A stretch of DNA of 64,000 nt from Camelus ferus (Eukaryota). The translations under genes were made by a program, and so were the position numbers. Every line of letters starts with the position of its first letter. Position 1 is the first letter of the stretch. This document shows, piece after piece, positions 1 through 64,000 of this stretch. The stretch spans positions 51,028,001-51,092,000 of the forward strand of contig NC_045696.1 in NCBI RefSeq assembly GCF_009834535.1. Direction: 5' to 3'. The notes under the pieces were generated by a model. It had not been told where the DNA came from. It made no database searches and saw nothing but the letters and a program-made list of their open reading frames with translations.

Positions 1-1806
1 TTCCATTCATTTTATTGATAATTTATATTTTCTTCTTTTGTCCTGATCAGTCTTTCTAGGAGCTCTTTTGTTTCCTTTTTAATCTTTTTCAAAAATCAAC
101 TTTTGGATTTGTTTATTTTCTCTGTCCTATGTTTGCTTTTTCCTCTGCTTATTTGTCACATTTTCCTGGACATTGTATATATTTCCTGGATATTGTACAT
201 AAATGAGCTGCAAAGACAGAAGTTGTGTCCTTTGCCACGAGGGAGGGGTCACACTTTTCCTCTGTTAGAAGGTGGTTGGGCTGGGAGCTGGATGCAGCGG
301 TAGTTAGAATCGGTTCTCTTCTGATTTTCAACGTCTTGAAGGTGAGACAGCTTCATCCAGCAATTTAACTCCTAAGCTTCATAAACCTGTGGGAGCGTTC
401 ACTCTGCCTTTTCAACCCATACTCATCCAACGTCCCCAGAGGGCAAAAAGTAAGGCCAGAGATCTCACCAGCACCTATGGAGGGCTTTTCTCCCTCTGAA
501 ATTTTGTTCAGATATATTCATATAATCAGAGGAATTTTGTCTTCTTATATTGATGGGTTTTAGTATCTTTTAAAACATGATTTTTCTAATTTATCTCTTT
601 GTTCTAGTTGGTGCAGTGGGATTGATAACCTGCCAGGATCTACTACATTCTATCTAAAAGTGAAAAGTCCCTGGATACCTTTTTAAAGAGATGTTATTAA
701 AATCACTTTCCTTTAAACATCGAACTGAACTGGAAAGCTAACAAAACGTTAAAGTATATACAGCTGTTATAACTTTGCACATTCACTTTAGGGAGGTTGA
801 ATTTATGCATAGTGGTTGCATTTTTATGGGTTGTATATCCTTTGGGGCATAGTGGGGCTCCTTGTCTAATCAAAATATATCCTACATCTGTGTCCTCTGA
901 ATGAGAGGCAGTGTGCGCTGGTGGAAAGAACACTAAACCCTTGATAGTCAGAATATTGAGTTTTATTCTGAACTCGAAAGAAGCTAGACAAGGAAAATAT
1001 TATGAGCATTAATTTCCTGGAGTACATGTGGGAGTAGACGATCCCTAAGGTCATCATTTTACCTGTTTTAATACTAGGATATGTTTTATACATTCATAAG
1101 ACAAACATTTCAGGTGTAAGTGAGATGACCACCCAAGTGTCTGCTATCCAATTCAGCAGAACATACCGATAGTTTTGAAGTACCTCTCTTGATACCATCC
1201 CCTTCTCCTTTCCAAGTATCCATTATCCTGAACTTTGGGCCTATCATTTCTTTAACTGATCATTTTTACTATATCTGTAGGCTAACACTAAAAAATAAAT
1301 TTTTTGATCTATAGGCATTTAAATTTTTTATAGCTTTACACTGTGCAAGTTCCTCTACAACTTTTTTCCCCTCAAACTTCATGCCTGTGAGATGTGACCA
1401 AGCTGATGTGGGTAGTTGTAATCAAAGACCTAATTCTTGTCCCAAAGTTCTGTGCTTCTGGTTCCTCTACTACAAATAAACGAGGAGAGTGTAAACTGAA
1501 CCATCTCTCAGTTCTCTGCCAGGTCTGAAATTCTACTTCTACTATTTACAGGAAGTATAGAGGTGCATAGTTTGCTCCAATAATCTAGCATGGATCATAA
1601 TTATGATTTATTTGAGGTTGACTCTGATCAGAAACACAATCCCCATGGGAAATGTGTCATGGCATCCTTTTTAGTCATTTTGGCAAAATTTAAATATTAC
1701 TTGACTATGCAACTTCAATATGCAAGATAAATCGCTTCAATACAAGATTTGAAGTGGCACATGCAATGATCAGAAAAGACAGAATTCACAATGCAAAAAT
1801 GCAAAG

Positions 1807-1812
1807 TTTATT
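1807..1812 (-). terminator. Probable distal polyadenylation signal AATAAA of USF3
   Basis: TTTATT on the plus strand, followed on the minus strand by U/GU-rich sequence (ttttgcattgtg, tctgtcttttctg). Confidence 0.65.
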
Positions 1813-2282
1813 TTCTTAAATAAAATACTATATTCATATCTATACAAATAATTATTACAACCATTAAAATGTTACATTTACCAATAAAAATTTTAAAACT
1901 TTAAACAAGAGCATGGTTCAGAATATTCACACCCTAATACAATGCATTTGTAAAAAGATGTCAAAATAAACGGGACCTATTCTTATTTACAACTGTAGGA
2001 CAATCCTGATCATATTATACATATCTGCTCTGGATTCCATTACAAAACAAATTAGTTCCCATTAGAATTATAAACCAGGTGATTTACAGTAATAGGACAC
2101 AGTGCACAGCAGACATTGCTGGCGTGAGAATAGATACAAATATTACATACACTATCGAAAGCACTACAGTTAGATTTTTTCTGGTGATTGCCCTACAGTA
2201 AGCTTCTCACCCAGTGTATCTATAAATAATTTGTGAAGGTAACTATGTTCTCAGATTTTTCCACCCATTTTTACTGAAATGA

Positions 2283-2343
2283 ATATATATGTGTGTATAC
2301 ACACACATACACACACACATACACGTATATATATATATATATC
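2283..2343. repeat. (TA)/(CA) compound microsatellite in the USF3 3'UTR
   Basis: atatatatgtgtgtatacacacacatacacacacacatacacgtatatatatatatat. Confidence 0.9.
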
Positions 2344-5300
2344 TCTTGTTGAAAGTGGAAGCAAATCTTTTCTTCACAGTAACACAGCTGCAGCATTTTG
2401 AGCAACACTGTCTGGTCCCTTTCTTCTTGGAAGATCAACAGTTCAACTCCCTGTAAAGGTTAACCAATATAGTCAAGTCCAGTGCCTCAGTGACCTCACA
2501 GATGAAAAATGGTTCTAAGACTTAGGGGATGAGGGAGCAGAGATCCAGAAAAGTGAAGAGAGGATTTACATGGAGTAAACTTTTAGTTCCTATGACATAG
2601 TTTGGTGTATAGTTGTACACACAAATGGGCCAAAAAAAAAAATTAATGATCTTTAAAAAAAGTGTTAAATTACAAATGAAGAATTATCTTCTATGTCTCA
2701 TGAAATCTCTAGTGACAGATTTTGCAGTCATCCAAAATAACACCAATTTGGATATTATCCCCAATGTTTTCAACCGGAGTTGGCTGATGTTTTGAAGCAT
2801 CTGAACACATGCGTGTGCCAGACAAAGATTACAGTTGATGGGGTTTGTGCAAATCTAGAAATAAGGATGTTGAATGACCACCACATTCAAGCTCTGAGTT
2901 TAAAAGGAGTTTTGCTTCTAACTAGTAAGATTTTTACAAGATCGGCATCAAGGATGGCTCAGAGAACGTAAGGCAACAGTGAGAAAAATCAGCTGTACTT
3001 GGCGTCGAGGTGTTGGATTACACTGAGCACGTGCCATCCTGGCTGGCCCGTTGCTCTTAACAGGGGAGTGGGTGAGCAGTGCGTTCCAATGGCCAGCCTT
3101 AGGACCAGAGGCACGGCTGCGGGTAAAGTGCGGTCCCAGGGTAGAGGCAGGTGGGCGTTAGAAGCTCTGGGTCTGAGAAGGCCCTCAACACTTCTTACCT
3201 GCACACCCGGATTGCCTCCATCTACACTTGTCCCTCACAGACTCCAGCAGAAACACTCTTAAGTGCACAAAGGAAGTGTAGAATGCAGGGAGAATATGGT
3301 TAAGTGGAAAAGAAAAAAAAGACCTTTTTACGTTGAATTCTGGGGAAGGAGAAATGATATCACTCAGCCAAAAAGGTATCTGAGAAGCAACTAATTTCTG
3401 CCCTTTAATTTGCATACAGGTTTCATAACATTATCACTGAGTATTATTGCCCTCTGGAAGTACACAGCCATAGGTGATGATCTCCGGGCAAAGGCAGGAT
3501 TAACAGAGACAACAGAACAATGACTTCCAGGTTCCTAAGGATATCAACCCAAAGCCATCTGATTTTGGTACCACCTTTGCCTTTCTTTACTCCTCCATGG
3601 GATTGAAAAAAACAAGTTCTCCAAAACAAGGAACAGAACTATATGGCACATCAAATATTTTAAATCAACTTGAACTACTTCTGTTTTGAGAAATTCTTGT
3701 TACCCCTTAGTAGAGAAGGAGATGCAGTGGTTCCCAAAGCCAGGCACTGGGAGTCACTGATTTGGGAGCATGAGTCCCTTTCACACGCTGATCCTGTAGA
3801 TGCTGGACCCCACCCAATCAGTGTTTCAAGGCAGAGGCTAATCACCCTGCTAAGGAAATGACCACGGTCCCTGCCACCTGTTTGACATGGTGCAGATGGA
3901 AGAAAATAAGGGCCTGGGTATTTATGTATCAAAGGAAGGACAGAGCTAAGAGGAGGCGTATTAGTGAGTCTTTACACTTTCTCAAATTTTCAAAACTTTA
4001 CTCTCATTAAAATGTATTTCCACATTTTTTTGGAGTATAAATTTTAGCCTCTCCATAAAATAGCTCATGTCAGAAGGCAAGAGCAAGGCAAATGAATTAT
4101 CTTTAAAGTGTTTGAATAATTTTGTATTTTAAGAAGGCTGATTTTTAAAAGTTGATCCTCATTGCAGTTCACCCTGATATGTGACTGAAAATCGCTACAA
4201 AAGAACATTCCCTCCTCAATCTTCTCTGATACGTTACATTTTATAAAGCATGATTACTCTGGAATTCTCACTCCTTACTTAGAAGAAGGGTGCCAGCTCT
4301 GGTACACCCCAGAGATCTTATGATAAAAACAAAAATAAATTTCCTGAAGCAGTATAAAACATCCCAAAACGACCTATATGTACAAAAAAAAAAACAAAAC
4401 CAAAGTTGATTTCTTTTATCCGTAACTGACACATTTAAGTTTTTACATGATGAGAAATCTAAAATTATTCACGTCGTCAGAAGCTACTGTGTTAAATGTT
4501 TAGATGAACCAACTACTTTCTGAAGCTGATTCTGTATGACCAATAACAATATGAGAGAGAAAAATTATTTAATCAAGGACTCACTTATACATAAGTCTGT
4601 GTATTTCTAGAAATTACAAATTTATTTGTGAAAGTGGCTTTATATTCTATAGACATATATTAGTGAGGCATGAATAACATTAAATTTACTATAACCAAAA
4701 TTGACGATTTCTCTGCCATTCCTTCACCAAAAACTATAATCCAGAGATCACTAGATATTAAATAATAAATTTCCTTCCCCAAATCATGTAGCTCTAATTA
4801 TTAAAATACTTAATACTGCTGGTAAATCTCATACATTCATGCTTATAAATCAAATAAGATTACTGTGCTCTGAACACCTTCAGAATTTAATTTCTATATA
4901 AAATGGCCTCATATATGCACACGCCTATAAGATAATTAGAGCTACATGTAAGCAGGGGCCCTGTTACTTGCAGATGGTCACCTCTTTCCTCAGATGGTCA
5001 AATAAGCCTTACTTCGGGGTAGAGACTCGCTTGGAATGAAAGCCCTGAGGAATGTAAATGCTATCTCTAAACATTGCTGAGCAGAAAAATACAATTGATG
5101 CAACAGAGAATTGCCTGCAAGTACCAACCAGGCTTGAGGCTCTTCCACTGCAATGTTCAAATCGAGCTTCTCCTTACCTGTGACCTTAGTTTCAATTCCA
5201 ACAGTCCCTGGTTCTTCAGAACCTAACAGCCACTGTGCGGGGGGAGCGGGGCTGAGGGGGCGAGGTGGGAGGGCAGAGACAGAAAGAGCCATGAGAAAGG

Positions 5301-7310
5301 GAGAGGGAGGGAGGATGAACAGCTGAACCCATTGAAAACCTTCCTTGAAACTGGCAGATTGGACCTTTCAAGTTCAAAGAAAAATCTGAATGTTGAAGCT
5401 TAAAACTTAGTTACGATGATTTTTTTAAGTTATAAATCTCACATTTTTTCTCAATTAAACGTTAATATGGTGTTGCCTTGTGTAAGTAACTTATTCACAA
5501 AGCTCTCCTATTCCTCCCTGAAACCATTTTGAAGGGAGAAAATATAGATGTTTCTCTTGTTTTCAGTATTTTTTTGCCCTTAGGAGGTGGCTTCAGCCGG
5601 CGGCGGGAAGAGACAGGAGGGTCCGGTGAGAACAGCTGAAGAGGCACAGACGACCCTTTTGCTGAGTCTTTAGTAGAGGTATCCGCTGGAGTTAACTGCT
5701 CTTACCAAGCCTTAGGAGGCTTTTTTAAGCAGAAAAAAACAAAATGCTGGTCCTTGGCTTCACTTTGTTAACAGAGCAGACACAACACTGTCTCTGCATC
5801 TCTCCCTCTCCACCCCATTTTTGGCAGAATGTAACCACAACAAAAAAGTAATGGGTTTAGAATATGAGTGTATATAACTGTTTTCTTAGTTTTTAATAAA
5901 ATTTTCAGAATTCAATAGATGAATTTTGAGTATACATTTTAAAAAATGTATTACTAACTTTAGTGGAGCTTTAAAGAAGCCCTACATCAGGTTCTTCTAC
6001 ATGTCAGCAGGTCTCAGGTCCCAATTTCCCATTTTCAGATGGCAGGCCTGTTTTTAAAGAGCCACTTTAAAATCTATGTCTGAGTGCACACACACTCACA
6101 TACGCAGACGTATATAAAGACCATTTTTTGAAGCACCATTTCACATCTACCATCAGAAAAAATAATGAACAAATTCATCCTCTCATGATGATTCTACTAT
6201 GAAGGGTAATAATGCAATACACAATGTCATATTTTAAATATAAATATCAGCAAATGAAAATATTGACAGAGCTTAAGACTCTGCTCAGAAATACTCAAAA
6301 AGTAAGGCTCACATAATTATGTAGATTCCAAACGCACTATTTACTGATCAGCCCCTGATGATTAAACAAATGTAAAAGAACTTATGTCAAGATCGAATAA
6401 ATAGAATGAAGAGAGAAAACTAAAACAACACTCAACTGATGAAGCAACCATCTTTAACTGAACACGTGCACAACTCCACAGCACAGCCGCTTCTATCCTG
6501 ATGCAGTGCGCAAGCACAAGATGGAGAACATCGATGTACTACGCTCTTTAGCTTTCCATTTTTAAGGCTACTTGTTTAAGGAAGACCTTTGCTTTACAGG
6601 ATCTTGGCACATTAGAGGATAACACGGCTCCCTCATTTGGAGAACAAGACATGAAATTCAGACAATTTATGCATTGTTATAATCAAGAAAGAAGCCTCTA
6701 CCTAAACCAAACCTGGGTAATAAAGGTTGATTAAAGAACTCATTTATTTGCTAACTGCTCGACTTTAATCATGCACATTCATTCTACATGAATTCAAGAC
6801 CTGCCGTGGATGAGAGACTGTTCTACACACTGACACTGGCCCGCAGTTGGTTATGAGCCATTGTGTTACATCGAACTGTCTGTATTTTTGGAGAGCAACT
6901 CAACTACCTCAACTATCTATTTTACAAATTATCAACAATCAAGTAAGATTAAAATCTAGGTTCCTTCCTACCACCCAAGCACACTCCAAGATGACCTCCC
7001 CCAACTTCCAGTCAATGAGTATCTAGGGGATATCAGATTACAAATCAAACTTGAAAATGCAAATCTGCTTGGAAAATTTCAAAAGCACACCATGCAGTTG
7101 AAAATGAATGATAATTTGTTTTTGACAACCCAGTATTCACATCGTTTCTGACATGGCTTCCTTACATTCAGAAGATAATTGGAAATTGATTATACAGACA
7201 CAAGGAGATACACACACAATCTCTCTCTTCCTGTGCAGGTATGTGTGTATAAACACACAAATACATGTCTATAATCTCACCCATTACATTTACGTTCAGT
7301 TGATCGGCAT

Positions 7311-9615
7311 TTAAACAGCTGAACTGCAATCATGACCTAAAATATGGCTTATGTTGTGGGCAGGTCTGTTTGAGGACTGCTTGGAAGAGTCGGAGGCAGA
7401 GGAGTTTGCTATTGTAAGCAAAGGTGACATTGCTGAGCCATCGGGAAGAGCTGTAGCTATTTCTGGAAACAAAGATGTCATATTAAAATTGGATAAGTGA
7501 GAGTTGGTCATGTGCATTGGTGGCATATCAGGGAGAAGAGGAAAACTTGGTTGGGCAAAACCAACAGGTCTGGGAGGAGATAAAATGGATCCAAATCGGT
7601 TATTTAAAGTTCCACTGTTTACCTTCTCTGTGCTAGGATTTGAGAACATTTGATTAGAAAAGTAGGGGATGGAAATATCATTGGACAGTGTAGGGTGAGC
7701 AGGAGAGTATGGGGGATAGAAGGAAGGTAGAGTATTTTGGGGATCTACAGGGATAAGGGCTGGAGTCCGAGTGGCACTAGGCTGAGTAACCTGTGGAATG
7801 AAAGAAGTATTCGCGTTTATTGGTGGATTCATGCCACCCTCGGGAATAAAAGGAAAACCAAAATTTTGTGATAGTGTGTGCTGGTCAGGTGCTGAATTGT
7901 CATTCGGAACTTGTGGGCTATCAGGCATGAAACGAACAATACTTCCTCTCTTTTCTGCAGTGGGTTGCTGGCGTCCAAGAATCATACTGCCACTAGTAGA
8001 CAGAGGAAGGTGGGGAAGACTTGGATCAAAGACATTACTATGTCTTTGGTTTCCAGAGCGATTCCTTTCAGGCTGACGAATTTTGGAACCACTGCTGTCT
8101 TGCAAGGGATGTCTTGATCGCTGGGGAACTGAAGAATTAGTCTGACGTACGGGAGGCCCTTGGTCAGTGTTTCCATGAGACACAGACGGATGTGGCAGAG
8201 CTGGCCTTGCAACCCCATGCATGTTGCTTGTGACTGGAGGGTTCATGTGGCCCTTGGTCCCGTGACTGTCAGTAATCCTCATGGGATTGGACTTCTGCAC
8301 AGAAACATTGGGACTTGTATTTCGACCTTGAATATCTCCTGAAGAAGAAGAACTCGAAAAAGGAATATTCAAGGTGCTGTTCCTGGTGTTAATTGCCCCT
8401 AGGGACATGTCACAACTCTCCCGATTCTGACTCTCACCCTCTCTTCTAATATGGACACTTTCATGAGTTGGGGGACAATTATATTCAATTGCAGAAGGTG
8501 GGCCACACTGTGTATTCCTCTGATGTTCTGAGAGCGATCTCTGGCTCCCAATGACCTGATCACCAAGGTGAGGGGCAAGTAAACTCTGCATGAAACTCTG
8601 GTGACACGTATTTTCACTGTCCCTTGGTGGGATGGCATTTCCGGTCGGGATGCTCTGAACTGGTGGATAAGGTAATCTCTTTTGGCGGTCGATTGGTGGT
8701 GGACCAGGGTTCTGACTAATTCGAAAAGCCTGGGACTGCATACTCCTCAAGGAGGACACAGGGTTACCTATTTCATTATTTCTTGAAGACTGTACTTCAA
8801 AATTACTCTGAGGCTGCTGACTGGCTCCACTTGGTTTAAATGTCTGACAGTCAGAAAGGCGGATATCTGAGGCAACGGTATGGTCCACACGACCCTGCAT
8901 ATTATGAATGGCCAAACTCTTATTTCTGGGAACATCAAGGTAGCTTCTCATTTCAAGCTGATCGGAAACTCTGGAACCCTGAATCGATATACCCATTCTC
9001 TGCTCTGAATTAGAAGATGTCTTTCCAATGAGTGCCTCCGCAGAATAACTTGAAACTCTATTTCTCTCTGGCCTGTGTGGAGTACAGGTCATGTCGGAAG
9101 GCCTCGTCACAATACTTGGTTGGGAGACCATCTGCTGCTCTATGCCTCTTGATGTCAAAAGCCTCTGCATTGGATTATGCCCAGGTACATGTTCAGAAGA
9201 AACCCCTGAGCCTTGTGGCCGGCTTCCTACATCCTGCTGCTGGTGCATAATGTCTTGGTTGAGATGGTTCTGGGGATGGTTATGGTGGTTCCGGCTCGTT
9301 GAGGGGTTTTCACAACTCTTCTCGGGCTGGGAGCTCCCGAAGTGCTGCTGCATCTGCTGCTGCATCTGCTGATGGTGGGGGTGAGGCTGACCACTCTTGG
9401 GTCGGGACTGGTCATTTCCGTGGTGCTTGGGTTGTAAAGCAAGCTGAGAGGTCTGAGTGCCCTGAACAAGATTCCTCTTCTTCTGCATCTGAACTTCCTG
9501 TTGCAGAGTTCTCTGTTGGTGGATGCTGTGGGGCTGAGAGTGGACAGAGCTCTCTGCGTGAGGGACGTGATGCTGCAGTTGATATAAGTGATGCCTTTCT
9601 CTTAACTGCCCTGCT

Positions 9616-9646
<31 letters not shown>

Positions 9647-10977
9647 TTAAGTAGAGATGATTACTGTGCAGGTGAGGGACCCCTTGAGCTGGAACATGCT
9701 GTTGCAGGGCCTGCAGATGTTGGCTGGCCTGGGTTTGTTGCTGCTCAGCAACAGAAGGCTGAGAACTGCACTGAACCTCATTCTGCCTCAGTGCAGGGGC
9801 CACGAAGTTGTTACCGGGTGGAAATAATCGTGTAAGGCCATCTCCATGGGTGGGGTTGCTGATTGGCACAACAGAATTTGAAGAGTTGGGAGGGATCTGA
9901 CCAATCATCATTTGAGTTTGCTCGGAAATGCTGTCTGGAGTTCGGCTCATCAGGGACAGACCCTCAAGCCGGAGGGGGGCTGGTTGACAGTGCTTTTGAC
10001 GTTTGGCTGAAGACAGTAAGAGGTCATCTTGGACAGCACGCTTAGCAGAGTCTTTGCGGTTTTCATGACTTGGCTTTAAGAGGGACTCTTGAATCTGTGG
10101 ATTTGGTAGGGTACCAGCCATGGTATTTAGCTGTTCTTGGGAGTATTCGGTCATCAGAGACGGTCCGGGGGGCTGACTGCCATAGGAGCTAGATGAAACC
10201 GTCAGATTAACCGTGGCTGGAACAGTTGCTTGCTCTGAAGTTTGGGATAAACCAGCGCAGCTGACCAGAGGATGGTTGATGCTGCTCTGATGGATAAGAT
10301 TGTTCACACTTAAACTGGTGATGGTTGGTGGCTGAGAAGTGGAAACCTGTAAAGCAGCATTTGACGTTTTAATTCCTATAGAACAACTTGGTTTTTCAAG
10401 GGGCCTATCCACAGTTGCTTCGACCGAATCCTGAGAATGAAATTCATTTGGTGTTGCTTCTGCCTGTCCTGGGCCATTCTCTTTAGATATCTGTGTTTTG
10501 AAAGGCTGGTCTCCCTCTAAAGAGGATGCTTCAGAAGATTTTGAAGTAACTTCCCTTATATCAGCCTGGGTGCCAGCTCTTCCCTTCTCGAGGTTCTCCT
10601 GGTCAAAAATAGCCCTCGCTGCCAGAGCGACGATATCAGTTTGCTCCACAAAGGTGCAGCTGTCACACGTATTAGTCGTCGCATTGCTGGTGACATCCTC
10701 TCTAGTTGTCTCAGGAAGCATGGATGCAACTGAGAAACTACGACTACTGCCCGAGCTGGTCGACATGGGAGAGTCAGCCTGCCTACTGAGCAAAGAGCCA
10801 TTAATAACCTCCTGATCAGGGATGCAGGAATGATGCTGTCCTGGATCTCTGTCATCACTGTTCATCAGTAACAGCTCCTGTTTCGGATGTAAATCAACAT
10901 TTGAATCAACTATCTTAGAATTTCCTGAAGAAAAGTCAGGAGGGTCCACCTGGACTGAAAGAGATGATTTCTGAGGG
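7311..10977 (-). CDS. USF3: USF3 terminal exon, coding part downstream of the frameshift (PQKSSLSVQVDPPDF...DCSSAV stop), Q/H/S/P-rich with polyQ
   Basis: 1212-aa ORF 7311..10949, whose frame stays open back to the A-run at 10978-10983; TAA stop at 7311-7313. Confidence 0.93.
9615..9644 (-). repeat. USF3: Coding CAG/CAA repeat (CAG)6CAA(CAG)2CAA encoding Q10
   Basis: Read directly from the sequence; translates as YLK-Q10-AGQ. Confidence 0.9.
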
Positions 10978-13770
10978 TTTTTTCTTTAGCAAGACCAGAC
11001 AGCAATGCAGTTAAACCCTGCCCCTTTAAGAGACCTGTGGTTTGCACTGTATCTGATGGATCTTGCTCAGCCCTGCAAGGTTCAGCAATGACTTCTACCT
11101 CAGAAACACAGTCTGTACTTGAAGTGCTCGTGGTAGATGACAAATCAGAAACCTGAGAAACCAAAGCATGGGGATCAGTTGCAGGTGAAATCAACACGTT
11201 GGCGGAAGTGCAGGATTTGGCAGCATCTGGCAATGCCAAACCAATTGGTGGCTTATCCTGAGACATCTCTCGTTGCAAAATGGGGGAAGAATCTTTGGAT
11301 TTTGCTGGGGCTACTGCAAAATGTTCACTTGTCACGGATTCTTGGGAGGGCAAGCTAGACTCTTCTGCTGACTTAGATTTAGGTACAGACTCAGGTATCA
11401 CGGGTTCAGAGTTGAGAACATCCAAAGAATGTGAACCAGAAACACTTACACTATTTGCCTGGGACACAGTGACAGAGGGCAACACAACAGGGAGGCTGTC
11501 CAGCAGTCCATCATTACACGATGGCTCTGCTGAGCCTTCGGTGCTGGGGAGGTCTAACTTGCCCACATCTCTGACTGGATTCAGGGTGCAGGCTGACTTG
11601 TTAACAGCTAAGTGTTTCTTGCCACTTGGCTTCTTATTCAACCTTTTGGACTTCATGTTAGGCAAACAAGCCACAGTGTTCACTGAGGGAGTGGTCACTA
11701 GATTATAAGTACTGGGTAGTGTGGCTGAATTATCTGTTGTCATAGGAGGTGCTACAGTGGTTGTTAATGAAACACAGTTAGCCAGGGTGGTCTGACTATT
11801 TGCAGCAATCGGAGGATTCGCAGGCTGGCTAATAGACAATTGTACACAGCTTTGCCCAGCCATCTGTGATATACTTTGATTGAGGCTGGCCAAAGCGCCA
11901 AATGTATTCAGGGCAACATTGGTATTTGGATCTTCGCTGGTGGTGGGCTGAATAATTTGCATAGGGGTTTGACTTGTAGTTCCTGATGAAGACATCACAG
12001 GCTGCAAAGCAAAGAGCTGTCCATTTAAAGAAATGGTTTGAGGCTGTTGTGGTTGGTTTGACATGGTAACAGAGAAAGTTTGTGTTGAATTAGATGTTGA
12101 TAAAGATGAAGGTCTTGGTAATATGTGGACAAGATGTTTACCTCCAAAAGTTTGTGGAGTCGAAACATTTTGCACTGAATTATTAGACCCTATTATCGCA
12201 TTGGCTCCATTGACAGGGAGTCGAACAGAACCAGGGGGTGGAGCCGAGAGGAGTGGCAAAGGATTCTGATTAGCTGCCTGTATGATCACTATCTGCTGAC
12301 CTACTGTTTGGTTGGGAACCTCTGCCCTCATCATTGTTGGGCACGGGGTGGTGCTGGGTGGCTGAAGAATGATCACGTTTGGATTAGCTGGGGCTGCATT
12401 CACAGCCGACCCCACTGGCTGAGCCATCTGAATCACTTGCATTGCTGAATTCAATGGAAGGATATTTTTTGGAGGCTGAGATTTAACTTGTGGCTGGGCA
12501 ATCAGTGGCTGCATAGGTAAGGATGGACAAGAAGGCAAGGTTACAACTACTTGCTCAACTGGCTGCACATCTGCTAGAAAGGAAGTATTCAGGTTGATGC
12601 CTGGAGCCACCTGTCTACTGTGGTTGGCTGTGGTGAGGCTGGTACCAGACTCACTTAATACTGGAGTCACAGCAGAAGACGGTGTCTGGCTTAAGGGCTG
12701 AATAGTGTTTCCTGCCAATTGCAAAGTAGTCCATGTCGTCTGCGTGTTTCCAGCTGAGGAAATTCGGGTAAGGCTATTCATGTTTTTTAAATCTGAAGCA
12801 CTAACAGCTGAAGAAGGCAAAGAACAAGAAAGGGTCCAACCATTGTCTATTGGGTTTGCAGAAAGGGAGCTGACAGGAGTGGTGGTCTTCCCTCCTCCAG
12901 GGGCAGATGAGGCCACCACGGCGGTAACACTTGTCAAGTCTGCACCCTTGCTCGTGCTCACTGGACAAGAGTCACTCACAGATCTGGGAGGCTGGGAGCA
13001 GATCGTGGTGGTAACAGAAACAACAAAAGTGGTTTGAAAATCACTTCTGAAATCCTGTGTGCTTGAGCAGGACTTGCTTCCAGAGTGCACTTTAGTGGCA
13101 GTTGCTGAGGGGATGGAGATGCTTGTGGCACAAGGGACTGTTTTCTTCAATAATTTGGGGCTCTCGTGCCCGTTCTTATTTTCAGAAGAATTTTGATCAT
13201 TTAGACATGGGTGCAGGGAACGATGCTGCGGAGGTTCAGGCCCAACGGGAACAGCGATCAGTGAGCCACTGGTGGCACTGAGCATACTCGATTCGCTTTC
13301 GGAGGTGGAAAGCTCGAGAATATTTTGAGCAGAAATGGTAGCAGGAAGACAAAGGGGAACAGGCTGGTTGGCAGCCAATGCAGAAACTGTAGTCTGCTGC
13401 CATGGCTTGTTTTCGGGAGGGTAAACTCCAGAAATAGACACTGGAGTCACAAGATTGCAAGTCCTCTGCACTGGCACCACGTTGGCAGTCTGCTTTTGTA
13501 AATTATGACCAACATTAAAGGTTATCCCTTGAACAGCTGTTCCCTGGCTGTTTCCACCAGGCTGACTCCCATTGGAATAAACAATGATATTTTTTTGAAC
13601 CTGGTCACTGGGAATAACAACAGAGACCTTTGAGTTTTTAAGATTTCCTTTCCAGTGGATGGTAGGGTCATCATATAAACATATGTCGTTTGCTTTTAGT
13701 AATTCAATGTATCGGCCGTTTTCCTTTTGAATTTCTTCCAGTTGTTTACGTAGCTTTTTAATTTCTTCAG
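10978..13770 (-). CDS. USF3: USF3 terminal exon, coding part upstream of the frameshift (AEEIKKLRKQLEEIQKEN...LSGLAKEK)
   Basis: Acceptor ttttcgatactgtag|ctgaagaaatt at 13770; zipper-like segment followed by the 856-aa ORF 10910..13480 (S/T/P/Q-rich). Confidence 0.93.
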
Positions 13771-14814
13771 CTACAGTATCGAAAATAAAAATGAAAAAAA
13801 TTATCTCTAAATGTCAGTATTTACAATAATTTAAGAAAGCGTTTGTATAGCAAGCTACTGAATCTAATCTTAGCATTTGAAATACCTCAGTTGAGAACCT
13901 TCAGCTCTTTTCTAATACAAGTTCTTTCTTCTTCTTAGAATGGTACCTCAAACCTCTATCCCAGTCCTTTTAAAAGTATATATATATATATATATCTTTA
14001 AAGGTCAACAAGGCAAAGGTCAAAAGTTACTCATAATGTAGAAATCTCAATAATCCCAAATTCAAAAATTCCCAAGTGGGCAGCTACCAAGGTGATGCAA
14101 GGAAAGACATATGGATATCATGGTAAGATGCTGGGAAAATAACACTATCAATATAATAGCATTTAAATGCTGCAACAGCCTACATTACTTATGATGGTAA
14201 TAGTCTCTTTTATAAATGGCTTTAAACTAGTTTCTATTTTACCCTTTGAAATAACAGAGACCAAGTAGAACACATAAGAAGTAGGGAGGTAGAGCACTGA
14301 AGAAAGCAAAAACAGTGAAACTTGCATTTTCCTTGGCAGGGCCAGTGTATGCAGACTACTGAATAGTGAAGATGTCTGTGACACCCTACACCCTTCCAAG
14401 GGGCAGCATCACCCAAAGGTCCTACTAAGAGTCAGCCCTGGCAGCTGGTATTTATGTTCTGTGACCCACACACCCCCACCTGCCTTGTCACAGTGGTAGG
14501 TACTCCCCCCTCCGCCCCCTGCCCCTGCCAAAGCCAGCCAATCCTCAAGGCCAATCCCCTATAAGGTAACCTGATACAAAAAGTTCTGTTCTAACAAGGA
14601 TGAGTTGAGACTAGCAGATTATTTTTTTCAGATATTTAAACTGAGAGACACAGAAGAAAGAGGCCCATGTGCCATGGACATTAGAAATTAAAGGACAATT
14701 ATAATGGACCAAATAATAATGATGATTGTTCTCGCTTACTGCACACTTACTCTACACCTGGCACTTTTCATTCATTGTCTCATTTAATGACGATGATGAC
14801 AACAAGGACAAGAA

Positions 14815-15135
14815 GCACTTATCAAGCATTTACGATGTGCCAGGCTTTGCTCGAAGTGCTTCACCCGCACCACCTCCTCTAATCCTCACAGGAACCCTGA
14901 GATGGGACTGCGTATTGTCATCACCACTTTCAGATTTCAGAGACGGGCTCAGAGTAGTTACAGAACTTGCCTAAAGTCAACCAGACAGATGCTGTGATTA
15001 TCCTCATTTGAAGACAGGGAAACTGAGACCTGGAGAGGGTAAGTAACTGGCCAGAGGTGCTGAGTGAGTAAAGGAAGCAGAGACTCAAACCCAGGTGGGC
15101 CTGACTCCCAAGGCCACCGCCCTGACCACTATGCT
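14815..15135 (-). mobile_element. Two MIR SINE fragments
   Basis: tgtgccaggc...ttatcctcattt...ggaaactgag...aagtaactggcc...actcaaacccagg core motifs. Confidence 0.75.
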
Positions 15136-16385
15136 AGACCGTCGCGTGGACAGGGAGTATGTGGAGGGAGCTGCTGGGAGAAGAGAGAGCGCGTGCATGG
15201 AAAAGAACTAAGGAAAGAACGATGCCGGAGACGATGACACACTCGGACTTAAGCTGCCTCAGGTGCCACCCTAACCCCTGGCCTGGCTGTTCAGCTTTCC
15301 CTGAGCCTCCTGCAACCTGTATTTTTTCAGGTTTCCCTTTTCTCTAAGATCAGTTGATTGCCTCAGACTCTGGGCTGTGAAACAAAGGAGCCCTCATTAG
15401 AAAAGTCTGTACATCACTCTAGCTTTAGCATCCCTTTGGTGGGTACCTCAAAACGGTGACCAAACACTCACTATATATCTAACTGCCTGGCAGCATCATA
15501 AAACAGGGCCTGGGTCATAAAAGACAGCTGACCGCGGGGAGCAGGTAAGTTGTTATCCAACTAGAAGTAAACGAGAATTTGGAATGCCGAGCTTCTGGAT
15601 CTGCTTTCCAATATCCTCACTTCTTTTACAGTGCACACAGCCCAGCACTGCCCCCACCTCCGCAAATCCTGCCTTTGTTTCGCTCCTTGTAAGGTGACCT
15701 ACTGACTCGTCACAGGCATTTCTCTTTGCTCTCGTCAGAGACATAAATAAAAGACAGTTCAAACTGGCTTCCTACTTGAAGTTTCATGCTTGCCTGGGGT
15801 ATTTTTCTTTTCTGCTGTTATAAGGAAACTTCTCCAGTGCAAGTGGGAAAACAGAACTCACCTGACAGCGTAAGAAAGTCACCTCTAAAAATCAAGTATC
15901 ATTAAATGATCAGGCAGTCTGACATACACATTACATGCAATATAAACAACTGTGAACTCAATGTTTTGGCCTTCTGAGTTAATTCACAGTTACGTCTTGG
16001 TGCAGGCATATGTTTATCTGTGTTTAAGTTACACTGAGCAGGAGTCTTCCTACATCCTCTTGTGGGATTCCCCTAGCTGGAAGAGCCAAATAGAATAAAG
16101 GAGATTCAGTATTATTTGTACCATGAGTTAAGTAAACTGGAAGCACAGGAAGAGTATAAAATCAAAATTATTTATGCCTACAAGATTAGAGTCGCTCAAA
16201 GAGGGAAAGAGGTAAACTGGGATGAATTTATTTGCAGCACTATTCTCACAGACACACTGAATGCATGGTCTTAATAATGGTTTTGGGTAAAAAAAAAACC
16301 CTTCCGTACGCTAATATAAGTCGCATTGTGACACAAAGGCCTGAACACTGAAAAAACAACAAAGTAAGAATCTTAACATCTTTAC

Positions 16386-16482
16386 CTTGTTCATTGTTTC
16401 CTCCGTTAAGCAGGAGTTCATCATTTTGCCTTTTCAACTCTGTTATATATTTAAAGGCTTGGTCCAGGATCATATTCTTGCT
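16386..16482 (-). CDS. USF3: USF3 97-nt coding exon (SKNMILDQAFKYITELKRQNDELLLNGGNNEQ), helix 2
   Basis: Minus strand tctttggcag|agcaagaatatg...aatgaacaag|gtaaag; lies within ORF 16246..16503; KxxIL..A..YI..L bHLH helix-2 pattern. Confidence 0.95.
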
Positions 16483-16850
16483 CTGCCAAAGAAAATCGAC
16501 CATTTAAAGGTTTCACTGAGGGGTAAGAACTCGCCAGAAGAAAGTTACAGCTTTGGCTTTATCACATGTATGTGATATGTATCTTTTCAGAATCTAAAAC
16601 TGGCACAATATTCAAATGCTTCTACTGCTCATCTTTCATTTATGAAGTGTTTATTGAGGCTCTGTTCTAAGCACTGGGGATGTAATAAAAAGGGGGACAA
16701 AGTTCCTGACCTTGAGGAATGTTATTTTATTTCTGAGGAATTATTATATATTTCATATACATTTATATAAAAATCAGGTAGTGATAAGTGTTATGAAGAA
16801 AAATACAGTAGGGTAAGGAGGGGGCCAGAGAGATGGCAGAGGCTACTCTG

Positions 16851-17187
16851 TGCTATGGACTGAATGTTTGTGTCCCCCTACAATTCATGGTGCAACCCCA
16901 ATCCTGAAGTGATGGCATCTGAAGATGGGGTCTTTGGGAGGGAATTAGGTCATGAGGGTAGATCCCTCGTGAATGAGATCCCTGCCCTTAAAAGAAAAGA
17001 CATGAGAGAGGTGACCACTCTCTCTGTGATGTGAGTTCACAACCAGGAAGAAAGCCCACACTAGGAACCGAACCAGCTGGCACCTTGATCTTACACTTCC
17101 CAGCCTCCAGACCTGTGAGAAATAAATTTCTGTTGTTGAAGCCACCCAGTCTATGGTAATTTTCTTATAGCAACCCAAACTAAGACA
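16851..17187 (+). mobile_element. MLT1A-like MaLR solo LTR
   Basis: tgctatggactgaatgtttgtgtcccc...cagcctccagacctgtgagaaataaa...actaagaca; TG..CA ends; near-identical 5-bp flanks ctctg/ttctg. Confidence 0.88.
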
Positions 17188-17930
17188 TTCTGCTATAATC
17201 TATTTTGCATAGGGAGGCTGGGGAAGGCCTCCCTGTAAGGTGATATTTGAGCAAAAACCTGAAGGGAGTACCAGGAGGTACACCCTGTGGATATCTGGAA
17301 GAGGAGGGCTCAGGCAGCAGGATGAGCAAGGGCACAGTCCCCCAGGTGGGGCTGAGCCTGGCCTGTCAGAGAAATAGAAAGGAGGTGAGCGGTCTAGAGC
17401 AAAGTGCAGAGGGGAAGAGCGGTAGGAGAGAGGCCAGAGAGGGCCATCAAGAGCATGAAGAGAGTTTAGATTCAGTGTTATTCTTCATTCTGTCAACTAC
17501 AATCACAAACTATTCTAAACAATAGGTTGAGATAATGTCACTTGATTGAGTTTGTCATCATGCTCCCAGTACATTCTATTCCTAATCTTTTCCAAAGACT
17601 ATATTTTATGTCAAAGTTCCGTTACTCTTTAAACTTTTAAAATTGATAACATAATATATGCATATGTCAAAAAAATATAAATAATATGAAGGGATATAAA
17701 ACGAAAAGTACGTTCCTTTTGACTTTAGCCCTCCAGACCCCTTTCCAGAGTCAATGTCCATAAAGTTACTTGTGTATCCTTCCAGAAATCTATGCCAATA
17801 CATGCATATACATGTGTGTGTATATATATGTATATAACTTTTAAAAAATCTTTTTTAAAAACCCAGATAGAAGGATACTATTAACAGTATGTTACATTAT
17901 TTTGTTCTAATTAAAAAATATATACCTTGG

Positions 17931-20900
17931 ATAGAATGGTCATTTTAATAATGTTAATTCTTTGAATCCTTGAGCATGATATATCTTTTCATCCATTTGT
18001 GTCATCTATGATTTCTTTCATCAACGTCTTAGTTTTCCAAGTACAGGTTTTTTACCTCGTTAGTCAGCTTTAGTCCTAGGTATTTTAATCTTTCTGATAT
18101 AACTGTAAATGGAATTGTTTTCTTAATTTCTTTTTCAGATAGTTTGCTGTTAGTGTGTAGAAATGTAACAGACTTCTGTATTAATTTTGTATCTTACAAC
18201 TTTATTAAATTCATTAACACATTGATCACCTACTATGGATCGGGTGCCCAGAGGAAACACAACTGTTACCCAGATTTGGTGATGTGATGATCAATGTGTT
18301 AATGAATTCTAGTAGTTTTCTGGCGGCATCGTTAGGATTTTCTATGTCTAATATCATGTCATTTGCAAACAGTGACAGTTTTACTTCTTCCTTTCCAATT
18401 TGGATTCCTTTTATTTGTGCTTCTTATCTGATTTCTGTTGCTAGGACTGTCAATACTATGTTGAATAGAAGTGGCAAGAGTGGACATCTTGTTAAAGGAC
18501 ATGTTTTCAGCTTTTTACCATTGAGTATGATACTAGCTGGGACTTGTCATTCATGGCCTTTATTATATTGAGGTATATTTTCTCTACACCTCCTCTGTTG
18601 AGAGTTTTTATCATAAATGAATGCTGAATTTTGTCAAAAGTTTTTTCTGCATCTACTGAGATGATTGGATTATTTTTATTCTTCAATTTGTTAATCTGCT
18701 GTAACACATTGACTGCTTTGTAGATACTGAACCATCCTTGCATCCCAGGGATAAGTCCCTCCTGATCATTGTTTATGATCCTTTTAATATACTGTTGAAT
18801 TTGATTTGCTAATATTTTGTTGAGGATTTTTGCATCTATGTTAATCATATTAGTCTGTGATTTTTATGGTCATGGATTAGAAGGATTAATATTGTTAAAA
18901 TGACCATATTACTCAAGATACTCTACAGATTCAATGCAATCCCTATGAAAATGCCAATGGTATTTTTCACAGAACTAGTACAAATAATTTCAATATTTGC
19001 ATGGAAACACAGAAGATCCAAAGTAGCCAAAATAATCTTGAGAAAGAAGAACAAAGCTGGAGGTATCATGCTACTTAATTTCAAAGTATCCTACAAAGTT
19101 ACAGTCAACAAAACAGTATGGTACCGACACAAAAACAGACAGACAGAGCAATGAAACAGAATAGAGAGCTTAGAAATAACTCCATGTGCTGATGGTCAAT
19201 CAATCTATGACAAAGGAGGCATAATATACAATAGGGAAAAGACAACTTCTTCAATAAGTGGTGCTGGGGAAATGGACAGCTACATGTAAAAGAATGAAAT
19301 TAGAACATTTTCTCACACCATATACAAAAATAAACTCAAAATGGATTAGAGATCTAAATGTAAGACCAGAAACCATAAAAATCCTAGAAGAAAACATAGA
19401 TAGAACATTCTTTGATATAAATCATAGTAATATTTCTTTGGATCTTCTCCTCAGGCAAGGGAAACAATAGCAAAAATAATCAGAAGGGACTACATCAAAC
19501 TAAAAAGCTTTTGCACAGTGAAAAAAACTATCAACAAAACAAAAAGGCCGCCCACTCAATGGGAGAAGATATTTGCAAGTGATATATCAAATAAGGAGTT
19601 AATATCCAAAATATACAGAGAACTCATACAACTCAATGTTAAAAAAACAAACAATCCAATTAAAAAATGGGCAGAGAACTTGAATAGATATTTTTCCAAA
19701 GAGAACATGCAGATGGCCAACAGGCACATGAAGAGATGCTGGACATCATTATTACCAGGGAAATGTAAATCAAAACCACAATGAGGTATCACCTCTCACC
19801 TATCAGAATGGCTATAATGAAGACAACGACAAATAACAAGTGTTGGCAAAGAGGTGAAGAAAAGAGAAACCCTGTGCACTGTTGGTGAAATTTTAAATTG
19901 GTGTAGCCACTATGGAAAACAGTATGGAGATTCCTCAAAAAATTAAAAATAGAATGACGATATGATTCAACAATTCCACTCTTGGGTATTTATCGGAAGA
20001 AAACAAAAACGCTAATTTCAGAAGATATATGCACCCCTGTTCACTGCAGCATTATTTACAATAGCCAAGGTATGGAAGTAACCTAAGTGCCCATCAACAG
20101 ATGAATGGATAAAGATGATGTGGTATATAAATATACACAGTTGTAAAAATTTTGCTACTTGTGACAACATGGATGGATCTAGAGGGTATTATACTAAGGT
20201 ATTATACTAGAGGGTATTATACTTATTATACTGAAATAAGTCAGACAAGAAAGTCAAATACTATATGAAGTCACTTATATGTAGCATCTGAAAAAACAAA
20301 ACAAATAAACAAGCATAACCAAACAGAAACAGAGTCATAGATACAGAGAACAAACAGGTGACTCCCAGAGGGGAAGTGGGTAGGAAGGGAAGAGAAATAA
20401 GTGAGGGAGATTAATAGGTATAACCACCAATTACAAAATAGATAAGTTATGGATATGGAATGTACAGTGTAGGGAATACAGTCAATAATTATGTAATATC
20501 TTTGTATGGTGACTGATGGTAACTAGCCTTATCACATTTATCATTTTGAAACAGACAGAAATATCAAATCATTATGTTGTGCACCAGGAACTAACATAGT
20601 TTGTCTGTCAATTATATTTCAAAAGCAAGCCAACAAACAAACTTACAGAAAAAGAGATCAGATTTGTTGTTACTAGGGACAGGGAGAGGAGGAGGGGAAA
20701 CTGGATGAAGGTGGTCAAAAGATACAAACTTCCATTTGTAAGATAAATAAATACTAGCAATGTAACATATAACATGATTAATATAATTAACACTACTGAA
20801 CATTATATACAAATGTTAAGAGAGTAAATCCTAAGAGTTCTCATCACAAGGAAAAAAATTCTTTTTCTATTTCTTTAATGTTATATCTACATGAGTTGAT

Positions 20901-21032
20901 AGATGTTCACTAAACTTATTGTGGTCATCACTTCATGATGTATTAAGTCAAATCTTTATGCTATATACCTTACACTTATACAATGCTGTATGTCAGTTAT
21001 ATCTCAATAGAGCTGGAAGAAAAAAATAGAAG
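17931..21032 (+). mobile_element. 5'-truncated, 5'-inverted LINE-1: antisense ORF2 piece 17931-~18855, sense ORF2 3' part and 3'UTR ~18868-21030
   Basis: ORF2-like peptides on the minus strand ([25 protein letters not shown]) and plus strand ([37 protein letters not shown]); flanked by degenerate TSD TTAAAAAATATATA..CTTGG at 17911-17930 and ~21033-21055. Confidence 0.92.
18218..18298. mobile_element. 81-bp piggyBac-like MITE inserted in the L1
   Basis: TTAA at 18214-18217 and 18299-18302; terminal inverted repeats CACATTGATCA...TGATCAATGTG; removing the element and one TTAA restores contiguous L1 sequence. Confidence 0.75.
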
Positions 21033-23046
21033 TTAAAAAAATATATATATCTTGGAGATACTTTCATATAGCATTTAAATAACTTTATCTATGCTATATT
21101 TTCTAAAGGTGTGTCTATTTTATTTACAAGTTTATTACTGATAAATATTTAAGCTGTGAAAGAGAAATTTCAGTTTTTTATTCTTCAGTTATGTTGCAGT
21201 AAATGTTTAAGTTCTACTCCAGTATGTATATTATTAAATATCTCCAGTATTTGATCAATAGTTGTCTTCATGTAGGAGTCAGTGATTTAGGGCTTTGGTT
21301 CAGCAAGTTACAATTTTGGGTTCCTTAGGCTGAGTCCCAGTAGAAAACCAGTATAACCCAGAAAACACTTTACTTCAGACAAAAGAAACTAAGATAATGT
21401 CCTTTCTTAGAGCAAAAGCTGAGACAAAGGTAGAATCTGATAATGCCCACCTACTGCTTCTCTGTTGCAGATGGAGGTGGGGACATGTAGCAATGATGAA
21501 GAAAATTTTAATCTACTCAGCTTCTGGGAACCAGAGACTGACTTCCATTGCACACTCTAGGACATCAGAAAAAAGAAATAATTATGGTTTCCTTTCAGAG
21601 AAACTTGTAGGGAGTAAAAGCCAAGAGGAGGAATAGTTTACTGGGCAAACACCAATACCTACTGAGCAGCTACTCCACATTGAGATATGGAGAAAGAAAA
21701 ACAATCAGAAGACAGAGTGCCTGTCCTTAAGTTTGCTTTTGTGTTAAGGAAACCGAAAGTCCATTTTAAAGAAGACTAAACACATTTATGTAATATTAGG
21801 TACCACCTTGCAGGGGAGAATGACAAGAAATTAAAGTGTAAGACCTTGCTGAGAGAAACAGTGTTGAGAAGTGAACAAATTCTGGCCCTCCCCTCTGAAA
21901 GCCTGGGAAAGTTGAGGATTGTGAAGCTTCAAATGCCACAGAAGGTGGGGGGAGGTATGGGGTTAAACTAGAAGGGACTGGTAGAAAGACTCTTCCTTTG
22001 CAGTAATAAGAACTGATCCCCTACATAAGCGTCCTATACATCTGGACGACTTCCCCTTCCTCCCCAACCGCAGGAGACAAGTTTATTTTCTGTGAAATTT
22101 GAACCAAGGCCTCAAGGACAGTTACTTGGCAGAGAAGTGGACAAGATGAGACTTGGACAAGATGAGGTTCCAAAGTGAATGGGTAGGGGGGGGGTGGGGG
22201 AGGGTGGGGTATAAAGAAAACTCTGCTTCCTAAAGCACAAGACTATAGCACCCTTTCCCCAACCCAGCTCCCAGAATAATGGCAACTAGCCTTACACTCC
22301 TCTTCCAACCATTCTCATTCCTAGGCAGGAGGCTGAAGAAATCCTCTCTGGAAAATAAAAATTAATAGCTATCCCCCCAAAAAGAAAATCTACAATACTG
22401 ATATTTTTCAGTTCAACAACAATAACACTAGCTCACCAGCTAATCACTAAACAGGGGCACCAAAAAACAAGCCTGTTCAATCAGCTTTTTAATGCCTCAT
22501 TCTCAAATATGAAAAAAACAGTTAATTATCACTAAACATTTAAGGAACATCTCCAAAAAGAAAGACAAAACATCAGAACAGAGGGGGAAGAAAGGAAATC
22601 AAAAGAAACAAAGACAATATAGAAAATAGAAGAAAAAATTTTAAAAAGCAAAATGCTGTGTAATATTCTCAAAGATGAAATGATATTATATCTACAAAAC
22701 AAACGTGGTAAGAAAAGGAACAAAGAGAATAAGAAAAAAAGACTTAGAAATTAAAAACATGAGAGCTGAAATTAAAAACAGAAGAGTTGGAAGAGACTAA
22801 CTAATTGAGATTGAAAAAGAAGGGTAGAGAGTTCTAGAAGTAAAGTCTCAAAGGAAAAACAGGAAAAATGGAGATTATGTGGCAAATTTGACCATGTAGA
22901 AAACTGTACTAAGAGACTCTTGGAAATGTGAAAAGAATTAAAGATAGATATATAGAAAATTGAGAAAATGAAAAACACTGAAGCAATTATTAACTTCAAA
23001 AAACCAAAAGTAACATATAAAATGAAACATAATAATAGCACATTGT

Positions 23047-23158
23047 GGGGAGAGTATAGCTCAACAGTTAGAGTGCATGCTTAGCATGCACGAGGCCCTG
23101 GGTTCACTCCCCAGTACCTCTATTTAATAAACAAACAAAACCTAATTATCCCCCCCAA
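23047..23158 (+). mobile_element. tRNA-derived SINE, camelid Vic-1-like
   Basis: ggggagagtatagctcaac..agagtgcatgcttagcatgcacgaggccctgggttcactccccagtacctc with A/B boxes and an acctaattatccccccc tail. Confidence 0.85.
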
Positions 23159-24332
23159 GATAAAAATAGTAGATTACTTGGGTCAGCTGTAAACAATATT
23201 TATACAGTCTTGACAACACGAAAACTGAATACTGATTTAATCTAAAGTGATACAATTATATTAGAAGGATTAGGCAAGGAGAAGCCAAGGGAAAAGCATA
23301 ATAAAAAGTCAAAAGATAATATGTAAAATGGAGAAAAGATTTAAGCATGTTATTTTGAAACATAAAGGTAAATACTAGAAGGAACATTTGAGAACGGGCA
23401 CCTCCAAGGGGCTATATTAGAGTTGGGAAGCAGGTAGGTAGGAAACTATTTGCTATTTTTAGCTTTTTAGTGCTATTTGCTATGTGTATATATTAATTTT
23501 TGCATATATTACTTTAATTAACAATTAACCAAAAAAGGCTAACACAAATTATGATATCTTATTTTTAATGGAATATCATATAACCATTGGAAAGGAAGGC
23601 GATCATATGCCATATGTATCATATCATATCTACAAGCAAAATGTGTCCCACTGAGTGAAAATGAAAAGCAGGTTATAAAACAGCACTGGGTGTGTATGAA
23701 GATATATTTATAAAGCAACGTCTGGGGAGATGTGTAACAAGATTTTAATAGTGGTTATAACTTGGGAGTAGGATGTCTACTTTTTAAACTTTTTTATGCT
23801 TTCCATATTGTTTTATTCTGTTTTCAGTGAGCATGCTTTATCATCATTATCAGAAGAACCAAAGAGTTATTTCATTAGGGAGAACTGTTAGCCTTAATAA
23901 ACTGAGATATAAGTACCAGTGAAGGTTGACAGGGCGTGGGGAATAAAATAGGAGGAGATCCTTAAAAGAGTCTAGGTAAGAACTTAAGGAGAGTAAAGAA
24001 CATGACTGGCAGAAAATAAATTAAATCCCTGGTACATACAGTGGCAAATACATAAATATAATCACAGGACTGATTAATTCAAGACCTTAATGATCTAGAA
24101 ATTATATGGTCCATTTGATCGTGTAGAAGACTGTACCAGAAGACTGTTGGAGGTGTGGGAAGAATTAAAGACAGGTATACGGAAAATTAAGCAAAAGAAA
24201 ACCAATGAGGTAATTATTAACTCCAAAAAACCATTAGTGGCATGGAACAAAAATAATCACTCCGAGCATAGAAACAACTTAGGAAATTATCTGTTCACAA
24301 GTAATGAATGAAAGTAAGAGTGGATCTCTTAC

Positions 24333-24415
24333 CTGTTTCAGGGCAGGGGAACATGGGATCAGCTCTCCAATTCTGTTTATCCCAGCATTGATTTTCTTCT
24401 TTCTATGCCTCTCCA
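24333..24415 (-). CDS. USF3: USF3 83-nt coding exon (VERHRKKKINAGINRIGELIPCSPALKQ), basic region, helix 1 and loop
   Basis: Minus strand ttttgtctag|tggagaggcat...ctgaaacag|gtaaga; carries the ERxR bHLH signature. Confidence 0.95.
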
Positions 24416-25999
24416 CTAGACAAAAGAGAAAAACCATTTATCAAACCTTACAGTACTACTGCCAACGTGCCTCATTCTTCCTGGGTAAAGAAATTTTAGG
24501 TAAAAAAATCCCTAAGAAAGTCTTATCAAGCAGTATCTACTGAATACAAACAGCTACAATAAGATCTCTAAGAATGTCATACTCAAAGTCTAGTGTTATG
24601 GAAATGGATTTAAGCCATACTTTTATTAGGATTTTTTAAATGGGACCTATAATAATTAAATTCAAATTATAAACAAAAATTTCTAATATTATATTGTTAG
24701 GCCATTATTATATTTAAAGTAATTATTAGAGACTTGAATAATAACTAAATTTCAAGAACTCACTAACAAGTTATGTTACTAGAAAGCTGCTTCTTTATAT
24801 ACCTTTCTAGACAGATTAAAAAACCTTAAAACACCTTCTAGGCTATGACCAGAAGGCATTTTTGGAATAGTAACAGCTATTAGTTGTGACTTAAATAGGG
24901 GGTCTGGGCTATTCATTTTGGCCATGTCTGATTTTCCCATCTAAGAAACTGGGACAACTGACAACTTCTCAATTAAATGAGAAATGTTCCAAGCTTGTGT
25001 GTGACAATTTAAAAGGTTGTGTGAAAGGGGCAAAAAGATACAATAAATGATCTAAATAGTTTCTATAATACACTGTAAACAGAAAAATTAGTCTTGGCTA
25101 TTTTCTGTTAGTTTTCTAAAATCTTCTTTTTTAACAAAGGATTTTAGTGCTTCTAAGAGGATGAGTTTTCAGACTGTAGCATAAGTAGGTTTTGTTTTGT
25201 AAAATATATACTTTTTACTTCATAATCTAGCAGTAAGGACATCCTTTTTGATGACATTGATTTACTCCCTCTTAATAAATTACTATCAGGTCATATTTAT
25301 GGCCCCCTGTGACATTCGATTCCAATCATAAAATTTAGTTCACATGGCCAAAAAATTAGAGTTATTTATATGGCCAAAAAAACAAAAAACAAAAGAACCC
25401 CAAAGCAATAAAGTATAGCTCACTTTTCTTCTCAATTCTCTAACAATAGTATTTGTTGTTATCTAAGAGCCGATTTTTTAGTGCATGTAGGTTAAAAAAC
25501 AGTAACAACATTAATACTCTATCCACAGTGATGAAGGGGAATTCAAAGGCAGAAACTCTCTGGAAAATAGCAATATCCCACCAGTATTCAACATATCTTT
25601 CCACAGATTTAAAAAAAAAATCCAAAGGGTCCTTCCCTTAGTGAAGGGAAGATATTATTTACAGAGTAATAGAAATAAACTCTAAAATTTAACTGAGGAC
25701 TCCACAGCTTAATTTAAGACTATTCACATTTCAGGTATCTTTAAGATCTACAGCTTGCTGCTCATTTCCTTCCTACTCCTGTAGGTAACCAGTCCCTCTA
25801 TAATTTCCTCAGAGACATGTACTCTTCATTCTATTCAGGAGAAGTACATCTGGAATTCCTAAGAGGGTGAAATCACTTAAAACACTAGCTCCAGGGTTAT
25901 ATCAATCCTTAAATTATCTGAATAGACAATGAATCAGAAGATGATAAGGAATCTATCCTCATGAGATTTAGGGAGCATTTTGTCAATTAAAAACAATAA

Positions 26000-26186
26000 A
26001 GTACAAACAATTATATATGAAATAAATAAGCTAAAAGGATACGTTGTACCACACAGGGACTACAGCCAATATTTTATAATATCTATAAATGGAATACAAC
26101 CTTTAAAAATTGTTAATCACTATGTCGTACAGCTGTAACTTACATAATATTATATATCAAGTATACTTCAATTTTTAAAAATGCAA
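26000..26186 (+). mobile_element. Short LINE-1 3'-end insertion
   Basis: cacagggactacagccaatatt...tatacttcaattt motif; AAACAATAA repeated on both flanks as a probable TSD. Confidence 0.75.
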
Positions 26187-26328
26187 AAAGAAACAATAAG
26201 GAACACTTTCTTAAAACATAATGAATAATGGTTCTGTGCTTATAACATAAGAACATAATCAACTGAAGCATAATTTCATTTTGAACGCAACAAATGGAAA
26301 TAAATAAAATTTAAATTGTTGTTTCTAC

Positions 26329-26357
26329 CTGCATTGTGTGTCTCCCGGTTTTTCTTT
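26329..26357 (-). CDS. USF3: USF3 29-nt coding exon (R-KKNRETHNA-V), basic region of the bHLH
   Basis: Minus strand ttgtttcag|aaagaaaaaccgggagacacacaatgcag|gtagaa; phase fits both flanking exons. Confidence 0.95.
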
Positions 26358-26693
26358 CTGAAACAAAAAGTATAGATAAAAGAAACATGAAAATTACAGG
26401 AAAAGATTTTACCACTTTATATTTTGAGAACCATTAAAATTAATTTTATGAATTTGTATTTGTTGCATCAATAAGAAGCCATTTGAAGAAAAATTTTCTT
26501 AATACATATTATGGTATAAAAATCTAACTGCAGATACAGCAATATAAATTTTGAATCCACAATTTCTAAAAATAACTACAATTCTCTATTTTTCCATACC
26601 CATCAGCTGGGAAGTAAGTCAATCATTAAAAACCTTACCTATGTGGAAAATGTAATTAAGGAGCTAGTCAGCTCTCAAAGTGATGTGGCAAGT

Positions 26694-26897
26694 ACTGCTG
26701 ACTTGAACAACATGGGTTTGAACTACATGAGTCTACTTACGGAGTTTTTTCAATAGTAAACACTACAGTATTACAGGATCCACAGTTGGTGGATATGGAG
26801 GAACCATGGGTAGGAGGGTCGACTACAAATTACACATGATATTCCACTGTTTGGAGGTAGGTGCCCCTAACTACAGTGTTGTTCAAGGGTCAACTGC
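26694..26897. mobile_element. MER8/Tigger2-like non-autonomous TcMar DNA transposon
   Basis: Inverted ends ctgctgacttgaacaaca ... tgttgttcaagggtcaactg; internal gggtttgaact motif. Confidence 0.75.
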
Positions 26898-27709
26898 AGA
26901 TGATTTCTGATGTTTGCTCTGGCATCTGGCCAGGGGTAGGGATGAGTGTGTATAGGAACCTCATAATCCCCAGGGAGGGAGGCGTGGCAGCCACCAGCAC
27001 CTATGCACTAACAATTGGCATCTGAGCCATCCTTTGCATTCTTGTACCTGAGATTTTCCAAACACTTACATTTTCTTAAAAGCTAATCTACTAAAAATAC
27101 CGATTTTCCCATTTATGTACAATAACTCAATACATTAGCATTCTCTAATAGCTATTTGATAAGGAAAGAGAATAGTGATTTTAATATTTTAAAATGGAGG
27201 CATTGGCCATGCAATTCTAAGCAGAAACACTGCCCAAAATGCGAGAAATTCTCAAGGATATATTATATAAAGAACCAGAATTAACATTGTAATGTGCATA
27301 CTGTGATGTGCACATTGGCATTAATGGTTTGTAATGTCACAAAAATGTCTATTCAGACTGGCTTCAGCCTAAATGAACTTAGCATCTACCACAAAGACTA
27401 ATATTGAATGCAAGTGAAAACTTCAGGAGAAACAAAACATTTAGTGTGCATTAGGTATCATATTATTTTAACTACTGATAGTCATATGACTTGCTATACT
27501 GCTAGTAGAATTAAAAGGACAGGTAAATTTTAATTACATACTCCCTTTCAGTAAATCTATTTATATTTATCCACATCTGTTTTTGAAGAGTAATGGTTTT
27601 CTAGGCATCTCAGTGAAAGTTCCCTAAGAACTACCTGTTTAGTGAAATGGGGACTCACTCAGTTTCTTATCTGCCAAAACAACATTGTTTTTGGACTGTG
27701 TCTTCATAC

Positions 27710-27756
27710 CTGTGCTGCTTTTTTGTAGGAGTCTCATTTTCTGTCATTTCTGGCAT
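27710..27756 (-). CDS. USF3: USF3 first coding exon (MPEMTENETPTKKQH-R); whole exon is 27710-27774 including 18 nt of 5'UTR
   Basis: Minus strand reads ttgcag|gttcctatcactgtaaccATGccagaa...cagcacag|gtatga: canonical acceptor and donor, ATG with A at -3, 47 coding nt. Confidence 0.95.
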
Positions 27757-28689
27757 GGTTACAGTGATAGGAACCTGCAAGGTAGGGAAAGACATATCAG
27801 AAAGTTTAAAGTCATTCTAGTATCTTAAAGAAATGGATTAATAGCAACTTGAGTATCAAGATGCTAGAAAAATAAAAGTGATACTGTGAAAAAGCACTAT
27901 ACTACGTGGTATGGATAGAAGAAAGTATAAGAAAACAGGACAAGAAATATAACTAGCAGATGGAGAACATGATGAATGTCAAATGTGACGTATAGCCAGA
28001 AAGTGCTTGAGAAGATTGGAGGAGAGAAAGATCATTATAGGCTTGGAAATCAAGAAAAGCCTAAAGAGGGTGTAGGTTTGAGCAAGACCTGGAAAGACAG
28101 GTAAAACATACTTGAGCTGGGAGAGTATATTCTTTAATCATGATACTGTTTGTTCGTGACACAAAATTTAAAACAATGATCCTCCTCTCTGTACACAGAA
28201 AAAATAAAAGTGACACGTGCACAAACATGTCATATTCCATACATGGAGGCATTCATTCATTCACTCATTCATTCCCTCATTCGCTAGGCTTCCTTTAAAC
28301 TGTTAGAAGTCTTAAACATTATCTTTGGAGAATCATTAGAATCTGAGTTTGAGAATGAAAATTCTATTTCTATTTAAAATATCATGATAGTAAAGCATGT
28401 ATGCACTACAGGGAAATATACACTGATGCCAGAAAAGCCTGAAAGCAAATACATTAAAATAGTAATCATATTTAAATAAGGTCAGGAATATTATAAGTGA
28501 CCTCTTTTCCTTTTCTGCTTTGCAAAAATTTTGTAATGACAATTTTAATGCTTGGGATTAAATCCCAGGGCTTGACAGCCTTTCAAAAGAGGTCTGTCCA
28601 GGTGGGATGCCTGCTCTGATACACCCAAGGAGGTGCAGGTGTATGTTCCCATTTTCTCTCTAAGAGAAAAAGAAGGCAACAAGTATGGA

Positions 28690-28915
28690 AGTGAAGTCAG
28701 CGTGAGTTCAAAATCCAGTTCTGCCTTTTCCTAGCTGTGAGGTCCTGGGCAAGCCTTGTAACCTCTTGGAATCTCGGCTGTGTCATCTATAAAACGGATC
28801 ATAATCCCAGGATCTAGATCATAGGGTTGTTTTGAGAAAGGAATGAAATAATGCAGGGAGAGCACAGCAGCCTGGCGCCTCGCAGGGGTAAGAATTCAGT
28901 CAACATCAGCCATGA
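28690..28915 (+). mobile_element. MIR SINE
   Basis: gagttcaaaatccagttctgcc..ctagctgtga..ctgggcaag..catctataaaa core. Confidence 0.75.
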
Positions 28916-29689
28916 ATAGTGAGGAGGTATTTCAGGTATGGCTTTAGCTCTAGAAAGGAGGGGAAGGGTCCTGGGAAAGAAGCAGAAGTAGATGCAGATA
29001 AGGTCCCGACTGGAGCAGACTGAGGAGAAATGAGTGCTCTTAATCCACTTCCAGCAGCTAATTCCACCTTCTCCGTAACGTTTATGAAGTCCCATAGGAG
29101 TTCACATTAGCTAACCATATACTGATAATGTGGGACACGTGAGTAAATAAATCAATCCCTGTCCTCTTTCTCACCCACAGGCTTGCAGAATTTCTTCACT
29201 TTTGACTCCTGGTTTCCAACGCCTCCCGTTTCTGATCCAAATCTATCATCTTCTGCCAGAAGATGGTCTATAAGTTATGTCTTCTTCTTACTACACAAGA
29301 GAAAAATCAGTAAATGTTTATAGGTTTCCATTAGCAGCATGTGAAACAAGGACTGGCAACCTTGGCAGGCAAATTTTCCATGGTATGAAGGATGATCCTG
29401 AATTCTCCCCACCACCTGAAGGCTGATGAACCTTAGTTGCTTTCAAGTCACTTCCCAGTGGGTAAATGCATGCTCCACCCCCACAAAGAGGTAGTACTGC
29501 AGCCATTGGACAGTCTCCAGGGGGCGAGTCTCTCCTTTCTTATGCATGCTCCCTGTCCTTAGGTTTTCCTTGCCCTCTACCTAGCTCTTACTCTAATTGT
29601 CCTCAATTCTAAAATTATCTTTCCTTCAATCTCCTACTTCCCCATTCTCTCTTGTGAGAGTGACTGAAAACTTACTCATGGACCTTCCT

Positions 29690-30100
29690 CTAAGGCACTA
29701 GGAAGACAGCTCTCAGATCTGTACACTGTATGTACTCCAAAAAAAAAAAAAAAATGCAGATTTGCAGGCTTCATCTCAGACAAATGACAAGTGCTAGGTA
29801 ATGCCTAGGAATCTGTATTTTCGACAAGACATCTGGGTGATTTTCTTTTTTCTTCCTTTTTTTTTTTTTCAATACAAAAAAAAAGTTTGAGAAACTTAGT
29901 TCTACTTTAGGGCAATGTTTCCTAAACATTCTGGATGATAAGAATTACCTGAAGGTACTAGTTAAAAAATACAAATTCTCAGCCCATCCCAGACCCGTTG
30001 AGTCAGTCTCTAAGGAAGGAATTCCAGCCTCTAAGGGAGGGGTCTGAAATTCAGTAAGTGCCCCCAGGTGGTTCTCATCAGGTTAATTAGGAAGCACAAG
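29690..30100. mobile_element. Adjacent MER5-like hAT-Charlie elements
   Basis: taggaatctgtatttt..acaag..ggtgatt, agtttgagaaac and aaaaatacaaattctcagccc motifs. Confidence 0.6.
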
Positions 30101-30195
30101 CAGGTATCTTTGGTGAAATTTCAGGCACCTGACTAATAGTCTAATGTAGGAGAGATTGTTTGGGACATGGAAGACAGTTGACCAGATGATTTTAC

Positions 30196-30311
30196 CTACA
30201 AACCAGTAACGTCAGATGTGCCTTGTACCCATCTGAGTCAGCATTTGGTCATTAGTAGCACAGTTCCAGTTGTTCCGCTGCAGCACTTTTGAAGGTTTGT
30301 GGATTCACGTT
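30196..30311 (-). other. USF3: Candidate USF3 non-coding exon 2 (5' boundary uncertain)
   Basis: Non-repetitive segment ending in a good donor TAG|GTAAAA at 30196, ~2.4 kb upstream of the ATG exon, consistent with my recollection of a second UTR exon in the human model. No canonical AG at the expected acceptor. Confidence 0.5.
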
Positions 30312-30904
30312 ACAATTAAGACGCAGTTAAGTAAAAGTTTTAATTTTTTAAACATCTAGAATCTTAAAGTAAATGACACCAGAGGCCTATCACATAAGTG
30401 AACACATTTAATAAACTGCACTGGGCTGAAAACCAGTAGTTTACTGAAAGAGGAATGCAAGTGCAAATCAAAATCATCCAGTTTACCAAATGTCCTCCTA
30501 AATACCCATCTCAAAAACATTTTTACCAATTCAATTAATCTAATTCAATGCAAAATTATTTCCATGTCCAACTTCTCCAGATAGTAAAATTGCATTCCTA
30601 ACACTGAAAAAGAACATTTATTGGAATAAAGAACTATGTAATACTGTCATAAATCCTTGTCCAGTTATTAATTAACCTACTAATAATAAAATGGCACTTT
30701 TAATACAATATTTATATAACTAAATATGAAAATACCTTTTAAGGTGTCATGAATTTTTAAAGAAAATTGTCAAAATATTATATTAGTAATCTATAAATTA
30801 CTTTTCATGGTAAGAAAGAATTATTTCTGAAATAAGTCAAACTCAGTGGTTCTCAAAGTGTGATCTTCAGATCACTTGCATCAAAATCACATCTTTTAAA
30901 ATGT

Positions 30905-33085
30905 TTTTTCTCCTTGAGGTAAAGCTTCCATGTAAGTAAAATGCACAAATTTTAGTGTAACATTCAATGGGTTTTGACAAATGCATACACCTGTGTGACC
31001 TAACCCCTATCAAGGTACAGGATGCTATTATCATCAGAGAAGTTCTTTGACAACCCTTTCCAACCAATCCCTTCCCCTGTTCTCACAGAGGCAGCCAGTA
31101 TTCTCTCCACCAGAGAACTTTATAATGTACTAATTGAGAATTCTACTGCGTCGAGCTTTTTATTCAGCATGTTTTTGAAATTCATGTTGTAGTTGGTTCT
31201 TTTTTTACTTCTGAGTATGAATAACTGTGTGTGAGTTTAAAACACAGTTTATTTATTTTTCTGTTGATGGATACCTGGACTGTTTCCATGTTTTGGTTAC
31301 TATGAGTAAAGCTGCTACCGAAGAACTTTGTTGTATACAAACAATAAATGCTGGAAAGGGTGTGGAGAAAAGGGAACCCTCCTACACTGTTGGAGGGAAT
31401 GTAGTTTGGTGCAGCCACTATGGAGGACAGTATGGAGGTTCCTTAAAAAACTAAAAATAGAGTTCCCGTATGTTCCAGCAATCCCTTTCCTGGGCATATA
31501 TCTGGAGAAAACTCCAAATCGAAAAGACACACATACCCCAATGTTTATAGCAGCACAATTTACAGTAGGCAAGACAAGGAAGCAACCCAAATGTCTATGG
31601 ACAGATGATTGGATAAAGAAGTTGTGGTGTACAGATACAATGGAATACTACTCAGCCATAAAAAGGAGTGAAATAATGTCATTGGCAGCAACATGGATGG
31701 ACATAGAGATGATCGTATTAAGTGAAGTAAGTCAGACAGAGAAAGACAAATATCATGTGATTTCACTTATATGTGGAATCTAAAAAAATGAGACAAATGA
31801 ACTTATTTATAATACAGAAACAGACTCACAGACACAGAAAATGAACTTAGTAACCAAAGGGGAAGGGGGGGGAAGGGATAAATTAGGAATTTGGGATTAT
31901 CAGATACAAACTACTATATATAAAATAGATAAACAACAAAGTCTAATGATATAGCACAGGGAACTATATATTCAAAGGCTTGTAGTAACCTGTAATAAAA
32001 GAGTGTGTGAAAAAGAATACATATATATGTATGATTGAATCACTATGCTGTACAACAGAAACTAACACAACATTGTAAATCAACTAGACTTCAATTAAAA
32101 AAAAAAAGAACGTTGTTGTTTAAGTCTTTTTTGTGGATATAGTCTTTCATTTCTCTCAGGTAAATACCTAGGAGTGGAACTGCTTATCAACTGCAGTTTC
32201 ACTGCAAGGTATTGATCCAAGAGAAATGAAAAACTGTATCTACAAAAAGACTTATGTAAAGAACATTTATCACACTTTCCTGAGAGTGATAGTGCCATTT
32301 TGCACTTCCATCCACAATGGTGGAAGAGTTCTGGTTGCTGCACAGCCTCACCAACACTGGGCTTTTCCTGTCTATTAATTTTAGCCATGCTGGTCGGTAT
32401 ATAGTGGTATTCCATTATAGTTTAATTTGCACTTCCTGGATGACTGATAATACTGAATGCTTTTTTACGTGCATAATAAACCATTTGTAGAACTTCTTTT
32501 ATCTACTCATTTCTTTTACCAGCTTTTTAATTGGCTTGTATACCTTTTTATTATTAATTTATAGGAAGTCTTTATATATTCTGAGTTATTTATATCTTCT
32601 GGATACTTGTCCTTTGAAATATATTTTAAAATACTCTGTCCCATTATGTAGCTTGTCTATGCATTCTCTCAATTGTGTCTTTTGGTGAACAAAATTTCTT
32701 GATGAAGTATAACATCAATTTTTCTTATCAAATTTTTCTTCTATGATCATTTCTTTTTGTATCTCGTCCAAAATACCCTTACCAATCCTCAAGATATTCT
32801 CCCATCATTGCTTCTAGAAGATTTATAATTATAAATTAATTAATCATTATATTTAGGTCAATGATCCATATTATTTATGGCATGAGGAAGGGGTCAAAGT
32901 TCTTTTTTTCACCCATATGGACATTTAGTTGTTTCAACACCATTTGTTGAAAAGATGTCCTTTCTTCAGTGATATTTTTGTTAAAAATCAAATATCCATA
33001 TAAGTGCAATTCCATTTCTAGGCTCTCTATTCTATTGCTCTCTATTCCAATCTGTCCTTACAGTATTGCCACACAGTCTTGATTA
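30905..33085 (-). mobile_element. Old L1M-type LINE-1 fragment (antisense), host of the younger L1
   Basis: Antisense L1 3'UTR/ORF2 motifs (ggtaaatacctaggagtggaact, tttcaacaccatttgttgaaaaga) continue on both sides of the insertion. Confidence 0.8.
31335..32105 (+). mobile_element. 5'-truncated younger LINE-1 (ORF2 C-terminus, 3'UTR, poly-A) inserted in an older antisense L1
   Basis: ORF 31328..31783 ([36 protein letters not shown], the ORF2 Cys-rich end); A tail; TSD AAGAAC(T/G)TTGTTGT at 31321-31334 and 32106-32119. Confidence 0.93.
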
Positions 33086-33093
33086 AGCATGTG

Positions 33094-33203
33094 TTTATTT
33101 ATTTTATTTTTTATTTTTCCCTTAATGGAGGCACGGAGGATTGAACCCAGGACCTTGTGCATGCCAAGTAAGCACTCTACCACTAAGCTATACTTCCACC
33201 CCC
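33094..33203 (-). mobile_element. tRNA-derived SINE, Vic-1-like
   Basis: Reverse complement of the same family (gattgaacccaggacc...actctaccactaagctatac). Confidence 0.85.
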
Positions 33204-33623
33204 ACAATATGTTTAAAATACAGATTCCTATACTCCACCCCAGACCTACTGAATCAAAAACATGAGAGGGAGTGTGCCAGGAATATGCAGTTCTAACAAG
33301 CTGCCTAGTTAATTCTCATATACCCCGAAGTCTGAGAAATATTACATCACTTTAACACTCCTTCTTCTAAAACTGATATAAATTGATGAGCTCACAAAGT
33401 AGGGTTCACATGGAAAGACCAGTGAACTTGGAAATAGGAAACCCGAACTCTACCTCTAAACTTGCTACTCAATACCTAGATTTCATTTTATTTACCATAA
33501 CCTAGGGCCTAAGTTTCTTCATATGTAAAGCAAGAGGGTAGGTCTAGACTCAACCATTCAAGTATGGATTGAGTACTTACACTGCCTAGGAATTGCAGAA
33601 ATAAGGATGAATACAGTCTAGAA

Positions 33624-33811
33624 CAGGGCTGTCCAAAAAGACTCTGTTCAATGGAAACGACACTGTCCATGAAGTCACCATTAGTCACAGGCAGCTCTTA
33701 AGCATTTGAAACATGGCTAGTGAGATCATGGAATTAGTTTTTTAATTTTATATATTTTAAGTAATTTAAATGGCCACTTTTGCCTAGAGGCTACTGTATT
33801 GGACAGCACAG
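33624..33811. mobile_element. MER3-like hAT-Charlie MITE
   Basis: Inverted ends cagggctgtccaa ... ttggacagcacag; internal ggctag and ggctac motifs. Confidence 0.75.
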
Positions 33812-34026
33812 AGAATGGAAAAAATTAGTAAAAAGATGAATTAAAAGACTGGTTAATGCATGTCAACTTCCTGGTTTTGGTACTGTCCTACAGTTATAAA
33901 AGATGCCACCTTTGGGGGAAGCTGGGTGAAGAACTCATGGACTCTATACTGTGTATCTCCTTTTGAGTCTGTAATTATTTTAAAATAAAAAGGTTTTAAA
34001 AGTGAATTTAAAAATTGGTAACTGCT

Positions 34027-34155
34027 GGGGAGAGGGTATAGCCCAGTGGTAGAGTGCATGCCTACCATGCATGAGGTCCTGGGTTCAATCTCCAGTATCT
34101 CCACCAAAAATATAAATAAATAAACCTAATTACCTCCCCCTTAAAAAAAAAAAAG
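34027..34155 (+). mobile_element. tRNA-derived SINE, Vic-1-like
   Basis: gggtatagcccagtggtagagtgcatgcc...ggtcctgggttcaatctccagt...aaacctaattacctccccc followed by an A tail. Confidence 0.88.
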
Positions 34156-34819
34156 AAGAACTTCATTCCTTTTTATTAAAAAAAAATTGATAAGTGCTAC
34201 CTTAGAGATTTATTAATAAATAAACAGGTAAGAACAGAGCATCAAGCATGTTTCTTGTGGGACCCAAAGAAAACTAGGTCTTGGAGACTGTATACAGGAT
34301 TTTGCCAGGTGGAGACGGACAGGGAAAATGATAGGAAGTAGAAGGAACAGCAGTTGCAAGAGCAGTGAAGTAAGAGCAGTCTGAGGACTGCACCAGGACT
34401 ACACAAAACACGGGAGGGAGGGAAAGAGACAGGAGGGGAGGGCAGGAAAGGAACTTGGCCCAGACTACAAAGGAATTTTCTGTGCCTAACACATTCATTG
34501 TATTCAGATTTTATCTTAAGATCAGTGGGTCTCAAATAGCAATCCACAGAAACTAGCATTGGTCTGAAGTAAAATGAAGCCCGCTGGTCCACAGTAAAAT
34601 GAAAAAAAGGACAATGCCAGATAGGATACTTACTTTTTTATTGACATACAACTTACATACAATAAGTCACTAACTTAAGTTCATTGCTCCATGCATTTTT
34701 ATATATGAATACTCCCATGCAACCGCCACTCAGATCAAGATACAGAATATTACCAGCATCTGAAAAGGCTCTTTCGAGGTCCCTGCCACTGAATCCCTTG
34801 AAGTTTCTTTTAAAAATAT

Positions 34820-35700
34820 ATATTCAAAGAAGAATATATATTTCCAAAGAAGACATACAAATGACAAACAGGTATCTGAAAAGATGCTCAACATCATTAA
34901 AACCACAACAAGATCTCACTTCACACCTGTTAGAATGGCCACTATCAAAAAGTCGAAAGATAAGTGTTGGCAAGGATGCGAAGAAAAGGGAATCCTTGTA
35001 CACTGTTGGTGGAAACATAAATTGGTTACAGTCATTATGGAAAACAGTATGGAGGTTCCTCAAAAAATTAAAAATAGAACTACCATATGTTCCAGCAACC
35101 ACACTTCTGGGTATATATCCAAAGGAAATAAAATCACAATCTTGAAAAAATATCTGTACTCTCATTTATTGCAGCATCATTCCCAGTAGCCAAGATATGG
35201 AAACAACCTAAGTGTCCATTTACATGAATGTTTGTAGCAGCAATGTCCATAATAGCTAAAGAGTTGGAACAAGCTAAATGTCCATCAAATGATGAATAAA
35301 TAAAATGGAATAGCCACACAATGGAATATCACTCAGCAATAAAGAGATATAGTACTGATACATGCCACAGCATGGGTGATCCTTGAAAATATTACAGTAA
35401 GTGCAATAAGTCTGATCCAGAAGGTCACATACTGTGACCTTTACATATTCCATTTATATGAAATGTCCGTAACAGGCAAATCCATAGAGAAAGAAAGTAG
35501 ATTGGTGGTTGCCAGGGGCTGAAGAGGATGGGGAATGACTGCCAATGAGGAAGAGGGGCATCTTTTGGGAATGATGAAATGTTCTAAGATGAGATTATGG
35601 TGATGGTTGCACAACTCTACAAATATACTAAAAACCACTGAATTACACTTTAACTGGTAAACTTCATGGTATATGAATTATATCTCAATCAAGATCTTCA
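34820..35700 (+). mobile_element. LINE-1 ORF2 3' end and 3'UTR (probably two joined pieces)
   Basis: Peptides SKEDIQMTNRYLKRCSTSL and [19 protein letters not shown]1MB/MC-like 3'UTR ending tgaattatatctcaat. Confidence 0.85.
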
Positions 35701-37339
35701 GGAAAAAAAGAAACTATTTGATAGAAGTTTCTTTGGACAATTTGAAATTCTCTACCCATTCATCTTTTTCATCAGTTGATGAATCAGCTTTCTTTCAGCA
35801 TACAATTTCAAAATTCTACTTTGCTGCCAATCATTGCCAGTTTCCCTAATATGGGGAAAATGTGAAGCCACCAGAAATAAATACTGGCATTTACTTAAGA
35901 TTAAACTCAGTCTAACTGTTCAGTGGCAAGTTGTGTTTTCTTCCCACCAGGAGCAAATTAGTGGTAAAGGTTAATTTAATTTGTGTCTTTAGATACAATG
36001 AAGAGAAAAACCTAATTTCTTATCATAAAATTTTTAAGTTGGAGTTCAAGTATCCTAAGTGAAAATATTTTATGGCACATTACTGTAACATTGTCCATGG
36101 GTTGAGGACAAATCTCTGTATTTAATTGTTTTGCTGCTGTTTAATGCATTCCTAAGTATTTTGCAATTATTTTATATGTTTAAAAAAATGGCTACATAGA
36201 TATGCAATTTTAAAATGTGTTTTATTTCTTCATATGAGATCTCTACTAAATCCTTAGTCCTCTCCAATCAAAATGACTTAGCCTCCTGAACTAGAACATG
36301 ATCCATGGAAATTATAACACAACTAAGTTTAAATTCCTGGTCTGGGTCACAGCCATTAAACCACTAGCCCATTTTATATTCTAACAAAAATGATCTCTAT
36401 TTATTTTAACTGCCTTGCTTTAACAGTTTTTCCTTGTAATAAAAGTAATATATACCTAGAAAACAAAACAAGGCATAAAGAAAAAAATTTAAACTATTTT
36501 CAATCACATCACTCAATAAGAACTCACAAGAATCCCTGCTAACATTTTTATGAGTTTCCTTATGGATATTTTTCTATACATATCCAATTTTTTACAAATA
36601 TTAGGCCATAAGCAATGTTCTGCTTTTTATGTAAGGTGGGCATTTCTCCATGTCATTAGATATTGAAAACTGTGATTACAGAATTTATGTTTAATATCTT
36701 AAATACAGTACTGTATCATCTTATTAGTGCTTTGAGGCATCTTTGCTCTCTGAATTTTGCTAGATGAGCTACTATTTGCATTTATCTTCTCCAGCATTTT
36801 AGGTTAATAACTCTCTACTGGGATGTTCTGTCACCTGGTCTACCTGGTTTAACTCATTAAATATTGAAATCTGGCATACTTGTATCATAGTGAAGAATAG
36901 CACAGGGGTGCTTTCCACACACAAAAGAATCCCTCCTCTATCTGTGTGGTTTCCGCAGCTGCTCTCCATCTCTGTGGGACATTGAGGAGCTGTCTGAGTA
37001 TGCTGTGTTGTCTTCTGTGTTGTGTAACTGCTCTCAGAGGTTCTAATTTCCCTTGCCATTAAGGAAATATGACATCCTTTAACAGTGTCCTTTGGCTCCT
37101 TCCGGTCAATCACAGCACCATCATGCTTGGTGCAGTCAGTCATGGAGGTTTCATATATGCCAACCTTGAGACACCATGACATATAAAAGAACATGAAATA
37201 ACAAAGACCTGCTTCCATTGTGAAGTTGAGTCAAACTACATCTCGAGAAAAAGAAATCAGCCAAAGGCATAGTAATTTGCTGAACACAGTTTACATTTTT
37301 TATTTTTAAGCTACACAAATGAACTGTTTGTAAAAAATA

Positions 37340-37545
37340 ATTATTTTATTGAGATATAATTGGCATATAACAGTTTCAGGTGTACAACATAATGATTTGC
37401 TATTTGTATATACAGCAAAATGTTTACCACAATAAGTCTAGTTAACATCCATCATGACACATAGTTACAATCTTTTTCTTGTGACAAGAACTTTTGATAT
37501 CTGCTGTCTAAGCAACTTTCAAATATTCAATACAGTATTATTTCA
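37340..37545 (-). mobile_element. LINE-1 3'UTR fragment (L1MA-like)
   Basis: ttttattgagatataattg...caggtgtacaacataatgattt...agcaactttcaaatat antisense L1 3' motifs. Confidence 0.75.
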
Positions 37546-38610
37546 GAACTCATTTCTGAAGAGTATAGAAATGCGTAAGTTAAATGGAAAAGTTACTGAG
37601 CTCTATAATCACACTCTTCAAGAATAACCACTGTAAACAGTTGGCATTTTTTAGACCTTTTCCTTGCTCTTGGCCATACAAACTACAAATTCTTCTGGCT
37701 CAGAAACTATATCATAATTTAAGTCAAAGAGAACTCCATGCTTTAAAGCTTTTTCATAAAAACTCAGTTGTAAAAACAATCCCTGCTCTTTGTAAAAATT
37801 TGAAACAATATAGATGTACATGAAGTACTAATGCCCCTCTGCTTTTAACAGTCTGGTGGTATCAACTGTAGATATTTTTCCTATGTATGTCCAAGCAATT
37901 ACTTATGTACATACTAGTAACTGTTATACTGAAAGAGCAGGACACATAAAATGCAAATAGTATAAAACACCTTCCAGTCCCAGTTCAAATCTCCCCTGTG
38001 GGGTGATCTTGCTCCTTGGATAAAGTTTAAGGCATATCCCATGACTTTACTGATCACAATTACATATTAAAAATCCTCTAGTCATTTCTTGTCACAAAAC
38101 AAACCATTGGGAATACATCAATACAGTTCCTTTAATGTGGGTAATGCCTCCCACCACCCAATCTCTTGCACTCTCTCCCCACCCTCCAACTTCTGCCTCT
38201 GTTCTTACAGCTCCAAGTTCTTTCTGCTGAGGAGCCCTTGCCCCTGTCAGAAAGTGCCCAGACCAGCCCCCTCCTGAAGGAATGTGGAGTCACATCTGGT
38301 CCACAGAAACACATACCTCTCCAATGCAACAACTCCTAGAAATTTACCAAAGTATATCCATGCATGTGCCAAAAGACATTTATTCAGGGATACACAAGCA
38401 GCAAAAGACAAGGAAAGGCTCATCAAAAGGAGACTGATTAAATATGTCATAGTATTATGTTGAACCACCTGAAATTGCTCAAATTTGTTATTTTCTGCCT
38501 CTAGAAACTGTAATTTCACATGGTTCAATCTAATAGCTTTATCCATACAAAGCAGTTATATGCACTGATAGTCAAATATATAAATTTATTTATTTATTAA
38601 TTCATTCATT

Positions 38611-38995
38611 TGTTATAGGCCGTTTTGTGCCTTCCCCAAATACACATGTTGAAGTCCTAACCCCCAATACTTCAGAATGTGACTGTATTTGAGAATGGGA
38701 TCTTTAAAGATGTAATTAAGTTAACATGGGGTCATTAGGGTAGGCTCAAATCCAATATGACTGGTGCTCTTATAAGAAAAGGAGATTAGAACATAGACCA
38801 AACAGACATAGAGACAACCACATGAAGACACAGCGGGAAAGCAACCATCTAAAAGCCAAGAAGCAGCTTCAGAAGAAACTAAACCTGCTGACACCTTGAT
38901 CTTAGACTGAGCCTCCAGAACTGTAAGAAAATTAATTTTTCTGTTTAAGCCATCCAGTCTGTGTATTTTGTTACAGCAGCCCTAGTAAACACATA
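38611..38995 (+). mobile_element. MLT1B-like MaLR solo LTR
   Basis: tgttgaagtcctaaccccc...cagaatgtgactgtattt...gacaccttgatcttagac...gcagcccta. Confidence 0.85.
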
Positions 38996-39230
38996 TAAAC
39001 ATATATATATATATATTTACACACACACACACACACATATGTACAGTACTATGTAGGCAATATATTACAAGTTTACTTATAACATACATACATACACACA
39101 CATGAATATATGTAATATATACCTGTAACATATATATACACATACACACATATATATATTCATATACACATACATATTCATATACATATGTGTGTATGTG
39201 TATATATGTTACAAGTAAACTTGTAATATA
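38990..39230. repeat. (TA)n/(CA)n compound microsatellite containing an inverted repeat
   Basis: Read directly from the sequence. Confidence 0.9.
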
Positions 39231-39573
39231 ATACTTATCCTTTGGGATGGGGAGAACATGTTAATAAATGCACAGAATTTCTCTGGAAGGATTGCCCTTC
39301 AGGAGGGGAACTGGGGAATAGGGTACAAGGGAGACCTACTGTATATCCTCATATGCAATTTTAATTTTGCCACATGTACACATTATGAATTAATCTTTGT
39401 CTTTCTAATAAATGCATTTAAGACTGTATTTCCTCAAGGTACAAGTTGGTCCACAGCCCATAGATTTTGATATGTAATATTTTCAATAGTTATTAATTTC
39501 TAAATAGTATACAGTTTTAGTTACATTTTACAATCATTTTTATATTTTTCAATTTTTTTAAACTTTATTATAA

Positions 39574-39657
39574 TTGGGGGGTAATTAGGTTTATTTATTT
39601 ATTTAACTTTTAACAGAGGTACTGGGAATTGAACCTAGAACCTCATGCATGCTAAGT
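39574..39657 (-). mobile_element. 5'-truncated Vic-1-like SINE
   Basis: ggggggtaattaggtttattt...gaggtactgggaattgaacctagaacctcatgcatgctaag. Confidence 0.8.
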
Positions 39658-42117
39658 AAATCATTTTTAAATGCTATACTGAAAAACAAATAGTAAACAT
39701 TACTCCTAACCCTGTCCTTTTTTTGGAGGAGGAAAATTAAAGTCTCCATTACCACCTATTCAGTTCCACCCTTTCCAGTTGCTAGTCAATTTGACACCAA
39801 ATTTCTTTCTTTCTACAAAGTTATTTACATGTACATATAATTACTTGCACATAAATTTATAAAAATGGAGCCATGCTCTATGTCACTCTGAAATATGCTT
39901 AGTTTTTACTTAGAAATACATTATGGACATCTTTTCAGGTAAGTACATATCAATTTAACTTATTCTTTTTAATACCTGCATAGCATTATGCAGCATGGAT
40001 GAGCCATAATTTATTTGTTTCCCATTGATGAATACCCCTTTTACCCCTCTTCCTTTTTTTATTTCTGAGACTTTTTGCTTGTTTTGCTATTAAAAACAAT
40101 GCTGACAAAAAAGGGCTGCAATCAACATCTCTCTTTTTTTTTCCAGTTGAAAGCAACAAAAAATATCTTATTGCTTAACTTTCACCTCCATGATGACTGG
40201 TGAGGCTGAATACCCTTTCACATGTTATGAATCATTTATATTTCTTTTTCTGTTGTCTTTATTATCTTGACTTTTTCTTTCTTATAATTTCAACTTTTAT
40301 ATCCTCTTCAAACTGAGTTAAAGTAAAAAGTTTTCCTAGTATCATAGCAGTTTTATTTCTTCTTTTTTGGTTCCCTTTTTTTGTTAATTGTGTGCATGTG
40401 TGTGTGTGAACTGTTTCCTTGCAACATGACTGGCAATAAATAATTTTCAATTTTCAGAATTTGAGATTTTCTTTGTAGCCCTCTTACATGATATATTTTT
40501 GTTAAGTGTTATATGAGTATTTAAGAAGAGTGTATTTTTAGCTCCTTAGGTATAAAGTTTTATCAACTATTTTTAAAAGTTTGTTGTCTGGAATTAAACT
40601 TTGAAAACAAATTACTATGCATTTTCTTCCATTCAACATTTGCCTGGAGTGTGTATGTGTGTATTTTATTTTTAACCTTTCTGCATTATTTTGTTTATAT
40701 TTGTCAAAAATAACACATATCTGGAGATTTGTTTTTACACAATTTAAAAGCTTTGTTTTTAAAAATGAGAATGTATTACAGTCACATTTATTTTAACTAT
40801 TGCTATATTTGGTCATACTTTGCTCTTTCTCTCTTCCCTCCTCCACTGTTTTTACTTTTCCTTGGCTGATTTTTTGTTTCTCTCTATTTTCCTCAGAGTC
40901 TTTTTCCTCTTATATCTACTCTATTCATAAATAACCTTAACAATTTTAAGAAACACAGTGAAGTGGACATTTGTTCGATATCTTCTCCTGTCCACCTCAT
41001 GAAGTTCCCCTCCCCAGCACAGCCCCTGTGCTTCAGTAAATGGGCCCTAGTAGGTCTTGGCAAATGATTTTTTTCTGACCACAGTGATTGGTCTCAGACT
41101 GGTCCAGTTAAAGCAAAGCTCAGGACTTTTCTTTGACAATGTGGGTTCCCAATTTAAAGAGAGAGCATGTAACTCCAAATACTTAACTTGCAGGCATCTT
41201 GCAAAAGAGGGAAGTCAGTCTGAGGATAAAACTGACACATAAAGAAAAGCAAAGCTGACAGGACAATGCTAAGAGAATAGGAATCACATTCCAGTAACTT
41301 AAAATATAGTAATATTAAATTTAAATATATTTTTTTCAATTAAAAACAGTATCTATGGTCTCCTCCTCTACAACTACAGAAGCTGAACATACTCTAATTC
41401 TTACCACCAACTGTCCACCATCCCCCTCTGCCTGGGATTCACTGAAATTGTGCAGAATTTTAGCTCTGGGGTGTTAGTTCTCCTCCTAGATACATATTTC
41501 ATGTCCAACAGCTCATAATTTTCTTCTTTGTTCTTTTGTACCACATTTTGGAAGAACTCCTTGGCCTGATCTTCTAGCTCATAATTAGTCATCTATGACA
41601 ACCATGCTGCCTGCTATTGAAGTTTTCATTTCAGAAAATATGTTTTCAATTTCTAAAAACCTTCTTATTCTTGTTTCTTTTTAATAGCACTCCATTGCTA
41701 TTTTATGGAAATTATATTCTCTAAAATCTTTGAGGATATTTTTGAAGATCAAATATTATCTTTTATGTATTACATTGAATTTGTTTCCTCAAAGATCAAT
41801 TTCTCTATGTGTTCAGCTTGGTGTCCCTCTTTCATCCTGCTGATTTTCCTGAAATATTTAGCAGGTCTCGGTTAGCCAAACTGGTAGCGAAAGTTGGTTT
41901 TCCCAGCACAGTGATTCTCAAGTCTGGATATGCTGTAGAAGTCACCTTTCTAAAAAAAGCTCCGTGATTTTAATGTGCATCCACCACTAAGAACCACTGC
42001 TTTAACATATGTGAATATCACTCTTATCTAGTAGCTTAGCCCGTTAAGAAAACATTGCAATTAGCTGTTTTAATTAGTCCTAGTACAGCTGTTCTGAAGT
42101 CCAGCTGTTTCGATCAC

Positions 42118-42475
42118 TGTTACCATCTGAATGCATCCCCTTCAAAATTCATATGTTGAAATCCTAATCCCTAAGGTGATGGTCTAAGGAAGTGGGACCT
42201 TTGGGAGATGATTAAGTCATGAGGGCAGAACTCGCATGAATGGGATTGGTGCCCTTATAAAAGAAGGCCCGGAGCGCTTGCTTGCCCCTTGCACCACATG
42301 AGGATGCAGCAAGAAAACAGGCAGTCTGCCACTCGGAAGAAGCCTTCACCAGAACCCAGCAGTGCTGGCACCCTGATCGGGACTTCTGGCCTCCAGAACT
42401 GTGAGAAATAAGTTTCCGCTGTGCCACCCAGTCTATGGTACTTTGTTATAGCAACCAAAATGGATAGCTGAGATA
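42118..42475 (+). mobile_element. MLT1A-like MaLR solo LTR
   Basis: aaattcatatgttgaaatcctaatccc...ggcctccagaactgtgagaaataa...gttatagca. Confidence 0.85.
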
Positions 42476-43424
42476 ACCAACTCAACTTTCAGTCTCTGAG
42501 CTTTAGGGTCTTCTGGAATTGTGTTGAGAAAACTCACCTTTTTAGTGTTTCCCCTGTACTGGGTTGCAGATTTCTCCATATTGTAAGGTTTTCCATCAAC
42601 CTGATCCTTAATGCTTTTCATTTTTCATAAAGCCCTCAATGTTTCAGATCTTTAGATGATATCTTTCCCAGCTTTTCAAACTAACAAGGATGTGTCCTTA
42701 CTCTCCCATTTTTAAATTCTTTTTGTTACTGAACTAGATTTTTTTCATTATACAAATTAAACATCCTTATATTACTTACATTATTCTGAAGGATTTAAGT
42801 TGTAAAAGAAGTAGTCTTCCCCTATCAACTGTCCTCCTCAAACTTCCTAACACTACTCAAGTGGTCACAGCTATGTTCCTGTTCTTCCCTTTCCACACTC
42901 TAGTCCTTGGAAGCGAGTATTAAGTCTAGCCCACGCTCAAGGAGAGGGGCATTAATCTCCAACTCTTGGAGAAAGGAATATCTAAATACACATTTTCTAG
43001 AATTCTTCTGCAAAGAAGATTTGTCTCCTCTCCTCCATTTATTTATTTAGTCACTTATATCATTATGGACTCACAATATTTATTTTATTCTTTTTAATGC
43101 TGTATTTATTATTCAAATTATTCAAGCTTTGGCCATTGGGTACTCTGGTGTCCTTTTCACATGCCCCTCACCTTCCCCCACCCCTGCTTTTTAGTACTTC
43201 CTTACTTTTTGGCACTGCAAGATGCTCCAGACTCGTCTTGTGATATATATATATTCTATTGGTTCTGTTTCTCTGGAAAACCATGACTAATATCATGAGT
43301 AATCAATGAGTATGTTGATGAAGGAATGAGTCTAACAGGGGCAAAGTAAAGAAATTTTACTGTTATCAGTAATACAGACCCTCTCAAGGCCCCCCATATT
43401 CTTTACTTCACATGAATGAATGAA

Positions 43425-43660
43425 TGGTAGAGTGGTATGGGACTAGCCTTAGATATCAGACCAAGGATCAAATCTCAAAGTTGACATTTACTAGCTATTT
43501 GGTTTTAAAATAAGTATTCCTTGAAGTCTTAGCATCCTCACATTTAAAATTGGGAGATGATCACGAACCCCTCAAAGAACTGTTACGAGTTTACATGATA
43601 ATACATTTAATGGGTCAAAGTTTCTGGTACATAGCAAGAGCTCAATACATGCTTGCTGCC
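43425..43660 (+). mobile_element. MIR SINE
   Basis: tttactagctat...catcctcacatttaaaattggg...ggtacatagcaagagctcaata. Confidence 0.65.
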
Positions 43661-45427
43661 TTTCTTCCATTTCACCCCTCCTCCTCCCCCAATTCACTGG
43701 GAAGATGAAGGTCATCTGGTTCGAGTTCCTTAACTGGATCCTACATGTACCATAACAGACCTCTGTCTATACATCTATCCTTTCAGCTTAGCAGAACATC
43801 CTAAAGCTAACTCCATCATCTGTAGACAGGGATTCTATTCTTGATCTTTTCCTCTTTAGCACTTTATTTCCTCCTTAACTATTCCTCTCTTGCTTCCAAA
43901 ACACAAAGAGTTTCCTCATATTGAACAAGAATTTACTGCCTTTTCTGTCAATCATTCTGTTTCTCTCCTCCTGTTCCTGTGAAACTTCTCACCTTTCCTT
44001 CACTGGCCAATCCCTCCTAAACCCATGGCAGTATGCCTTTCGATCGCTCCTGTCAGCTGAAAATGCTTTCTTAGAGATTGGGGACTAGTTTTCACCAGAC
44101 CAGAGGTCTTTTCTCTGTCTTCCTTCTCCTCTCTGCAGGATGTGAGGCTGCTAATCTCTCCCTTTTCTTGAAATTCTCTCTCCCAGGCTGTCTTCCTCTC
44201 CTCCAATTGTGCATCATCTTTCTCTAACAGGAATCCTTGTCTTTCTCTCACTTTGACTTCCAAGGCTGAATGCTTTTTTTCTATTTGCTTTCTCCTTACA
44301 AAGTTTCAAGTTGTTTCTGTGTAAGGGCTGTTTATGTTTTTACAATAAAGCTATCTTTCAACACTGCTCTTGTTCCAAATCCCTGGTTAGGCAAAGCTCT
44401 TTTCAGAATCATTCATTTCCAAACCAATGAACAAGTCTGTCTGCAACATGTTAAATGGCCTTGAGTCTTAAGAGACCTGCTTCCAATTTCTCCAATTTAT
44501 CATTGACACCAAAACTTTAATCTGGCTCTAAACCCCAAAATAATCTTCAGCTCTTCTCACCGAATCCTATCAATTTTTTTCCCCACAATGTTCATCTCCT
44601 CATGTTTGTTACTACCCCCTTAGATGAGTCCCCATTTTACACAAGTCTGGCTCTTAACAGTCTTTTGCTCCAGTCTTTTCCCTATCCTTCAATGGTTCTG
44701 CACTCCAGTATCTCAGTAACCCTTCTGTTGCACGGTATCCCATCAAGTGCTTCTCCTGCTCCAGAATCGACAGTACCATTTCCCAAGATCTACTGTATCA
44801 AATCCAGACTCCTGGATCCTAGCTCTCATGACTCTGCCTGACTCTACCTTTGTCACTGACCGGCCTCACTCATCCACTTCCCCCTAGGACAGCACGCATA
44901 GGAGCAGGGCTAAATAGCAAATCATGTCATCTACTCTTCCTTCCTCTCTCTCTGATTCAGAAAGACTCTTCCCTGTGCTTCTTATCAGCTAGTGTATTTC
45001 TTGCTAAGTCTGTGTATTTTCCCCCTGAAATAATCTTTCCACTTTGCTCTGCTTATCTAAATCCTATTAAACTCTTCAAAGCCAAGTGCAAGTCTGTCCT
45101 CCTCTAGGAAACCTTCCCTAATATTTCCAGCTAACACCTTCTACCTTCGTTCTGGAATCTATCACTCCAACTTCTTAGCCATCTTGTTACAAAAAACATA
45201 TTGTTTCTCTCACATATTATTAACCTCTCCTTCCCTATTAGTGCTTTTACATTAAAATATATTATTCCTTTTTTCCATTTAAAAGACCCAGAATTTTTTT
45301 CTTTCTTTTTCTGACCTTGCCACAGCTCCTTAGGTGTTCCCATTCTTTTCTCCCTCCCTACCGTCAGGCTCCTTGAACAGGTAATTTATACCCACTGCCC
45401 TTTCTTTCTCACTTCCATTCACTCTTG

Positions 45428-45460
45428 CACATGCTCTACCACTGAGCTATACCCTCCCCC
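45428..45460 (-). mobile_element. 5' fragment of a Vic-1-like SINE
   Basis: atgctctaccactgagctataccctccccc is the reverse complement of the SINE head. Confidence 0.65.
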
Positions 45461-46299
45461 ACCCCTTCACTCTTCAACTCCCTGTTACCTGGTTTTTATT
45501 CCTAAAACTGCTTACATCAAGCTCACCAAAAGATCTCCACCCTGCCAGATCCCATGAACTCTGTAGGAAATACCTTATTTGGGGGCTTCTGGCAGCAATA
45601 CCTCGCTTTTCCTTTGGTGAGCTTCTCTGCCTCACTCCTGGGGTCTGACAGGACCATCAAACATGGGCTCACCTCTGAGGTGGGCACAGGGCTGACCCTA
45701 AGACCGTGCACAAGGAGGAAAACTGTCTGAGGCCAAGTTAGCCCCACAGATCATGTGACCCTAGAAGCTGCTTTCTGTGGTCTTCCCAAGGCTTTATCAT
45801 TCATTCTACGTTTCTTCACTTCTGTGAGTTTACCCAGGACCTACCCATCAACTGCCATCTGCTTACATTAGTCAAAGGCAATTTCTGTTGCTCATAACCA
45901 AAGCAAAATGGGTCCTGCAAGTGGAGTAGAGGTAGAAGTGGTACCTCTCATGGTTACATTACAAATTTCTTCTCCCTGTCCCCTTCACTATGGCTTCTGC
46001 TGCTTAAGAAACTACATTAGCTAAGGGGAGAATGCTTTTGCCAAGGGATCCTACAATGACTTCATTAATTTGGAGGGAACAATGTCTGGGGCTCTTCGTG
46101 CAGCCAGGCAACAGATAAAAGGGAAGTTACAAGGACCAGAGATGGGAGTTGGGAGAACCCTGGGGCACCTCTTTTTCCTAAATAGCACTACAGTTATTTA
46201 CTACTGCTACACTACATAGACAAGACCTGCAAGGGCTCAGACCTCTCAGGAATAAAAGTTTGCAAACCACATGTGTCTGACTCTAAAGTCTACGCATAC

Positions 46300-46650
46300 C
46301 ACTCTCTACTGATGTCAATCCACCTGCAGCTCCTTAATCAAGACATGCCATCTCTCATGGCCATACCTTTGTACCTGTTACTCCATTTGGAATGCTCATA
46401 TCAACCTTCTTACTGGGAACTTCTACTTATCCTCTTTGAAACCTTCTCTGATCCTTGGAAGTTAGTCCCAAACATCCTGACATAATACATACTCCACCGT
46501 GTCTTAACATGAAATACACTCTATATGCTTATTAGCTTCTCCCACTAGCCTGTAAGGTTCTAAATGGTAGAAGCTACATCTTCCAAATTTCTATCCTCAA
46601 CAATTAGTACTGAGTATGGGGGTAATAAATGTCTATTGAAAGAATATCTG
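46300..46650 (+). mobile_element. L2 LINE 3' end
   Basis: tctcccactagcctgtaaggttc...aataaatgtctattgaaagaat, a typical L2 tail. Confidence 0.55.
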
Positions 46651-49600
46651 ATCTACCTTAATTTCCAATGTTATTAATCATTGCATCATCAATTTTGAGT
46701 ACTTATGTTTAAATTAGTTAATGAATAATGTATTTAATCCTTTAATTGTTTGATATGATGTTCTCCAATTCTCCTAATAAGTCTAAAAACTTTTAAGACC
46801 TTAGTTCACACCATTTACTACTTTCATATTCTCTTTAGCACCTAAGAGTAATGGGCACATGGTAAATATTCAATAAATTCTTGATGAACTGAATTAAAAA
46901 CACAGTATTAGCACATTAATGGGAGCAACTTATCATGCCCTACTGATCTAAGTAAAAGATCTGGCCTTCTGAAGTAGTGCAATTGTACCAATACGGAAAA
47001 TTTAATGAGAAAAAGAAAAATTATCCAATTGGACAGTTAACAGCTTTTCTCTTAGAGTTCCACAAATATTTTATGGATAACTAGAGTCAACTTCTAGAGC
47101 TCAGAGTAAAAGACTCAAGGTATATATCTCCATGCATACTGGCAGGAAGATTACATGTTTAAGGGGTCTATCACAATCATAATTACTTAAATTCCACTAA
47201 TCCTTAACAAGTCCATAATAGGGGTATAGGACAAAGAATTTAATAGCAAAAGCAATTAATGCCAAATCAACCTATGCTAAAGATGTATATGGCCATTCTT
47301 GCATAATTTATAACAAAACAGACATTTACCCATTCAACATTTTTGCAGTGACTACTAATGACAACTGCTATATTAGGTCCCAGAAATACAAAGATGAAGA
47401 AAACACAGTTCCTATGTTGGTGGGGTTCTAGCTCCACCATGTTGCAATGGTGTTTAAGAGTACAATTAAATGGTACCTCCTGGAGTTGCTCAAACATGGA
47501 TGATCTGGGTAGCAGCCTGGTGGAGAAGGTGGATAAACACATACTTAAAGGCAATGTGTGTTAACAGAGAAATAAGTACAAGCTGTTATGGGCCACTGAA
47601 GAGAAAACAATTAACCTACTGGAGAAATCAGGAAAAGATATGGAAGAAACTGACATCCATACAAGAATTCAATGTGAATTAAGGTATGAGGAAGCTACCC
47701 AGACAGAAACATCTGGGATGGACTCTAACCTGAAACTACAGTTGCAGGCAGAATTGGAGGGTTTCAAAGCAAACCAATCCAATTGAAAGCAAATTGCTGC
47801 AGAAGAGCAAAAAATAAAATACTCTTGGCCATTAAGTTTGAGAATGAAACACATATCCAAAAGAAGTTAAACTACCACATGTTGTAAGCATAAAGGGAGT
47901 CTGTTAAACAGTATATAGAATGAAAGTTCAAAGGAAGCCAATCACTAAGAGAGAGAGCTGTCCAGGAAAACCTTAATTAGAGCAGAATTGGAAATACTAC
48001 TGATGGGGAGAGGAAGTACAGGGAGGGGCATCCACATGCCTAGGAAGACAAATGTCATTAGCAAAAGCAGGAACCTGAACTGCCTATGTGTGGGACCACA
48101 GGGAGGTTCATGTTGGGAAGCAGGTGGGGGGTAAGTTGGACACGTGAGTGAAGGCCTAATTTAGAAGAGCCTGGAACACAAGCGTGGTAGATTGGACATT
48201 ATTCTAGACACACAGCAAGTAGTTCTCAACACTGACTGCTGAGTAAAAACACCTAGGGAGCTTTAAAAAGTACACCTATGGCTGAGGTCACCCCATATCA
48301 AAAGAGAATCTCTGGGGGGAGCAGCCTGGGCATTAACATGTAAAAGCACTAAGATGATTCTACCGAACAGCTGAACAGTGAACAGTCGGGATGGAGACTC
48401 ACGGGGTTAAGAAGACAGAAAGGGAAGGCATGGCAGATATCGTTAAGACTAAAACTTGATAAACCCTGTTTATAAGCAACAGTTTTGAGCTGACTGCCTA
48501 TTGAAGCTTATCTTCTAACCTGAGTTAAACATTCTGTTTTCTTAGTGTTTCTTTTCCTTTGTTGACAATGCCAAACTCTGAAAATAGGAAAACAGCCCAT
48601 TAATTTCTCTTGTGTGACTGTTTCACCATACAGCTCACAACTTCAGAATTTTATTCCATGATGTCCCACAAACAACTAACATAAAAAGCAATTATTTCAA
48701 TCCTATGCTGCCCTTATATCTCTGCAATGAGGTGCTTTTATTGTAAGGAATGTTCTAGGCTGCATTCACGTTTGGATTTTATAAAACTTCTCTTTTAAAT
48801 AAGAGAGCATGTAATACCTATGTGTATAAAATTGCTTGTACTAGAGCAAAATGTAAGATTAAGTAGTCATTCTTTACACTCTTCCTGCGATAGGATTCTG
48901 TTCCTAGTTTCAGATGATTACAAAGTATTTTGCTTATTTTGTAACAAATTATCAAATACTTTTGCAGTACTTCACAAATAAAGGGAAACAACAAATGTAT
49001 CCCATACAGTAACTCTGTACTACATCAAAGTGTCCTGTGTAGGAGGAAAAAGTCATCAAGGTGATTATAAAGTTTGACAGCCTGTTGATCCTTCTAAAAG
49101 CAGGTTTGCTTGTCTGCTTGTTTTTTTTTGTTTTGTTTTGTTTTTTACGAAAAAGCAAGGTACAAAATATGCTTCAGAATCCATGTTACTCACGGAAGGG
49201 TTTATTCAAGAAATATGCATTTTGTTTATAAGTAAGCAACTGTCTTTGTTATGCAAACTTCAGTTAGCCACAACTGTCTTGTTTTGTGTGGCGTTAAGTC
49301 AACATATCTACTTAATAGTAAAAATGGCAGGAGAACATAAGTTGGAAGTCTATAGCTGGGATCCCACGTGTAGGTTTATTCCCAGATAAAGTTAATAAAT
49401 TCGAAGGACCGTATCTCAGTGTGTAACCATAGTGAGGGGGAGTGGGGAAGAGGAAAAGGGGGCAATGAGTATAGGAGAACTCAACAATCACAGTGTTAAA
49501 CAGGAGTCCAAAAATATTTCCTCATAAACATGGAACTAGATTTCAAGAGTTGGCCATTCGCTTGTACCGCTCCTATTCAGTAAGGAAAAGAAAGGCTTCT

Positions 49601-49769
49601 AAAAAGAAGACGAAAGCCTAACTCTCCGACATAGGTGTTAGAGTTAAAAAGCAAGTCACTGGAGTCTGACCAGTGGGTCCGAAGGAAATTCGGAGGGCAA
49701 GGAAAGAAGAGGAGATGAAGGAGACAGGAAAAGGTGAAGGTGGCGGGCAAAGGCCATCCGGTGTGAACC

Positions 49770-50660
49770 TGGATGCCCAGCTCTTTATGCCCCGGGCAGC
49801 GTGGAGGCTCTCTCGCCCCGCGGGCATCGGGGGGTCGGGACGCAGCGCGAGCCCCCCACAGGCCTGGCACCAGGGGGCGCGGGGCGTCTGGAGGTCGGGG
49901 AGAAGAGGGGTGCGCGCACCTTCCGCGCTCGCGCCCCACCGGGCTCCGTGCGCAGGGGTCCCCAGGAAGAAGGCACACTTTGCGCAGCCCTTGCCTCCGG
50001 GTGCAGGGAGGGGGTGGGTGGAGCAGAGCCCGGGGCCGCCCCCCGGAGCCGCCCCCGCAGCCCCGGCCCCGGCCCCCGGCCCTGGCTGTCAGCGGCCCCC
50101 TCCCGCAGTCACTCACCCGCGGGCTGCGTGGTCTTGGCCGCGGCGGCGGCGGCGGTGGCGGCGGCGACCCCCGCCTGGGTCATGATCTCAGGCGGGTACG
50201 GCAGGGGTGTCCGACCACCCGGGCGAATCTCTCCGTCCGCGGCCGCCGCCTGCTCCTCTGGGGCTGGGGGAGCGCGGGCCCAAGCCCTCCTCTCCCCCCG
50301 CCCCCGCCGCCTCTTCTTGCGGCCACCGCCGCCGCTGCGAGCTCTAGCCCTCAAGGCCGGAGACCCGGCAGCAGCGCGGCCTCAACTTTCCCAGCCCCCC
50401 TCCCCCCGCCCCTCCCCGTCCCTCACCACCCCTCCCGCGGCCGCCGCTGGGCAAGCGAACAGCCTACCCTGGGTGCGCTGCGGTCCCGCCCCTGCCATTC
50501 AGCCCACCAACCCGGACCCGGGGAGGCTGCCATGATAGCCAATCAGGACCCGAGACGCTGTTGCGCTAGGCTAGAGGGCGGGAGGAGGTGGAGGGAAAAC
50601 CGAAGAGCGAACGGGCCTCGGGCGGCCCAATGAGGAGGGCCGGGGGGCGGAGGTGTGCAA
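49770..50660. promoter_or_regulatory. CpG island and TATA-less promoter of USF3 with CCAAT and GC boxes
   Basis: Very GC- and CpG-rich; AGCCAATCAG at ~50537-50546, CCCAATGA at ~50626-50633, GGGGCGGAG at ~50645, GAGGGCGGGAGG at ~50574. Confidence 0.9.
50117..50400 (-). other. USF3: USF3 non-coding exon 1 (TSS approximate)
   Basis: Strong donor CGG|GTGAGT (plus-strand actcac at 50111-50116) inside the CpG island, downstream of CCAAT and GC boxes. Confidence 0.8.
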
Positions 50661-52739
50661 GTTGGGTTGAAGGAACAGGAAATATTCTTAAAGGTAGAAT
50701 GATGGGCAGGACGGAAAGCCAGTACGTGAATGGGAAAGAGGTGGGCCTGGTTCCTTAAAGGGGACGCCTTGAGAATCTAGCAAAAGAGGTGTTTTAAGAA
50801 ACTTCTTTGTATCCTGTTTTCTGTTCTGTTTTCTACGTCTTCGATAGGAGTTTGGGACTGGAACAACTGAAAAGGAAGAGGGCACAGAAAACTTTCAAGA
50901 ACGATTAGAGAGCTCCTCTTAGCCTAGAGGGCAGGAAGGCGGCATGATACCTCTGAAACAGGAGGTGGGGAAGAGAAGAGATTGAGGACGCCTCCCGCTG
51001 CCCCTTCACTGAAAGATCGTTGCCGACCTGAAGCTGCTGGAACTTGTAGGCTGTGGTCATCTGTCGTTTTTCATTTGCCGCAAAGACGGATTCCTGCGAA
51101 TTGGAGATGACCGTGTTCAGCAATGTCTTGGTGGCCTTCTAGCTGGGGGAAGAGAGTATGTGGCATTGGGGGATGGGGTTTGAAACTTCAAGCTTGGGAT
51201 TCTAGAAACCTAGATCTGGGAGATATAGCGCCGCCGTGACCGAATGGAAACCCAAGGGTCTCTAACTCCAAGATGGGTTTGGGGCCCTGGAGCTGTGGTT
51301 ACAACTCCTTTTTCCCTGGTTTCACTTCATATTTCATAATTCCTCCCCTCCTGAAACAGGTGTCCTCCACCTAGCGGTGGTTGAAGATTTCCTAGCGCTT
51401 CCACAACCAGGTTATAAATGTCCCAGATGCTACATGTCCAAGGGCTAGACCAGATAACTTCCAGAAGGTGCACGCAGAGCATGGCATAGTGGGAATTACT
51501 TGAGCCTTTCTGCAGAGGAAGCTGACCTTGTATGGGATAAAGGGTAAAGTTAAACAGTAACCACACCTTATGTTTGTACAGCAGTTTAAAAGCTATGATG
51601 AAACAGAAGGTCTCAGTGTTACTTACAAACTACTGCACTGTAAACAGTCTAGAAATTTTCTTTAACTCCTGCATCTTGGCATACGAAGTTCTAATTAGTC
51701 TCTGAGTGGATTTAGCACACTCAAATCAAAGCTGCAGATGAGAAGGACCCTAGGATTCAGAGCCTAATAGTAATGCTAATAGGACCTCCATGAATTTGTA
51801 TTAGTTAGCATGTCTAGCTGTTGGAAATTTACATTGTGATCAGAATATAAGGTATTCTGATTTAAAAACTATTCTGGTTAATACATACCATACCTAGGGT
51901 GTGTATGATTTTCTAAGCAACTATGATGCATCGAGTTTAAAGTAAAATAAATAGTTTTTTGATGGTTCAGAAAACAGACATTAAGAGATTCTTTAGACTA
52001 CCGTTAAAAACATACATTAATACCTTTCAGGCACAATTTAGGTGTGTTAAGAGAAATTTATATTTAATAAAAGGTCTGAATGTTAGCTTTTTCATTTAAA
52101 AAATGAAGCCCAAATCATGGATCTTTTCATTGACTTTGCTTATTCAACATTGGTGTACTGCTCAAGATATGAGAGGATAATATCGAATAATCCACCAGTT
52201 TTCAGGCTGACTGACATGCTTATAGTGCCTACACATATAAACTATGGTGGCCAAATGAAACTGGTCTCTGCCTCCAGGCCAAGTCCATTTTCACAGGGCT
52301 CGAGTGAATCTGATTTTCACCCACATAGTTAAGACCTTTCAGTGGCTCTAATACTCTTTGCATGACTTAAAAGCCTCTTGCTTTTATCTCCAGTTTCATT
52401 TCGTGGTATCTCTTTTTTTTCCTACTCCTGGGGATTAATGACTAGTGGAGGGGGCCCGCTGACAGCTGGGCCAGGGCCAGGCTGCGGGGACAGCTCTGAG
52501 CCCTGTTCTACCCACCTATTCCCTGTTTCCAGAGGCCAGGGAGGGCTGAGCAGTGTGCCTCCTTCCGGAGGACCTCTGTGTGCAGACCCTGTTTGGGCGT
52601 GACCGTAAGAGTGCACGCACCCCTCTTCTTCTCGTCCTTGCCCCCAGGTGCCAGGCCCGTGGAGGACAGGGGCTCACTCTGTGCATGGGGTTAGATAGGC
52701 TCCTTGCTTGCATCTTGTTTTTAGACATTTTCAGAAATG

Positions 52740-55700
52740 AATGGCAGCGGTCAACTGTTTTGCAAAGTGGCTTTAATATTCTGCATTTTCAACAGCAATA
52801 TATGCAGATTCCAGGTACTCCACATCATCACCAATCCTTGATATTGTCAGTCTTTTTAATTCTAGCCCTTATAGTAGGTGTTGAAGTGGTCTCTTGTATT
52901 TTAATTTGCACTTCTCTAAGTACTAGTGTGTTGTGCATATGTTCATGTATTTATTGGACAGTTACATATCTTCTTTGGTAAAGTGTTCAAATCTTTAGCC
53001 CATTTAAAAATCATGATGCCTGCCTTATTATTGAATTGTAAATGCTCTATATATTATGGATAAAAGTTCTTTCTCAGATGTACGTTGTGCAGATATTTTC
53101 ACCTAGTCTATATCTTGAAAAACAAAATTGCTTTTTTGAGGTATGATTGATCTACAATAAACTGAACATATTTAAAATGTACAGCGTGGCAAGTTTTGAC
53201 GTTTGTAAACATCTGTGAACCATCTCCACAATCAAAAATGGACATATCCATCCTGCTCTCAGTTTTCCTTCTTTCACTCCTTCCTCTTGCCCTCATCCTG
53301 TTCTCCAGGCAACCACTAACCTGTTTTGTCACTATACATTCGTTTCACTTTCTAGAATTTTATATAAATGGATTTTTCCCATTTATACTCACTTCTGTTT
53401 ACTTTCAATCAGCATACTTTTTTTTTTTTGATATTCATCCCCTCTGTTGTGTGTATCAGTAATTCATTAGCTTTTGTTGCTAGGTAGTATTCCATTGTTT
53501 GGATATATTGTATATATTCACATTGGTGGACAGTTGTATTGTTTTTGGGTTTTGACTATTACAAATAAAGATGCTAGAACATTTGTGTACAAATCTTTGT
53601 AGGATATCTACTTTCATTTTCCTTGGGTAATACTTGGGTAAATATCCAGTGGAATGGCTGAGTCAGAATCTAAATGTACCTTTTTAAAAAAATTGCCAAA
53701 CTATTTTCCAAACATTTTATATTCCCACTAGTAGAGTATGAGATTTCTGAATTGTACCATCTCCTTGTCAACACTTAATATGGTAAGTCTTTTAAAATTT
53801 TAGTCATTCTAATAGGTGTATAGTGGTATTTCATTGTGACTTTAATTAGTATTTCCCTAATGGCTGATGATACTGAGCATCTTTTCATGTACTTATCAAC
53901 TATTTGTATATCTTTTGTGAAGTTATGTTTAAATTTTTTGCCCATGTTAATTGGGTTGTTCATTATATATTGAGTTTTAAGAGTTTTTTTTTTTTAATGA
54001 ATTCTGGATACATATCCTTTATCAGATATGTGATATGCAATATATTCTCCCAGTTCTGGGTTGTCATTTTATTCTCTTAATATTGTTTTTCAAATAGTAG
54101 TTCTTAATTTTAAGTCCAATTTATCAAATATTTCTTTTATTAATTGTGCTTATGGGATCATACCTAAGAAATCTTTGACTAACATAAGGTCACACAGATT
54201 TTTCTTCTGTTCAAGAAGTTTTATAGTTTTGTTTTATATTTAGATCCATGGTGCATTTTAAATTATTACATATTGTGGGAGTATGGATCAAAACTTGTAT
54301 TGTATTGGTAATATGGATTATATTTTTGTATTGGGAAATCCAGCTTTTCAAGTACCAGTTGTAAAGATTGTCCTTCCTCCTCTGAGTTGTCTTTGGGCAA
54401 AAATTAATTGACCATGTATGTGCAGCCCATATTTCTAGACTCTATTCTGTTCCATTGATCTATTTGTCAATCTTGACACCAATACTGCACTGTTTTTTGT
54501 TTTGTCTTTTAAAATTTATTTTTTAATTGAGGTATACTTGATTTACAATGTGTTAGTTCACATGTACAGCAAAATGACTGTTATACATATACATGTATGT
54601 TCTTTTTGAGATTCTTTTCCACTATAGGTTATTACAAGATATTGAATATAGTTCCCACTGCTAAACAGTAGGTCCTTGTTGTTTATGTATTATATATATC
54701 ATACCACACTGTTTTAATTGGTGCAGCTTTATAAGCCTTGAAGTCAGGTAGTGTAACTTCTCCAATTTTCTTGTTCTTTAAAAATTTGTTTTCACTATTC
54801 TAGGTCCTTTGCATTTCCATTTAAGCTTGTCAAGTTAAAAAAAAAAAAGCCTGCTAGAATCTTAACTGGAATTTACAATTCAATGTGGGGAGAAATTATA
54901 ACTTAGTATTGTCTTTTGATTCATGAATGTGTTCTCTCCATTCATTTGTGTCTTTTAATGTTTCTCCTAGGATTGCTTTATAGCTTTCTGTATACAGGTT
55001 TTACATATATTTGCTAAATTTATCCATAAATATCTCATATGTTTATGCTATTGTAAATTTTTTTAGTTTAAATTTCTAGTTTTTATAGCTGGAAAAACAA
55101 TTGATATTTGTATACTATGGCCTTGTTGTACTAACTTACTAGTCCTAGCAGTTTTTTTTGTCATAGTATTTTTTACTTCATCATGTTATCTGCAAATGAA
55201 GACCATTTTCTTTCTTTCTATGCAATCTGCATGCTTATTATTTCTTTTTCTTGTCTTACTGTACTGGCTAGGGCTTCCAGTGCAACATTATATAGAAGAG
55301 GTGAAAGGAGTTATCCTTGTCTTCTTCCCAATCTCACATATAAAGCATGAAGTTTTTCACTATTAAGTATGATGGCAGCTGTAGGCTTTTTATAGATGAC
55401 CTTCCCAAATTAAATTCTTTTTTATTCTTTTGTCACTGAAAGTTTTTGCCATGAATGAATGTTGAATTTTTTTCTGCAGCTATTGAGATAATCATGACTG
55501 ATATTGTTTACTGTTTTCTTGTAATGTCTTTGCCTGGTTTTGGTACCAGCTGTTCTCATAATATGAATTAGGCAATCAATATTCATTTCTCTACTATTTT
55601 CTTGAAGAGTGTAGAATTGGTATTATTTCTTCCTTAAATGCTTAATAGAATTCACAAGAAAAGCCACTTGGACCTGAAATTTTTTTTTTGTGGGACTACA

Positions 55701-57330
55701 AATTCAATTTCTTTCATACAGTTAAAGCTATTCAAATTACCTTTTTAAAAATATATTTGACTTTTTTTTGGTAGCAGCTTGAGATATAATTCACATACCA
55801 TACAATTCACCCACTATGGCTGAATAATATACCATTTTATCGATAGGAAATACTTTGATAATCATTCAGGTAATGAACATTGGGTTGCATCTACTCTTTG
55901 GCTACTATGAGTAACACTGCTATGAACAGTCATGTATGAGTTTTTGTGTGAATGTATGTTTTCTCTTGAAATTATATACCTATATACCTAGGAGTGGAAT
56001 TGTGGAGTCATATGGTGACTCTATGTTTAACCTTTTGAAAGAACTTCTAGACTCTTTTTGGGTAACCTGAATGATTGGCATCGTTCAAAAAATTTGTCCA
56101 TGTCATTTAAGTTGTTGAATTTATTGAATAAAATTGCTTGCAATATTCCTATTATCTTTTTATTGACAGTAAGTTCTGAAGTGACGTCCTCTCTTTCATT
56201 ACTGATGTTGGTAATTTGTGTCTTCTCTGTAAGGGGTTGGGGTGGGGATTGGTCAGTCTGGTTAGAGGGTAAGTTTATCGATTTTATTTTTTCAAAGAAG
56301 TAGCTTTTGGTTTCATATAGTTTTTCTACTCTTTATTATTTTCAATTTTATGACTTTCTGCTCTTTATTTCCTTCTTTCAGCTTACTTTACTGAACTGGC
56401 TCTGAAATGGCTCTTCTTTTTTGGTTTCTTAAGGTGAAAGCTTAGGTCTTTGATTCAAGATCCCATATACAAGCAACAAGGATCTACTGTGTAGCACAGG
56501 GAACTATATTCAGTATCTTATAACAACTATCATGGAAAACAATCTGAATCACTTTGCTGTGCACCTGAAACAATACTGTAAATCAACTATACTTCAAAAA
56601 AAAATCTCATATACACATTTAATGCTATATATTATCTTTTAGTTTTATCCAAGAGCTTTGATATATTTTCATTTTCCTTCTCTTCAAATTTTTTCTAATT
56701 TCTACTGCAATACCTTCTTAAGACACCTAAGTTATTTTGAAGTGTGTTGTTTAATTTCCAAATATTTGGGAGATTTTTTCCAGATTTATTATTTTCTTAT
56801 TTAATTCTGGTGTGGTTAAAGGACATCATTTGCATGTATCAATCCTCTTTTATTATATTGTGACTTACTGTTTACCAAGAGTTTGAAATCTCCAGTTGTA
56901 ATTGTGGATTTGCCTATTTCTCGTCAGTTTTTTCATCATATATTTTGAAGCTATGTTGTTATGGTCATACTCATTTAAGATTATAGTCTCTTGGTAAATT
57001 ATCCTTTACCATAAACATCCCTCTTTATTTCCTGGAAATACATTTTGTTCCAAAATTTACTTTGGTGTAATTTAGTCACTCCAGCTTTCCTTTGATTAGT
57101 GTGCATGGTATATCTTTTCCATCCTTTTTCTTCTAACTTACGGGTTCACTTATATTTAACATGGGTTTCTTATAGGTAACATGTTTTTGGCTTTTTCAAT
57201 CCAGTATGAAAAATCTCTGCCTTTTAATTGGTGTGTTTAGACTATTTACATTCAATATAATGATCAATAGGGTTGTATTTGAAGTTTCCATCTTACTATT
57301 TGTCCTATCTCTCCTTTGTTTTGTACAATT
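52740..57330 (-). mobile_element. Cluster of nested old antisense LINE-1 fragments with short younger L1 3' ends inserted at ~54510-54700 (-) and ~56465-56605 (+)
   Basis: T-rich antisense L1 motifs throughout; peptide FTKDIQIVDKYMKRCS; short inserts carry the tagcacagggaactatattca and aaatcaactatacttca motifs. Confidence 0.8.
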
Positions 57331-60300
57331 TTACACCTTGCCTTCTTCCACTTTAATATTGTTCTTTGTAAAAGCTGGGTAATATGGAAATGTGGTATTT
57401 CAACTTTTCCCTTATTAGTCAGCATTTTGGTTGCTTCTAGTTACTTACTGTGAACATTATCATACAGGTGGCTGGCTTCCCTCCATTTAACCCCAGTTTG
57501 GCCTCTTAACTGTGACCTTGATAAAGTTACCTTCTCTAAGCCCATTTCTGAACCTGTAAAATGGAGCTAATGAAAGTTTCTACCAAAAAACATTGTTGTA
57601 TGAGTTAAATAACTTATATAAGAGCATCAATCATAGTGCCTGATTCTTGGTAACCCTTCAATAAATGTTACAGTAGCCAGTGAATCCAATGCAAGACAGT
57701 GGGTTAGGCCTGGCAGTACATAAATATTTTCAAATTCCCCTCACTTAGGCAAAAATAAAGCCATAGTTTTGTGAATTGCCTTATTAGAGTTCCTTTTTCC
57801 ATTATTAATTGTATTTCCTTTGTGAATTACGTCCTTTCACTAGGAAAAGATTTCAATGTCTTTCTTAGATATGAGCTCTTTAAACAGAGTAACTTTGAAT
57901 GCAACATTTTGTAGGCCTTTTAAATACACATTATTTGTAATTTTGTTAAATCTGACCATATTTTTAAAACTCTGTGATTTTTATAACTTACCTGAAGGAT
58001 ATGCCTGTGAGAATTTTTAAAAACTTCACTGTTTTGCAGACATTTTTATAGGCATTTTATATTTACATTCATGAATGTCGTATATCACTTTATCTCTTCC
58101 ATTAGTTTATTCACCAAGTTTCAAAGGAACTTCATGTCTTGTATAAACTCATAGTTTCTACGAATTCCTGATACTTGTGTCTAGTTTTTATTAAATTTAG
58201 TTGGTTCTGTATTGAAATGTTGCTGAGATACCATGGGCTTTTCAGTTCCAAAGATTTTACAGTGACTATTGCCCCCTACCTTTAGGTATTAAAAGAGTAA
58301 TACCAACATTTGTTTTGTATTGAAAGCCAAAGTAAAAATTGACTTGAATGTTTTCTCTAAAATTCTGTAGTTTATTACGCCTCCCAATCCAACACAGTAT
58401 CTCATGGCAACTGGAATAATGAAACAATGTCATGTTTGTTTCCTACCTGACTGATCACAGGGCAGGGCCATGCCCCTCTCTTTCACTGCTGTACTGTCAG
58501 TGCCTGAGCCCTTGTGGGTACACTCCCTGACCAAATCTCTGTACTGAATTCTACAAGTTACAGGAACATTTTTTTTTAAAGGACTGGCAGTAATCCAGGA
58601 ACCATTCTCTAAATTTGTCCCAGGTTACATATTATTAGCTGGATTTTGATTTGGAGGAGAGACACTATACTAGTTTACATAGGGAAAGAGGGCTTGGCGA
58701 GAGGAAGCTTTCAAGTATGTGGCAGTTTCGTTGTTAAAACTACACTAAACTAAACACAACCAACTAAATAACACAAGTCTGAGGAAATGTGCACAGTATA
58801 AACAAAGGTCATATAGACTTGCTTATATGTAAAATAAATGAATTGAATCAAGTCCCTAATAGGTGGTCATTCCTAATGTCAGTCATCAGGGGACAAAGTT
58901 TGTGTTAGAGAATAGAAACCAAAATGATGAAGACCTAGGGAGGAAGAAATTTACTCTTTGGATCCTGATGCTAAAGGTCAAATTGTGTGGAAGATCTTTC
59001 CTAACTTGGCTGATAATATAATCTCCAGCTAAAATGCAGTTGAGCTGGTCTGCTGTTTCTAAATTGTAGCTTTCTCAAGGCAGTTTACAATGGGATAGGC
59101 TCAGTCCAGGGGGACAAACAGCAGCTCCACAATGTAGGTTGTATGGTCTCTGTTATATAAATTCTGAATTTGTATACCTTTTGCACTCCTTTTCATACTT
59201 TTAGTCTCAGCTCTTCTATGGGAATTAGGCTTGTTTATACTCAAACCAATGTTAAAAGAAATCAAGTCAGTGTACAGAATATTCCTCTCCACTAAGTTTC
59301 TTTCGAAGTTAAATTCAAGACCCTTGGAGACCGCGGCTGTTATTTTAGTAAAGCTGGCCTCTACTTAGACATGAATTCTACATAAATTAGAATTTTACTT
59401 CCCTTTAAAGAGACCATGATTATCTGCCTGGTTCATTTACACATCCCTAGAGCTTAAAATAGCAGGTGCTCAATAAACTCAAAAACAATTTACGTCAGCG
59501 AAAGGCAGATAACTTTCACACAAAGGAGATGGTAAGGATAAAGTTATGAAACTGCTTTTAGGGTGCTATAATAAAGCCCTCATCTTACCAGATTTTACTG
59601 TTCTGTATACTAATTACTTTAAGTTGTGTATTCAAATTTCACCTGCATAAGCAGCTATGCTTATATTACCTGTCTTATTTTAGTACAGACAGTTTGATTT
59701 TACTTTAGTATACAGCCTGCTAGTGACGAATAGGATTCAAGATTGTTCAAATACTCATAGAGAACTTTTAATATTGCCAATTTGGTTTCTAAAAGATGAA
59801 CTAACTAGATGAGCTCATAAGTTTGGTCAAGGAAACGAAGAAAAACATTGTATCCTGCACCTCCTCTATAGTTAAATTAACTTTTAAGCAGAGTACCTTC
59901 TTTCCTTAAAATGGTATATAGCTTCCTGTGCCCTTTCAAAGGTATTAATTTTTACATTAAAAACAAAGAAAAACATTATAGTCAGGTATCTTTTTGAAGC
60001 TCAGCGATTTAACACACGATTTAATTTATATTACTTAGATTCCTTTATAAACTCATATGTCTTGAGTTTTTGAAGATAGCAAATAAGAGTAAAAGCTGTG
60101 ACTAAATTCAGCTATGCAGCAAATTACTTTCAATAAATCAGGAAAATTTAATTCAAAGTCCACAAATTCCAAAACATCCCTTCTCCCCTATAGACTGTAT
60201 CTTCCCAAATGTTGGACTTAAGCTTCCATCACAAATTAATGTAAAACAGGCCATATTTCTTTGAGATTTAAATTCTAGGCTGTTAAAGCAGTTATTGATT

Positions 60301-60917
60301 CTTACTAACTTTATGCTCTCAACTATTCCTGAAGCGGACTTTGATTCTAGATGAATAGTTTTCACTGAGGAAACTGTTTTAAATTTAGAGAATTGGAAAG
60401 GTTGAGAACTTCTGTCCCAGTAACAGATTTCGTATTCTCTGACTTCACATTCCTCAATGTTCTATCAAAATAACTACACATACATTTAAAAATCTGACTC
60501 AAGGCCTTTTTTCCATAGGGCTATGCTACTTGGCTGTATCTTAAACTAGGACTAAATTCCTATAGTACAGCATTGTAAGGGAAGTCCAATTCAGGACCCT
60601 CTGCCACACGGTTTATTTCCCGAAAAAATTCTCATAGGCTCACCACTCCTACTCACTACAGTACCCAACTTCCCAGGAATGTTCACATCACACAGCTAGA
60701 AAAGCACCTATCTGGGAAATGGATTAGTGTTATGAGCCCACCTAGCTGAAAAACTCAATTATAAGAGCAGAACTATTAGGCCCACTCCCTATTTCTTTAA
60801 CATTCTGAATAACAGCGCTTTCTAACCTTCATTTAGCAAATTAAGCCCTTTAGAAGAGTCTTTTCCAACTTTCTTGCTTTGGTTGTCAACAAAGTCCAAC
60901 ATTTTCTCCAAGCATAA

Positions 60918-61405
60918 TGTGGTAGCCAGGTCCACTGATCTCCACCTTCTGGTATTAATATCCTGTGTATTCTCCTCCCAAACTGTACCAGGCTGGTACA
61001 ATAGTTAGTCTGTGTAACTAACGAAATATGGCAGAAATAATAGGTATGTTATTCTGAAGGTAGGTCATACAAGCGTATGGTTTCTGCTCACTCTCTTGGA
61101 TCACTTGCTCTGGGGCAAGCCAGCTGCCAGCTGTTAAGACAGGCAGCCCTGTGGAGACACCCACATAGTGAGGAACTGAGTTCCTCCAATAGCCAAGTGA
61201 GTCAGTCATCTCAGAAGTGGCTCACCCAGCCCTAGTCAAGCCTTCAAGATGATGTAGCCCTGGCTGACAGTTCTGTAACCCGATGAGACCTCAAGCCAGA
61301 GCCATCCAGCTAAGCTGCCCTTGGACTGCAGATTCAGAAACTATATACGACGATAAATGTTTGTTGTTTTAAGCTGTCAAATTTTGGGATTATGTGATTA
61401 AGACA
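60918..61405 (+). mobile_element. MLT1E/F-like MaLR solo LTR
   Basis: aagccagctgcca...cagccctgtggaga...gaggaactgag...cagctaagctg...ataaatgtttgttgttttaagc. Confidence 0.75.
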
Positions 61406-61683
61406 CATCTGACAAAGATCACCCATTGTTTCTTGAATGGAATAAGCAAAACTCTAATTCTAACCCTTTTTACTAAGATATTGAGTTAATTTTGTTAAAG
61501 ACAAAATTCTAAATTCATGTTTGTTTGATACTCAGAAAAAAACTTAACAAATAATTCCCAATTCATTCAACATAACTATCCTTTCTCACTGTTGAGAGAA
61601 AAAAATGTGAATATACATTATCTGTAGTCAATGTACAATGCTAATTAGATGACAACCTAAGGTGTCAGTTTTTTTTTTTTTTT

Positions 61684-64000
61684 AAAACAACAATTTACTT
61701 TCAAAATATAGCAGCAGTTAAGACAGCTCTTTAGATCTTATATTTTCTCTCACTGGGACTGAACTACAGATTCTGGGCAGTGTTTGTAGCAAGTTCCAAA
61801 TGGTCTGAATTAGGAGGGTCTGATTACACTTGGCCTATTTTAGTTAGTTTTAAAGTTAGATTTTAAAGAAAGGTGAAAATAAATAACGTAGTATGGGCAA
61901 TAGTAAACAGTGACTACATAATAGTTGCTGATCTCAGAATTCAACACAAAATGGGGTTTTCTTTGACATTTACCAGACATCACAGATAACTACCAGAACA
62001 TCACATAAGTTTATTTCAGATGTAACAGCAATGTTAAAATCAACAAGTTTAAATCTTAACTGCACCAAGTAAACTTAGCCATTTAAGTATTTTTAAAGTT
62101 ATTCCCTCCAAAAAACTGAGGGAGCTTTTCTTTTCCACCCCACATACCATGGTTTCCCAATAGTTCTGTTTTTGGAGGACTTTCAATTGATGAATAAACT
62201 GCTTTGGGGGTATTTCAGAACTTCTTTCCCCAAATGAAAACTAATCTGGACAAATTATATATTGCATAGATTACTCAGCAGATTCTTTTCTTTAGAACCT
62301 CAATGCAACTACCATACAGTATAATTTTTAACCTATTTGCCCCACAGAAAAAACTATCTGTCCTGAAAAAAATGATGGATATATCCTGTGATCTTCCAGT
62401 TAAAAGAATTGTTTTACCTCACTGATAATTTTTATCATGTTTCAAAATAACCAACTCAACATGGGACATTATTTCAGTCTTTACTGACCCATAAGCATAT
62501 GAACTAGTGCCCAGCTTCTACCTTTTCTACATCCTCCTCCTCCATTAAGTGGATGGAATTAATATAAGTTTGAAGTAGGACAATTATCCCTTTACAAACA
62601 TTTACAATTTAGGTGAAAGTCATTGACTAGTGTGAAAAAAGAAACACTATGATAGGGAGCCTACACACTCAGTTCAAAATTTTATATTTTTTCCTCCATA
62701 AATAACATGTACTTAATTGTCATGAGGCAGCTATTCGGTTTTCAATAACCACATTTAGGGATACATTCATAGGACTGAGTAGATAGTCCAGGTGAAATGG
62801 TTATAGAAATAGAGGCAGTGTCATCTCACAAAACTCATTTATATATCAAAATCTATTATGATATCTGGACATTTACAAAAAGGATGAATTCTTCAAACTA
62901 ATTATGCCTTCTGTAACTCAAGCACTCTTCTCTTGGCAAGAGCAAGCTGAAGCTTATCTATGAAGGTAAAGGTGCTTAATGCTAAATTTTTCTAAGCTTA
63001 GACTTGGACTGCTTAATAATCTGACACCCAAGAAACCAGCATAGTCTTTCTACATTTTTACTATCCTAAGATTAGAACCCTATAAACTCATTCTTCAAAT
63101 ATCTTCCTTTTCTATATTATTCTTGGCACTCAACTAAGACTGTTGAAGTCTACTATACCTTGTACTTTCACATTCTCAAATAAGAACTTAAGATCATAAA
63201 ATGTGCATAAGCATCATGTAAAATAATTTTGTCACTCAACATATTTGGAGAGATGAGACTTTTATGCCAGAATTTACATAAGAGGATAAATATTATGAAT
63301 CAATCTTCCTTTCAAAGTCAAATGAAAATTCAAGCCCTGTGCATTGTTTTAATTAAGTCTAATGAAAACATTTCTTGGGCCACCAGTATTGGCAATCTAG
63401 AAAATTTTAAATATTGGAGATGGGACTATGGAGGAAAACATGAAAATTTCAAATGTCTTCTATCTTACAGAAAGTTATCAACCTGTCAAAGCTACTCCCT
63501 ATGTGCCAGAAAATGATCGGACATAAACCAGTCCCGTCAGTAGAGGAGGTCACAGTGACATTTGCGTTATTAACACTCACTTTTCCAAGAATAGAAGCAA
63601 TATGTTTAACAATCCCCACTCCCCCAAATCCTTAAACTCAATATCATAGGCACAGAATGTAAGCAAATCTGGGATGTTCTCCAACAGATAAGCAATAGCA
63701 CAACTATGTTATTCTCAAAAATACTGTCTAGATATTCTTTCCTATATAATCAAATGCTCAGTGGCCACACTTCTAACAGCCTGCATTAGCTGACTTTAAA
63801 TGAATTTATTGTGTCACAAGTCCATCTAAGCTTCCTTTTAGGTATTTTTAAATATGTCCAAGAGACAATACCTGTTTCAGGTTTATTTAGGGGCATCGAT
63901 CTATAAGGACATCAACTCCATTTTTTAAGGTTAGACTAACTATTGTGGGTTTACTGAAGAAAAAGGACAGGAGAAAAAAAAAAAGCGAATCACAACAAAC
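61684..64000 (-). other. NAA50: Part of the NAA50 (N-alpha-acetyltransferase 50) 3'UTR; coding exons lie beyond the window; left boundary uncertain
   Basis: Repeat-free sequence whose reverse complement (cttcagtaaaccc...gagttgatgtccttatag...aggaagcttagatgg...gtgtggccactgagcatttga) matches my recollection of the human NAA50 3'UTR. NAA50 is the known same-strand upstream neighbour of USF3. Confidence 0.75.
62010..62015 (-). terminator. Candidate NAA50 polyadenylation signal AATAAA
   Basis: TTTATT on the plus strand, followed on the minus strand by GU-rich sequence (tgtgatgttctggtagttatctgtgatgtctgg). Confidence 0.5.

What the first reader, a model, noticed from the sequence alone, without database searches (positions are those of the whole stretch)
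18208..18308. 81-bp piggyBac-type MITE (TTAA duplication, CACATTGATCA termini) nested in an L1: possible unrecognised DNA-transposon activity in this lineage
Seen: TTAA-CACATTGATCACCTACTATGGATCGGGTGCCCAGAGGAAACACAACTGTTACCCAGATTTGGTGATGTGATGATCAATGTG-TTAA, with 11-bp perfect TIRs (13 bp with one mismatch) and loosely matching subterminal motifs (GATCGGGT and AATCTGGGT). Deleting the element and one TTAA rejoins the L1 (aaattcaTTAAtgaattctagtagttttctgg). Known: TTAA target duplication is diagnostic of the piggyBac superfamily, and as I recall, Myotis bat piggyBacs start with CAC. Known: mammalian piggyBac activity is documented mainly in bats and primates. Inference: this element jumped after its host L1, which is well enough preserved to keep ORF2 stretches and a TSD, so a piggyBac transposase was active comparatively late in this apparently camelid lineage, possibly after horizontal transfer.
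Basis: partly seen in the sequence, partly recalled or inferred. Interest (0 to 1): 0.75.

Follow-up and report, generated by a model that had tools for sequence, protein, structure and literature searches.

The report
Hairpin insertion mimicking a piggyBac MITE
An 85-base insertion with perfect inverted ends really does interrupt an old L1 retrotransposon, but this single copy fits a DNA-repair scar at a palindrome at least as well as a piggyBac mini-transposon, and no second copy was found.

Summary
The sequence facts hold. An 81-bp segment (18218-18298) has perfect 11-bp inverted ends and TTAA on both sides, and it interrupts L1 ORF2 just after the RT motif (83-nt register excess against human ORF2p).

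The piggyBac reading is possible but unproven. TTAA is self-complementary, so any inverted copy mimics its duplication; duplications of 0, 2 or 4 bp fit equally well. The perfect stem runs 6 bp past TTAA (0 of 547 other TTAA sites do) and forces Phe at ORF2 residue 721 (0 of 49 homologs). The arms resemble the host L1 in two places and end in a palindromic hexamer (each about 1-2% by chance, post hoc). The subterminal motifs are chance-level.

For the MITE: the start fits the piggyBac motif, and the 59-bp core has no source in the window.

No relative was found in the window, in the viral, metagenome, prokaryote, phage or plasmid collections, or in this scan's earlier findings. No camelid genome was available, so copy number, the decisive test, is unmeasured.

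Odds: repair or template-switch scar 0.5, piggyBac MITE 0.35, other TIR element 0.1. Horizontal transfer is unsupported.

The parts
18218..18298 (.). 81-bp candidate element under the TTAA parse (83 bp under a TA parse, 85 bp if blunt)
18214..18217 (.). left TTAA (apparent target duplication; self-complementary)
18299..18302 (.). right TTAA
18208..18228 (+). left arm of the 21-bp perfect inverted repeat: 6 bp of L1, TTAA, 11-bp apparent TIR. On the minus strand 18228-18220 also fits L1 ORF2 codons Leu-Ile-Asn-Glu (721-724)
18288..18308 (+). right arm of the 21-bp perfect inverted repeat; holds the Phe codon (minus strand 18306-18304) at ORF2 position 721, seen in 0 of 49 homologs
18229..18287 (.). 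59-bp core with no source found in the window (element 46% GC, host L1 33%)
18223..18228 (.). self-complementary hexamer TGATCA ending the left arm; repeated directly at 18288-18293, so the core is also bracketed by a 6-bp direct repeat
18232..18246 (+). weak resemblance to the tip of the piggyBat right end (13 of 16 aligned; p = 0.012, picked by eye, 1 of 2 tips tested)
18683..18712 (.). small native hairpin of the same L1; 18702-18712 is the only other exact copy in the window of the 11-mer spanning the TTAA/TIR junction
17914..18851 (-). host L1, inverted 5' part (ORF2 about residues 528-819 of homolog P0017, RT domain)
18870..21040 (+). host L1, direct 3' part (ORF2 about residue 799 to end, 3' UTR); the two parts give a twin-priming-type 5' inversion
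17909..17931 (+). left copy of the L1's eroded target duplication; partner at 21030-21056 (22 matches, 1 mismatch, 4 gap positions)

Best explanation
A one-off, probably neutral scar of DNA repair or template switching at a palindrome-prone spot of a dead L1, which happens to look like a piggyBac MITE. Step 1 (shown): an L1 inserted with a 5' inversion and decayed. Step 2 (shown for the protein, inferred for the DNA): its codons 720-725 (majority E-L-I-N-E-F) form a natural near-palindrome. Step 3 (inferred): a stalled or broken end folded back and copied this sequence, plus about 8 extra bases possibly templated from the L1's hairpin at 18683-18712, giving a 36-bp perfect palindrome. Step 4 (inferred): the palindrome broke at its centre and a 59-bp fragment from elsewhere was patched in, leaving the central hexamer on both sides. 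On this reading the 'TIRs' are L1-derived fold-back arms, and the two TTAAs are one self-complementary word and its inverted copy.
For: The perfect stem extends 6 bp beyond TTAA. Of 547 other TTAA sites in the window, 0 do so and 8 match at 5 of 6. The MITE parse needs Phe721, found in 0 of 49 ORF2 homologs that span the site (36 Leu, 9 Ile; 49 of 120 hits examined), and that codon is what perfects the outer stem. Nine of the 11 TIR bases fit the host's own L-I-N-E codons, which restores the majority peptide without a substitution (about 1% of random 11-mers fit). An 11-mer of the arm recurs exactly once elsewhere in 64 kb, 400 bp away in the same L1 (p 0.004-0.017 within 0.5-1 kb), at a codon where this copy has Leu and 100 of 107 homologs have Ile. 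The inner 6 bases of the arms are self-complementary (1.7-1.9% by chance), so core plus one hexamer sit at the centre of a 36-bp palindrome. Two other complex perfect inverted repeats of 17-18 bp without outer duplication lie in the window. Template switching perfects and creates inverted repeats in mammals (PMC5453318, passages). Snap-back end joining gives inverted-repeat and multi-round insertions (PMC2943611, passages).
Against: It needs two or three steps at one spot, where the MITE reading needs one. The 59-bp core has no template in the window (97 of 100 shuffles score as well; local and whole-L1 tests p 0.2-0.8). The four-point model does not cover foreign DNA, and the templates scored in PMC2943611 lay within 20 bp, not 400. 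The start fits the piggyBac motif (7% by chance), and an inner stretch weakly resembles the piggyBat right tip (p = 0.012). The supporting coincidences were found post hoc among about ten tests and are not independent of each other. Arm homogenisation after a true MITE insertion (PMC8604942, abstract only) could also explain the Phe codon.
Confidence: 0.5

Rival explanations
1. A non-autonomous piggyBac MITE. A transposase supplied in trans cut an 81-bp element with 11-13-bp TIRs and pasted it into a TTAA of the L1, duplicating it; the outer 6 bp were perfected by chance or by later arm homogenisation.
For: One event explains the 85-nt excess. TTAA on both sides; the first six bases fit C[CAT][CAT][TGA][TAG][TGA] (PMC5381638 passage; 7% by chance). 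piggyBat ends start with CAC. The core is foreign and richer in GC and weakly resembles the piggyBat right tip. A 90-bp bat piggyBac MITE is listed (npiggyBac-1_EF). PMC8605555 Table 8 lists 4 piggyBac-classified MITE families per camelid genome (sequences not seen).
Against: No second copy: window; 0 of 124 viral and metagenome terminus matches with a partner end at 2 or fewer mismatches or a similar core; 0 paired-end matches in viral contigs; 4 prokaryote matches, none TTAA-flanked. None of these collections is a camelid genome, so this is weak. The subterminal repeats are chance-level. It needs a target at the centre of a near-palindrome (8 of 547 sites) plus Leu-to-Phe, plus the TIR's likeness to the host L1 as coincidences. 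Of the 221 bat elements screened in PMC10162687, the 16 with eutherian matches outside bats hit lemurs, tenrecs, tree shrews and Eulipotyphla, although four camelid assemblies were in the panel.
Confidence: 0.35
2. A miniature element of another TIR superfamily: Tc1/mariner-type with a TA duplication (83 bp, ends starting ACAC), or Chapaev/CMC-type with CAC...GTG ends and a 4-bp duplication that is TTAA only at this site.
For: The TA parse is formally as good as the TTAA parse. CAC...GTG ends with 3-4-bp duplications are the stated hallmarks of Chapaev, with a mammalian case in tenrec (PMC4079192 passages).
Against: The Chapaev3 pattern (A-TWA duplication-T) is not met: the 3-bp flanks differ left and right. 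Ends starting ACAC and only 12 bp long are atypical of Tc1/mariner (recalled). It has the same lack of a second copy and the same palindrome coincidences.
Confidence: 0.1
3. A functional or nascent RNA hairpin (miRNA-like) in an intron, or a RAG/Transib-type insertion.
For: The 101-nt region folds as one long stem on both strands (z about -5.5 to -5.9). CAC-led heptamers resemble recombination signals (recalled).
Against: The fold comes from the arms alone (core p = 0.49). The best Rfam match is 27.6 bits against a gathering score of 85. Nonamer positions match at 1-4 of 9.
Confidence: 0.03

Closest known systems
Mammalian non-autonomous piggyBacs (npiggy1-3_Mm of mouse lemur, PMC2997546; bat npiggy/npiggyBac families, PMC10162687; piggyBat ends, PMC11707139)
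   Same: TTAA on both sides, short perfect TIR starting CAC, no coding capacity, size near the smallest listed family (90 bp).
   Different: Those are defined by hundreds to thousands of copies and by empty orthologous sites; here there is one copy. The TIR shares only 3-4 terminal bases with piggyBat. There are no significant subterminal repeats, and the stem runs into host sequence.
Template-switch and snap-back repair insertions (four-point model, PMC5453318; SD-MMEJ, PMC2943611; arm homogenisation, PMC8604942)
   Same: Perfect inverted arms that include host flanks, a pre-existing near-palindrome, clustered changes that perfect it, and arm sequence matching nearby DNA.
   Different: The 59-bp spacer is not a local inversion or copy, so a captured distant fragment must be added; the suggested second template lies 400 bp away.
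Chapaev (CMC) transposons (PMC4079192)
   Same: CAC...GTG termini, 3-4-bp duplication.
   Different: The Chapaev3 TWA pattern is not met; no transposase or family seen.

Membership tests
piggyBac MITE | TTAA target-site duplication | tested here: inconclusive
   TTAA is on both sides, but 0-, 2- and 4-bp duplications all fit and an inverted copy gives the same picture.
piggyBac MITE | Short TIR starting C[CAT][CAT][TGA][TAG][TGA] | tested here: met
   11-bp perfect TIR fits the motif of PMC5381638; 7% of random 11-mers fit. It is 1 bp under the 12-19 bp range quoted there, unless counted as 13 with a mismatch.
piggyBac MITE | Subterminal inverted or direct repeats (present in 94 of 157 elements in PMC5381638, not obligatory) | tested here: not met
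   Core left half against reverse complement of right half, p = 0.73.
piggyBac MITE | Multiple dispersed copies with the same ends and different flanks | tested here: inconclusive
   None in the window or in the collections scanned, but no camelid genome was held and no read-depth result was obtained.
piggyBac MITE | Autonomous partner with a DDD transposase and the same termini | not testable with these tools
   No eukaryote assemblies are searchable; 0 of 124 terminus matches had a partner end at 2 or fewer mismatches within the DNA held.
piggyBac MITE | Empty site with a single TTAA | tested here: inconclusive
   The register against ORF2p shows a clean insertion, but the rejoined site needs Phe721 (0 of 49 homologs). 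No orthologous empty allele was seen.
Chapaev3 | TWA duplication between A and T | tested here: not met
   The 3-bp flanks are not a direct repeat.
Chapaev (4-bp duplication) | CAC...GTG termini with a 4-bp duplication | tested here: met
   Formally met; cannot be told from piggyBac with one copy.
Template-switch / repair scar | Perfect arms that include host sequence at a pre-existing near-palindrome | tested here: met
   21-bp arms, 6 bp beyond TTAA, derived Phe codon.
Template-switch / repair scar | Inserted bases templated from local sequence | tested here: inconclusive
   The arms partly match the host L1; the 59-bp core does not.
Template-switch / repair scar | Single copy in the genome | not testable with these tools
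   No genome held.

The most novel reading that the evidence does not exclude
The element is one copy of an uncatalogued 81-bp piggyBac MITE family, mobilised in the camelid lineage within roughly the last 40 million years by a horizontally acquired transposase related to the bat elements. The intact arms favour a young age if they were not homogenised: with the camelid rate of about 1.29e-9 per site per year, 15 pairs stay intact with probability 0.37 at 25 My, 0.20 at 40 My and 0.08 at 64 My. It would be a piggyBac invasion of a herbivorous artiodactyl, a group reported to have about 20-fold less recent DNA-transposon accumulation than cetaceans.
Probability: 0.2. Interest if true: 0.6.

Novelty: new member of a known kind. 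Interest (0 to 1): 0.25.

Why it matters
If it is a repair scar, it matters only as a caution: a self-complementary target word inside a fold-back makes a convincing false 'TSD plus TIR', so single-copy MITE calls at palindromes are unsafe. If it is a family, it would add camelids to the short list of mammals with lineage-specific piggyBac activity and give presence/absence markers and a lead to a new mammal-active transposase. One BLAST search against a camel or alpaca assembly separates the two.

Tried and rejected
No second copy in the window: 6 matches to the 15-bp end at up to 3 mismatches, 4.7 expected, two being the element itself; BLAST best 15 bp, E 0.87. Plasmids and phages: no match. 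Viral contigs: 5 single-end matches without a partner, 0 paired. Prokaryote genomes: 4 paired matches, chance. Rfam: nothing at gathering score over the element. Core as an inverted copy of the neighbouring RT motif: suggestive by eye, but p 0.28-0.69 for DNA and 0.19-0.20 for protein; rejected. Whole element against the host L1: p 0.68-0.83. Core as a coding fragment: no Pfam hit for 3 of 6 frames tested, no PDB hit for 1 frame. Recombination-signal spacing: no. L1 paralog DNA from viral contigs, sought to check codon usage at the site: none. Sequencing runs: 20 of 23 listed rows hold 0.81-0.94 of the words of 16200-19000, under two organism labels. This shows the locus is real in many samples, but the element is too small a share of the words to score. 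I recalled that a second bat piggyBac family starts with the same seven bases; searches did not verify it, so it carries no weight here.

Full report
Observation. The 81 bp at 18218-18298 are as described: TTAA on both sides and 11 perfect terminal pairs, 12 of 13 with one mismatch. The perfect inverted repeat is in fact 21 bp, 18208-18228 with 18288-18308, because six further bases outside each TTAA also pair. The longest perfect arm in 40 block-shuffled windows was 14 bp, so this is not chance. The 'subterminal motifs' are chance-level: p = 0.73 for the core halves and p = 0.49 for the core's RNA fold.

The insertion is real. The flanks encode L1 ORF2 on the minus strand. Human ORF2p residues 682-720 map to 18423-18307 (E 2e-9) and 737-763 to 18175 onward (weak, E 0.27-0.49). 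Sixteen codons occupy 131 nt, an excess of 83 nt; I read this as 85 inserted and 2 lost nearby (the loss is inferred). The stretch 16200-19000 is held at 0.81-0.94 of its words by 20 of 23 listed runs from 7 studies, under two organism labels, so the locus is not peculiar to one assembly. That call cannot score the element itself.

Setting. The host is a 5'-inverted L1 (minus part 17914-18851, plus part 18870 to about 21040) with an eroded target duplication. It is old: tblastn with homolog P0017 gives 11 frame pieces and 9 stops, and 105 of 144 residues equal the majority of the homologs (part of that gap is subfamily difference). Camelids change slowly, about 8% since the split from pig 64 My ago (PMC10162687 Table S3), so nesting in this L1 does not show late activity. 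The intact arms are the better clue: 21 pairs survive with probability 0.39 at 17 My, 0.11 at 40 My and 0.03 at 64 My, unless they were homogenised later. The camelid identity rests on a SINE type I recall (23040, 33124, 34026) and on this scan's notes, not on a tool. The site appears intronic, in a minus-strand gene with a giant exon at 7311-13813 that I recall as USF3; searches did not confirm the name.

Why TTAA is not diagnostic here. TTAA is its own reverse complement, so an inverted copy of an arm that contains it looks like a direct duplication. Duplications of 0, 2 (TA) and 4 bp all fit the structure. CAC...GTG ends with 3-4-bp duplications are also the hallmark of Chapaev (PMC4079192, passages), though the Chapaev3 TWA pattern is not met.

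For a piggyBac MITE. One event explains the insertion. The first six bases fit the TIR motif of PMC5381638 (passages), which 7% of random 11-mers do. piggyBat ends begin CAC (PMC11707139, passages and oligo supplement), and 18232-18246 resembles its right tip (p = 0.012, post hoc; left tip p = 0.11). The core is richer in GC than the host (element 46%, host 33%) and has no source in the window. A 90-bp bat family is a size precedent.

For a repair or template-switch scar. (1) The stem extends 6 bp beyond TTAA; 0 of 547 other TTAA sites do, and 8 match at 5 of 6. (2) The MITE parse puts Phe at ORF2 721. Of 120 homologs, 49 span the site; 36 have Leu, 9 Ile and none Phe. That codon is what perfects the outer stem. 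(3) Nine of the 11 TIR bases fit the L1's own Leu-Ile-Asn-Glu codons (about 1% by chance), which allows a parse that keeps the majority peptide. (4) An 11-mer spanning the TTAA/TIR junction recurs once in 64 kb, at 18702-18712 of the same L1 (p 0.004-0.017 within 0.5-1 kb, 0.03-0.04 within 3 kb), at a codon where this copy has Leu and 100 of 107 homologs have Ile. (5) The arms end inwards in a self-complementary hexamer (1.7-1.9% by chance), so the core with one hexamer sits at the centre of a 36-bp perfect palindrome. (6) Perfect arms of 17 and 18 bp without outer duplication occur at 4785-4948 and 39061-39230. Points 3-5 are post hoc, overlap, and came from about ten tests, several of them negative. 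Point 1 is the firmest. The weak spot of this reading is the foreign 59 bp: the four-point model (PMC5453318, passages) does not cover it, and the snap-back templates scored in PMC2943611 (passages) lay within 20 bp. Arm homogenisation (PMC8604942, abstract and outline) after a true transposition could also give point 2, though the target would still have to be one of about 1.5% of TTAA sites.

Relatives. None in the window, plasmids or phages, viral contigs, metagenomes (119 single-end matches, scan truncated; 0 of 124 examined with a close partner end or similar core) or prokaryote genomes (4 chance pairs). This scan's earlier notes hold no look-alike sequence and no mammalian case. These collections are not camelid genomes. 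No whole genome was held and no read-depth result was obtained, so copy number, empty alleles and presence in the second organism remain open.

What is in print. PMC8605555 (passages) lists 4 piggyBac-classified MITE families in each of four camelid genomes. Its supplements could not be read and may contain this sequence. PMC10162687 (passages and supplement searches; the file was cut when stored) dates 0.9-1.0% of camelid genomes as DNA transposons younger than 50 My and 0.06-0.07% as younger than 25 My; its bat elements matched no camelid in the passages seen. The Zoonomia preprint 10.1101/2022.12.28.522108 (passages; supplements not seen) reports little recent DNA-transposon gain in non-cetacean artiodactyls. 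PMC2997546 (parts 2-3 of 5; supplement unreadable) shows the standard of proof: 943-3780 copies and empty orthologs. PMC3342881 and PMC10813416 (passages; the latter's supplement) and the supplement of PMC4971623 gave no matching ends; the TIR supplement of PMC5381638 could not be read. Searches found no paper describing this element or a camelid piggyBac invasion. Dfam and Repbase were not searchable.

Verdict. A real insertion of uncertain origin. Repair or template-switch scar 0.5, piggyBac MITE 0.35, other TIR superfamily 0.1, RNA hairpin or other 0.05. These odds are my judgement from the coincidences above and a low prior for an unnoticed family in curated genomes. An uncatalogued, camelid-lineage piggyBac family has about 0.2 probability and would merit 0.6. 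Overall interest 0.25.

Noticed in passing
window 4785-4948: Perfect 17-bp inverted repeat around a 130-bp spacer, no outer duplication, just downstream of the giant exon's gene end region; looks like a template-switch product.
   Followed up: partly
window 39061-39230: Perfect 18-bp arms around a TA/CA-rich inverted microsatellite region, with a further low-complexity 22-bp inverted repeat at 39132-39207.
   Followed up: partly
window 32121-32254: 78% self-inverted stretch that looks like two L1 3' pieces head to head (identification recalled).
   Followed up: no
window 17914-18870: The inverted and direct parts of the host L1 overlap by about 20 ORF2 codons (799-819 of P0017), a duplication at the inversion junction.
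   Followed up: partly
window 7311-13813 (minus) and 50100-50600: Giant coding exon (open frames of 967 and 1224 residues that overlap at 10910-10985, so a frame change or assembly slip may lie there) and a CpG-rich promoter; recalled as USF3/KIAA2018, not confirmed.
   Followed up: partly
window 18683-18712: Small native hairpin in the L1 (11-bp arms, 10 pairs, 8-bp loop) improved by a copy-specific Ile-to-Leu change.
   Followed up: yes
window 23040-23170, 33124-33197, 34026-34159: tRNA-derived SINE copies (two score as tRNA in Rfam); recalled as the camelid SINE type.
   Followed up: no
L125:1001-1084 and L128:1001-1072: Bacterial stretches built from short GATCA-rich repeats that matched the paired-end pattern by chance.
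   Followed up: no
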